Part shown: positions 1 through 33,373 of the stretch, piece by piece
Position numbering within the stretch: the first letter of the stretch is position 1
Layout of the letters: each line of letters opens with the position of its first letter
IMG/VR virus record: IMGVR_UViG_3300045988_023555
Location: 1 to 33,373 of that record
Direction: 5' to 3' (one strand)
Length of the DNA stretch: 33,373 nt
Origin: a virus
Made by a program: the position numbers and the translations under genes
Notes under the pieces: model-generated
Database searches by the model: none
Told to the model about the DNA's origin: nothing
Seen by the model: the letters and a program-made list of their open reading frames with translations, nothing else

Positions 1-55
1 ACCAATTTCCATTGTCGCCAATGTGCGGGGTGACACCGTTCTCGCCACGAGACGG
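1..55. repeat. 55-bp terminal direct repeat, identical to 33319-33373; signature of a circular or circularly permuted contig
   Basis: Bases 1-55 (accaatttccattgtcgccaatgtgcggggtgacaccgttctcgccacgagacgg) match the last 55 bases of the window exactly. Confidence 0.9.
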
Positions 56-784
56 CTTGCCTGTATCAGTAGTGCCTAAATACCAGTTACCATTGGCGCC
101 AATAGTCGGAGTTATGCCGTTTACGCCGTCTTTGCCGTCTGCGCCTGTGTCGCCTTTAAGTCCCGGTGCGCCTGTCGCTCCTGTATCTCCCTTATCACCT
201 TTGAGCCCGACGTCCGACCCGTTATATTGAAGCTTGCCATTTGAATCGGAGAGCTTATCAAGCATATCTTTATTGTCGTGTGTGTGAGATTTAGGGACAA
301 GCTCGTCGAGTGCCGTCTTAACATTTTCGACATTCGGCAATGCGGCGTTGGTATAGCTGACATCTTCGGCGGTTGACGCTCCACCACCGATTCCTGCCGC
401 GTCATTTATTGCGTTGACAAGATTATCTTTGTGCTCGGTTTTAAGATTGCTTAAATTGCCTAACTGATTCTGCAAGTCCTGCCAAGTCTTTATTTCTGTA
501 GGAGTATACACATAGTCGGAGGGCTTGTTTCTCTTTGCAACTAAAAATATCTGCTCTTCTTTGGTGTATTCGCCGTTGCTGTCTTTAACCCAAGCCCACG
601 CCTTTAACGGTATCGCGCTCGTCAATAGCTGATTCGGTATCGTTGCCCTGCCGTCTTTGACATCTACGTCTATGCTTGTGCCGTAGTGGTGATTGGAAAA
701 ATGCACCTGTTCAGCGTCGCACTCAACCTGCCTGCCCATGTCCCACTGATATAGATGCCCTCTGCCGTCTGCAAGTTTAATCAT
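1..784 (-). CDS. Tail-fibre-like protein with collagen-like Gly-X-Y repeats, 5' part; the ORF continues across the circular junction to a stop at 33131
   Basis: ATG at 784-782 overlaps the portal stop by 8 nt. My translation reads MIKLADGRGHLYQWDMGRQ...GLKGDKGDTGATGAPGLKGDTGADGKDGVNGITPTIGANGNWYLGTTDTGKPSRGENGVTPHIGDNGNWY. It is missing from the ORF track because it runs off the window edge. The joined ORF is 972 nt (323 aa). Confidence 0.75.
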   Translation of the reverse strand, partial: MIKLADGRGHLYQWDMGRQVECDAEQVHFSNHHYGTSIDVDVKDGRATIPNQLLTSAIPLKAWAWVKDSNGEYTKEEQIFLVAKRNKPSDYVYTPTEIKTWQDLQNQLGNLSNLKTEHKDNLVNAINDAAGIGGGASTAEDVSYTNAALPNVENVKTALDELVPKSHTHDNKDMLDKLSDSNGKLQYNGSDVGLKGDKGDTGATGAPGLKGDTGADGKDGVNGITPTIGANGNWYLGTTDTGKPSRGENGVTPHIGDNGNW

Positions 785-2108
785 TGTCCATCACCTCCAA
801 CGGTTCAACTCGGTTTACTTCTTCTGCACGCTTATTCGCGATTATTTTGTCGACTCTATCGCCAAGCCCAAGGATGTTACAGACCTGTTCTGTTATCGTG
901 TCATCGTCAAGGTATTCAGCGGCGGACAAAAGCATTTCCATTTGCTCGTTTTTGTTCGACTGCTGAGAGCGGGTAAAAGAAGCTTCGTCCTCTATTCCTG
1001 CAATCTTGAGTATCGCCATAATAAACTCATTGACGCAGTACTCATAAGCGTCTACTTTATTGTTAAGCGTCTCATAAGCCGCGTTGATTTCCGTTGCGGT
1101 TTTATTGCCGCCCGAAAGCGAAGTGGGGTTGAAACACATAAAGTCCTGATAAAGTCTATCGTGTATTGTCTCAATCGACAGCTCCGACGCGCTGACGGGC
1201 ACTTCCACGCTGTGCGCCTCCGCCTTTGCTCCTGCGTCGCCGTCTGCGTGTACGATGTGACTTGATTTAATCTGCTCTATAAACTTTGCGTCGTCTATCT
1301 CGTCCATGCCGTTGCAGTTTGTCAAAACCCAGTAAATCAGATTTGCGTCCTCCACATTGTTGACAAGGTTAGAATTTAACAGGTCAAAAGCGTCCAGCGT
1401 TCCGCGTCTGCCGACAAGCTCCGACTGTTTTTTGTCATTTGCCCACATTGGCACAATCGGAAACTCAGGATAATTCTCGCCGTCATAGATATAGTCGCCA
1501 TCTGCTTCCGTGTGCGCTATCTGTATTTTGTACGGTCTTTTCGGGTTTAACACTCTTGCCGTCGAGTCTTTGATATAGTCCGTGTAGCCGTCCAGTTCAT
1601 AGAGCGTCGCTCTCAGCGGTTTATCATCTGCTATCTGCCAAAACCTTATACCGGCCATCAGCGCGCCGTTCTCTTCATCATAAAGTGGGACGAACTCAAG
1701 CAAAGAAAACGCGTCAATGTGGTCGAGGTTAAAAAAGCCGAAAGACACGCCGCCGCAGAGGGCATATATACCCAATTTCTGCAACTGTGTGTCGAAATTT
1801 TTGCCGAGCTTTTCTTTTGTGTCATCTTTGCCGAAGTTAGTGCCGTTTGACAGCAAAAACTGATTTTCCTGCGTTACCGCAAAGTAAAAAAAGTTCGTCG
1901 CTATCTTATGGTTCGCCGTCCACCTATCAATATGGGCTTTTCCCTGCATGTCATAAATGATTTTTTCGTACTTCATAATTGTCGGATTTTCGCCGCGCCA
2001 GTATGCGTCAGCGTCGAGCGCGATTCTGTAAGCCTTGCTTAACTTGTGCTCGTTTATTGCGTCCAGCACAAAAGATATTCGCGCGTTCTCGTTGCTTCCG
2101 ACTCCCAC
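777..2108 (-). CDS. Portal protein (SPP1 gp6-like)
   Basis: 443 aa, located just downstream of the large terminase. Size and sequence character fit SPP1-type portals. The start is GTG, with no in-frame start before an upstream TGA. Confidence 0.75.
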   Translation of the reverse strand: MGVGSNENARISFVLDAINEHKLSKAYRIALDADAYWRGENPTIMKYEKIIYDMQGKAHIDRWTANHKIATNFFYFAVTQENQFLLSNGTNFGKDDTKEKLGKNFDTQLQKLGIYALCGGVSFGFFNLDHIDAFSLLEFVPLYDEENGALMAGIRFWQIADDKPLRATLYELDGYTDYIKDSTARVLNPKRPYKIQIAHTEADGDYIYDGENYPEFPIVPMWANDKKQSELVGRRGTLDAFDLLNSNLVNNVEDANLIYWVLTNCNGMDEIDDAKFIEQIKSSHIVHADGDAGAKAEAHSVEVPVSASELSIETIHDRLYQDFMCFNPTSLSGGNKTATEINAAYETLNNKVDAYEYCVNEFIMAILKIAGIEDEASFTRSQQSNKNEQMEMLLSAAEYLDDDTITEQVCNILGLGDRVDKIIANKRAEEVNRVEPLEVMDND

Positions 2109-2135
2109 TAAATCCTGATAAGTCTTAATATTAAA

Positions 2136-2435
2136 TCACTCCTTGCCACAGTCTAAAATCATTCTAAACATTTGACGGTATGCCATTAGCTGACCTACGA
2201 CAATGTCGCGTTCCTTGTCACCGCCGACTCTTTTCAGCTCGTCAAGCAACTCGTTTCTTTTGTGCTCCAACAGTTCGACGCGCTCTGCAAGATGTCTGTT
2301 ATCGTCCTCAAGCTCTGCTTTGGTATTCTTCAATTCATTGTTTTCAGTGTTTAGCCATTCATTACACGCTACAAGGTATTTGTTCCTGTCCTCAAGGTCT
2401 GCTATTTCTTTTTCATAGCGTTCTGATTCCGTCAT
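2136..2435 (-). CDS. Hypothetical coiled-coil protein between terminase and portal
   Basis: 99-aa ORF with a GAGGT RBS before the ATG. The sequence is heptad-like and rich in E, L and N (ELEDDNRHLAERVELLEHKRNELLDEL). Confidence 0.5.
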   Translation of the reverse strand: MTESERYEKEIADLEDRNKYLVACNEWLNTENNELKNTKAELEDDNRHLAERVELLEHKRNELLDELKRVGGDKERDIVVGQLMAYRQMFRMILDCGKE

Positions 2436-2444
2436 TGTTCTACC

Positions 2445-3671
2445 TCACAATATTGATTGATATTCGGCGGTTTTTCCGCGCTTCTTGTTTATGACCGTTT
2501 GTATGCCATATCTTATTGAGTCGATATGGTGATTGTAACTATCTACAGGCTGATTGATGTATTCGCCCGTCTTTTTGTCTTTCTGCCAAGTGTAGTTTTC
2601 AAACTCTTCTATCGTCTTCGTGCAGCGTTCGTCAATGATGATGTTGCACCTTTGCAACCTGTCGATTCCGTTCTTTACGCTGTCCGCGCCTTTTACACTT
2701 GCTATGATTCTTTTTATCCCGAGGTTCCTTAGTTCTGTTATCGACTTCGGCTCTGCGCTATCTGCGACAATTCTTTCTTTGCTCAGTCCTAACGATACAA
2801 GCGTTTCGGCGATAACATCATTGGTCATTCCTATTTTATCATATTCTCCAGTGATATACAAGTCATTTTGAATAGGATTGTAATATCCCCATGTAATTGC
2901 CGTGGGGTCGTTTGTATATCCAAAGTCCATTCCAACCCAGAACCACGCGTCCGTCAGTTCGTCCTCGCTGATTATGCGCTTGTGGATAACCGGAAATACC
3001 AATTTGTCGAGCGTTGCGAATTCGCCGCGCACATATATTTTATAATAGGCAGGGTTTTTGTTTTCCAGCGCGTGAAGCGAATCGACGTACTCTTTTGGAA
3101 GGTGTGGATTATCTCTATATGTTGTTTGGACTATTACGCAGTTATCGGGCTTTGTTTCAAAAAAATACTTGTACACCCAGTTAGCCTTTGAAACAGGATT
3201 GAACATCAAGTGTATCTGATTGTTAGGCTTTTTTGACCTCAAACGTAGGTTCAACTGCGTAAAATCGTCAAGCGTTATTTCTGTTGCTTCTTCTATCACT
3301 ATGTCTGTTATTCCATTGATAGATTTGATTTTTTCGCTATCGTCCAAGCCTTTGAACAGCAAAACGCTTCCGTTTAAAAACTCTATTGTTAAATCTGATT
3401 TGTTGATTTGTTTAACTGTCGGAGTAAGCCCGCCTGTGTGTATGAGTTCCAGCGTCAACGACCACACGCTTTCCTTAAGCGTCGCTCCGACTTTTCGCAC
3501 AATCAAAACTTTTCTTTGACTGTCTAAAGCTTTCAAGATGATTTTTTGCATAACAAAATAGGACTTGCCTGAGCCTGCGCCGCCGTAAAAGGCATTGACT
3601 CGCGTCTCATAGTCTCTCATGTACGGCAAGTAGCACGGCAATATTCCTTTTTTGTTAATCGTTATTTTCAT
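2445..3671 (-). CDS. terL: Terminase large subunit (PBSX/Terminase_3-like)
   Basis: 408 aa with a Walker A motif (FYGGAGSGKSY) near the N-terminus and a C-terminal nuclease-like half. It sits upstream of the portal. Confidence 0.9.
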   Translation of the reverse strand: MKITINKKGILPCYLPYMRDYETRVNAFYGGAGSGKSYFVMQKIILKALDSQRKVLIVRKVGATLKESVWSLTLELIHTGGLTPTVKQINKSDLTIEFLNGSVLLFKGLDDSEKIKSINGITDIVIEEATEITLDDFTQLNLRLRSKKPNNQIHLMFNPVSKANWVYKYFFETKPDNCVIVQTTYRDNPHLPKEYVDSLHALENKNPAYYKIYVRGEFATLDKLVFPVIHKRIISEDELTDAWFWVGMDFGYTNDPTAITWGYYNPIQNDLYITGEYDKIGMTNDVIAETLVSLGLSKERIVADSAEPKSITELRNLGIKRIIASVKGADSVKNGIDRLQRCNIIIDERCTKTIEEFENYTWQKDKKTGEYINQPVDSYNHHIDSIRYGIQTVINKKRGKTAEYQSIL

Positions 3672-3990
3672 CTTCCCAGTCCACTTTTATCTCCGTGACC
3701 TGCTCCACTTTATCCACGGGCTTTTCGCCTGCTGTGTCGCGTATTACTTCAAAGATTCGCGGGTCTCCCGTTTTCATAAACTTGCTCCATAGCGCAACAG
3801 CAGCAACTTCACTTCCAGTTCTCGTCACTCCGTGTTTGTCGGTGATTTCGCTCGCTAAAAGTTCATTAAGGCAGTCTTTTAAAAGCTTCTTTTTGCGTTT
3901 CGCTTTCCCCGACGCTTTTCCTCCGTTGTGTCCGCACTCTTTAGCCGTTTCCTTCGTGAACGGTCTGCCCTCCGGCATTTTTTTTGCCAT
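3655..3990 (-). CDS. Putative terminase small subunit
   Basis: The ATG at 3990 is preceded by GAGGTGATAAT, so the track start at 4005 is less likely. The N-terminus is basic (GKASGKAKRKKK). It overlaps the terL start by 17 nt. The call rests mainly on position. Confidence 0.5.
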   Translation of the reverse strand: MAKKMPEGRPFTKETAKECGHNGGKASGKAKRKKKLLKDCLNELLASEITDKHGVTRTGSEVAAVALWSKFMKTGDPRIFEVIRDTAGEKPVDKVEQVTEIKVDWEDENND

Positions 3991-4046
3991 ATTATCACCT
4001 CGCAAGGCTTATTTTAGCACATATTTCAAGTGCCTTTGCTATTTTT

Positions 4047-4166
4047 CTAAGCATTTGCTCTCCTTTTGCTTTTCTTTTCTTGTCGCGCAATGAATTTTTC
4101 AAGGTCTCTTTTCAAGTATGGGCTTTTAGTCTTTTCTATAGCCGCTTTTGCTTCTTCAATCGTCAT
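4047..4166 (-). CDS. Small ORF (39 aa) coupled to the methyltransferase stop
   Basis: The start forms an ATGA overlap with the MTase stop codon. Translation: MTIEEAKAAIEKTKSPYLKRDLEKFIARQEKKSKRRANA. It is below the ORF-track size cutoff. Confidence 0.3.
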   Translation of the reverse strand: MTIEEAKAAIEKTKSPYLKRDLEKFIARQEKKSKRRANA

Positions 4167-5295
4167 TCAACAGCACCGCCTTTTTTCCCGTTAAGTTTTC
4201 CCACCGCTTTACAATCACGTCACAATACCTCGGGTCAAGTTCCATCATATAGCAAGTGCGACCTAACTGTTCACAAGCGATAAGGGTTGACCCGCTACCT
4301 CCGAACAAATCCAAAATGTTGTTTTTCCCATAAAGCTGAATATACTTTGCACATAGTTCCACGGGCTTTGAATAACTCAACTCGTTATCATTGTCTTTCT
4401 TGCCAATATAACACTTTGAGTATGTTTCTTTCGGCAATCCCTTATTTGGGTCTTGTTTCCCAATGATTGCAATATATTCGCAGTCTGTCATCATGTGCCC
4501 TTTGTAATTAGGAACAGTGCAAAGTTTCTTGTAAAAACACAAATCATAGGGCTGATTGTTTGTTTCTGCAAGTTCGATGTATTTCTTGATTAAAGGCTTG
4601 TTATGGCAATAAATATTTGTTTTGCTTTGAAGGATAAGCATGGACGGGTCAAATGTATCAACTCCATTTTGCTTGATTTGTTTCATGCTGTTTGCCCTTT
4701 TGAGTATTCCACCACCCTGTGTTTCCAACTGATACGGAGGATCGGTAAATGTCAATTCGCATTTAGCCCCACCAAGCAAATTATCAATATCAGCCTGTGC
4801 AAGAGAATTTCCGCACATCAGCCTGTGTCTGCCTAACTTCCAAATATCGCCCAGCTTTGAAATCGGCTCTGCATCTTCGTCAACTTTGGGTGCTTCATCT
4901 TCCACAATCTCGGTTTCTTCTTCCTCGTCCTCAATGCCAAAATCAAAGTCAAAATCAAAATCACTTAAATCGTTTTCGGGCAGTTCCGCGCTCAACAGGT
5001 CGAAGTCCCACGGACTTTCATTTGTTTTGTTGTCAACAATTCTCAGCGCGTTTATTTCGTCTTCCGTCAGGTCGCTAACCACTACGCAAGGCACTTCTTC
5101 TATTCCCAGCTTCTCGGCGGCAAGAGCGCGACAGTGACCTATAACGATTGTCCCGTCGTCGTCTATGACGAGTGGCTGAACCCAGCCGTATTTCTTGATG
5201 CTTTCCGCGACATTTTTAATCTGTGTTTCGTCGTGCTTCTTTGTGTTGTTCGCATACGGCACAATGTCCGCAAGCTTTTTCTGTACTATCTGCAT
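4156..5295 (-). CDS. ParB-like nuclease domain fused to an N6/N4 DNA methyltransferase
   Basis: The N-terminus is ParB-N-like (IVPYANNTKKHDETQI...GHCRALAA). An acidic linker with DFDFDFDF follows. The MTase half has the DPPY motif (TFTDPPYQ) and then the SAM-binding motif DLFGGSGSTLIA. Confidence 0.85.
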   Translation of the reverse strand: MQIVQKKLADIVPYANNTKKHDETQIKNVAESIKKYGWVQPLVIDDDGTIVIGHCRALAAEKLGIEEVPCVVVSDLTEDEINALRIVDNKTNESPWDFDLLSAELPENDLSDFDFDFDFGIEDEEEETEIVEDEAPKVDEDAEPISKLGDIWKLGRHRLMCGNSLAQADIDNLLGGAKCELTFTDPPYQLETQGGGILKRANSMKQIKQNGVDTFDPSMLILQSKTNIYCHNKPLIKKYIELAETNNQPYDLCFYKKLCTVPNYKGHMMTDCEYIAIIGKQDPNKGLPKETYSKCYIGKKDNDNELSYSKPVELCAKYIQLYGKNNILDLFGGSGSTLIACEQLGRTCYMMELDPRYCDVIVKRWENLTGKKAVLLNDD

Positions 5296-5307
5296 AATAT
5301 CCCTCCT

Positions 5308-5706
5308 TTAGGGTTTAATATCCACATCGACAGGAAATTCAGTGTGAAATTCTACGACATAGTGATATGGGTCGGCATGTGTGCCCGTTATATCTTCAAC
5401 AACATAAAGCGTGTAATCGTTAAGATAAATATAGTTCTTTTTGTATTCGTTCGGAGCTACTTTGCAAGTCACAACAAGTTCATCGGTTTCGTTGTTGCTT
5501 ATGCTCATATAGCCCTCGGCGTACATCACTATTTTGTCAGTACGCGCATTGTAAACAGTAATTCGCCTTTCGCAATTAAAGTTGTCAGCAGCAAGGCTCA
5601 TATTGTGATTGACCTTGTCGGCTTCTCTACAGCCCGTAAATCCATTTGTGATAAACACAATAATTAATATCGATGCTATTGTAACAGCGGCAATTCTTTT
5701 AGCCAT
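5308..5706 (-). CDS. Putative lipoprotein
   Basis: The N-terminus MAKRIAAVTIASILIIVFITNGFTGC has a signal-peptide-like hydrophobic stretch ending in a lipobox-like FTGC. An AAGGAG RBS precedes the start, and the gene has its own promoter. Confidence 0.6.
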   Translation of the reverse strand: MAKRIAAVTIASILIIVFITNGFTGCREADKVNHNMSLAADNFNCERRITVYNARTDKIVMYAEGYMSISNNETDELVVTCKVAPNEYKKNYIYLNDYTLYVVEDITGTHADPYHYVVEFHTEFPVDVDIKP

Positions 5707-5728
5707 TTGTAAATCTCCTTTTTATAAT

Positions 5729-5757
5729 ATTATATCATACCCGGCAATAAAAATCAA
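5729..5757 (-). promoter_or_regulatory. Sigma-A-type promoter, TTGATT-17-TATAAT
   Basis: On the minus strand TTGATT (5757-5752) is followed by a 17-nt spacer and TATAAT (5734-5729). This lies about 25 nt upstream of the lipoprotein start. Confidence 0.5.
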
Positions 5758-6128
5758 TCGTTTCCGAACATCTGTTCAAATGTTCCGCCAGTCACGGCAA
5801 GTATTTTTTTTATCTCGGTTATCGATAACCGTGTTTTGCCTTTAAGTTTGTTTTTGAAGTGTTCAGATCGTCTGCTTCCTGTGTCTAACCCTATTCTGCG
5901 CATCAGCTCAGGCACTGATACTCTGTTTTCAAGCATCCAATTTTTCAAGTTTGTGTAAACTATGCCGTCAAGGTCTTCTTTGTGACATGCCCAAGCTGTC
6001 TGTTCGGGATTCATTCCTGCACAGCACTTCGCGATTCTCTGTTTTGACACTCCAAGCCTTTTGCCTATTTCTGCGAATGTTAAGCCCTGCATTCTTAGCT
6101 CACGCGCCGCGTCTCTTGTTTCGTACAT
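5754..6128 (-). CDS. Helix-turn-helix DNA-binding protein
   Basis: The ATG at 6128 is preceded by GGAGGAATAAAA. The segment LTFAEIGKRLGVSKQRIAK is HTH-like, and a second HTH-like segment is VSVPELMRRIGLD. Confidence 0.55.
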   Translation of the reverse strand: MYETRDAARELRMQGLTFAEIGKRLGVSKQRIAKCCAGMNPEQTAWACHKEDLDGIVYTNLKNWMLENRVSVPELMRRIGLDTGSRRSEHFKNKLKGKTRLSITEIKKILAVTGGTFEQMFGND

Positions 6129-6130
6129 TT

Positions 6131-6505
6131 TTATTCCTCCATTGGCTTGTTCCAGCAATTCTCACAAGCTCCCGTGTAATCGCACTCCTTACTTTTTGGC
6201 TGGAATCCGTCGTAAATTCTTTTTCTGCATACAAACAACGGTGTTCCGTCTAAATTGCTCTGCGCTTTTGGAAACTTCTCAAAGAAGTCCTGCGCGTATG
6301 TTTTCTTCGGGTGTTCGTTGCTCCATTTTTGCACAGTTTCGATTGCCGTTTCAACATCTTCGGCGCAAATCCTTGTGAGCGCGTCCTCGCAAACCCCAAA
6401 CATCGGGCATCGCTCTTTATTAGCTGCATTAGCCACGCACCCATCACGTGAGTCACAAAGTCTTTTGAGTTCGTGCAAAAAGTTTATCGTTTTGTTGCAA
6501 TCCAT
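6131..6505 (-). CDS. Hypothetical Cys-rich protein
   Basis: 124-aa ORF with an AAAGGAG RBS 8 nt before the ATG. I recognise no family. Confidence 0.5.
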   Translation of the reverse strand: MDCNKTINFLHELKRLCDSRDGCVANAANKERCPMFGVCEDALTRICAEDVETAIETVQKWSNEHPKKTYAQDFFEKFPKAQSNLDGTPLFVCRKRIYDGFQPKSKECDYTGACENCWNKPMEE

Positions 6506-6774
6506 TTTTAAAGCTCCTTTACTGTTACTGAAGTTTTATAATCGAACCGCCCATATAAGCGGTATTTGTAAAACTAAGGAAACGTCGTATCGCTTCCTAT
6601 ACAAAGGCGAATGAGCCTTTTGATAACCTAAGTTGCTCGGATTTGATATCGCTGGGACACATCATAGAGAGGTGCGGATAGTCTGACGTACCGAGCTTGT
6701 AGCGTAACCTACACGCCCCCGCTGCGCACACGGGCTTTTAAAGTGAAACAAAGGGCTCAAACCTTCGGTGACAG
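6506..6774 (-). other. 269-nt ORF-free, hairpin-rich spacer inside the early operon; possible structured RNA or cis element
   Basis: No ORF with an RBS on either strand. On the minus strand several stems are visible: AAAGGC-tcattc-GCCTTT, GGAA-gcgatacgacgt-TTCC, CCGC-ttatatgg-GCGG, and a longer-range CTCGG...CCGAG. Confidence 0.3.
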
Positions 6775-7245
6775 TCACAGAATCAACTCTATTTCTGTTC
6801 GCGAGTTTTCTTTGTCATAGCCCCCACAGAGCTGAAGCTCGACGTTTTTAAAGCTGTCATCTTCAATTATCCCCGCTTCCCGCAAGCCGTCGAGGATAAA
6901 CTTGCCATTATAGTTGTCCGGGTCGTGCCGTTGCCTTGTGTGAAAATAGTATGTAATTCTGACAACACACTTTTTAATCGGCTCGGGCGGCTTGGGTCGG
7001 CAGTACGCCGCGCAAAGAGCTTGCCACTGCTTTTTGTCCGCTCTGTACGCCCATACATTCTCGCGCCCCGCAAACTTGTTTAACGACGGCGGGATATCTG
7101 GGATAGTGTAGATGTATCTTTTGCGTTCGCATTGCGGGCATATCTGTTGACCTTCGGGGACTATCTCTCCGCAACAAACACATCTGTCTGCGTCAGCCAT
7201 TGCATTACTCCAATCCAACGCCCTAATAATCTTGTTATTTATCAT
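6775..7245 (-). CDS. rusA: RusA-family Holliday junction resolvase with an N-terminal zinc ribbon
   Basis: IPPSLNKFAGRENVWAY...RHDPDNYNGKFILDGLREAGIIEDDS matches the RusA core pattern. The zinc-ribbon part is CVCCGEIVPEGQQICPQC. An alternative start at 7200 (MADADRC) also has a GGAG RBS. Confidence 0.8.
   Translation of the reverse strand: MINNKIIRALDWSNAMADADRCVCCGEIVPEGQQICPQCERKRYIYTIPDIPPSLNKFAGRENVWAYRADKKQWQALCAAYCRPKPPEPIKKCVVRITYYFHTRQRHDPDNYNGKFILDGLREAGIIEDDSFKNVELQLCGGYDKENSRTEIELIL
7155..7202. repeat. 48-bp imperfect direct repeat, copy A (5' end of rusA)
   Basis: cggggactatctctccgcaacaaacacatctgtctgcgtcagccattg differs from copy B (7749-7796) at 5 positions. Confidence 0.85.
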
Positions 7246-7700
7246 TCTTGTTCACTCCTTTTATGTCTTTTTTTATGACAATTTCTACATAATGTAATAA
7301 GGTTTTCAGGTTCATCGCCGCCGCCATTACACACAAATTTAATGTGGTGAACATTAAGGTTTCCGTTGTCTATCGGTATGTAAATTCCATGTTCATTTTT
7401 GAAAGCATTAAACTCTCCGCAGTCTTGACACGTGAAATTATCCCTATAAAGTATGCGCAATGAATAGCTGTCACGCCCTCGGTTCCATACAGTCATATTG
7501 TTAAACGCTCTGCTACATTCGTCAGAACAAAAGGAAGTTCTTCTTCCACTTAATTCTTTACCGCACCATTGACAATGTTTTGGCTTGACATATTGCGGTT
7601 TTGGGTAAAAAACTCTCTCGCCCCATCGTTTGCACGCTTCCGATATTGGTGGAAACGGTCGCCTTGTTCCGTTTCTTTCCCAATATTTAAGAAATTTCAT
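7242..7700 (-). CDS. HNH endonuclease (free-standing, zinc-finger rich)
   Basis: HNH motif: LNVHHIKFVCNGGGDEPENLITLCRNCHKKRH. Upstream CxxC pairs are also present. Confidence 0.8.
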   Translation of the reverse strand: MKFLKYWERNGTRRPFPPISEACKRWGERVFYPKPQYVKPKHCQWCGKELSGRRTSFCSDECSRAFNNMTVWNRGRDSYSLRILYRDNFTCQDCGEFNAFKNEHGIYIPIDNGNLNVHHIKFVCNGGGDEPENLITLCRNCHKKRHKRSEQE

Positions 7701-7743
7701 TCCTTGTCACCGTCCTTTTTTTGCTTTTTGAGAGCTTCTCTGA

Positions 7744-7794
7744 TTAATCGGGGACTATCTCTCCGCAGCATACACATCTATCTGCATTAGCCAT
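7744..7794 (-). pseudogene. Duplicated 5' remnant of rusA (16 codons, then stop)
   Basis: Encodes MANADRCVCCGEIVPD*, against MADADRCVCCGEIVPEG at the intact rusA. It lies within repeat copy B. Confidence 0.6.
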
Positions 7795-7796
7795 TG
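7749..7796. repeat. 48-bp imperfect direct repeat, copy B
   Basis: cggggactatctctccgcagcatacacatctatctgcattagccattg pairs with 7155-7202. The two copies flank the HNH gene. Confidence 0.85.
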
Positions 7797-8062
7797 TCTT
7801 TTACCTCTTGTCTAAACGGATTCATAAATGCATCAAATGCTTTTAGGCATTCGGGGCAAAAGTCTAAGGTTGCTATGTCCTTTATTCTTTTACCGATAGG
7901 GCTATTTTTGCAAAGCACAATAGCATTAGCTCCGTTGCACACCAAGCTGTCGTTATGTTTGTCTTCGATAAACTCACTCTTAATATGCTCATTCTCGGTA
8001 CTGGACGCGAGATACCACACGTAAAACTTTCCGCACCTATCACATCTTTTAGCAAGTGCCAT
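7787..8062 (-). CDS. Hypothetical zinc-ribbon protein
   Basis: The ATG at 8062 lies 9 nt after GAGG; the track start at 8071 abuts the RBS directly. CxxC pairs: CDRCGKF and CPECLKAF. Confidence 0.5.
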   Translation of the reverse strand: MALAKRCDRCGKFYVWYLASSTENEHIKSEFIEDKHNDSLVCNGANAIVLCKNSPIGKRIKDIATLDFCPECLKAFDAFMNPFRQEVKDNG

Positions 8063-8092
8063 TGTTATCATCCTCGCTTTCGAACCATTTCA

Positions 8093-8377
8093 TTAGCTTT
8101 TCCATGCACACCGGACACAAATCTTTGAATTCGCCTCGCTCCCGTCATATTCCGCTCTTTCTAACCACCAATCAGTTCCGATTACTGTTAAGCTCGAATC
8201 TACTTCCTGCAAACCATATCCACTGTCATAATATACTTTCTTCGCCGCATTCGCAAATTCTTCCCAAGTCATCCACGCCTCAGAAGTCAGCACATATTCA
8301 ACATCTTCAGGCTTTACTCCTCTGTCTTTTAAGACTCTAAGAGTTTCTTCTAACAAAGATTCACTATACATCCTCAT
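8093..8377 (-). CDS. Hypothetical protein; first gene after promoter P4
   Basis: 94-aa ORF with a strong AAAGGAGG RBS, directly downstream of a consensus promoter. Confidence 0.5.
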   Translation of the reverse strand: MRMYSESLLEETLRVLKDRGVKPEDVEYVLTSEAWMTWEEFANAAKKVYYDSGYGLQEVDSSLTVIGTDWWLERAEYDGSEANSKICVRCAWKS

Positions 8378-8391
8378 TTTGTTTACCTCCT

Positions 8392-8420
8392 TTTATTATA
8401 TTATATATCGTTGTGCCGCT
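8392..8420 (-). promoter_or_regulatory. Consensus sigma-A promoter P4, TTGACA-17-TATAAT
   Basis: On the minus strand TTGACA (8420-8415) is followed by a 17-nt spacer and TATAAT (8397-8392). It shares the ctaTTGACAa core with P1-P3. Confidence 0.6.
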
Positions 8421-8435
8421 TTTGTCAATAGCTTT

Positions 8436-9272
8436 TTACTCTATTCCTAAAATTTCACGCATTTCTTTTTGGCTCTTGCGCAAATCCTTTTGTCTGCGGT
8501 TTTCGTTCTTTACTTCTACCGCTGCACATTTTTCGAGGATGCGGTCATATATGCGCCGCTCTGTTATCGTTGTGGGGCGAAGCAGCTCATTTCTTGTGAG
8601 GTTAGTTGTTATAATCACCGGCAGTCCTGCGCGATATCTTGCGTCGATAACATTGTACACAACTTCCGCCATATACTCCGTTTTTCTTTCTGCTGCGAGG
8701 TCGTCCAGTACCAGTAAGCTATAACTGTTTAACTCGTCAAAAATATCCTGCTTGTCGAATGTCGCTCCGAGCTCGTTTGCTATTCGTGCAAAATTTGTAA
8801 ACCTGACTGAATAGCCCTTGTCGAGCAAGGCGTTCGCAATAGCCGCCGCATAATAAGTTTTCCCGCATCCGACTGTCCCGAACATCAAAAGCCCTTGCCC
8901 CCTGTCGCGCATTGCCGCGAAGTTTTCAACATACTTTTCAAACGCATTTGACAGCTCTGGATTTAATTTGTCGTCTTTTTCAAAAGTCATTTCGCGCATC
9001 GTCGAATCGTCGAACGCGATTTCTATCCTTTTGGCTATCCTTGCTTCTCTTTCGCGCTGTTTCTTTTCCTGTTCTTCCGCTTTCACACGCTCAGACTCAC
9101 ATTTACACAGGCAGTACGGACGGCGAAGCTTCCCGCAGATAATGACCTCGCACTGCTTCGGCGTGTGACATTTTCCGCAGTGTAACAGATTGTTTTCAAT
9201 GTAATCGCCCTCATTTGTTTTGATAGCTTCTTTTGATTTTTGCTCAAGTTCGTTGATAAGTTCGTCAAACAT
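8436..9272 (-). CDS. DnaC/IstB-like AAA+ helicase loader
   Basis: The ATG at 9272 follows GGAGGTGATAAAA. Walker A is GTVGCGKTY and Walker B is LLVLDDL. An N-terminal Cys cluster is present. Confidence 0.8.
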   Translation of the reverse strand: MFDELINELEQKSKEAIKTNEGDYIENNLLHCGKCHTPKQCEVIICGKLRRPYCLCKCESERVKAEEQEKKQREREARIAKRIEIAFDDSTMREMTFEKDDKLNPELSNAFEKYVENFAAMRDRGQGLLMFGTVGCGKTYYAAAIANALLDKGYSVRFTNFARIANELGATFDKQDIFDELNSYSLLVLDDLAAERKTEYMAEVVYNVIDARYRAGLPVIITTNLTRNELLRPTTITERRIYDRILEKCAAVEVKNENRRQKDLRKSQKEMREILGIE

Positions 9273-10080
9273 TTTTATCACCTCCGGACATCCAGTCGAA
9301 TGCAGCTTCCCAGCCGTTTGTTTCATCGCTCAAGATTCGCCCGTCGCCCCCTCTAAGCTTTGGCGCAGGCGCATTCAAATAGTCCTCAAATTTTGAGCCA
9401 AACAGCGTTCCTGGTCGCAGGTATTGCTCCATGTCTGTGCCAAGCCATGTAGCGCATCTATTGTCTATCACCTGTTTGAAATCTGATAAGGTGTAGCCCT
9501 CGTTCAGCCTTGCGTTAATATGTCTCTTTGTTGTTTTGCTGCTAGGCTTGTAATTCTTGTGTGCTTTTTCGTTCAGATAGTCAACTATTTCTGTTATGAC
9601 TTTCATGTCATGCTTTTCGGCGTTCTCGACAATATTATTATCTACTATATTATCAACTATATTATATATTATATTATTATGTAAAGTTTTTTTACTACCC
9701 CCGTTAAAATTTTTAACTACCCCCTGTAAAGTTTTTTTACTACCCCCGTTAAAATTTTTAACTACCCCCTGCGGAGTTTCTTTGCCGTCGGTTGAATTGT
9801 CTACCACATAGTAGCTGCAACGCTTAACGCCGTTTATTGTCTGCTCTTCTTTTTCTAACAGCCCTTTTTTTACTAAAGATTTGAGACACGCAACAACCGT
9901 GGGGCGTGTGCTGTTAGTCCAGCTTTCGAGGTATGTCAAACTGCCGTGAAATGCCTGCCCTGTGGTCTGTGAAAAGCCGAATATAATAGCATATATCAGC
10001 AGCTCGTTTCCTTTCAATCCTAAATCTGACACCATAAAAGATTGGATTACTATGTAGTTTTTGTCAGTGATTTTGCTCAT
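9265..10080 (-). CDS. Replication organizer (DnaD-like winged helix plus conserved phage C-terminus, Phg_2220_C-like)
   Basis: The ATG at 10080 follows GGGAGGCAACAAAG. The C-terminal block ITEIVDYLNEKAHKNYKPSSKTTKRHINARLNEGYTLSDFKQVIDNRCATWLGTDMEQYLRPGTLFGSKFEDYLN is typical of phage replication proteins. Confidence 0.8.
   Translation of the reverse strand: MSKITDKNYIVIQSFMVSDLGLKGNELLIYAIIFGFSQTTGQAFHGSLTYLESWTNSTRPTVVACLKSLVKKGLLEKEEQTINGVKRCSYYVVDNSTDGKETPQGVVKNFNGGSKKTLQGVVKNFNGGSKKTLHNNIIYNIVDNIVDNNIVENAEKHDMKVITEIVDYLNEKAHKNYKPSSKTTKRHINARLNEGYTLSDFKQVIDNRCATWLGTDMEQYLRPGTLFGSKFEDYLNAPAPKLRGGDGRILSDETNGWEAAFDWMSGGDKNV
9631..9775. other. Candidate origin of replication: AT-rich tract plus four iteron-like repeats inside the organizer gene
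   Basis: 9631-9679 is almost pure A/T, with actatattat repeats. 9680-9775 carries four copies of TTTTTA(A)CTACCCCC spaced about 22-23 bp apart. Confidence 0.45.
9680..9769. repeat. Perfect 45-bp tandem duplication (2 copies)
   Basis: tgtaaagtttttttactacccccgttaaaatttttaactaccccc occurs twice. It is in frame and encodes QGVVKNFNGGSKKTL twice. Confidence 0.95.
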
Positions 10081-10100
10081 CTTTGTTGCCTCCCATTTTT

Positions 10101-10151
10101 TAAAGTAAAAGCCCCCGCGTTGATAAGGTGTGAGCAAATCAACGCAAGGGG
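10101..10151 (-). promoter_or_regulatory. Leader hairpin plus U-rich tract; candidate attenuator upstream of the replication genes
   Basis: The minus-strand RNA reads CCCTTGCGTTGAT-(13-nt loop)-ATCAACGCGGGGG, then CUUUUACUUU. It lies between promoter P5 and the organizer RBS. Confidence 0.4.
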
Positions 10152-10245
10152 CGTGGGCTGTGATATTTTGTTGTTGCCGCGATACCGCCTCACACGCAAT
10201 ATCACAGTCCGATAAGCGGCTGTAACCTGACCTCTCATCATCTTT

Positions 10246-10274
10246 ATTATAACTGATTTTAGGACAAATGTCAA
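10246..10274 (-). promoter_or_regulatory. Consensus sigma-A promoter P5, TTGACA-17-TATAAT
   Basis: On the minus strand TTGACA (10274-10269) is followed by a 17-nt spacer and TATAAT (10251-10246), with an A/T-rich upstream tract. Confidence 0.6.
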
Positions 10275-10288
10275 GCGTTTTTTAAAAT

Positions 10289-10915
10289 TTAATCGCATTC
10301 GACAAACTTGCCGTTTTTAAGCGTGTACCAAGTATCAGCCTTGATTTTTTCTCCGTCCACTATTGCCGCTTTGATATTAATTAGTGGATATGTTTCGCCG
10401 TTCCAATTGCCGCGCTCTGCAACAACGATAGCAGAGCCGAGCCCTGCCTTTGCTTTGGAGTTACAGCCTGTTACTATCGCGACAGAACCGCCGCTTGAGA
10501 CTTCAGCTGCTGAATAGTTGCCCGAATTTACGGCTGCTGAATAGTCGCCCGAATTTACGGTTGCTGAATAGTAGCCCGTGTTAGTTGCCGCGCCGTCTTT
10601 CCAATTAACCTTATCGAGGACAAACGAAACACCAGCCTGTATAAGTCCCTCAAGTCCGAGCTCAACGCCAATTTTGATTTTAGTCGAGGCAACTTTGGAG
10701 TCATCATCATGTTTGGAAAGTTCACCGCTTTGCTCCACCTCACAATATCGGTTTCCGTTGCACGGGGGATAATAGCTAAATACTTCTAAAGGATTTTCAC
10801 AAGCGTGAAATCCTTTTTCACAAGCTTTTGCTTCTTTTTCTTCATACTCTTTTCCCACTTCGTACTGAAATCCACTGCACTTTAAATCCTTGTTAAAGCC
10901 TTTATACGTTTTCAT
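10289..10915 (-). CDS. Hypothetical protein with a Cys-rich N-domain and 9-aa repeats
   Basis: 208-aa ORF. It is the only gene between promoter P1 and promoter P5. N-terminus: KCSGFQYEVGKEYEEKEAKACEKGFHACENPLEVFSYY. Central repeats: YSATVNSGDYSAAVNSGNYSAA. Confidence 0.6.
   Translation of the reverse strand: MKTYKGFNKDLKCSGFQYEVGKEYEEKEAKACEKGFHACENPLEVFSYYPPCNGNRYCEVEQSGELSKHDDDSKVASTKIKIGVELGLEGLIQAGVSFVLDKVNWKDGAATNTGYYSATVNSGDYSAAVNSGNYSAAEVSSGGSVAIVTGCNSKAKAGLGSAIVVAERGNWNGETYPLINIKAAIVDGEKIKADTWYTLKNGKFVECD
10507..10587. repeat. 27-bp tandem repeat, about 3 copies, in frame
   Basis: gctgctgaatagttgcccgaatttacg is followed by gctgctgaatagtcgcccgaatttacg and then a degenerate third copy. 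Confidence 0.85.
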
Positions 10916-10976
10916 TGTTTTTACCTCTTTCTTTTTTCTTTATTTTTTGTAAGCCCTTGTCTCACTTTGTGACTAT

Positions 10977-11005
10977 ATTATATAACATATAGTCGCGTTC
11001 GTCAA
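10977..11005 (-). promoter_or_regulatory. Sigma-A promoter P1, TTGACG-17-TATAAT, with an A/T-rich UP-like element
   Basis: On the minus strand TTGACG (11005-11000) is followed by a 17-nt spacer and TATAAT (10982-10977). Upstream is aaaaaaattcaaaaaattttaaaaaacta. It belongs to the conserved block shared with P2 and P3. Confidence 0.6.
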
Positions 11006-11048
11006 TAGTTTTTTAAAATTTTTTGAATTTTTTTAAGTTTACCGCCAA

Positions 11049-11073
11049 ATAAAAAAGCCCGCGCGAGGCGGGC
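11049..11073 (-). terminator. Rho-independent terminator after ssb
   Basis: The minus-strand RNA reads GCCCGC-cucgc-GCGGGC followed by UUUUUUAUUU. Confidence 0.7.
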
Positions 11074-11078
11074 ATAAA

Positions 11079-11444
11079 TCAAAACGGCAAGTCACCGCCT
11101 ATTTTTATTTCTTCAAATACAGGCTCCGAGGATTTTTCTTTCTTACCGCAAAAGCTGACATCATCTGCCAGCACTTCAAACGCTGTGCGCTTGTTGCCGT
11201 CCTTGTCCTCATACTTGCGGGTCTGTATGCTTCCAGTTAAGGCGATTAAATCGCTTTTTGCAAAATACTTGCTGACAAATTCGGCGGTTTTATTCCAAGC
11301 CACTATGTTGATAAAATCCGATGTGGCGCGGTCAAATCGTCTTTCTACGGCGATACAAAATGATACCACCGTTTTGCCTGTGGTGGTCTGCCTGAGTTCA
11401 GGCGTTGCGGTCAGTCTGCCGATAAGTGTTACATTGTTAATCAT
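11079..11444 (-). CDS. ssb: Single-stranded DNA-binding protein
   Basis: The OB-fold N-terminus is MINNVTLIGRLTATPELRQTTTGKTVVSFCIAV. The acidic C-terminal tip ends in DLPF. An AGGAGG RBS precedes the start. Confidence 0.9.
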   Translation of the reverse strand: MINNVTLIGRLTATPELRQTTTGKTVVSFCIAVERRFDRATSDFINIVAWNKTAEFVSKYFAKSDLIALTGSIQTRKYEDKDGNKRTAFEVLADDVSFCGKKEKSSEPVFEEIKIGGDLPF

Positions 11445-11646
11445 TTTCGTTTGTCCTCCTGCTATCTAAAAATTCTTTTGATGACATTCCATATACGCGG
11501 CGAATCCTAAGCTCGCAATTTAGCTTTTCAATTTCGCCGTCGTTTGTGGTTTTGTAAAACTTGCATTTGTCGCATTCGCGTTTTATTAACGCCTTGCAAC
11601 CGTTTTCTGTTGCCGAGCCGTAAGCGAAGCAATTCTGTCTTACCAT
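11437..11646 (-). CDS. Hypothetical small Cys-containing protein
   Basis: 69-aa ORF with a GGGAGG RBS. It overlaps both neighbouring genes by a few nt, which suggests translational coupling. Confidence 0.45.
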   Translation of the reverse strand: MVRQNCFAYGSATENGCKALIKRECDKCKFYKTTNDGEIEKLNCELRIRRVYGMSSKEFLDSRRTNEND

Positions 11647-11918
11647 TTGTAATTCCTCCCGAAAATTTTTATAAAATCAAGGTTGGGATAGACTTCTTCA
11701 AACTTTTTCTGCGCCAGCTCTTGTAAGCGGTGACGGTTGTCCGCGTTGTGGTGCACACCGTTCGGCGGCTCGTTGTGGCACCAGTGGCACAGATACACGG
11801 TCAAGCCGTATTTTTCGCTGTTCTTTCTGTTGGACGCTCCGAATATGTGGTGCTTTTCCAGCCAATCAGCGCGCCCACACAAAAAGCAATTATGTTCCGC
11901 CTGTATAATGCTATTCAC
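11640..11918 (-). CDS. HNH-like Cys/His-rich protein in the recombination module
   Basis: CFLCG...HHIFG...LCHWCHNEPPNGVHH has the spacing of a zinc-finger/HNH nuclease. The start is GTG. I cannot assign an exact family. Confidence 0.45.
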   Translation of the reverse strand: MNSIIQAEHNCFLCGRADWLEKHHIFGASNRKNSEKYGLTVYLCHWCHNEPPNGVHHNADNRHRLQELAQKKFEEVYPNLDFIKIFGRNYKW

Positions 11919-12444
11919 CCGTCCACGCGCCTTTCAGCCTTGCCAATTCTTCGGGGGTCATCGTCTCAATGCCGTTCTCCTTGCAGTCAAAGACAACGAG
12001 GTCAATCAGGCGTGACATCTGCGCGGTATCGTAGGTAGACGAGCCATAGTACACATTGACATTTGTGCAGCCGGGTATTTGGCTTTCAAACGGCTCTGCA
12101 ATCCAGCCCAAGCCGTTTTTGCTCCAGCGTGTAATAAGTCGGAGTACCGCTTTATCCTGCATGCAAAACGTGTCATAATTGCCGCCGATATTTTTGACAT
12201 AGCTTCTGTATATGTCCGATTTCGGCACTCGCGTTTTTGCCGCAAGCTTGCCACATAAAGCCCAAAAATATCCGTTAGCGTCAAGACTCCTTTTAGTTTT
12301 AACGGGGCTTATGTCAATTTCATACGGTCTGTTATCAGACTTAAAAGCATCAACAAGCTCCTTCGCGTAATTCGGGCAGTCCACGGACACGCGCAAGCCG
12401 AAGCCCGCGCTGTCCTGGAACCAGTCAAGATTTTTTACTTCCAT
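11911..12444 (-). CDS. NinB/Orf-like recombination mediator (tentative)
   Basis: KRSLDANGYFWALCGKLA resembles the lambda NinB segment RSLDQNRKLWACLGDV, recalled from memory. The gene lies between the annealase and the HNH-like gene. Confidence 0.45.
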   Translation of the reverse strand: MEVKNLDWFQDSAGFGLRVSVDCPNYAKELVDAFKSDNRPYEIDISPVKTKRSLDANGYFWALCGKLAAKTRVPKSDIYRSYVKNIGGNYDTFCMQDKAVLRLITRWSKNGLGWIAEPFESQIPGCTNVNVYYGSSTYDTAQMSRLIDLVVFDCKENGIETMTPEELARLKGAWTGE

Positions 12445-13051
12445 CCACTTTTAGCCTCCAATCGTTCAAAATTTTTATCGCGTCCATAAGGTCATCATAT
12501 TCAAGGCTTTCTATCGTTGTGCCCTCAGGCTTTGATATTTGCCTCATAAGCGCGTTTAAAATTTCAGCATCACTTTTCCCGCGTGCCTTCGCAAGTCCGC
12601 TTATAATGTTGTTTGCGGCGGTATTTTTGGCATTCCTGCTTGCGTCCTGCTTTTCGGTGGCTTCTTCTTCGGGTAAATCTTCGCCCGCGTAAATATACAA
12701 GCCTAAGCCGTGGCGCGCACAAGCCTTCGTCAAGCTGCGTTGTATCGCCTTATTAACGTCAAAGCTTGTTACATTCTCGGTTGAGATTGACTTGTTCTTG
12801 TAGTCCATAACAGGCAGATATTCTATATGCTCGATTCCGTTGACGGTCACTCCTGTTTTGACCCAGCAGGTGCGTCCGTCGGTGTGGTAGTTCCAGCCGT
12901 CGGCATTTTCGTAGACGGTGTAAGTCGCGTCGGGGTGTCTTTTCTTTATCTCGCCCCACGCCCACGCCCACGAGAGATAGGTAAGGTTATTTTTCTTTTC
13001 TGTGTGTCCGTTGACGTTGACTCCGTAGAGTTCGGTGAAGTAGTTGTCCAT
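12425..13051 (-). CDS. Rad52/Sak-family single-strand annealing protein
   Basis: NLTYLSWAWAWGEIKKRHPDATY...LTKACARHGLGLYIYAGEDLP is characteristic of Sak-type annealases (DUF1071/Rad52-like). Confidence 0.75.
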   Translation of the reverse strand: MDNYFTELYGVNVNGHTEKKNNLTYLSWAWAWGEIKKRHPDATYTVYENADGWNYHTDGRTCWVKTGVTVNGIEHIEYLPVMDYKNKSISTENVTSFDVNKAIQRSLTKACARHGLGLYIYAGEDLPEEEATEKQDASRNAKNTAANNIISGLAKARGKSDAEILNALMRQISKPEGTTIESLEYDDLMDAIKILNDWRLKVDGSKKS

Positions 13052-13182
13052 TGTTCTTCAAGTCCTTTCTTGATTAAAATTTTTACCTGTGCCGCTTTGC
13101 TTATGCTGTTTTCTTTGGCAAGCTTGCAGATTGTTTCATACAGCTCGTGTGACATCGATACGCCTATTGTTTCACTTTTCAT
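12946..13182 (-). CDS. Ribbon-helix-helix (CopG/Arc-like) protein with a long overlapping tail
   Basis: An AAAGGAGG RBS precedes the start, which forms an ATGA overlap with the upstream stop. IGVSMSHELYETICKLAKENSISKAAQVKILIKKGL fits an RHH pattern. The last ~35 codons overlap the annealase gene. Confidence 0.5.
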   Translation of the reverse strand: MKSETIGVSMSHELYETICKLAKENSISKAAQVKILIKKGLEEQWTTTSPNSTESTSTDTQKRKITLPISRGRGRGAR

Positions 13183-13628
13183 TTTTTTGCCTCCTTTTCT
13201 ATCATCTTATCCGCGAACCATGTGCGGTCGGAATCGATGAATTCTGTGCAGTCCAGCGGTTGAATCGCGTTAGCCTGCTTCAATTCGCGGCGCAGTATCA
13301 TGTCAATCTGACGCGGTGTTAAAAGCGACGCATACAGCGCGTTAATCTGCACCGCTTCCGTTTCGTCTCCGCACAAGCTCTCGCAATAGTCAAAATCGTA
13401 CTTGTGTTCGTTCATGCAGTCATAGCAGACATCACAATCCATGTCGTCCTCCGATTTCCACTCTCCACAGATTTCGCACTTTCTCGCCTCTTCAAACTCG
13501 TCACAGTGGCAATATGGGCAAATGTCAACCGTTTGAAATGCGGGCTGACCCCAGCATTCGCCGACATTCTCTTCCGTGTAGTCAGGGCACTCAAAAACGC
13601 TTTCGCAATCTTTGCAAATAAACATCAT
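13179..13628 (-). CDS. Hypothetical multi-CxxC zinc-binding protein
   Basis: The ATG at 13628 follows AAAGGAGGAAAA, and the track start at 13682 has no RBS. CxxC-type pairs include CKDC, CPYC, CEIC and CDVC. Confidence 0.5.
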   Translation of the reverse strand: MMFICKDCESVFECPDYTEENVGECWGQPAFQTVDICPYCHCDEFEEARKCEICGEWKSEDDMDCDVCYDCMNEHKYDFDYCESLCGDETEAVQINALYASLLTPRQIDMILRRELKQANAIQPLDCTEFIDSDRTWFADKMIEKEAKK

Positions 13629-13701
13629 TTTTCCTCCTTTTATGTGCGACCGTCGGGATTGTGACCGTCCGTCTGTCCGCATTACCGCGCCTTTCGGCGC
13701 G

Positions 13702-13941
13702 TCACTCTGCGTATCTTTTAATCATTTCAACAAGCTCGTCCTCGGATATTTCTTCGTAGCCGTAAAAGTTTTCGACATAAAGCTTATCATTTGACGATTT
13801 TACATTAAGACCGTCATCGCCTTGTATAACATAGTTGCCTCTTCTTCCTGTTGCCCACTCTGCTGCCGCTTTCGCGTCGTCAAAAGTCGCGCTGTCAAAG
13901 ATGCAGTCCCGATTGCTCAAGCAGATTTCAAAGTTTTTCAT
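13702..13941 (-). CDS. Hypothetical acidic small protein; first gene after promoter P2
   Basis: 79 aa with 17 D/E against 9 K/R. The leader and RBS (AAAGAAAGAGGTAAAAA) are conserved with those of the gene at 10289-10915. Confidence 0.5.
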   Translation of the reverse strand: MKNFEICLSNRDCIFDSATFDDAKAAAEWATGRRGNYVIQGDDGLNVKSSNDKLYVENFYGYEEISEDELVEMIKRYAE

Positions 13942-13993
13942 AATTTTTTACCTCTTTCTTTATTTTGTTGGTCTCCCTTGACCTTGTGACTAT

Positions 13994-14022
13994 ATTATAT
14001 ATTATTCGATTGCGTTTGTCAA
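13994..14022 (-). promoter_or_regulatory. Consensus sigma-A promoter P2, TTGACA-17-TATAAT, with UP-like element
   Basis: On the minus strand TTGACA (14022-14017) is followed by a 17-nt spacer and TATAAT (13999-13994). The block 13939-14066 aligns with 10913-11042. Confidence 0.6.
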
Positions 14023-14136
14023 TAGTTTTTTTAAAAATCTTTTGAATTTTTTTAAAGTTTTTTGCGGGCTTTTTTCGTGTTTACTTCGTTCACTTTTTTC
14101 TCGTTATAAGTATAATAGAGATAAAGGAGGAATTAT

Positions 14137-14481
14137 ATGTTTAATCCATATTATCCGAATTATCCCTATCAAAATTACACGCAGAATTATCAAAACTGTA
14201 CGCAGAATTTAGAGCGCGGCATCGTCAGGGTCAACGGAATCCAAGGTGCGCAAGCCTATCAGATGGGCGCGAACAGTTCTGTTGCTTTATTCGACGCAAA
14301 TGAGGATTTTTTCTACATCAAGACCACGGACGGCGCGGGATTTGCGTCTATCCGCAAGTTTAAATTCGTTCCGTGCGACGATGCACAGCCCGAAGCAGTC
14401 GACTATGTGACGCGAAAAGAATTTGAAGAACTGAAAGGAATGGTAGAGAATGGCAAGCAGCATATTCGGGAGACAGAATAA
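14137..14481 (+). CDS. Island gene A: hypothetical protein with a Y/N/Q/P-rich N-terminus
   Basis: Strong RBS (AAAGGAGG) 7 nt before the ATG. The N-terminus MFNPYYPNYPYQNYTQNYQN is followed by a likely beta-rich domain (GIVRVNGIQGAQAYQMGANSSVALFDANEDFFYIKTTDG). Confidence 0.6.
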   Translation: MFNPYYPNYPYQNYTQNYQNCTQNLERGIVRVNGIQGAQAYQMGANSSVALFDANEDFFYIKTTDGAGFASIRKFKFVPCDDAQPEAVDYVTRKEFEELKGMVENGKQHIRETE

Positions 14482-14644
14482 TCCTTTTTCGATGATTTCG
14501 GAATTTAAGAAATTTGCCAGCGGGATGACACCTGAAAAAGCACAGCAGGAATTGCAGAGCCTTTTAAACACAGGCAAAATATCCGAGAGCCAGCTTAACC
14601 AGTATAAACAGCAGGCACAGGATTTGATGAAATTTTTGAAATAA
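14450..14644 (+). CDS. Island gene B: hypothetical small helical protein
   Basis: 64-aa ORF that overlaps the end of gene A by 32 nt in another frame. It is Q/K-rich and probably helical. Confidence 0.45.
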   Translation: MASSIFGRQNNPFSMISEFKKFASGMTPEKAQQELQSLLNTGKISESQLNQYKQQAQDLMKFLK

Positions 14645-14687
14645 ACTGCGCGGTTTATTATAAAATTTTTAGAAAGGAAGATTGCAA

Positions 14688-15257
14688 ATGAACGAATATT
14701 CACTTTCTGACCTTGCTGCCGCAACAAGAGACGGCGACGGCTTTGGCGGCGGCGCGTGGTGGATTGTTCTCCTTTTTGTCGTCCTTATGGGCGGCGGATT
14801 TTGGGGCAACCGTCAAGGCGAGTTCGGGCAGTACGCAACAGCGGCAAGCCAGCAGGAGATTCTTTTCGGTCAGCACTTCGGGCAGCTTAACGACCGCCTG
14901 ACTAACATCAGCAACGGAATTTGTGATAGCACCTATGCGCTTAACAATTCCATCAACGCTGAGGGCAGAGCGCTTCAGAGCCAGCTTGCCTCCTGTTGCT
15001 GCGATAACAGATTAGCTACTGCCAATCTCTCGGCGCAGGTTGACAGGCAGACCTGCGACATCGCTAACGCTATCCACGCGGAAGGCGAAGCAACACGCGC
15101 ACTGATTCAGACTAACGAGATTCAGGCTCTTCGCGACAAGGTTTCGAGTTTGGAGATGGATTCCCGCTTTTGCGGCGTAGTCCGTTATCCGATGTCCTAT
15201 TCCTACAGCGCAGGAAATTCGCCGTTCTGCGGCGGATGTTGCAGCAATAACATCTAA
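14688..15257 (+). CDS. Island gene C: single-pass membrane protein, Gly-rich around the TM segment, Cys-rich
   Basis: The ATG at 14688 follows AAAGGAAG. The TM segment is GGGAWWIVLLFVVLMGGGFWG. Cys clusters are SCCCDNR and a C-terminal FCGGCCSNNI. Confidence 0.6.
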   Translation: MNEYSLSDLAAATRDGDGFGGGAWWIVLLFVVLMGGGFWGNRQGEFGQYATAASQQEILFGQHFGQLNDRLTNISNGICDSTYALNNSINAEGRALQSQLASCCCDNRLATANLSAQVDRQTCDIANAIHAEGEATRALIQTNEIQALRDKVSSLEMDSRFCGVVRYPMSYSYSAGNSPFCGGCCSNNI

Positions 15258-15329
15258 CGCCCTAACGGCGAGGCACGGCGGGGCGGCGATAGTCGCTCCG
15301 TTTTCTTATTACAGAAAGGATTGATAAAA

Positions 15330-15731
15330 ATGTCAAAGTCAGCAATATACACAACAAACACGGCAGAACAGACAATCGCGGTCAACAGTGTTATTCCAGT
15401 CGGCATTACTGCGCGTCGTTATGGATGCAATCTCCGACAAGACGGTAACACCATAACGATGGCAGGAAAAGGTTATTATCTTATTAACGCCTCTGCAACC
15501 GTCACACCGTCGGCAGCTGGAACGGCAACAATCACCGCACAGAAAGACGGCGTTGCAATAATCGGCGCATCCGCGGCTGAAACTGTAGCAGCGGCAAGCA
15601 CGACAGTCAATATGGGCATAACGGCTATAGTCCGCAATGTCTGTGACTGTGACAGCTCTATTCTGTCTTTTGTCCTGACTGGTGCGGCTTCTGTCGTCAA
15701 CAATCTCGCAATATCGGTTGAAAAGCTGTAA
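15330..15731 (+). CDS. Island gene D: A/T/V-rich, probably all-beta protein (BclA C-terminal/C1q-like is only a guess)
   Basis: The ATG at 15330 follows GAAAGGA. The sequence has alternating beta-like segments and a VRNVCDCDSS motif. No signal peptide is apparent. Confidence 0.55.
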   Translation: MSKSAIYTTNTAEQTIAVNSVIPVGITARRYGCNLRQDGNTITMAGKGYYLINASATVTPSAAGTATITAQKDGVAIIGASAAETVAAASTTVNMGITAIVRNVCDCDSSILSFVLTGAASVVNNLAISVEKL

Positions 15732-15783
15732 AAAGCGCATTTAAACAGCAGACAATAAAATCAATGAAAATTGGAGGTATTGC

Positions 15784-16230
15784 ATGAAAGAGAAAATTGA
15801 CGCATACAGAAAAAAGCTCGAAGCGGAGATCTCCGACTATATGGAAAGACCCGCCAGCGAACGCGCCGCTGAGGCGGTCATGGGAATGCTTGAGTGCTGG
15901 GAAGCTCTCGGAGATATAGACTGCGACACATTGACCCGCGAGGACTGCGAAGCGTGGAACGAAAAGATGAAAAATGCGGACGGCTCGTCCGGCGCAGTCT
16001 GGAACATGGCTCAAACAAACGCTATGGCGGGGAACAACGGCAGAGTGCCAGACTATTGCTGGAACACGGCGGTTAACATGATGTATTCTGACTATTATGA
16101 GGTCGGCAAAAAATATGGTCTACCCGCTCCTGAGTTTTACGCGGAACTCGCAAAAGCTTTTCTGTTTGACAAGGACGCAAAGTCTCCCGAGTCCAAAATG
16201 GCGGCATACTATAATTATATCGTAAAATGA
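15784..16230 (+). CDS. Island gene E: hypothetical acidic helical protein
   Basis: 148-aa ORF with a GGAGG RBS 7 nt before the ATG. Confidence 0.55.
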   Translation: MKEKIDAYRKKLEAEISDYMERPASERAAEAVMGMLECWEALGDIDCDTLTREDCEAWNEKMKNADGSSGAVWNMAQTNAMAGNNGRVPDYCWNTAVNMMYSDYYEVGKKYGLPAPEFYAELAKAFLFDKDAKSPESKMAAYYNYIVK

Positions 16231-16270
16231 CAAAAAGGCAGGGCGCAAGCTCTGCCTTTGGAGGTATTAT

Positions 16271-16561
16271 ATGATTGACTACAATTCTATCAAATCCGAT
16301 TTGGCGCAATATGAATTAGATTATGACAATTCTTTCACGGCTCTGAACAAACTTGCGCCGCTTTACTGTGCCATGCTGTACCACACCCTCTCAGACCCTC
16401 AGAATGTGCCCACAAAAGGCGATTCCGAGTTTTATAAGATAATTAGTGGTAAAAATTTAACGGCTGTTCTGGGGGTAATTGACGAGCTTTTAGGGGCTAT
16501 CAAGTGCATTAATATAAATCTTTATCAAGCCACTTTGCAAAAGCTCGTAAACCTTGATTAA
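16271..16561 (+). CDS. Island gene F: hypothetical protein
   Basis: 96-aa ORF with a GGAGG RBS. A hairpin (AGGCAG...CTGCCT) precedes it. Confidence 0.5.
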   Translation: MIDYNSIKSDLAQYELDYDNSFTALNKLAPLYCAMLYHTLSDPQNVPTKGDSEFYKIISGKNLTAVLGVIDELLGAIKCININLYQATLQKLVNLD

Positions 16562-16689
16562 CGCTTTTTAAACTTTTCGGCAAGCTTATCCTCGAACGCG
16601 ATAAGCTTGTCTTCTTTTATAAACCCGTAGATAATGCCCACAACAAGCAGGATTTCAAAGACCGTTTGAATTGCAAATTTAAAAATCAT
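16558..16689 (-). CDS. 43-aa hydrophobic peptide driven by promoter P3
   Basis: A GGGAGA RBS sits 7 nt before the ATG at 16689. Translation: MIFKFAIQTVFEILLVVGIIYGFIKEDKLIAFEDKLAEKFKKR. Its stop overlaps the stop of plus-strand gene F. It is below the ORF-track cutoff. Confidence 0.45.
   Translation of the reverse strand: MIFKFAIQTVFEILLVVGIIYGFIKEDKLIAFEDKLAEKFKKR
16579..16618 (+). terminator. Terminator of the plus-strand island
   Basis: GGCAAGCTTATC-ctcgaacgc-GATAAGCTTGTC forms a 12-bp stem with one G-U pair, followed by TTCTTTT. It lies inside the convergent 43-aa ORF. Confidence 0.55.
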
Positions 16690-16721
16690 TTTAATGTCTC
16701 CCTTCTTTGTTTTGCAGTTAT

Positions 16722-16750
16722 ATTATATACCATGTTGTTACATTTGTCAA
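16722..16750 (-). promoter_or_regulatory. Consensus sigma-A promoter P3, TTGACA-17-TATAAT, with UP-like element
   Basis: On the minus strand TTGACA (16750-16745) is followed by a 17-nt spacer and TATAAT (16727-16722). It shares ttgtcaatagttttttaaaa...ttttgaa with P1 and P2. Confidence 0.6.
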
Positions 16751-16780
16751 TAGTTTTTTAAAATATTTTTGAACTTTTTA

Positions 16781-16812
16781 AAAAACAAAAGCACCCAGCC
16801 GAAGCCGAGCAC
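16781..16812 (-). terminator. Rho-independent terminator, minus-strand specific
   Basis: The RNA reads GUGCUCGGC-UUCG-GCUGGGUGC followed by UUUUGUUUUU. Several pairs are G-U, so the stem forms only in the minus-strand transcript. Confidence 0.6.
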
Positions 16813-16833
16813 CTTTGTAGACACGCATGAAGC
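16781..16833 (-). ncRNA. Candidate small RNA 2 (about 50 nt, promoter to terminator)
   Basis: It is bounded by the TTGACT-16-TACAAT promoter (16867-16840) and the terminator at 16781-16812. No RBS is present. Confidence 0.3.
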
Positions 16834-16839
16834 ATATAT

Positions 16840-16867
16840 ATTGTATCACATATTATAAAAAAGTCAA
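16840..16867 (-). promoter_or_regulatory. Sigma-A-like promoter, TTGACT-16-TACAAT
   Basis: On the minus strand TTGACT (16867-16862) is followed by a 16-nt spacer and TACAAT (16845-16840). Confidence 0.4.
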
Positions 16868-16871
16868 GTAT

Positions 16872-16902
16872 AAAGCAAAACAGCACCGATTTCTCGATGC
16901 TG
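16872..16902 (-). terminator. Rho-independent terminator
   Basis: The RNA reads CAGCAUCGA-GAAA-UCGGUGCUG (9-bp stem, GNRA loop) followed by UUUUGCUUU. Confidence 0.65.
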
Positions 16903-16985
16903 CTCTGCCATTTCAGAAATACTTTCCAAAAGGGGGGGTAAAAAAATAAAGAAAGGAGTAATCGTGACCCAGAAATCAATCACTA
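16872..16985 (-). ncRNA. Candidate small RNA 1 (about 110 nt) with an anti-Shine-Dalgarno-like tract
   Basis: It is bounded by the TTGACA-17-TATACT promoter (17020-16992) and the terminator at 16872-16902. It contains UACUCCUUUCUUUAUUUUUUUACCCCCCC and no credible ORF. Confidence 0.3.
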
Positions 16986-16991
16986 TTAGAT

Positions 16992-17020
16992 AGTATAAAG
17001 CATTGCTCGCCATTTGTCAA
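16992..17020 (-). promoter_or_regulatory. Sigma-A promoter, TTGACA-17-TATACT
   Basis: On the minus strand TTGACA (17020-17015) is followed by a 17-nt spacer and TATACT (16997-16992). Confidence 0.5.
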
Positions 17021-17047
17021 GCACTTTACGGATATTTTATAATCGCT

Positions 17048-17254
17048 TTACAGATATTTTATTATCAGTTTTTCACATTTGTAGATTATATTCTGAATTT
17101 GTCGGACGGAGTAGCCGAACTCCTCCGCTAAATCCTCCTGCTTTACGCCGTCAAGCCAGCGGCGCGATATAATCCTCCTGTATGTTTCGTTGTGAATCCG
17201 CTGATAAATCAGATTTTCCCATTCTTCACGGGATAATTTAGCTGTGTCAATCAT
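17048..17254 (-). CDS. Small sigma-70 region-4-like/HTH regulator (tentative)
   Basis: 68 aa. WLDGVKQEDLAEEFGYSVRQIQNIIYK looks like a region-4 HTH. The start forms an ATGA overlap with the upstream stop. Confidence 0.4.
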   Translation of the reverse strand: MIDTAKLSREEWENLIYQRIHNETYRRIISRRWLDGVKQEDLAEEFGYSVRQIQNIIYKCEKLIIKYL

Positions 17255-18039
17255 ACATAAAAGCCTATTGTCTGCATAGATTTCTTTCTGCCTGATATCC
17301 GCAGGACATAGAGCTTGTCAGACTGCGGACGATACGCCGATTTTGCCCCATAGCCGCCGAACGATAAAAAAGAGCCGCAGTTAATACACTCTATATTCTT
17401 TTTGGTGATTTTGTTGTTGTACTTGTCAAATACAAGCTTAGCCCTCGGACGGTCTTTTGCTTTGTGGTCGTGACCGCTTGCAAAAAAATCTATACCGTCC
17501 GTATAGTCGGCGGAGTGAACCGATTTAATGTCTTTTGCCTGATGTTGCAGCTGCCCGAAGTAGTGTATCTGCTTTGCGCTTGACGGCTTGATTTCTCCGA
17601 TTGCTATGTTTAGAAACGCTATTGTGTCACGGTATTTTTCCCCGATTCCTGCTATCAAGCAACAATCATATAGAGGATAAAGTCCGCAAGTTTTTGTGGC
17701 GCGGTTGTGACAGTGATTGCCGGGCACTACGGCTATAGTCTTCTCTTTCAGCTCGGATAACTGTTCTGTAACCCATTCTTTTTGATGTGCGGGGCTTGCG
17801 GTCTGCGTGAATATGTCGGACTTGCTGTTGGGAATAGCATCCTCCATTAAATCGCCCACCCAGCATATATACGCGTTAGGGTCTGCGATTATCTGTGCTT
17901 TTAAATTATTCCACTTCTTCGCGTCGAACAGCTCCGAGCCATAGTGCAAATCGTGAATAAAATATATATCTGCATATTCTTTGTCGCGAGGAAGTTTAAA
18001 AATAATCGGCGTATCGTCAGGCAAGAACATATCTGTCAC
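17251..18039 (-). CDS. Calcineurin-like metallophosphoesterase
   Basis: Motifs occur in order: IHDLHYG, WVGDLMED, VPGNHC, and later SGHDH. Confidence 0.75.
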   Translation of the reverse strand: MTDMFLPDDTPIIFKLPRDKEYADIYFIHDLHYGSELFDAKKWNNLKAQIIADPNAYICWVGDLMEDAIPNSKSDIFTQTASPAHQKEWVTEQLSELKEKTIAVVPGNHCHNRATKTCGLYPLYDCCLIAGIGEKYRDTIAFLNIAIGEIKPSSAKQIHYFGQLQHQAKDIKSVHSADYTDGIDFFASGHDHKAKDRPRAKLVFDKYNNKITKKNIECINCGSFLSFGGYGAKSAYRPQSDKLYVLRISGRKKSMQTIGFYV

Positions 18040-18133
18040 CTACTTCTTTTTGACTCGTCCACTCCCGTGGCAGGTCGGGCAGTATTTATATCCCGTTTTT
18101 CCTCCAACCTTTTTGACGCGCTTTTTAGTCGTT

Positions 18134-18397
18134 TTAACTACCTGTTTCGCCAACTATGTCACCGCCCACAAAATTATTTTGACCGTTATCGGCTTCCTGC
18201 CATACAGTCTGACTTGTCTCATCTTCAAACGAGTTCTCGTAAAGAATCCAAGCAAGATTGGACGCAAAAAGGAGCAGTATCAAAGTTAATATCAATGCAC
18301 ACAGTCTGCGCGTTGTCCGTTCCGCTCTCGCCATTGCCGATTCGTGCGCCGCGAGCGGGATGCTTTTGGTGTCACATCCGTTACAATACTTTTCCAT
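18134..18397 (-). CDS. Small single-pass membrane protein (holin-like is a guess)
   Basis: 87 aa with a central TM segment (LCALILTLILLLFASNLAWILY) and an acidic C-terminus. It follows the XhlA-like gene. Confidence 0.45.
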   Translation of the reverse strand: MEKYCNGCDTKSIPLAAHESAMARAERTTRRLCALILTLILLLFASNLAWILYENSFEDETSQTVWQEADNGQNNFVGGDIVGETGS

Positions 18398-18412
18398 TTT
18401 TGCGTCCTCCTG

Positions 18413-18643
18413 TTATTTAAAAATAATTCCGAACACTGTTGCAATAAGTGTCCCGATTGTCGCCGTTGCAATAGTCCACATCAGCTTTTCGACAACGCCT
18501 AACTTCGCAAGCCCGATTTCTATTCGCTTGTCGTCGTTAGCCAGTTTACCCGCTATTTCTTTGTGGTTCTGATTGCAAGTCGATTGCTTGACATATCGCC
18601 CGTCAAGTCTTTTTTCCAGATTTTCCATTTCCGTTACCGTCAT
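18413..18643 (-). CDS. XhlA-like membrane protein
   Basis: I take the start at the internal ATG 18643 (MTVTEMENLEKRLDG...). It has an N-terminal helical part with C..NH, then a C-terminal TM segment (LMWTIATATIGTLIATVFGIIF). This architecture matches PBSX XhlA-type proteins. Confidence 0.5.
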   Translation of the reverse strand: MTVTEMENLEKRLDGRYVKQSTCNQNHKEIAGKLANDDKRIEIGLAKLGVVEKLMWTIATATIGTLIATVFGIIFK

Positions 18644-18764
18644 CGGTTTCTTCCTCTGCGATGATTTCCTGAAGGAGCTGTATCGCGCCCTGTGTGGCGC
18701 GAGCTTGCGCCTCAAAATATTTCAGCGAGTTTCGCAGCTCTTCCAGTCTTTTTTTATAGTCCAT
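18603..18764 (-). CDS. 53-aa helical small ORF upstream of the XhlA-like gene
   Basis: A GGAGGCAACA sequence precedes the ATG at 18764. Translation: MDYKKRLEELRNSLKYFEAQARATQGAIQLLQEIIAEEETDDGNGNGKSGKKT. It is below the ORF-track cutoff. Confidence 0.4.
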   Translation of the reverse strand: MDYKKRLEELRNSLKYFEAQARATQGAIQLLQEIIAEEETDDGNGNGKSGKKT

Positions 18765-18791
18765 TGTTGCCTCCAATGATTTTATATTTAT

Positions 18792-18819
18792 ATTATATCA
18801 CTTTTAACATAAAAATCAA
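18792..18819 (-). promoter_or_regulatory. Sigma-A promoter, TTGATT-16-TATAAT
   Basis: On the minus strand TTGATT (18819-18814) is followed by a 16-nt spacer and TATAAT (18797-18792), just after the Tal stop. Confidence 0.5.
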
Positions 18820-18851
18820 GTATAACGCGGACTTTTGATTTATTTTTCCGC

Positions 18852-20999
18852 TTACACAAAAGCGAGTTTTTTTGAGCCTGTTGTATTTGACCAGAATATT
18901 ATACCGCTTTGCGTGAACGTAAGACGATAGGCGTTGCCGCCCGCGTCCATAAGTCGAACCTCAGCTCTGTCGCTTTGCGCGGCGAACAAATCCGCACGAA
19001 CGTAATTGTTGCCAGCTGACGTGGTGTCCTGAACTCGAACCGTAAACGCCGGAGAGCTTGCCACAATCGAAGCCCCGAAGTTCGTTACAAACTTGTTTTC
19101 CCCGTTGTAACCAGTCGCTCGGTACGCGAGGTATTCGCCGGGAGATGTTGTGTAGCCGTATTCGTTGACGTGTAATGCTCGTCTGATTCGCGTTGCATCT
19201 TTTTCGACGAGCATATAGTCAGTGTCCCAGTTATTCTTCAAACCGCCGACGGCAGGCATCGCCGCAGAAGCGTTCGCGGTTGACGTGCCAAACCTAAAGC
19301 CTTTTGAGGACTGCTCGCCTATCGTAAACTCAGGCGCGGCTATGGTCGCATACCAGTCGCCGCCGAGTGCGGTTTTAAACAGCATCGAGCTACCAAAGGT
19401 CAGATATTTTTCCCCTGTTCCGCTGCCTGTGCCTGCGCCTTGATATAGGTCAAGCACGCCGCCGGACAAGTCCGCTTTATAGCCGTCGTTGTTTAAGACG
19501 GACAGTGTACCGCCGTCAAGGTTTATATCGCCGCCGGTAATGTTGATATCAGAGGCTTCGATGTGTCCGGTTTCGAGATTAAAGGAAAATTCGCCGTTTG
19601 TGGACTGCATTATTCCAGCTTTGATGATGTTCGCTGTTAAAGTGCCTGTGTCGATAAAGTCGGCGACAATGTGACCGTCCTGCGTTATTGCGGTTTTATA
19701 TGTGCCGTTGTAACCAGTGGACGAATAGCCAAGACCCGACAAATTCCACCGCCATATCTTTTTGGCTGTGCTTGCGTTTGCGGTATCCATTATTAAAAGC
19801 TCCTGCGGATTCTCAGACGGATTAAGCCTGATATAACCGCCGCTGTTGCCAGTGATTGCCGCTGTTGCGTCCGCTATTGCCTTTTGATACGCTTCTGTAA
19901 TTTCTGATTTGCTCGAAATGGCAATGTTCTTCGCGTCCGTTGCTTCTTTGACCGTTTGCGAGATAATGCTTGACATATCTGCGCGAGCACTGCCGAGTTC
20001 TATCTTTGTGTATTTTTCGGCGATTGTATCGTAGACGGTTTTTATAACTTTTGCCTTGATATTTACGCCGAGTTCCTTGTGATGGATTTTAACAGTATCG
20101 CAGAGATTGACGGCTTCAAGCGGCGCGATATTTGCATATTCAGGTGACTGCGCAAGATTGACAAAAGAAACGGTAACAGAAGCTTTGATAGAATTGATAT
20201 CATTATCTTCTGCGTATTTCTTAACCGTCGCGTCAAGCGAACTTTGTGTCGGCGTGTTCTCCCCAAAGTCGGAGGAGAAATCACGAACAAGAATGCGCGT
20301 TGAAATACCGCTTGTGTTCGCGACATTGTAAGAGCTTACGAGATTAATATCATCTGTCTTGACATAGCCAAAAATTCCAGTATATGATGCAGACATATCA
20401 ACATCACATTTTAGCTCCGTCATGTTTTTGCCGTAGGCTATTCTCACGCCGTTATCCTTGCCGCGCGCCTTGTGGAGCTTGATAGTGTAATTGTCAAACT
20501 CATACTCGCCGCCATAGGTGTAGAGCACAGAGCCTTCAACGCCGCCGAGAGCCGCACGAGCGGAAACATTGGAAAGATTGATAGACGAGGAAAGCGTTAT
20601 ATCAGTTGTCGCCGCTGTAAACCCTGTTGCTTTTCCAAGCTGATTTTTTGCGGCGGTCAATATAGCATTTATCGCAACTTGCGCATTGCCCGATGCAGAA
20701 ACAGTCGGCACAGGATAGCCCGACAGAATGTAACTGACATGCTCCGCGTAAACCGTGAACTCGCCGTTAATAGGCTTTGAGACTTTGTAAATGTGAAATA
20801 GCTGATTTGCGCTTGTTTGATTCGGCTTTGCTTTAATGTAACAATCTGTCACAATGTCATTGGCGTGGGTTGCGCCGATGGGGTATACAAGCTCAAGCTC
20901 ATACACCCCGTTGCGCTCTTCCGTCACTTCGCACTCGGTGCATTCCGACAGCCAGCCTATTTTTGTTTTTGCGTCCGCTTTTAAGAGTATTGGAGTCAT
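18852..20999 (-). CDS. Tail-associated lysin/tail tip protein (Tal, prophage tail endopeptidase-like N-terminus)
   Basis: 715 aa, immediately after Dit. The N-terminus MTPILLKADAKTKIGWLSECTECEVTEERNGVYELELVYP is typical of siphovirus Tal proteins. Confidence 0.7.
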   Translation of the reverse strand: MTPILLKADAKTKIGWLSECTECEVTEERNGVYELELVYPIGATHANDIVTDCYIKAKPNQTSANQLFHIYKVSKPINGEFTVYAEHVSYILSGYPVPTVSASGNAQVAINAILTAAKNQLGKATGFTAATTDITLSSSINLSNVSARAALGGVEGSVLYTYGGEYEFDNYTIKLHKARGKDNGVRIAYGKNMTELKCDVDMSASYTGIFGYVKTDDINLVSSYNVANTSGISTRILVRDFSSDFGENTPTQSSLDATVKKYAEDNDINSIKASVTVSFVNLAQSPEYANIAPLEAVNLCDTVKIHHKELGVNIKAKVIKTVYDTIAEKYTKIELGSARADMSSIISQTVKEATDAKNIAISSKSEITEAYQKAIADATAAITGNSGGYIRLNPSENPQELLIMDTANASTAKKIWRWNLSGLGYSSTGYNGTYKTAITQDGHIVADFIDTGTLTANIIKAGIMQSTNGEFSFNLETGHIEASDINITGGDINLDGGTLSVLNNDGYKADLSGGVLDLYQGAGTGSGTGEKYLTFGSSMLFKTALGGDWYATIAAPEFTIGEQSSKGFRFGTSTANASAAMPAVGGLKNNWDTDYMLVEKDATRIRRALHVNEYGYTTSPGEYLAYRATGYNGENKFVTNFGASIVASSPAFTVRVQDTTSAGNNYVRADLFAAQSDRAEVRLMDAGGNAYRLTFTQSGIIFWSNTTGSKKLAFV

Positions 21000-21026
21000 T
21001 TTATCACCTTAATATAGACTTGCTGA

Positions 21027-21731
21027 TTATAATTCGCGCCAGTGCGGGACAATTTCTATTTTTGTCACCGTTCCAGTCCAGCTTATAGAGTTTACGCCCG
21101 ATTTAAAGGTCGGAAAATCGTCAAAGTTCGCGCGGTCTGCCTTGCTGCTTGTGCCAGTAAATACCGCCTGCAAGTTGCTATCACATTCGATATAGCTTGA
21201 TACTGATATGAAAGCAAAGGATTTATTATTTACTTTAAGCGTGATATTTCCGCTTCCGTAAATTTTAAAATACGGCAGAGCGGTGTACTGCGTCGGATTT
21301 GTGATACTTCCTGCCGCTGTCAAGGTTGTTTTTTGGTTGCCCGTCCTGAGGTTTCTGTAAGGCTTGCAGTTAAAAGCTATCTCTATATCAGCCCATTCGC
21401 CTTTTCCGAGATAGTCCCAGTCAACAGAGCCAGTTCTCGCCGCCAGTCTGTAATGTGTAGAATCGTCGCTGTCAATTAGTTGTTGATATCCAACGGCTGA
21501 AAGCCAGTTGGCTATTTCTAACAGCTTTGACTTGACATTTTTTACGCGGACTTGATAGGTGACATCAACATTCCTATAGCGTCCGTTGTCTAAAATCACT
21601 TCTCCGTCTCTTCCGGGCACTTCGACAAAATCAGCGTCGCGGACGGGTGCTTTGTATGTTTCTTTGTGCTTGATGATTATGCCAAAGTCCGAGGACTTCT
21701 TGCCGTTCCAAGTAAAATAATCGTTAAGCAT
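21027..21731 (-). CDS. Distal tail protein (Dit)
   Basis: I take the start at ATG 21731 (MLNDYFTWNGKKSSDFGIII...), which overlaps the tape measure stop by 8 nt. Position and N-terminal motif fit a siphovirus Dit. Confidence 0.7.
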   Translation of the reverse strand: MLNDYFTWNGKKSSDFGIIIKHKETYKAPVRDADFVEVPGRDGEVILDNGRYRNVDVTYQVRVKNVKSKLLEIANWLSAVGYQQLIDSDDSTHYRLAARTGSVDWDYLGKGEWADIEIAFNCKPYRNLRTGNQKTTLTAAGSITNPTQYTALPYFKIYGSGNITLKVNNKSFAFISVSSYIECDSNLQAVFTGTSSKADRANFDDFPTFKSGVNSISWTGTVTKIEIVPHWREL

Positions 21732-23262
21732 AAGCACCCGCCTTTCTCTCTGCTGCATTTGCAAGCATTTCTGACAGCCTTTCTGCAAGGCTCTTGATGT
21801 CTTCCTGCGTATAATTATTGAATGTGTCAATATTAAGCGTTAGAGAAACTCCCTTTGACGCAGAAGTTCCGACGGAAACGCCAAACCCCGCCGATACGGA
21901 CGCGCCGTAATTGTCAATAACACCTTGCGACACATCTTTGATTGCGGAAAATGCGTCTTTACCGCCCTGCTCGATGCCGATTGCCAGTCCCTCGGTCGTG
22001 AACTTACCGATTTTCTTGAACACCTTTGACGGCGAAGCAATGCCAAGAATCTTTTTTGCAATGTTTGTAAGGTCTCCGAAGAGGTTTTTAAACCATTCTC
22101 TAAAATTTTTCCAAGCATTCGCAACACCTTGCTTCATTCCGGCTACTATGTTTTTGCCGATGCTGCTCCAGTTGTAAGAGCGGAAAGTATCAACGATTGA
22201 CGCAATAATCCGTGGTATCATTGCAACCATGTCGGGGATTGCCTGAATCATGCCCTGTGCAATAGCCAGCAGGAGACGAACACCGCCGCTTATCAGTGTT
22301 CCGAGATTGTTCAGCAGCCCGTTTGTAATCGCTATAATAACATTAGGCACATACGCCATCAGTTCGGGCAACGCTTCCATGAGTCCGTGAATTAATGCTA
22401 CCATTATTTCAACGGCTGCCGCCATGATGTTAGGCAACTCTGTGATTATTGTTGCCGTGATAGCTCCGACAAGCTGAGGAACTGCGGCAATTAACTGAGG
22501 AATAGCGTCCATTAACCCATGCACAAGCGCAAGCACCAAGTCAAGTGCAGACTCGGTTATCGCGTTAAGGCTTGCGGGGTCTGACAAAGTATTAGCAATA
22601 GCAACGACGGTCTGAGTCACCGCGTTTATTGCCGATTCTATCAGCTGTGGCAGACTGTCACTTGTGATAAGTGCCAAAATCGCTTTAAATAGCGTGTCCC
22701 AGAATTTTGGTACGGTTTCCAGCAGTTTTGCCGCGACATCGGACAACGCAGACAACAGCGGCGGAACCATTCCGTCTATCAGTGTCGGAAGTACATCCAA
22801 AACACCGTTTAAAAGGTTTGCCGTCGCGTCAAGCAGTCCGGGGAGAACCTTGTTGACTACATCAGGGAGCTTTGCAATAAGCACGGGCGCAAGCTTATCA
22901 ACGAGCTTTCCAATACCAGTCAAAGACTGCTCCACGCGGGGGAGGATATTGCCAGCCGCAATTACAACAGAGTCGACGAAGTTATCAACCAATTTGCCAA
23001 AGTTTTGATTGTCGTCTGCAATGCCGACTAACAGATTCTGCCAAGACGCCTTTGCGGAACTGAGCGAGCCTTGAATGGTCTTTTCCGCTTCTTCTCTTGT
23101 TGTGCCAGCAATGCCCATTTCTTTCTGAACGGCGTGTATTGCTTCGACGATATCAGCATAACTGGAAATGTCAAACTTCTTGCCCGTCAGTTTTTCGGCA
23201 TCTCTCAGCAGGCGTTCCATTTCCTCTTTAGTGCCACCATACATTATGTTCGCCACAGGTCG
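21724..23262 (-). CDS. Tape measure protein, exon 2 (proposed)
   Basis: It reads ...ANIMYGGTKEEMERLLRDAEKLTGKKFDISSYADIVEAIHAVQKEMGIAGTT, then a long Ala/Leu/Ile-rich helical region. There is no RBS and no plausible own start. An in-frame TAG lies 3 codons upstream of the track start. Confidence 0.7.
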   Translation of the reverse strand, partial: RPVANIMYGGTKEEMERLLRDAEKLTGKKFDISSYADIVEAIHAVQKEMGIAGTTREEAEKTIQGSLSSAKASWQNLLVGIADDNQNFGKLVDNFVDSVVIAAGNILPRVEQSLTGIGKLVDKLAPVLIAKLPDVVNKVLPGLLDATANLLNGVLDVLPTLIDGMVPPLLSALSDVAAKLLETVPKFWDTLFKAILALITSDSLPQLIESAINAVTQTVVAIANTLSDPASLNAITESALDLVLALVHGLMDAIPQLIAAVPQLVGAITATIITELPNIMAAAVEIMVALIHGLMEALPELMAYVPNVIIAITNGLLNNLGTLISGGVRLLLAIAQGMIQAIPDMVAMIPRIIASIVDTFRSYNWSSIGKNIVAGMKQGVANAWKNFREWFKNLFGDLTNIAKKILGIASPSKVFKKIGKFTTEGLAIGIEQGGKDAFSAIKDVSQGVIDNYGASVSAGFGVSVGTSASKGVSLTLNIDTFNNYTQEDIKSLAERLSEMLANAAERKAGAYA

Positions 23263-23590
23263 CTAATCTGTGACCGCCTTTCGGCTGCTGTATGTTTCCA
23301 TACAGTTCAGGCTATCTCTTCATCTGCTTTCGCAGAGCCTTGCGCTTCCGCTCGCTTGAGCGTACTCCCTTTCGGGATAGCCGTCACACTTTCCCATACC
23401 CAAATCGATAATATGTGGTATGAGCTTAGCACGGTGTTTTCTTCGACATTACTCGGTAAGAGTTTCACCGTTTTCACAAGGTTTATGCTGAGCAATGGTG
23501 TTATGCCGCTAAAGGCATATTTTTTTGTCTACCCAGCTTCAAGTTATCTAACCATTTTATACCCTCGGTTTCCCGATATTTATTAGGGGA

Positions 23591-24070
23591 TTAGACTATA
23601 TCTTCAACCTTTTCAAAAGACCAACCTTTTTTGTTTCCTTTTTTATATAAGCGACCGTAAGCAATCTCGGAATCGCTACATTCAAAATATTCTGCCGCCG
23701 CTTGTCTGGACTCAAAAATGATTGTTTGACCGTGAATATTTGTTGCCTTGACTTTGCGCTTCTTGTTTTCGATGCGGCTTTTATATCCAAAAGCTAAACA
23801 ATTTTCCGAAGGAGTTACCCACCTCAAGTTGTTCACATCGTTGTTTGCTCGGTTTCCGTCAATGTGGTCAACCCAGCACTGCTCTTTGTTTTCAGGAGCG
23901 TCAAGAAACGCTTTTGCAACAAGCCGATGAATGCTCTTTGAAATTGTTATTCTGCAATAACCACCATTTTTACTGAGCACCATTATTTGACCGTTGCTGT
24001 CTTTTCTTACCCTGCCCTTATTGCTAACAGAATAACCGGGCAGTTCTTCAATGGGCTTCCAAATTTCCAT
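23591..24070 (-). CDS. HNH homing endonuclease (NUMOD4 plus HNH_3-like, I-HmuI type)
   Basis: The ATG at 24070 lies 8 nt after [26 protein letters not shown] fits NUMOD4. HRLVAKAFL...[24 protein letters not shown] fits HNH_3. The C-terminal part looks like a DNA-binding module. Confidence 0.8.
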
Positions 24071-24170
24071 AGTCAATTCCTCCGTTAAAGGTTGGTGAGC
24101 GCTTCCACCACCGTACCAATAGATGATGTACTTGGTAACGAACCAATAGCCGTTAGACCTTTCCTAAAAT

Positions 24171-24199
24171 ATTATAACACAATTTCACCTATTATGCAA
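24171..24199 (-). promoter_or_regulatory. Promoter inside the intron for the endonuclease, TTGCAT-17-TATAAT with an extended -10 TG
   Basis: On the minus strand TTGCAT (24199-24194) is followed by a 17-nt spacer ending in TGT and then TATAAT (24176-24171). Confidence 0.5.
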
Positions 24200-24352
24200 G
24201 TGAAATTATTTATGCTTTAGGACTTGGCACGGGATTGTCATAGGCTTTTGCCCACAGATTTTTCCCGTTAGCAGGATTTCTCCCACACCCCTGGTAGGGT
24301 TCACTCACACTCAACGGCGAATTACTTACGCCGCCGGACTATAGATAAATTT

Positions 24353-24856
24353 AATCGTGAAGTTTTGCTTTGCGAAGCCTTGATAGGCATACTGGACTAA
24401 GGACATATCCGTGCCGAGCTTGTTGTAGTTATCCGCCATGTCCGTGATTGCCATATCCGCATACTTTGACGCTTTCACGGTGTCGCCGCCCAAGGACTGC
24501 AAGAGCGAAGCCGAAAAGCTTGTCACGGTCTCCATATACTGATTGGCAGAAAGTCCCGCCGTTTTATATGCGTTATCTGCATATTGCAGGATAGTATTTG
24601 ACGATTGCTTGAAAAGAGTCTCAACGCCTCCGACAAGCTGCTCATAATCGGCATAAGCGGCTGTTGCGTCTTTGACTACCTTTGACACGCCCGCCGCCAT
24701 TGCGCCTGTTGCGACAACGGCTACTTTGGTGACGGTTTTTAAACCGCTTTTGACCTTTTCGCCTAAGTTTTTTGTTTTTTCGCCAGTGTCCTTTATTGCC
24801 TTATCGGATTCGGATGTGTCCGCTCCGATTTTAATAAATACTTCAAATAAATTCAA
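24353..24856 (-). CDS. Tape measure protein, exon 1 (proposed)
   Basis: The TTG start overlaps the chaperone stop, with GAGGTG 5 nt upstream. It ends ...LVQYAYQGFAKQNFTI, and the unspliced reading frame stops 8 codons later. Confidence 0.7.
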
Positions 24857-25086
24857 TTAATCACCTCTATTCCGCAGTTATCCGCGATTTCTTTAGTGAT
24901 TTCTTCGGCTGTTCTCGTTTCGACTGGCGGAGGGTTCAATATATCATAATAGCGTTTCTGTATAAATTTGCCGCCGACTTGATTTGCGGTGTTTTCGCTT
25001 ATCATTTGCAGACAGTCCGTTACATAGACCCTATATATTTCATCTTCCGTTCTTTTTTTGTAAAGGGCTATGCAAAAGTCCTTCAC
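24853..25086 (-). CDS. Tail assembly chaperone T-segment, expressed as a G-T fusion by -1 frameshift (proposed)
   Basis: This frame stays open from the slippery site at 25176-25182 to the stop at 24853. It has no RBS or ATG of its own. It is in the -1 frame relative to 25122-25472. Confidence 0.6.
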   Translation of the reverse strand: MKDFCIALYKKRTEDEIYRVYVTDCLQMISENTANQVGGKFIQKRYYDILNPPPVETRTAEEITKEIADNCGIEVIN

Positions 25087-25121
25087 ATAGCCCCACCCAA
25101 ACAGCCTAAACTTTTTTAAAT

Positions 25122-25472
25122 TTATTCGGCAGAGACATTCCTTGAAAACGTCGCAAGGAACGGCACGACTGATGTAAAAAAATCGTTCGCGCCCTTGCTC
25201 GTCAAAAGCGTGATAATAGTTTTAAGCGCGTTGGGTGCTTTTTCCCCCTCGTCGAGAATCCAAAAGCGTTTAAGAAACGCGCTTGTTTCAGCGGGGTGCT
25301 TTTTAAGCATATTTTCGAGCACGATTTTAAGTGCCACCTTGCTGTCTTCTACTTCCTTGTCTTTGACCTCCGTTTTTCTCATCAGGTTGATAAACGCCTT
25401 TGAGTCGTCGATAAGGTCGTAAGCTTTCGGGAGCAGAATTTCATCGTTGTCACAGTCAAATAAAAATACCAT
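25122..25472 (-). CDS. Tail assembly chaperone G
   Basis: 116-aa ORF between the major tail protein and the tape measure. This is the canonical position. Confidence 0.65.
   Translation of the reverse strand: MVFLFDCDNDEILLPKAYDLIDDSKAFINLMRKTEVKDKEVEDSKVALKIVLENMLKKHPAETSAFLKRFWILDEGEKAPNALKTIITLLTSKGANDFFTSVVPFLATFSRNVSAE
25176..25182 (-). promoter_or_regulatory. Candidate -1 programmed frameshift heptamer, U UUU UUU
   Basis: Seven T on the minus strand are phased as GA[T TTT TTT] ACA in the G frame. Confidence 0.55.
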
Positions 25473-25495
25473 AGTTTGCCTCCATATGATTTTTA

Positions 25496-26083
25496 TTATG
25501 CTTCAGCTTCGCCAGTCTTGATATAGACTTCAAACGGCACGGTGTCCTGCGCCGCCATTGAATAGTGCGCCGTGTAGGTAAATGCAAACTGTCCCTTTGC
25601 CTTGTCAGAGGTCTGAAGCTGGAAGCCGCCAGTTGAAAGAGCGTTCATAAGGTGGATTGCGATGAACCCGCCCTTCGTGTCGCCGTTCTTGTCGGAATAG
25701 TCGCCAACAATCCATATATCGGAAAAGTCAGCGTCGAGAACATCGTTACGCGGCGTTACCTTTGTGGTATCAGTAGTGCCGACATCAGCTGCGCCGATAA
25801 GCGACTTTGCTGTAGCGGTATCTACGGTGACAAAAGTACCGCTTGCTGTGACTTCCCAAGAATCAAGCTTTTTAAGCTCTTTCATGTTCTTCGGGCAGTT
25901 GTCAATATCTTCGCCAAAATCCGAATAAGTCGGAGCGGCGTTGAAAGAAATACCGCCAGTTGTCGCGCCTATCTGACTGTCAGCCTCAAGCGTACCAGTC
26001 TCAGGAGCGAAACTTTTGGCGATAATTGCCGCGTTGAGCTGAAGCTTTTTAAAAGTATCGCTCGGAATTTTAGTATACTTCAT
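25496..26083 (-). CDS. Major tail protein
   Basis: 195 aa, upstream of the chaperone pair, with an AAAGGA RBS. Size and composition fit a siphovirus tube protein. Confidence 0.65.
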   Translation of the reverse strand: MKYTKIPSDTFKKLQLNAAIIAKSFAPETGTLEADSQIGATTGGISFNAAPTYSDFGEDIDNCPKNMKELKKLDSWEVTASGTFVTVDTATAKSLIGAADVGTTDTTKVTPRNDVLDADFSDIWIVGDYSDKNGDTKGGFIAIHLMNALSTGGFQLQTSDKAKGQFAFTYTAHYSMAAQDTVPFEVYIKTGEAEA

Positions 26084-26097
26084 ACTCTCGTCCTTTC

Positions 26098-26457
26098 TTA
26101 AATATATTCTGCGGTTATGTTAATAACCTTTCGTTTGATTAAATCGTCAGACTCGTCGCCCATATTTTGAGCAAACGGAGTGCCCCTTTTAAGCCAAACC
26201 GCGCCGTCATCGCAGTCGATAATCACGCCGCCCATTCCTAATGTGTCGCTGATTTTTTTTGTAATTGAATTAGCCAACGCCCAAGAGGTCGAGCGCGTCC
26301 ACACCGAGAGACTGAGCGAGGTATCACCGTCGCCAAAAGAGGCGGTTGAAACTGAGTAAGTCAAATACGGCAAGCTTGCGCCTTTTGGCAAAAGCGTTTC
26401 TTCGTAAGCCGTTCCAAATTGACTGTAAAAAGAATAAAGTGCTTCTTCTTTGGTCAT
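26098..26457 (-). CDS. Tail terminator/tail completion protein (called by synteny)
   Basis: 119 aa, immediately upstream of the major tail protein. The start forms an ATGA overlap with the upstream gene. Confidence 0.45.
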   Translation of the reverse strand: MTKEEALYSFYSQFGTAYEETLLPKGASLPYLTYSVSTASFGDGDTSLSLSVWTRSTSWALANSITKKISDTLGMGGVIIDCDDGAVWLKRGTPFAQNMGDESDDLIKRKVINITAEYI

Positions 26458-26807
26458 CGTGTTACCTCATACTGTTCGGCGGTCAGCTGTGAGACCTGAA
26501 AACTCGCGCTTTCGGGGGTCTGCTTGTCAGACGTGTCGCGTGATGTTATGCGCAGCGTAAGCCCGTCAGAAAGTCTGCGAAATACGCTATAATAGTGCAG
26601 AGGCACACCCTTTGGAACGGTCACGGAATACAAGGAGGTAACGCCCATTTTTTCTGCTGTCCTTGCCTGTATAGAAGAATCAAACACGATAGCCGCGTCA
26701 AACTCTGCGCCGTCCGTCCACGTAATTGTAAATCCGCCCTGCGGGTCGGGTGCTGTCTGCTCATGCATAAAGACGCATCTCTGCATTGCGCTTGATAAAA
26801 GAGACAT
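26454..26807 (-). CDS. Head closure (stopper) protein (called by synteny)
   Basis: The ATG at 26807 follows GGAGGAAATTATA, and the track TTG start lies inside that RBS. The start forms a TAATG overlap with the upstream gene. Confidence 0.45.
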   Translation of the reverse strand: MSLLSSAMQRCVFMHEQTAPDPQGGFTITWTDGAEFDAAIVFDSSIQARTAEKMGVTSLYSVTVPKGVPLHYYSVFRRLSDGLTLRITSRDTSDKQTPESASFQVSQLTAEQYEVTR

Positions 26808-27205
26808 TATAATTTCCTCCAAGCGTTAAGCCGCGAGGCGAAAACGTCGCGCCATGTAAGCGGTGCTCCGCTCTCGCCCGTAGCTTTAGTATATGAATAA
26901 TCGCCAAACGATTCGGAGGTGTATGGACTCTCTGCGTTCTTTGCGATATACTCATCAATTTCCCCTGATAAGGCTATAAACGCTGGAGGCACACGCATAG
27001 CCCATATCTGCCCATCGAATACCTCGTCCGTCAAAACAGCGGGGTATTGATACACACCGTCATTGTAGACGCTCCCAAGAACGCGAAAATATTGTCCGTC
27101 CTGTAAAAAGTCAAGCGGCATATTGCCGTCCTTGACTGTAAAAGTTCCGTCGTGTTTTTCAGACACAAACCAGTTGCGGAGTTCCGCGCACAGTTCATAC
27201 AGCAT
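26807..27205 (-). CDS. Head-tail connector/adaptor protein (called by synteny)
   Basis: 132 aa, the first gene after the capsid block. Confidence 0.45.
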   Translation of the reverse strand: MLYELCAELRNWFVSEKHDGTFTVKDGNMPLDFLQDGQYFRVLGSVYNDGVYQYPAVLTDEVFDGQIWAMRVPPAFIALSGEIDEYIAKNAESPYTSESFGDYSYTKATGESGAPLTWRDVFASRLNAWRKL

Positions 27206-27239
27206 AATATGCCGCCTTCCTTACTTCTTTTTTTGGTCT

Positions 27240-27335
27240 TTACTTCCTCGGCAATTTCCAGCCGCTCGCAATAAATCCTGCGGCGTGGTCTGCGTCGAAA
27301 ATCTCAACCGTTTCTCTGCCACGCTTTAAAATCAT
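27240..27335 (-). CDS. 31-aa ORF coupled to the capsid gene stop
   Basis: The start forms an ATGA overlap with the capsid stop. Translation: MILKRGRETVEIFDADHAAGFIASGWKLPRK. It is below the ORF-track cutoff. Confidence 0.25.
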   Translation of the reverse strand: MILKRGRETVEIFDADHAAGFIASGWKLPRK

Positions 27336-28195
27336 GCGAATGTAGCCTTGAGGCAAGCAATCTGTGCCTTGTCAACAACCTTTGCGCCGTAGACGTGGAG
27401 ACCCTTGACCGCATCAGCAAATCTCTTCTCGGGGCGGTATGCCTCGGTCGAGACTATCTGCTCGGCGTAGGTTGCTGCTGCGTCAACACCGCCAGTAATG
27501 GTGTAGGTAGTGACCTTCGGGTCAGTTCCACTTGTAGCACTCACGCAGTTGTTAGACAGATAGATATCAAATCCAGCCGCCTGAGCAACGAGCCCCGTTC
27601 TCAGAATGCCTTCTGCCATTTCGCCGCCCGTCTTGACAAATCTGTCGTCAAGAAGAATAAGGGCGTACATCTCGGGAGGACTGACAAGCCAGCGTCCAGC
27701 AGTCGGAACGTTTGCCTTGTCAAGAATAGTGCGCATCTTGACAACATTCTCGTAGACATTGGACGAGGTAAGAGCAACGGCGGTCGAGGAAACGAGGTTG
27801 GTCGTGTCTGCCGCGCCCGCAAGAATGCCCGCGATGTACTTGTCGGAAGCGTCCGCAAGACCGTAAGCCGCGCGGGTCATCGCCTTATCCATTATATCGC
27901 CAGCCGCCTGTGCCGCGTCAATGTCATCTACCTGGAAGTTAAAATACTTTGCCTGGTCAATCGTGAGCGTCTGGTCGGTGGTCGCCAGCGTTTCAGGACC
28001 CGAGGTGAAATCGGTGTTCTGAGTGTAAGTGCCAATAGTGACCGCGCCTATGGTGTTGATGTGCACGGTGTCGCCCATTTTCTGAATGTCGCCCTCATAA
28101 TCGCGGTTTACGACGTTAGCGAAAACATGGGACTTGTCGAGCGCGTTGAGAAGTCTTGCGCTCCAAAGTTTAGGAATGAAACTTGTAACAGCCAT
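27332..28195 (-). CDS. Major capsid protein (HK97 fold; P22-coat/N4-gp56-like N-terminal pattern)
   Basis: 287 aa. FIPKLWSARLLNALDKSHVFANVVNRDYEGDIQKMGDTVHI matches a pattern I associate with this capsid family. It follows the scaffold gene and has an AAAGGAG RBS. Confidence 0.8.
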   Translation of the reverse strand: MAVTSFIPKLWSARLLNALDKSHVFANVVNRDYEGDIQKMGDTVHINTIGAVTIGTYTQNTDFTSGPETLATTDQTLTIDQAKYFNFQVDDIDAAQAAGDIMDKAMTRAAYGLADASDKYIAGILAGAADTTNLVSSTAVALTSSNVYENVVKMRTILDKANVPTAGRWLVSPPEMYALILLDDRFVKTGGEMAEGILRTGLVAQAAGFDIYLSNNCVSATSGTDPKVTTYTITGGVDAAATYAEQIVSTEAYRPEKRFADAVKGLHVYGAKVVDKAQIACLKATFA

Positions 28196-28198
28196 TAA

Positions 28199-28798
28199 TT
28201 AGCTTTCTCCTTTAAGTGAATTTTTGATTGTCTCCCAATTCTTGTTAATCTCGTCGGGAGTCATCTTGTCAATGTCCTCTCGGCTAAATGACTTTTTGGA
28301 GGTAGTCGGCGGCGTGGCGGTGTCTGCGCCTTTTGTGTTGGTGGAAACGATAAAGTCCGCCCACTCGTTTTTGATGCTTTCGGTAAGCTTGTCGGCTTCC
28401 TTTATCTTGCCTGACTCGTCAAGCTCAACAGAATCAATATCAGATACTTTAACAATGCTGTCAATCCGCTTGTCGGAAACTCCTGCCGCCTTTAACACTT
28501 CACGATAAGCCGCTTGCTTTGCGCGTGTAGTTTCTTTCGCGGATATGTCCGATTTGTAATTGTCGTACTCTTCTTTGATAGCGTCGTACTTGACCTTCCA
28601 TGCGTCCGAGCCATTTGCCTTGATTGTCTCGTTTGCTTCGTCCAGTTTCTGTTGGACTTTTGCGAGCTCGTCAGCCTGCGCCTTGTAATTGTCGCGCTGT
28701 TCCTTTAACGCGTCAACCGTTTCGGCGTGTGCCGATATAATCTCATCGATTTTTTCGTCTTCAATGCCCATTGCTTTTAGGCTTCTTCTCGTAAGTGC
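28199..28798 (-). CDS. Scaffolding protein
   Basis: The ATG at 28798 follows AGGAGATTAGATAAA. The protein is highly charged and helical, and sits directly upstream of the capsid gene. Confidence 0.7.
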   Translation of the reverse strand, partial: ALTRRSLKAMGIEDEKIDEIISAHAETVDALKEQRDNYKAQADELAKVQQKLDEANETIKANGSDAWKVKYDAIKEEYDNYKSDISAKETTRAKQAAYREVLKAAGVSDKRIDSIVKVSDIDSVELDESGKIKEADKLTESIKNEWADFIVSTNTKGADTATPPTTSKKSFSREDIDKMTPDEINKNWETIKNSLKGES

Positions 28799-28875
28799 CA
28801 TTTTATCTAATCTCCTGTTCTTCGGTGGCATTTCTGCGCCATTTGATTATAGGCAAACATTTGTTTACCACTTGT

Positions 28876-28904
28876 ATTTTATCACAAGCAAAAATTATTG
28901 TCAA
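28876..28904 (-). promoter_or_regulatory. Sigma-A promoter, TTGACA-17-TAAAAT, ahead of scaffold and capsid
   Basis: On the minus strand TTGACA (28904-28899) is followed by a 17-nt spacer and TAAAAT (28881-28876). The -35 box overlaps the upstream stop codon. Confidence 0.5.
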
Positions 28905-29350
28905 GCGTTTTCGAGGTTATCTTTCATCAGATTCTCGTATTCTTCGCCGTGTTCTGTTGCGGCGCGTCTCAATGTATGCCAAGCCTTTCTGCCTCTTGCG
29001 CCCTCTTCGATGTACGGGAAATATTCAACATTGCTCCCAATTAACACATAGTTAGCAGTGCCCGCCATTTTGCCAAAAAGATTGCTCAACAGATTTCCTG
29101 CTGTGCCTTTGTAATAACCTGCCCGTGGGGGCTTGTTTCCTTTGCCTTTGTCTGCTTCATACGCAGATATATTTGCGGGTTCTCCCGACAAGGCAAAAGT
29201 GATACTGTTGCGCGCATAGCCAGTATCTACAGGGCAGTTGCTTTTTGCGTAGGTTTCAGCAGCCATCCCGATAGCCCTCAATCCACGCCTAATTGCTGCG
29301 TCCCTCAGTTCTTTATACTCTTCGGAATTGTCCTTAAACTCGTCGCCCAC
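28901..29350 (-). CDS. HK97 gp10-family neck protein
   Basis: AKSNCPVDTGYARNSITF matches the VDTG.LRNSI signature of the gp10 family. The GTG start lies 8 nt after AAGGAG. Confidence 0.55.
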   Translation of the reverse strand: MGDEFKDNSEEYKELRDAAIRRGLRAIGMAAETYAKSNCPVDTGYARNSITFALSGEPANISAYEADKGKGNKPPRAGYYKGTAGNLLSNLFGKMAGTANYVLIGSNVEYFPYIEEGARGRKAWHTLRRAATEHGEEYENLMKDNLENA

Positions 29351-30263
29351 TCTTCAAGCTCCTTTCCAATTTTTTGAATCCGAGAATCTTATAGCCCATT
29401 GCACACCGGCAGTTATACAAATTGGCTGCGTCTGCTGACGGGTCGCCAGGGTACATTATCGCGCCAACTGCATTGACAAACGGTTCGTCTTTGTCACGCA
29501 AATCTCCGTCCAGCTCTCTGTGCCAGTCTCTTGTCCTTGCGTCGTGTGCGCTTATCCACTTTTTCTTAAATATAATCCCCTCGGATTCTGCTTTGTCGAG
29601 CATATCCATTCTGCCCTTGTTTTCTGCGCTTGTTACCATAGTGCGTGCGGTTCGGATTGAAGCGTTTTCGTTCATCTTTTCCACGCGCTCAAGCCGCTTT
29701 GCAATCTTCGGTATACTGTCGCCTTGCAGAATCCCTTGCAGGACTTCTGAGTTTAACCGCTTTGTGTTCCAGCGCACATCTTTGGGGACATTTAGCTTGT
29801 ATTGCGGCAAAAGTGATTTGTCCGTGGTGGCTAAGTATTTAACCGTGTTCGCGTCAATCAGTGAAAATGATATGCCGTGCTTTGAAAGTCCGCTTGCAAA
29901 GTAGTTGTAATTAAGCGCATAGACAGGCGGCAACTGACCGTTGATATATGCCGTCGCTATTTCATTGACATTTGCCAGCTCTAAAGCAGTTCTTTCTACC
30001 ACTTGTTTATAGCGGTCGTTTTGGACGGTGTATTCTTTTTTCATCGCGCGAAGTTCTCTGCCAAGCTTGCGCTGTGATTCCATATCCCCCGCCTTTTTAG
30101 CTTTGTCGTAAGCCTCTTGCAAGTCTGCCAATTCGTCCGACGCCGACTCCATATATGCCAGCCATTCTTTTTGAACATTGGCGTGCGCGTTGCTGTAGAT
30201 TGTTGTCAGCTCTCGCTCCATTCGTTCAAGTATTTTGTCCGTCCCGCTATGCGCCTTATCCAT
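29334..30263 (-). CDS. Minor head protein (SPP1 gp7/Mu F-like)
   Basis: 309 aa. The C-terminal segment DARTRDWHRELDG...PGDPSADAANLYNCRCAMGY is the Mu F-like signature. Confidence 0.8.
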   Translation of the reverse strand: MDKAHSGTDKILERMERELTTIYSNAHANVQKEWLAYMESASDELADLQEAYDKAKKAGDMESQRKLGRELRAMKKEYTVQNDRYKQVVERTALELANVNEIATAYINGQLPPVYALNYNYFASGLSKHGISFSLIDANTVKYLATTDKSLLPQYKLNVPKDVRWNTKRLNSEVLQGILQGDSIPKIAKRLERVEKMNENASIRTARTMVTSAENKGRMDMLDKAESEGIIFKKKWISAHDARTRDWHRELDGDLRDKDEPFVNAVGAIMYPGDPSADAANLYNCRCAMGYKILGFKKLERSLKSGRRV

Positions 30264-30358
30264 TACATCATTCCCAAGAGTTTAAGAATTGCCACGACGA
30301 TTCCTGCGCCGTAAAGTCCCATAAGGTTGAGTAGATTATACAGTATTGCAATAATCAT
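30263..30358 (-). CDS. 31-aa hydrophobic peptide between the holin and the head gene
   Basis: The start forms an ATGA overlap with the holin stop, and the stop forms a TAATG overlap with the next start. Translation: MIIAILYNLLNLMGLYGAGIVVAILKLLGMM. Confidence 0.4.
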   Translation of the reverse strand: MIIAILYNLLNLMGLYGAGIVVAILKLLGMM

Positions 30359-30642
30359 TCTCCCGTGTCCTCCTTTGCGTCGCCCTGCTCGTGGAGGAAC
30401 TTATCGGCGGTCTGTGCTGCTTCCGTGAAGCTGTTATTCTTCCAGTATGCAGAGATTCCGACGAGTACCGAGAAAATAACGCTGACGATTGTGTAAAGCT
30501 CGTTGTAATCTGCGGGAATAGGTGCTTTGCCAGCCGCCGAAAGTGCCATGTTGACAAACGAGATAATGAGCAGGATGCCTCTAACCCATGTGCCCACTTT
30601 GACATTGCTGATGTTTGCGAAAATGTCCTTGATTTTGTCCAT
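30355..30642 (-). CDS. Holin (phi LC3-family-like)
   Basis: 95 aa with two TM segments and the motif YWKNNSFTEAAQ. It lies directly downstream of the endolysin. Confidence 0.75.
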   Translation of the reverse strand: MDKIKDIFANISNVKVGTWVRGILLIISFVNMALSAAGKAPIPADYNELYTIVSVIFSVLVGISAYWKNNSFTEAAQTADKFLHEQGDAKEDTGE

Positions 30643-30651
30643 TGTGTTACC

Positions 30652-31644
30652 TCACATTTTTAAATATTTTATAGCAACCCACGACATTATATCAGAAAGC
30701 AATGCTTCTCTTACTCCGTTGTGAGTTTCTATTTTACTGACTGTGTGCTTCTTTGGCGCAAGCTGTTCTTTTGGAACTGCCTTGCCTCTTGCCGCCGTGA
30801 GTCCGCCGTAGGTCGCGCCCGGCTGAATAGTGACCGTCGAGCCAATGGCTATATTTGCGGACGACTGCACAACGGTAAGGTCGGAGACATAGACCCATGA
30901 GCGAATTTCCTTGAGCAGTGCTCGGCTTCCGCTGACGGTCTTGACCGTGTGCTTTTTAAGCTTGACCCACACCGGTATTCTCTGTCCGGTCGCGTACTTG
31001 CTGCCTTTTATTTTGACGATATCCCCCGCCCTGACGGTTGTTCTCGGTTTGTCCTCGCTCGGCTTGACTGCCGGAGCGGACTTTTTCTTTATGCCGTAAA
31101 AATCGGCGATAGCCTTGACAATAGCCTCTGCGCACTGTCTCTGTCCTGCGGCGGTCTCGACGTGCTTGCGGTCGCTCGCGGTGTCAATGAATACGGTCTC
31201 AATCAGCAGGCTCTCGCACTTGCATGAGCGGACAAATCCAAAATAGTCCGTGCCGTTTGACGGATTGATTTTGACCTTGGCGCCTCTATCGCGGATGCCG
31301 AAAGCGTTAGCTATGCTCTTGCTGATTGCTCCGGCGAGCTTTTTGCCCGTTGCGCTCTTGTGCTTATAGTAGACCTCCGAGCCTGTGCCGCCTGCGGCGT
31401 TAAGGTGGATTTCAATCGCGAGGTCATAGCCGTGTTTGTTGACATGTGCTATGCGCTCGGTCAGATAAAGCGTCGCGTCATAGTTGATAACGTCAGCTGT
31501 GCAATTGTAGCCTTTGAACACTTCTCCTATGTACTTGCCTATCTCGCGTCCTATTTTAAACTCCTGATAGTTTCCGCCGAGAGCGCCGCTGTCATAGCCG
31601 CCCTTGGCTGATTTGCCGTGACCGATTGATACGCAGATATTCAT
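30652..31644 (-). CDS. Endolysin: N-acetylmuramoyl-L-alanine amidase (Amidase_3) with two SH3-like wall-binding repeats
   Basis: The N-terminus ICVSIGHGKSAKGGYDSGA...AIEIHLNA fits Amidase_3. Two C-terminal repeats are GDIVKIKGSKYATGQRIPVWV... and GSTVTIQPGATYGG... An AGGAGG RBS precedes the start. Confidence 0.85.
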   Translation of the reverse strand: MNICVSIGHGKSAKGGYDSGALGGNYQEFKIGREIGKYIGEVFKGYNCTADVINYDATLYLTERIAHVNKHGYDLAIEIHLNAAGGTGSEVYYKHKSATGKKLAGAISKSIANAFGIRDRGAKVKINPSNGTDYFGFVRSCKCESLLIETVFIDTASDRKHVETAAGQRQCAEAIVKAIADFYGIKKKSAPAVKPSEDKPRTTVRAGDIVKIKGSKYATGQRIPVWVKLKKHTVKTVSGSRALLKEIRSWVYVSDLTVVQSSANIAIGSTVTIQPGATYGGLTAARGKAVPKEQLAPKKHTVSKIETHNGVREALLSDIMSWVAIKYLKM

Positions 31645-32072
31645 TTTTTAACCTCCTCGAAATAAATTCCGACTAACTGCGACGGTACATAGTGCAGTAT
31701 AGTACCTTGACCGTTGCTGTCGTCGCGTATACACTTGTAAATTTTGCCGCCGTCGAGATAATACTTGTCCTTGAAATACCGCATGCCAGCAGCGGCGGTT
31801 ATCGGGTTATCTATCGTGCCGTCCTTGCCGACCGTTATCTTTTCCCAATGTGCGGCGACATTTTCCGGCTGCCATGTCGGGTTTGCTGTTATGGCGTTGT
31901 AACACTTATACAGCCCGCTCGGTCTGCGGACTATACTACCGACAGCATAATCGACATACCCGCTCCACAGCGGATAAAGCTCTGCATATTCCAAAGCTTC
32001 TGCGTCCGTAGTGACCTTCGTCAACACGCCGTCTATCTTGTCGCGATAGGCTTTTGCTTCTGCTCGCGTCAT
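31641..32072 (-). CDS. Hypothetical protein with a carbohydrate-binding-like (CBM5/12-like) pattern
   Basis: Aromatic spacing (YAVGSIVRRPSGLYKCYNAITANPTWQPENVAAHWEKI) is repeated in weaker form as YYLDGGKIYKCI. Confidence 0.4.
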   Translation of the reverse strand: MTRAEAKAYRDKIDGVLTKVTTDAEALEYAELYPLWSGYVDYAVGSIVRRPSGLYKCYNAITANPTWQPENVAAHWEKITVGKDGTIDNPITAAAGMRYFKDKYYLDGGKIYKCIRDDSNGQGTILHYVPSQLVGIYFEEVKK

Positions 32073-32290
32073 ATATCTGCACCCCCTGTGATTATTTCCA
32101 GTGCTTCGGAATCGGGAATTTCTTCTTCGACAATCAGATACGCTTGATATTCCGCCTCTGTCACCTCCGTGAAATCCGCCTCCGACAGCGATTTCGCCGG
32201 AATAATCTCGCCGGGATAAATCTCACCCGTGTGGATGTTTTTTAAATGCATTTTATCTGACGGGAAAATCACTCTGTTAATTGTTGTCAT
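32069..32290 (-). CDS. Hypothetical small protein
   Basis: I take the start at ATG 32290, about 6-8 nt after the GTGAGGTG RBS. The track start at 32299 abuts the RBS. Confidence 0.4.
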   Translation of the reverse strand: MTTINRVIFPSDKMHLKNIHTGEIYPGEIIPAKSLSEADFTEVTEAEYQAYLIVEEEIPDSEALEIITGGADI

Positions 32291-32300
32291 GCACATCACC

Positions 32301-33131
32301 TCACGCTATTGTCCAGTTTTTGGCGGTGATTGCCGCTGCTATCGTTACCGCGCCCGCGTCCGTTGATTCGCACGACACATACAGATTTGTGCTTGCATCC
32401 AGCTTGACATAGTTAGCATAAATCATACCAGTGTCGGCGGTTTTTAGGTCGGCATTGAGCGTCAGCGTCAAAGCGTCTTGTCCCGTGCGGTCTTTTAAAG
32501 CGTTAAGAACATTAACGCACGAGGCTATATTAATGGCAGACTGATAGCTTAGGTTGAGCGAGACATTGACTGTGTCTGCTTTTATTTCAATGTCAGTCAA
32601 CCCACTTTGCGACGCGAAAACATTGCTCGCGCTTGTCACTGAGGTGAAGTCAAGCCCGACTATCTTTTTTAAAGCTGTGTTTTTACCCGTGCCGCCACAG
32701 GCGAATGCCTCTAAGACGGATTTTACTTTTGAGAAATTGCCCTTAAATACTATTTCAGTAAGACTGTGCACGGCTTTGTTACCAAACATCGAACTAATAC
32801 TTGTAAGCTTATCGCTTACTGTTAACTCGATTCTTGTCAGCGGGGTAAACCTCGCACTGGCGAACGACCCCCGTAAGCTTGTGACATTAGGAATGTTGGC
32901 GACAAGCTCAGTGATTGTCGAGTTATCGCTTAATTTAAAAGATTCCAAAGATTCAAACGCCTCGAACGGGTTGCCGCCGCCTGAGCTTATCGCGTCAACC
33001 GCATCACCAAAACCTTTGGCGGAGTCCCATGCTATCTGGTTAGTGCTGCCTGTCTTGTTGCGGATGCGGTTAGCTGTGTGGGTCATAGCGGCGTCAAGCG
33101 CGGCGGAGTCAACTACCTTGTCGTATGCCAT
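32301..33131 (-). CDS. Hypothetical fibre-associated protein with leucine-rich-repeat-like segments (possible receptor-binding protein)
   Basis: 276 aa. The start overlaps the fibre stop (TGATG). Repeated L..I...F....L..I-type segments are present. The call is by position only. Confidence 0.4.
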   Translation of the reverse strand: MAYDKVVDSAALDAAMTHTANRIRNKTGSTNQIAWDSAKGFGDAVDAISSGGGNPFEAFESLESFKLSDNSTITELVANIPNVTSLRGSFASARFTPLTRIELTVSDKLTSISSMFGNKAVHSLTEIVFKGNFSKVKSVLEAFACGGTGKNTALKKIVGLDFTSVTSASNVFASQSGLTDIEIKADTVNVSLNLSYQSAINIASCVNVLNALKDRTGQDALTLTLNADLKTADTGMIYANYVKLDASTNLYVSCESTDAGAVTIAAAITAKNWTIA

Positions 33132-33373
33132 CAGTAACTACCTCCTGTCCACTTTGGCAGAGCGGCTATGACATCATTAACAATCTCTTGCTTGTCCGAT
33201 TTCGTCCAATAGTCAGTGCCCTTGACGGGTGTTTTGCCGTCTGTGCCCGTTGCTCCCGTGTCGCCCCTTGCGCCAGCAACTCCGCGAGACGGTTTCCCGG
33301 TGTCTGTATTGCCAATGTACCAATTTCCATTGTCGCCAATGTGCGGGGTGACACCGTTCTCGCCACGAGACGG
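33131..33373 (-). CDS. Collagen-like tail fibre, 3' part (continuation of 1-784 across the junction)
   Basis: My translation reads ...PSRGENGVTPHIGDNGNWYIGNTDTGKPSRGVAGARGDTGATGTDGKTPVKGTDYWTKSDKQEIVNDVIAALPKWTGGSY*. The listed 33166-33366 ORF is a different frame. Confidence 0.75.
   Translation of the reverse strand, partial: PSRGENGVTPHIGDNGNWYIGNTDTGKPSRGVAGARGDTGATGTDGKTPVKGTDYWTKSDKQEIVNDVIAALPKWTGGSY
33319..33373. repeat. 55-bp terminal direct repeat, identical to 1-55
   Basis: Exact match to the window start. Confidence 0.9.

Follow-up and report, generated by a model that had tools for sequence, protein, structure and literature searches.

A regulator-linked accessory operon, very probably mobile and dispensable, in siphophages of gut Clostridia

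Morons, a concept that comes from the lambdoid phages, are autonomous promoter-gene-terminator units inserted between phage modules, and phages also carry membrane proteins dedicated to superinfection exclusion, such as lactococcal Sie2009, Ltp of S. thermophilus phages, Imm and Sp of T4 and gp15 of HK97. The locus described here consists of six plus-strand genes (A–F) in a circular 33.3-kb siphophage whose genes otherwise lie on the minus strand; the whole analysed stretch of 33,373 nucleotides is referred to as the window. In all likelihood this island is a mobile, dispensable, regulator-linked accessory operon. It belongs to a widespread, horizontally mobile and non-essential “moron” of gut Clostridia siphophages, large and so far unnamed. 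The module is neither structural nor part of core lysis, since the portal, the terminase, the capsid-to-tail genes, the SPP1 holin and the amidase are all encoded elsewhere in the window. Its genes are the following:

14137–14481, plus strand: gene A, 114 aa, member of the function-less family phrog_21718 (E 1e-17)
14450–14644, plus strand: gene B, 64 aa, phrog_22984 (E 5e-11)
14688–15257, plus strand: gene C, 189 aa, phrog_16490
15330–15731, plus strand: gene D, 133 aa, stand-alone BclA-C/C1q/TNF-like jelly roll
15784–16230, plus strand: gene E, 148 aa, DUF7841 (PF25223, E 1e-16)
16271–16561, plus strand: gene F, 96 aa, variable add-on
17048–17254, minus strand: sig68, 68 aa, sigma-70-region-4-type HTH protein and probable regulator

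The six ORFs between 14137 and 16561 are tightly packed and each is led by a purine-rich RBS, and an ORF check reproduced the coordinates given by a previous sequence-only reading. Probable starts are ATG at 14688 for C and ATG at 15330 for D, upstream TTGs being less likely. Comparison with one relative places all six under strong purifying selection, with dN/dS of 0.00–0.09 at dS of 0.25–0.48 (0.00 for A, 0.08 for B), which identifies them as genuine genes and not chance ORFs. The same reading had called them the only plus-strand genes. GC and AT skew indeed change sign across 14.0–16.5 kb only within the window; the longest-ORF gene call drops other plus-strand ORFs of at least 100 aa, which are overlapped by longer minus-strand ORFs, and the plus-strand ORFs read at 17944–18838 have implausible sequences. 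This orientation is, however, a local inversion: in relatives the module runs co-directionally with all other genes, and judging from sequence A–F are inverted in this lineage with respect to the HTH gene and the rest of the genome, with what look like a sigma-70-like promoter and a terminator of their own.

The order A-B-C followed by a small beta-rich protein (D), often with E and F behind it, is kept in more than 100 gut phage and prophage loci, and the module is also present in cultured Clostridium perfringens phages. The six families, whose co-occurrence had been put forward for checking, do occur together widely: A-B-C-D(-E) synteny is conserved in 27 loci, and A is found in 79 of the 80 IMG/VR loci anchored on C. 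The conserved core comprises HTH-A-B-C and a swappable beta-rich Cys protein, with E and F as variable add-ons; in some loci the D slot is filled by D2, a beta-rich Cys protein unrelated to D. The very same A protein, in modules of matching gene lengths, turns up beside a tyrosine integrase, beside a serine recombinase and at the end of a prophage. Some temperate loci carry the module after holin and endolysin genes and beside host ComEC, integrase-less phages have it among early genes, and in C. perfringens phages it lies in the early region, between antirepressor and Gam/recombinase genes. It is retained in apparently virulent phages (this window and HMD-PC1), and the same genomic place in relatives is a hot spot that holds pentapeptide-repeat and other cargo genes.

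The limits first proposed for the unit, 14137–16561, are too narrow, as the HTH partner sig68 belongs to it and is probably its regulator. Homologues or analogues of sig68 stand directly upstream of A in relatives, and Sigma70_r4/GerE-type HTHs occur in this position across lineages. Nine of ten representative upstream proteins (65–90 aa) match Sigma70_r4 or GerE, four of them above cut-off, and the GerE scores of 47.4 and 32.2 bits exceed the Pfam cut-off. These proteins thereby resemble GerE (stand-alone LuxR-type) and sigma-70 region-4 HTHs, whereas sig68 itself gives weak matches to HTH_28 and Sigma70_r4 that fall under all Pfam cut-offs. Its strand, opposite to that of A–F, is explained by the inversion of A–F in this lineage. 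The sig68 gene is deleted in frame in three phages lacking most of the island (L028, L030 and L032) and intact in three island carriers (six related, non-independent genomes), and among 80 Sak-anchored loci its family was seen only where module genes are present. A general late-gene activator it is not, since the phages that have lost it look otherwise intact over the stretches compared.

The signals within and around the island are as follows:

13994–14022, minus strand: early promoter P2, perfect TTGACA-17-TATAAT, in the flank outside the module
14089–14116, plus strand: island promoter candidate TTCACT-16-TATAAT from a consensus scan
15277–15302, plus strand: terminator-like hairpin with U-run in the C/D gap (dG about -19 to -20 kcal/mol, z -3.0)
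16234–16259, plus strand: hairpin 3' of E (dG -19 kcal/mol, z -4.1)
16558–16689, minus strand: m43, gene for a conserved 43-aa membrane protein (from hydropathy), a neighbour outside the module
16579–16611, plus strand: intrinsic terminator of the island (dG -17.2 kcal/mol, z -4.6, followed by a U-run)
16722–16750, minus strand: P3, perfect consensus promoter driving m43 toward the island, in the flank outside the module

The island promoter candidate stands back-to-back with P2, in a region partly kept in deletion variants, and with 10 of 12 matches to the sigma-70-type consensus it is not particularly weak, contrary to the initial impression. The hairpin and U-run at 16579 agree with the terminator proposed there; it sits within m43, which is convergent with F with a 4-nt stop overlap and is 75–95% identical in five relatives, with or without the island. 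The hairpin at 15277–15302, which has a counterpart at the equivalent C/D position in two further loci (L004 and L008), marks the point at which the conserved core gives way to the variable tail, and that at 16234–16259 lies just 5' of the RBS of F and is kept in all three A–E deletion variants. The sequence-only reading had also seen the island as bracketed by direct promoter copies. The P2 block (13991–14053) and the P3 block (16719–16781) do repeat each other in direct orientation, both contain a perfect TTGACA-17-TATAAT on the minus strand, and P3 is kept in relatives without the island; yet the block family has four to five copies in the window, with further members at 8397 and 10974 and a looser one at 10245, and the bracketing is therefore not specific to the island.

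Near-identical phages show how the island is lost. Two of them (L028 and L032) lack A–F and one (L030) lacks A–E, at a protein-level backbone identity of 97–99% for MPE262 and about 88–96% for early genes. Recombination between P2 and P3 had been suggested as a possible route of gain or loss, and relatives lacking the island precisely between the repeats were to be sought. The three deletions instead start at 14064, 14096 or 14114 and end at 16231, 16225 or 16210, not at the promoter blocks; all remove A–E and spare P3 and m43, while F is intact in L030 and cut to six codons and replaced in the other two. The junctions use microhomology of at most 10 nt, for L032 the following pair:

14105–14114, unstranded: left microhomology TATAAGTATA
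16210–16219, unstranded: right microhomology TATAATTATA, within the last codons of E

L032 retains the last six codons and the stop of E (YNYIVK*), and this 3' remnant indicates that the island-less state arose by deletion. The earlier view of an accessory unit thus holds, the island being absent from near-identical phages and neither structural nor core lysis.

None of the six genes had been assignable in the first reading, and for A, B and F this stands, as they have no informative homologue; D now has an identified fold, and E belongs to DUF7841. Protein A combines a low-complexity N-terminus rich in Y, N, Q and P with a conserved small domain (VNG..GA.A..M.PNSS...D....TDGAG in family alignment A3) and a short C-terminal helix; its homologues form 125 clusters, none of which carries annotation, and searches of Pfam and PDB gave no match. 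B, a small Q-rich and probably helical protein, adjoins A in most loci, and its first 32 nt lie within the 3' end of A; in relatives, counted as longest ORFs, this overlap is about 50–60 nt. E is often but not always part of the module, occurring in roughly half of the loci; it scores 61.5 bits against PF25223 (cut-off 25.2 bits), its sole match, the PDB search being negative. F is probably helical, as previously read, and C. perfringens phage HMD-PC1 encodes a protein distantly similar to it (E 1e-6). Neither signal peptide nor lipobox was found in A, B, D, E or F, and C alone has an N-terminal hydrophobic segment. Searches against PADLOC gave nothing better than E 0.013, and those against NCBIfam, Pfam and PHROGs revealed no function and no homology to characterised exclusion, defense or anti-defense proteins.

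Protein C was correctly described as a single-pass membrane protein with Cys clusters: an acidic N-tail and one N-terminal transmembrane helix with Gly-rich flanks are followed by a long region, and the protein contains nine Cys, with a conserved CCC motif and C-terminal Cys cluster (60–95% Cys conservation in 58 diverse members). The family comprises 4,064 clusters at 90% identity and 1,276 at 50% identity. Among the 150 matches listed, homologues span 65–251 aa, full-length ones about 165–235 aa, with no sign of fusions. The long region is probably a helical coiled coil; against PDB it matches generic coiled coils only, mostly trimeric and at E above 0.08, and the AF2 model has a pLDDT of 40. 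In the N-tail, K+R amounts to 0.6 and D+E to 3.4, and the sequence is slightly more positive after the transmembrane helix, a bias that weakly predicts an N-out/C-in topology and hence a complex lying wholly inside the cell.

Protein D had been described as probably all-beta and without a signal peptide, and both points are borne out: no signal peptide was found, and the AF2 model (pLDDT 91.3, pTM 0.83) is all-beta. Foldseek matches it to the C-terminal domain (CTD) of BclA (3twi, E 2e-9, TM 0.77), to F-BclA (9h38), ExsFA (7r5i), BxpB (8d02) and C1q/TNF ligands; the D-family profile also finds 3twi in PDB (E 6e-5). D scores 18.7 bits against Pfam BclA_C (PF18573), under the 38-bit cut-off; its homologues form 512 clusters, and one homologue (P0229) has a precomputed PF18573 match. 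The modelled structure can be assigned with confidence to the BclA-C/ExsFA/C1q-TNF-like jelly rolls, with ten strands superposable on the BclA CTD, and presumably forms a trimer. GXY repeats, a collagen segment and an N-terminal anchor are all absent from D, the fold beginning at residue 4.

Presence/absence polymorphism, purifying selection, shuffling among backbones and residence in an accessory hot spot suggest that the module confers a conditional advantage, which may be played out in conflict at the cell envelope. Since A, B, D, E and F carry neither signal peptide nor lipobox, the cytoplasmic membrane is the most likely place for them to come together, with C as the platform. There C may form an oligomeric, probably trimeric, stalk that carries a trimeric head made of D; A and B, as translationally coupled products, could be partners, and the operon would be under the control of the HTH protein. 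What is put forward tentatively, at somewhat less than even chances, is a complex anchored in the membrane that acts in conflict at the envelope, phage–host or phage–phage. Superinfection exclusion, in which the entry of other phages would be blocked, may be the single most likely role, although taken on its own it is a minority prospect. Exclusion of the classical prophage type would be harder to understand in phages that seem to be virulent yet keep the module, and the charge bias of C argues weakly against a surface complex.

That same bias leads to the strongest alternative, intracellular host take-over or anti-defense, to which roughly the same low likelihood as to exclusion, or slightly less, can be given. 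Here C would anchor a cytoplasmic complex early in infection, and this complex could block cell division, tie phage replication or assembly to the membrane, or counteract a host defense. The partner proteins without export signals, the early-region location in virulent C. perfringens phages, the vicinity of early promoter P2 in the window together with the module's sigma-70-like promoter, the pentapeptide-repeat genes in the same hot spot of relatives, and a polymorphism under strong constraint that is typical of arms-race genes are all consistent with it. The proteins are, however, unlike known anti-defense or division-inhibitor proteins, temperate relatives carry the module at the late prophage end, behind a terminator, and no cytoplasmic role is known for a TNF/C1q-like trimer.

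An accessory role in lysis, with C as a spanin-like or lysis-timing membrane protein acting with holin and endolysin and A, B and D as helpers, is improbable. Like lambda Rz-type i-spanins, C has an N-terminal transmembrane helix, a predicted coiled-coil domain and conserved Cys, the module directly follows holin and endolysin genes in many temperate relatives, and in the window sig68 comes after a cluster of small membrane-protein genes 3' of the tail genes. Against this, monoderm Clostridia have no outer membrane that would need a spanin, no o-spanin-like lipoprotein partner is encoded (a lipobox is absent from A, B, D, E and F), and the module is dispensable, being deleted in near-identical phages. 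It is also unlinked to lysis genes where it lies inverted and 14 kb from the SPP1-type holin and amidase (the window) or away from them (L037–L041); in C. perfringens phages some 13 small genes lie between it and the holin, and a terminator parts it from the upstream gene in all three loci read.

Conversion of the spore or cell surface is no more probable than a lysis role. The module would then be an exosporium-like or appendage-like cassette that is expressed in the lysogen or, during sporulation, in the mother cell; it would combine a beta protein, either BclA/ExsFA-like or Cys-rich, with an anchor rich in Cys, a protein rich in Tyr, Asn and Gln, and a regulator of the GerE type. The best sequence and fold matches of D are indeed Bacillus spore-surface proteins (BclA, F-BclA and ExsFA/BxpB), though the TNF/C1q fold is common in phage fibres too; C and D2 are Cys-rich, yet homology to ExsY/CotY, CdeC or Ena was not found in Pfam searches of A, C, D2 and C-family members. 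Upstream regulators of some relatives exceed the Pfam GerE cut-off (47 and 32 bits), hosts are Clostridia, including Oscillospiraceae and the spore-former C. perfringens, and export would not be needed, as with coat proteins assembled in the mother cell. A transmembrane helix, as in C, is nonetheless unusual for coat proteins, and the module is under strong constraint in integrase-less phages. Several relatives have a CATATAAG-like motif 5' of A that is similar to CATAT(A/T)AT, reported as the -10 box for mother-cell sigma in C. difficile (PMC3789822), but it fits sigma-A equally, with no conserved -35 seen.

A virion-associated module, in which D would decorate the head or tail or form a fibre tip and A and B would assist assembly, is the least credible alternative: TNF/C1q-like domains are frequent at phage fibre tips, this phage also encodes a collagen-like fibre gene and relatives carry the module at the end of the late operon, but a terminator splits it from the late genes, it is early in C. 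perfringens phages and dispensable in near-identical ones, it includes membrane protein C and a dedicated HTH gene, and D, whose slot may hold the unrelated D2, has no N-terminal anchor or collagen segment.

It is intriguing to consider, as a long shot, that HTH-A-B-C represents a conserved, self-regulated membrane-anchored scaffold with interchangeable Cys-rich beta-sandwich heads (D or D2), an undescribed class of self-assembling structure in Clostridia phages. If so, it could be an exosporium- or appendage-like layer remodelling the host spore or cell surface, or an intracellular lattice, and would constitute a new functional system beyond another single-gene exclusion factor.

Among known systems, the BclA CTD and ExsFA/BxpB of the Bacillus exosporium share the jelly-roll fold of D (TM 0.75–0.84, Foldseek probability 1.0), and ExsFA/BxpB is likewise a small stand-alone domain, but identity to BclA/ExsFA is about 15–21%, the Pfam score is under the cut-off, and the phage-borne D has neither the collagen-like stalk of BclA and C1q nor an exosporium-targeting N-terminus. 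TNF-superfamily ligands, with a type II membrane stalk and a trimeric head, offer an architectural analogy to a C stalk and D head that does not imply homology, as C and D are separate polypeptides and D lacks an export signal. With superinfection-exclusion proteins the module shares a small membrane-anchored phage protein, non-essentiality, polymorphism and proximity to the lysogeny region, but not sequence, and it has several components instead of one. Morons offer a further parallel: the module likewise has a predicted promoter and terminator to itself, lies at module boundaries or close to an integrase, is missing in close relatives and is reshuffled from backbone to backbone, while differing in its five to seven genes, its dedicated HTH partner and its retention in integrase-less phages.

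The window is a circular assembly representing a complete 33,318-bp genome with identical 55-nt ends (1-55 and 33319-33373), and a 323-aa collagen-like (GXY) fibre gene spans the contig junction (33131 through to 784, minus strand). As the sequence-only reading had it, every recognisable phage function lies on the minus strand, including the SPP1-type portal, large terminase, capsid-to-tail genes, Prophage_tail protein, ParB-methylase, DnaD-like replication protein, SSB, Sak, SPP1 holin and Amidase_3; no integrase or repressor was seen in the window. The DnaD-like/Phg_2220_C replication gene (9265-10137) contains four alternating 22/23-nt direct repeats (9680-9769), iterons that are a probable origin of replication, and a 27-nt tandem repeat occurs three times (10485-10578) within a DUF7666 gene (10289-10915). 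A NUMOD4 + HNH_3 homing-endonuclease ORF (23591-24076, minus strand) is located between tape-measure-like ORFs 24326-24856 and 21724-23256, which suggests that the tape-measure gene was split or invaded by a mobile endonuclease. Between a tail gene and a metallophosphoesterase-sig68 pair lies a minus-strand cluster of short ORFs (18040-18776; 57, about 75, 87 and 37 aa), at least two with a hydrophobic span and none with a Pfam match. By eye, its 87-aa product looks similar to a protein of 102 aa that precedes sig68 in locus L008; the cluster may be a second lysis-associated one, distinct from that of the SPP1 holin and amidase (30355-31644).

The six plus-strand genes A-F of the island (14137-16561) are each led by a ribosome-binding site, as had been proposed, with starts refined to ATG 14688 for C and ATG 15330 for D, and the GC and AT skews change sign across the island only. 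All other plus-strand ORFs that reach 100 aa coincide in part with longer ORFs on the minus strand, and a longest-ORF gene call drops them; those at 17944-18838 were rejected as genes, their sequences being implausible as protein and the region being tiled by short minus-strand ORFs. The island has a candidate promoter and the terminator of its own that had been ascribed to it:

14089-14116, plus strand: candidate sigma-70-like promoter, TTCACT-16-TATAAT, back-to-back with early promoter P2
16579-16611, plus strand: intrinsic terminator, dG -17.2 kcal/mol, z -4.6

Further terminator-like hairpins follow C and E, and such a hairpin is present at the C-D boundary in the window and in two other loci, L004 and L008. 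The blocks P2 and P3 that bracket the island are direct copies, as described earlier, but they belong to an early-promoter family of four to five copies (8397-8459, 10245-10288, 10974-11036, P2 at 13991-14053 and P3 at 16719-16781), each combining an A/T-rich UP-like run with TTGACA-17-TATAAT on the minus strand at the head of a leftward early unit. A second promoter type, TTGACT-16-TACAAT with TG upstream, occurs in two copies (16785-16867 region and 18786-18828); a strong terminator on the minus strand (16818-16785) comes some 20 nt after the copy at 16867-16840, so that the stretch between sig68 and P3 may produce a very short transcript or hold an attenuator. Behind the perfect promoter P3 lies a conserved gene for a 43-aa membrane protein (16558-16689, minus strand), whose stop overlaps that of F and whose coding sequence contains the island terminator hairpin. 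Because no good minus-strand terminator was found after this gene, P3 transcripts may read antisense into the island.

The earlier inability to assign the six genes a function persists after Pfam, PHROGs, NCBIfam and PADLOC searches, which yielded only PHROGs of unknown function, DUF7841 and a weak BclA_C match; PADLOC and NCBIfam returned nothing for any module protein. Protein A begins with a low-complexity stretch rich in Y, N, Q and P, continues with a small conserved domain and ends in a C-terminal helix; it matches phrog_21718 (function unknown) and nothing in profile searches of Pfam or PDB. B, a Q-rich protein of 64 aa, matches phrog_22984, and its start overlaps the end of A in all loci. 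A programmed frameshift joining the two appears unlikely by eye, as it needs a +1 shift and the slippery site is absent, and is also disfavoured by the conservation of B's own N-terminus. C is, as predicted, a single-pass membrane protein with Cys clusters: an acidic N-tail and a single transmembrane helix precede a long region whose PDB matches are all generic coiled coils, trimeric for the most part, with E above 0.08. Among 58 diverse members its CCC motif is conserved in 71-79% and the C-terminal Cys cluster in up to 95%, and its AF2 model, built from a shallow alignment, has a pLDDT of 40. The charge distribution (K+R 0.6 and D+E 3.4 in the N-tail, K+R 1.1 in the C-flank) points weakly to an N-out/C-in topology.

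D (133 aa), foreseen as all-beta and without a signal peptide, proved to be both, with an AF2 model (pLDDT 91.3) that adopts a TNF/C1q-type jelly roll. In the PDB this confident model comes closest to three Bacillus proteins of the spore surface, BclA (CTD), F-BclA (CTD) and ExsFA/BxpB, with C1q and TNF ligands next; the D family profile matches BclA 3twi with E 6e-5, and the Pfam BclA_C score falls under its cut-off. A paralogous relation between D and the tip of the phage's own collagen-like fibre was rejected, since the C-terminus encoded by the fibre gene looks different by eye. E (148 aa) is DUF7841 and F (96 aa) has no match; neither a signal peptide nor a lipobox was found in A, B, D, E or F. 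Another small protein, D2, occupies the D slot in 28 of the 80 C-anchored IMG/VR loci as well as in L002 and C. perfringens phages. D2 is beta-rich, about 120-135 aa long (~126), and carries an N-terminal CxxxCxxC motif along with other conserved Cys:

L080, 7642-8022: D2
L002, 6582-6992: D2
L035 (HMD-PC1), 5494-5853: D2

Neither Pfam nor PDB gave a match for D2, and D and D2 are treated as unrelated, distant homology having an hhalign probability of 0.05. PDB sequence-profile searches returned nothing significant for A, C, D2 or E, and neither a Pfam family nor an annotation exists for A, B, C, F and D2.

The families co-occur widely, as was anticipated: the order A-B-C-D(-E) is maintained in 27 loci, and A stands beside C in 79 of 80 C-anchored IMG/VR loci. 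The C family comprises 4,064 homologue clusters at 90% identity (1,276 at 50%), mostly from gut phage contigs of 30-45 kb or from prophages of Oscillospiraceae such as Dysosmobacter; the 150 members listed measure 65-251 aa (full-length about 165-235 aa) and show no sign of fusions. Since the D slot is swappable and a hairpin marks the C-D boundary, A-B-C form the conserved core, followed by a variable tail of D or D2, E and F. Cultured Clostridium perfringens phages carrying the module are HMD-PC1, vB_CpeS-17DYC, PMQ04 and XP41-N3. In L008 and L009, which have Sak-NinB-SSB early genes in common with the window phage, sig68, A to F and the early genes follow one another on one strand, whereas in the window and 20 of the 80 IMG/VR loci A-F are inverted relative to sig68 and everything else. 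The observation that only A-F are plus-strand in the window therefore holds, but it reflects a local inversion, and the argument built on strand is corrected accordingly.

Comparison with five close relatives (MPE262 97-99% identical, early genes about 88-96% at protein level) bears out the accessory nature proposed for the island: L029 and L031 carry it, L030 is without A-E, and L028 and L032 are without A-F. In window coordinates the deletion junctions are as follows:

L032: 14114 joined to 16210, 10-nt microhomology, TATAAGTATA versus TATAATTATA
L030: 14096 joined to 16225
L028: 14064 joined to 16231

L032 retains the last six codons and stop of E, so these are deletions and not ancestral empty sites; insertion into such a site was rejected on this remnant and on the first and last codons of sig68, which are still present. 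Gain and loss of the cassette thus stand, but not the P2-P3 recombination proposed as their route: relatives missing the island have deletion ends at 14064-14114 and 16210-16231, none involves the repeats, and the relatives retain both P3 and the 43-aa gene. In relatives the P3-P2 gap holds pentapeptide-repeat proteins of 109, 279 and 230 aa together with a membrane-anchored hydrolase-like protein of 164 aa, and the interval is an accessory-gene hot spot, with cargo at positions corresponding to the window gap 16560-16700:

L028, 9181-10171
L032, 1954-4290
L029, 9491-10183

Elsewhere, copies of the module that share an identical A protein lie beside a tyrosine integrase, beside a serine recombinase or at the end of a prophage; the module is also found after holin and endolysin, adjoining host ComEC, and within the early region of cultured integrase-less C. 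perfringens siphophages. Where present, the module genes are under strong constraint, dN/dS between the window and L029 being 0.00 for A, 0.08 for B, 0.04 for C, 0.05 for D, 0.01 for E and 0.09 for F (dS 0.25-0.48).

The reading of the island as one unit is upheld by the conserved module, but its boundaries were drawn too narrowly, for sig68 belongs to it as well. Most loci with a readable upstream gene have an HTH gene directly upstream of A, its 65-90-aa product being of sigma-70-region-4/GerE type; the counterpart in the window is sig68 (17048-17254, minus strand). Three of the relatives (L028, L030 and L032) have lost sig68 by a separate in-frame deletion that left ~12 codons and has two or more distinct junctions, and the gene is intact in all three island-bearing genomes (the window, L029 and L031). 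Across 80 Sak-anchored loci the sig68 family occurs only where module genes do (both in 5, neither in 67). This co-loss and co-occurrence assign sig68 to the module; a role as general late-gene activator was rejected, since it is deleted in relatives otherwise intact-looking over the compared stretches. In eight of the upstream regions read, a hairpin resembling an intrinsic terminator, with its T-run, separates the HTH gene from A, and L004, L008 and L001, inspected in full, run from HTH stop to hairpin to A. In relatives the strong hairpin and T-run are followed by a conserved GTAC/CATATAAG-like motif and then the ribosome-binding site:

L004, 9331-9450: hairpin and CATATAAG-like motif
L001, 5400-5510: hairpin and CATATAAG-like motif
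L019, L022 and L027: the same, upstream of A

This region could be a leader terminator, an attenuator or a promoter dependent on the HTH protein.

These analyses show the module to be a self-contained, regulator-linked, horizontally mobile and non-essential operon whose products are a membrane protein, a TNF/C1q-like protein and their partners. Its conditional presence, strong constraint, shuffling among backbones and hot-spot location fit conflict genes, and we consider an envelope-level role, for instance in superinfection exclusion, the best guess. The products are probably assembled on C, as C alone can reach or cross the membrane; the A-B gene overlap suggests a stoichiometric pair, and a trimeric coiled-coil stalk (C) bearing a trimeric jelly-roll head (D) would be a plausible architecture. 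None of the components has a match among the catalogued proteins of defence, anti-defence or exclusion. A cytoplasmic take-over or anti-defence role is unlikely. Conversion of the spore or cell surface, for which D's likeness to BclA/ExsFA, the GerE-type regulators, the Cys-rich module proteins and the resemblance of the CATATAAG-like box to the mother-cell -10 quoted in PMC3789822 all speak, is nevertheless improbable. We give an equally small chance to a lysis accessory: C is similar in layout to an i-spanin, yet the module lacks a lipoprotein partner, is unlinked to lysis and is dispensable, in each respect failing what defines i-spanins. Virion association is very improbable.

Phages of gut Oscillospiraceae and other Clostridia are abundant and hardly studied, and the module is among their commonest accessory units, the C family by itself exceeding 4,000 clusters at the 90% identity level. 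This compact operon moves between temperate and virulent phages and is under strong purifying selection yet repeatedly deleted. Its presence in cultured C. perfringens phages makes its role directly testable, with possible outcomes ranging from a new exclusion or anti-defence mechanism up to BclA-like remodelling of the cell or spore surface by a phage. The very large, unannotated family, the compactness of the system and the availability of these phages make it of moderately high interest.

No description of the module was found in the literature; searches on DUF7841, on BclA and prophages, on C. perfringens phages and on the cultured phage names brought up genome announcements only, with no functional data. 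By fold, D groups with BclA-C, ExsFA and C1q-TNF domains, although it misses the Pfam threshold for BclA-C and is without a collagen stalk. As a whole, the module belongs to the known kind of moron or accessory operons, whereas its composition, its dedicated HTH partner and the swappable Cys-rich beta protein are new and uncharacterised.

What the first reader, a model, noticed from the sequence alone, without database searches (positions are those of the whole stretch)
16558..17047. Gene-poor regulatory hub: two promoter-to-terminator mini-units (candidate sRNAs) and a 43-aa hydrophobic peptide convergent with the island
About 490 bp on the minus strand carry the following in order. First, TTGACA-17-TATACT (17020-16992) leads into about 110 nt ending at a 9-bp GAAA-capped terminator (16872-16902). 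Second, TTGACT-16-TACAAT (16867-16840) leads into about 50 nt ending at a UUCG-capped terminator, whose G-U pairs make it minus-strand specific (16781-16812). Third, consensus promoter P3 drives a 43-aa peptide, MIFKFAIQTVFEILLVVGIIYGFIKEDKLIAFEDKLAEKFKKR. That peptide's coding region contains the terminator of the convergent plus-strand island, and its stop overlaps the stop of island gene F. Candidate sRNA 1 contains UUACUCCUUUCUUUAUUUU. This is complementary to the P2 leader (AAAAUAAAGAAAGAGGUAA, 13 contiguous pairs plus 4 more after a 2-nt mismatch) and so covers the Shine-Dalgarno of the gene at 13702-13941. It is also partly complementary to the P1 leader. Read on the plus strand, the same tract looks like an inverted degenerate copy of that leader (aaaataaagaaaggagtaatcGTG) followed by only 9 codons. 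A small hydrophobic peptide under a strong promoter, with antisense transcription across its 3' end, also resembles a type I toxin-antitoxin or holin-like arrangement. The complementarity is A/U-rich and could be coincidental.
Basis: partly seen in the sequence, partly recalled or inferred. Interest (0 to 1): 0.65.

Follow-up and report, generated by a model that had tools for sequence, protein, structure and literature searches.

The report
Two candidate small RNAs, gut phage
A 490-bp gene-poor stretch at the junction of late and early genes in a human-gut Clostridia phage carries two short promoter-to-terminator units that look like real small-RNA genes, plus a conserved 43-residue membrane-protein gene. 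It is a believable but ordinary kind of finding, with no expression data and no known function.

Summary
The window is a complete circular 33.3-kb siphophage genome from human-gut Clostridia. The stretch lies between the last late genes and the early genes.

Comparison with 7-12 related phage genomes supports two minus-strand small-RNA units:
- The promoter hexamers are invariant while their spacers vary about 50%.
- Both terminator stems pair in 100% of cells, and every stem substitution is G-U to G-C or A-U.
- The plus-strand complements do not fold.
- sRNA2 (about 55 nt) is essentially invariant, with 0/21 variable 5' positions against 46% at neighbouring third codon positions.
- The sRNA1 body evolves fast but is always pyrimidine-rich with anti-Shine-Dalgarno-like motifs.

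The proposed pairing of sRNA1 with the P2/P1 early leaders is ambiguous. The 13-14-nt exact runs are rare in shuffles, but the duplex energy is no better than shuffles.

The 43-aa ORF is a real, widely conserved phage early gene. In other phages it sits inside operons, so the toxin-antitoxin reading is not supported; the holin reading is unresolved.

There is no Rfam match, no expression data, and no target for sRNA2. Verdict: new member of a known kind (phage-encoded sRNAs), moderate interest.

The parts
17012..17055 (-). Two tandem 22-bp copies (GATTATAAAATATCYGTAAAG) immediately upstream of the sRNA1 promoter. The upstream copy is the 3' end and stop codon of the HTH gene, so this is a duplication scar. 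It persists in relatives that have lost the HTH gene.
   Evidence: D13; 2 matches vs 0.2 expected
16992..17020 (-). Promoter Ps1: TTGACA-17-TATACT (TATAAT in 11 of 12 relatives).
   Evidence: The -35 is invariant and the -10 varies at 1 of 6 columns in 7 unbiased relatives, while 8/17 spacer columns vary.
16866..16985 (-). Candidate sRNA1, about 115-120 nt with inferred ends. It has a 5' hairpin, a long unpaired pyrimidine-rich tract, and terminator T1. It also forms the 3' end of the late-operon transcript.
   Evidence: MFE -34.7, z -3.85; plus-strand complement z -0.98
16928..16967 (-). CU-rich tract of sRNA1 (UUACUCCUUUCUUUAUUUUUUUACCCCCCCUUUU). It is the most pyrimidine-rich 40-nt window on the minus strand of the genome (85%). 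It holds the only CCCCCC in the genome and the only CTCCTTTC on that strand. Relatives carry CACCUCCUUUC or ACUCCUUUC at the equivalent place.
16874..16909 (-). T1: GAAA-capped intrinsic terminator. It ends sRNA1 and, by position, the late operon.
   Evidence: scans 16 pairs; one search counts the 15 tested pairs, 100% paired, with the 2 variable pairs both G-U<->G-C.
16840..16867 (-). Promoter Ps2: TTGACT-16-TGnTACAAT (extended -10).
   Evidence: 3/28 columns variable
16779..16834 (-). Candidate sRNA2, about 55 nt with inferred ends. It has an unpaired 5' segment of about 21 nt (AUGCUUCAUGCGUGUCU...) followed by T2.
   Evidence: z -4.66; complement z +0.73; 0/21 variable 5' columns
16785..16818 (-). 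T2: UUCG-capped intrinsic terminator with 5 G-U pairs, so it works on the minus strand only.
   Evidence: 15 pairs, 100% paired; the 2 variable pairs change G-U to G-C and G-U to A-U
16719..16781 (-). P3 early-promoter cassette: an A/T-rich UP-like tract plus TTGACA-17-TATAAT. It is paralogous to P2 (14053-13991) and P1 (11036-10974) and resembles the promoters at 10274 and 8428.
   Evidence: D1; hexamers invariant, spacer 11/17 variable
16558..16689 (-). Gene for a 43-aa single-pass membrane protein with a charged tail. It belongs to a widespread phage early-gene family.
   Evidence: mostly synonymous variation; 129 clusters
16579..16611 (+). Plus-strand hairpin (GCAAGCUUAUC...GAUAAGCUUGU) followed by UUCUUUUAU. 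It is the probable terminator of convergent gene F (16271-16561) and is embedded in the peptide ORF.
   Evidence: The hairpin is present only in genomes that carry gene F (win, L003, L004) and is disrupted in L001, L002 and L005.
13948..13979 (-). P2 leader and Shine-Dalgarno tract, complementary to the sRNA1 tract (32 nt, 78%). The P1 leader counterpart lies at 10928-10948.
   Evidence: (I1, I5)

Best explanation
The stretch is the junction between the late operon and the early/accessory region of a circular 33-kb Clostridia siphophage.

Shown by comparative sequence evidence:
- It carries two independent, strand-specific promoter-to-terminator units.
- It also carries one copy of the phage's repeated strong early promoter, driving a conserved small membrane-protein gene.

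Inferred:
- Host sigma-A RNA polymerase transcribes an RNA of about 115 nt (sRNA1) and one of about 55 nt (sRNA2).
- T1, backed by T2, also terminates the long late transcript. sRNA1 is therefore a 3'-UTR-embedded sRNA with its own promoter.
- sRNA1 most likely acts through its unpaired CU-rich, anti-Shine-Dalgarno-like tract, pairing with purine-rich ribosome-binding sites. The P1/P2 early leaders are the best candidates inside the phage.
- sRNA2 is under strong sequence constraint and has no complementary site in the phage. It most likely acts on a host RNA or protein through its unpaired 5' segment.
- The 43-aa protein is an ordinary early accessory gene, not part of an RNA-controlled toxin system.
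For: Genome context:
- PHROG annotation and a 55-nt terminal overlap.
- Human-gut and Clostridia/Eubacteriales sources.

Promoters:
- The hexamers of Ps1, Ps2 and P3 are essentially invariant, while the Ps1 and P3 spacers vary at 8/17 and 11/17 columns.
- All seven promoters that match a near-consensus TTGAC-N16-18-TA[TC]A[AC]T lie at 8.4-17 kb on the minus strand.

Terminators:
- 30 pairs are 100% paired in 7 genomes.
- All 4 variable stem positions are G-U<->G-C/A-U.
- Folding is strand-asymmetric.
- T1 and T2 are the strongest minus-strand terminators in the genome.

Constraint:
- The sRNA2 5' segment has 0/21 variable columns, T2 3/34 and Ps2 3/28. Third codon positions of the adjacent gene vary at 46%.

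sRNA1:
- The tract is unpaired in the MFE folds of most variants.
- It is the most pyrimidine-rich window on the minus strand.
- Relatives carry CACCUCCUUUC.
- Exact complementary runs of 14 nt (P1) and 13 nt (P2) compare with 9 or fewer for the other initiation regions, and are rare in shuffles.

Module behaviour:
- The block is kept intact while flanking genes (the HTH gene, the island, accessory cassettes) come and go.

Analogous units:
- A relative at 70% protein identity (L033) has an HTH stop, then a promoter, a CU-rich RNA of about 95 nt and a terminator.
- It also has a promoter, an RNA of about 55 nt and a UUCG terminator directly before an early-promoter cassette.
Against:
- There is no Rfam family at gathering or E-value thresholds.
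- No stem pair shows a double compensatory change, because the relatives are only 10-15% diverged.
- Five of the twelve sequences were retrieved by an exact 21-mer inside sRNA2. Only the 7 protein-anchored genomes are unbiased for its conservation.
- The sRNA1 body is fast-evolving with indels (22 variable + 38 gapped of 88 columns).
- Its duplex energy with the leaders equals that of dinucleotide shuffles. It ranks only 5th of 48 initiation regions for P2 and 15th for P1.
- L036 and most HTH-family loci have only a terminator after the HTH gene. T1 could therefore be an ancestral operon terminator.
- sRNA2 has no homologue outside the close clade and no identifiable target.
Confidence: 0.55

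Rival explanations
1. There are no functional small RNAs. T1 and T2 are simply tandem terminators and insulators at the end of the late operon, protecting the early promoters from read-through. The two 'promoters' give at most by-product transcripts.
For: - T1 and T2 are the only long-stem terminators downstream of about 19 kb of late genes.
- In the wider HTH family the gene is normally followed directly by one terminator.
- L036 has terminators but no promoters at both positions.
Against: - Promoter hexamers are invariant while spacers drift.
- The 21 nt between the Ps2 -10 and T2 are invariant although they are not needed for termination.
- The CU-rich tract is retained through many indels.
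- An analogous promoter-plus-RNA arrangement exists in L033 with different sequence.
Confidence: 0.2
2. One reading: sRNA1 is a dedicated trans-antisense repressor of the P2 (and P1) early leaders, occluding their Shine-Dalgarno sequences, like the P1 c4 or P4 CI immunity RNAs.
For: - The complement is 32 nt at 78% with the P2 leader and 21 nt at 86% with the P1 leader.
- Exact runs of 13 and 14 nt are the two best among 47 initiation regions. They are reached by 1/500 shuffles against P2 and 10/500 against any region.
- In L001, L003, L028 and L030 an A-to-G change in the sRNA lies opposite a leader U, which keeps the position as a G-U pair.
Against: - Duplex energy is not better than shuffles in the window or in five relatives.
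- The tract is the least conserved segment while the leaders are conserved.
- L005 and L029 have deletions across the tract.
- The L033 analogue has no extended match to its early leader.
- The match is A/U-rich, and the P1 and P2 leaders are paralogues, so the two hits are not independent.
Confidence: 0.2
3. One or both RNAs are anti-defence decoys. They would be RNA mimics of a host guide, repeat or antitoxin RNA (the Racr / rAcrIIA1 type), expressed early from strong promoters next to a variable accessory region.
For: - sRNA2 is invariant, has no target in the phage, and has a strong promoter.
- In relatives the neighbouring P3-driven cassettes encode pentapeptide-repeat proteins and other swappable genes.
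- A precedent exists: a promoter-driven phage RNA of about 111 nt in an intergenic region that inhibits Cas9 (doi 10.64898/2026.06.03.729762).
Against: - No CRISPR-repeat family of Rfam matches; the best is CRISPR-DR26 at E = 4, and that lies in the promoter.
- The 21-mer of sRNA2 has no exact copy in 185,579 representative genomes.
- There is no repeat-like internal structure, and the host and its defence systems are unknown.
Confidence: 0.1
4. The 43-aa peptide is a type I toxin or a holin, controlled by antisense transcription from the convergent island.
For: - It is a small protein with one hydrophobic helix and a charged tail.
- In the window, L003 and L004 the convergent gene F transcript would overlap its 3' end by about 50-80 nt.
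- In several relatives it follows a SleB-like cell-wall hydrolase gene.
Against: - In L001, L002 and L005 nothing is convergent, and L023 and L024 show the same co-directional layout. There a different C-terminal tail is followed by a co-directional gene.
- In distant temperate phages the gene overlaps both neighbours inside the early operon.
- There is no dedicated antisense promoter.
- The phage's endolysin module lies 14 kb away.
- There is no match in Pfam, NCBIfam or PHROGs.
Confidence: 0.05
5. Ps1/T1 and Ps2/T2 are promoter-proximal terminated units awaiting a phage antiterminator, like lambda PR'-tR' with its 6S RNA. They would feed transcription into the downstream accessory genes.
For: Strong promoters are followed after 50-110 nt by strong terminators, upstream of co-directional genes.
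Against: - A 12/12 consensus promoter with an UP-like tract (P3) sits directly after T2, so read-through is unnecessary.
- No Q- or N-like antiterminator was identified.
- The late genes lie upstream, not downstream.
Confidence: 0.05

Closest known systems
3'-UTR-embedded sRNAs with their own promoter that share the mRNA's terminator (e.g. DapZ, MicL; established knowledge)
   Same: sRNA1 starts from a promoter placed just after the last late-operon stop codon. It ends at the hairpin that must also terminate that operon.
   Different: It is phage-encoded and from a Gram-positive (Clostridia) setting. There is no Hfq-type seed conservation, and the body is fast-evolving. Expression has not been shown.
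C-rich / CU-rich anti-Shine-Dalgarno sRNAs of Firmicutes (RoxS/RsaE, FsrA, UCCC-motif Rsa RNAs; e.g. PMC6158497, PMC5419742)
   Same: It has an unpaired pyrimidine-rich tract with C runs and CCUUUC / CACCUCC motifs that can pair with GGAGG-type ribosome-binding sites.
   Different: There is no sequence or Rfam relationship. The motifs lie in a long unstructured stretch, not in hairpin loops. The targets are untested.
Phage antisense / immunity RNAs: P22 sar, lambda OOP (cis), P1 c4 and P4 CI (trans, RBS occlusion) (review PMC12197685 for sar and OOP; c4 and CI from established knowledge)
   Same: A short phage RNA with its own promoter and terminator, with complementarity to the ribosome-binding region of the first early genes.
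   Different: The complementarity is imperfect, A/U-rich, not energetically exceptional and not conserved. No repressor or lysogeny module is linked to it, and no integrase was found in the window.
RNA anti-CRISPRs (Racr; rAcrIIA1, doi 10.64898/2026.06.03.729762)
   Same: A promoter-driven small RNA in a non-coding gap of a Firmicute phage, next to variable accessory genes. sRNA2 shows strong sequence constraint.
   Different: No resemblance to any CRISPR repeat or tracrRNA was found, and the host is unknown.
Type I toxin-antitoxin systems with 3'-overlapping antisense (TxpA/RatA, BsrG/SR4; established knowledge)
   Same: A small hydrophobic peptide, with a convergent transcript overlapping its 3' end in the window.
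   Different: The overlap is absent in half of the relatives, the gene lies inside operons elsewhere, and there is no dedicated antitoxin RNA.

Membership tests
Intrinsic (Rho-independent) terminator | A G+C-containing stem-loop immediately followed by a U-run on the transcribed strand | tested here: met
   T1 has 16 pairs + UUUAUACUU and T2 has 15 pairs + UUUUUU. The pairing is kept in all relatives, and only the minus strand folds.
Sigma-70/sigma-A promoter | -35 and -10 hexamers at 16-18 nt, conserved while the spacer drifts | tested here: met
   Activity itself could not be tested with these tools.
Independent small-RNA gene | A discrete transcript with defined 5' and 3' ends | not testable with these tools
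Independent small-RNA gene | Sequence or structure conservation beyond neutral expectation | tested here: met
   Met for sRNA2: 0/21 and 3/34 variable columns against 46% at third codon positions. For sRNA1 only the promoter, the terminator and the CU-richness are conserved.
Any Rfam family | Covariance-model score at or above the gathering threshold | tested here: not met
   The best scores were 26 bits against a gathering score of 93, and 25 against 60.
Trans-antisense RBS-occluding phage RNA (c4 / CI type) | Specific complementarity to the target RBS beyond composition, maintained in relatives | tested here: inconclusive
   The exact run is significant. The energy is not, and the match is not maintained in L005, L029 or L033.
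Type I toxin-antitoxin | A dedicated antisense RNA overlapping the toxin mRNA, conserved with it | tested here: not met
Type I toxin-antitoxin | A small hydrophobic toxic peptide | tested here: inconclusive
   It is hydrophobic with a charged tail. Toxicity could not be tested.
Holin | A membrane protein encoded next to the endolysin in the late lysis cassette | tested here: not met
   The endolysin is at 30652-31644, 14 kb away, and the gene is driven by an early-type promoter. In some relatives it follows a SleB-like hydrolase, so a lysis-related role is not excluded.
RNA anti-CRISPR (Racr) | Resemblance to a host CRISPR repeat or tracrRNA | tested here: inconclusive
   No Rfam CRISPR-DR match and no exact copy in representative genomes. 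The host arrays are unknown.

The most novel reading that the evidence does not exclude
sRNA2, or the 16S-3'-end-like sRNA1, is an early-expressed RNA decoy. It would either mimic a host defence RNA (CRISPR guide or tracr, type III antitoxin) or titrate Shine-Dalgarno sequences to redirect translation. That would make it an RNA-based takeover or anti-defence device in uncultured gut Clostridia phages.
Probability: 0.12. Interest if true: 0.8.

Novelty: new member of a known kind. Interest (0 to 1): 0.42.

Why it matters
Phage-encoded small RNAs are well documented mainly for E. coli and Vibrio phages (PMC12197685). Almost nothing is known for phages of gut Clostridia. This work delimits two candidates precisely, with comparative support, in a phage lineage that recurs across human-gut metagenomes. 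sRNA2 is as constrained as first and second codon positions of the neighbouring gene, which makes it a concrete, clonable target for functional work. The analysis also shows that a tempting antisense pairing and a tempting toxin-antitoxin reading rest largely on composition and on one genome's gene arrangement.

Tried and rejected
- Rfam at gathering and E-value thresholds gave nothing for the region.
- BLAST of 1 kb against 50,697 phage records gave only an A/T-rich 70-nt hit.
- Exact 21-mer scans found only the same close clade in IMG/VR and metagenomes and nothing in GTDB genomes.
- A covariance model of sRNA2 found no homologue in 43 related or neighbouring loci beyond the clade. One 28-bit hit in L074 is a generic UUCG terminator.
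- A naive whole-genome RNAduplex scan with long seeds was uninformative, because loops dominate.
- A target search for sRNA2 inside the phage found a best exact complement of 9 nt, below the shuffle mode of 10.
- The plus-strand micro-ORF (GTG + 9 codons) and the 73-aa minus-strand ORF 16758-16979 were rejected as genes. Frames break and lengths differ among relatives.
- A leaderless 25-codon ORF starting at the sRNA2 5' AUG was considered. There is no SD, it runs through the terminator, and its C-terminus frameshifts among relatives, so it is unlikely but not excluded.
- The 22-bp direct repeats were considered as operator sites. They are better explained as a duplication of the HTH gene's 3' end.
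Full report
**Context**

The window ends repeat 55 nt exactly, so it is a circular assembly of about 33.3 kb. PHROG and Pfam scans give the following layout.
- The minus strand carries the early genes: Sak-like annealing protein, NinB, SSB, replication initiator, DnaC-like loader, RusA, HNH, RDF-like protein, ParB-methyltransferase.
- It continues with terminase, portal, capsid, tail, tape-measure, Dit and tail endopeptidase (18852-20999).
- It ends with a metallophosphoesterase (17251-18039) and a 68-aa sigma-region-4-like HTH protein (17048-17254).
- A five-gene island (14137-16561) is on the plus strand.

Close relatives come from human-gut metagenomes. More distant ones come from Clostridia/Eubacteriales MAGs. 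The finding therefore sits exactly between the end of the late genes and the early/accessory region.

**Observation**

The hairpins are longer than stated: the scan counts 16 and 15 pairs. Promoter-like sites are three times over-represented in 13.5-18 kb (23 against 7.0 +/- 2.9).

All seven minus-strand promoters that match a near-consensus TTGAC-N16-18-TA[TC]A[AC]T lie between 8.4 and 17 kb.

T1 and T2 are the two strongest terminator-like hairpins on the minus strand of the whole genome. No comparable terminator lies between the structural genes and T1, so T1 and T2 must also end the late transcript.

P3 is one of three copies of a 63-nt cassette. The other two are P1 at 11036-10974 and P2 at 14053-13991 (D1). 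Two further promoters of the same style lie at 10274 and 8428.

**Are the two mini-units real?**

I collected the region from seven genomes found through neighbouring proteins. These are unbiased with respect to the RNA sequence. Five more came from an exact 21-mer scan and are biased for sRNA2.

The table shows variation in the unbiased set. The neutral yardstick is third codon positions of the adjacent metallophosphoesterase gene, which vary in 46% of columns.

| Segment | Variable columns |
|---|---|
| Ps1 spacer | 8/17 |
| P3 spacer | 11/17 |
| Ps1 hexamers | 1/12 |
| P3 hexamers | 0/12 |
| Ps2, -35 to -10 | 3/28 |
| T1 | 2/34 |
| T2 | 3/34 |
| sRNA2, between the Ps2 -10 and T2 | 0/21 |
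| sRNA1 body | 22 variable + 38 gapped of 88 |

Other evidence:
- All 30 stem pairs are paired in all genomes.
- The four variable stem positions all sit on G-U pairs and change them to G-C or A-U. There are no double compensatory changes at this shallow divergence.
- The minus-strand RNAs fold far better than shuffles (z -3.85 and -4.66). Their complements do not (z -0.98 and +0.73).
- The block stays intact while its neighbours change. The HTH gene is missing in L001, L003 and L005. The island is missing or replaced. P3 drives different first genes.
- In a relative at 70% protein identity (L033), the HTH stop overlaps TTGACT-17-TGnTAATAT. A CU-rich, largely unstructured RNA of about 95 nt and a terminator follow.
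- Further on in L033, a terminator, a promoter, an RNA of about 55 nt and a UUCG terminator directly precede an early-promoter cassette.
- L036 and most of 37 HTH-family loci have only a terminator after the HTH gene. T1 therefore looks like the ancestral operon terminator, into whose 3' UTR a promoter and a CU tract were built.

**sRNA1**

Its 5' hairpin and T1 flank 30-45 unpaired nucleotides. That tract is the most pyrimidine-rich 40-nt window on the minus strand of the genome. It contains the only CCCCCC in the genome. Relatives carry CACCUCCUUUC, ACUCCUUUC or UCCUUUCUUU there. These resemble the 16S 3' end and the C-rich seeds of Firmicute sRNAs (established knowledge).

The proposed pairing with the P2/P1 leaders is real as sequence: 32 nt at 78% and 21 nt at 86%.
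- For it: the exact runs of 13 nt (P2) and 14 nt (P1) are the two best among 47 initiation regions. The next best is 9. Shuffles reach them 1/500 times against P2 and 10/500 against any region.
- Against it: duplex energy is ordinary. P2 ranks 5th of 48, and 45/300 shuffles do as well. The result is similar in five relatives.
- Against it: the tract is the least conserved part of the region.
- Against it: L033 shows no extended match.

I conclude that the conserved property is anti-SD-like CU-richness. Specific control of P1/P2 is possible but unproven.

**sRNA2**

The unit is invariant apart from three pair-preserving or loop changes. It has no complement in the phage longer than 9 nt, which is below the shuffle mode. 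It has no Rfam match, no copy in representative genomes, and no homologue outside the clade. Its constraint argues for a specific partner outside the phage genome. What that partner is remains open.

**The peptide**

Variation among six genomes is dominated by synonymous changes. The family has 129 clusters at E <= 0.01, with a highly conserved core: KFAIQTVFEI..IIYGF..EDKLIAFEDK.

In temperate phages that carry an integrase and an S24 repressor, the gene lies inside the early operon and overlaps both neighbours. In close relatives it follows a SleB-like hydrolase and precedes a pentapeptide-repeat protein.

Two C-terminal alleles exist. The allele found with convergent gene F contains the plus-strand hairpin and U-rich tail. 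The other allele lacks it. The embedded terminator is therefore real. It is a consequence of one gene arrangement, not a conserved control device. Neither sRNA is complementary to the peptide mRNA.

**Verdict**

The most likely reading is two phage-encoded small RNAs of a known general kind, with unproven targets, next to an ordinary early accessory gene.

Noticed in passing
window 13653-13711 (-): A full-length Twister-P5 ribozyme (RF02684, 56.7 bits, gathering score 37.6) lies between the 79-aa gene 13702-13941 and the next gene. L001, L003 and L005 lack the 79-aa gene: there the P2 leader runs straight into the MFICKDC gene. The ribozyme therefore sits in an inserted segment.
   Followed up: partly
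window 21724-24856 (-): The tape-measure gene is split. The N-terminal part (24326-24856) and the main part (21724-23256) are separated by an HNH endonuclease gene (23591-24076). This may be an intron or homing-element insertion. No group I/II intron was found by Rfam at the gathering threshold.
   Followed up: partly
window 10078-10274 (-): A 12/12 consensus promoter at 10274-10246 is followed by a strongly structured leader (-55 kcal/mol, z -3.2). The leader contains a 13-bp hairpin plus UUUUACUUU just before the replication-initiator start. This could be an attenuator or a third promoter-to-terminator unit. It is conserved in L008.
   Followed up: partly
window 10506-10586: Three tandem 27-bp repeats (GCTGCTGAATAGTTGCCCGAATTTACG) lie inside ORF 10289-10915, just upstream of the replication-initiator gene. 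They look like iterons and are a candidate origin.
   Followed up: no
window 8400-17020 (-): Five paralogous early-promoter cassettes have A/T-rich UP-like tracts (P3, P2, P1, 10274, 8428). The P1 and P2 leaders start with AUAGUCACA plus a small hairpin.
   Followed up: partly
L001 5181-6171; L005 1954-4290; L023 and L024 3482-4517: In relatives the space between T2 and P2 is a swappable accessory region. It encodes a SleB-like cell-wall hydrolase with an N-terminal hydrophobic segment, the small membrane protein, and pentapeptide-repeat proteins of very different lengths (109-279 aa).
   Followed up: partly
L040, L048, L056, L062, L063, L067, L072 (about 10-60 nt after the HTH stop): A recurrent motif, TTG[CT]ACGAAAG, sometimes doubled, lies between the HTH-family gene stop and its terminator in many IMG/VR phages. 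It could be a binding site or a promoter element for the sigma-like HTH protein.
   Followed up: no
window 17014-17043 (+): A plus-strand promoter-like site, TTGTCA-18-TATAAT (11/12), overlaps the Ps1 -35 back-to-back. It would transcribe antisense to the HTH and metallophosphoesterase genes. Its -10 lies in the 22-bp duplicated segment.
   Followed up: no
window 1-55 and 33319-33373; 30652-32299: A 55-nt exact terminal overlap indicates a circular assembly. A repeat-containing ORF runs across the junction. The endolysin module sits unusually between the portal and head-morphogenesis genes. No integrase was found among the ORFs scanned.
   Followed up: partly
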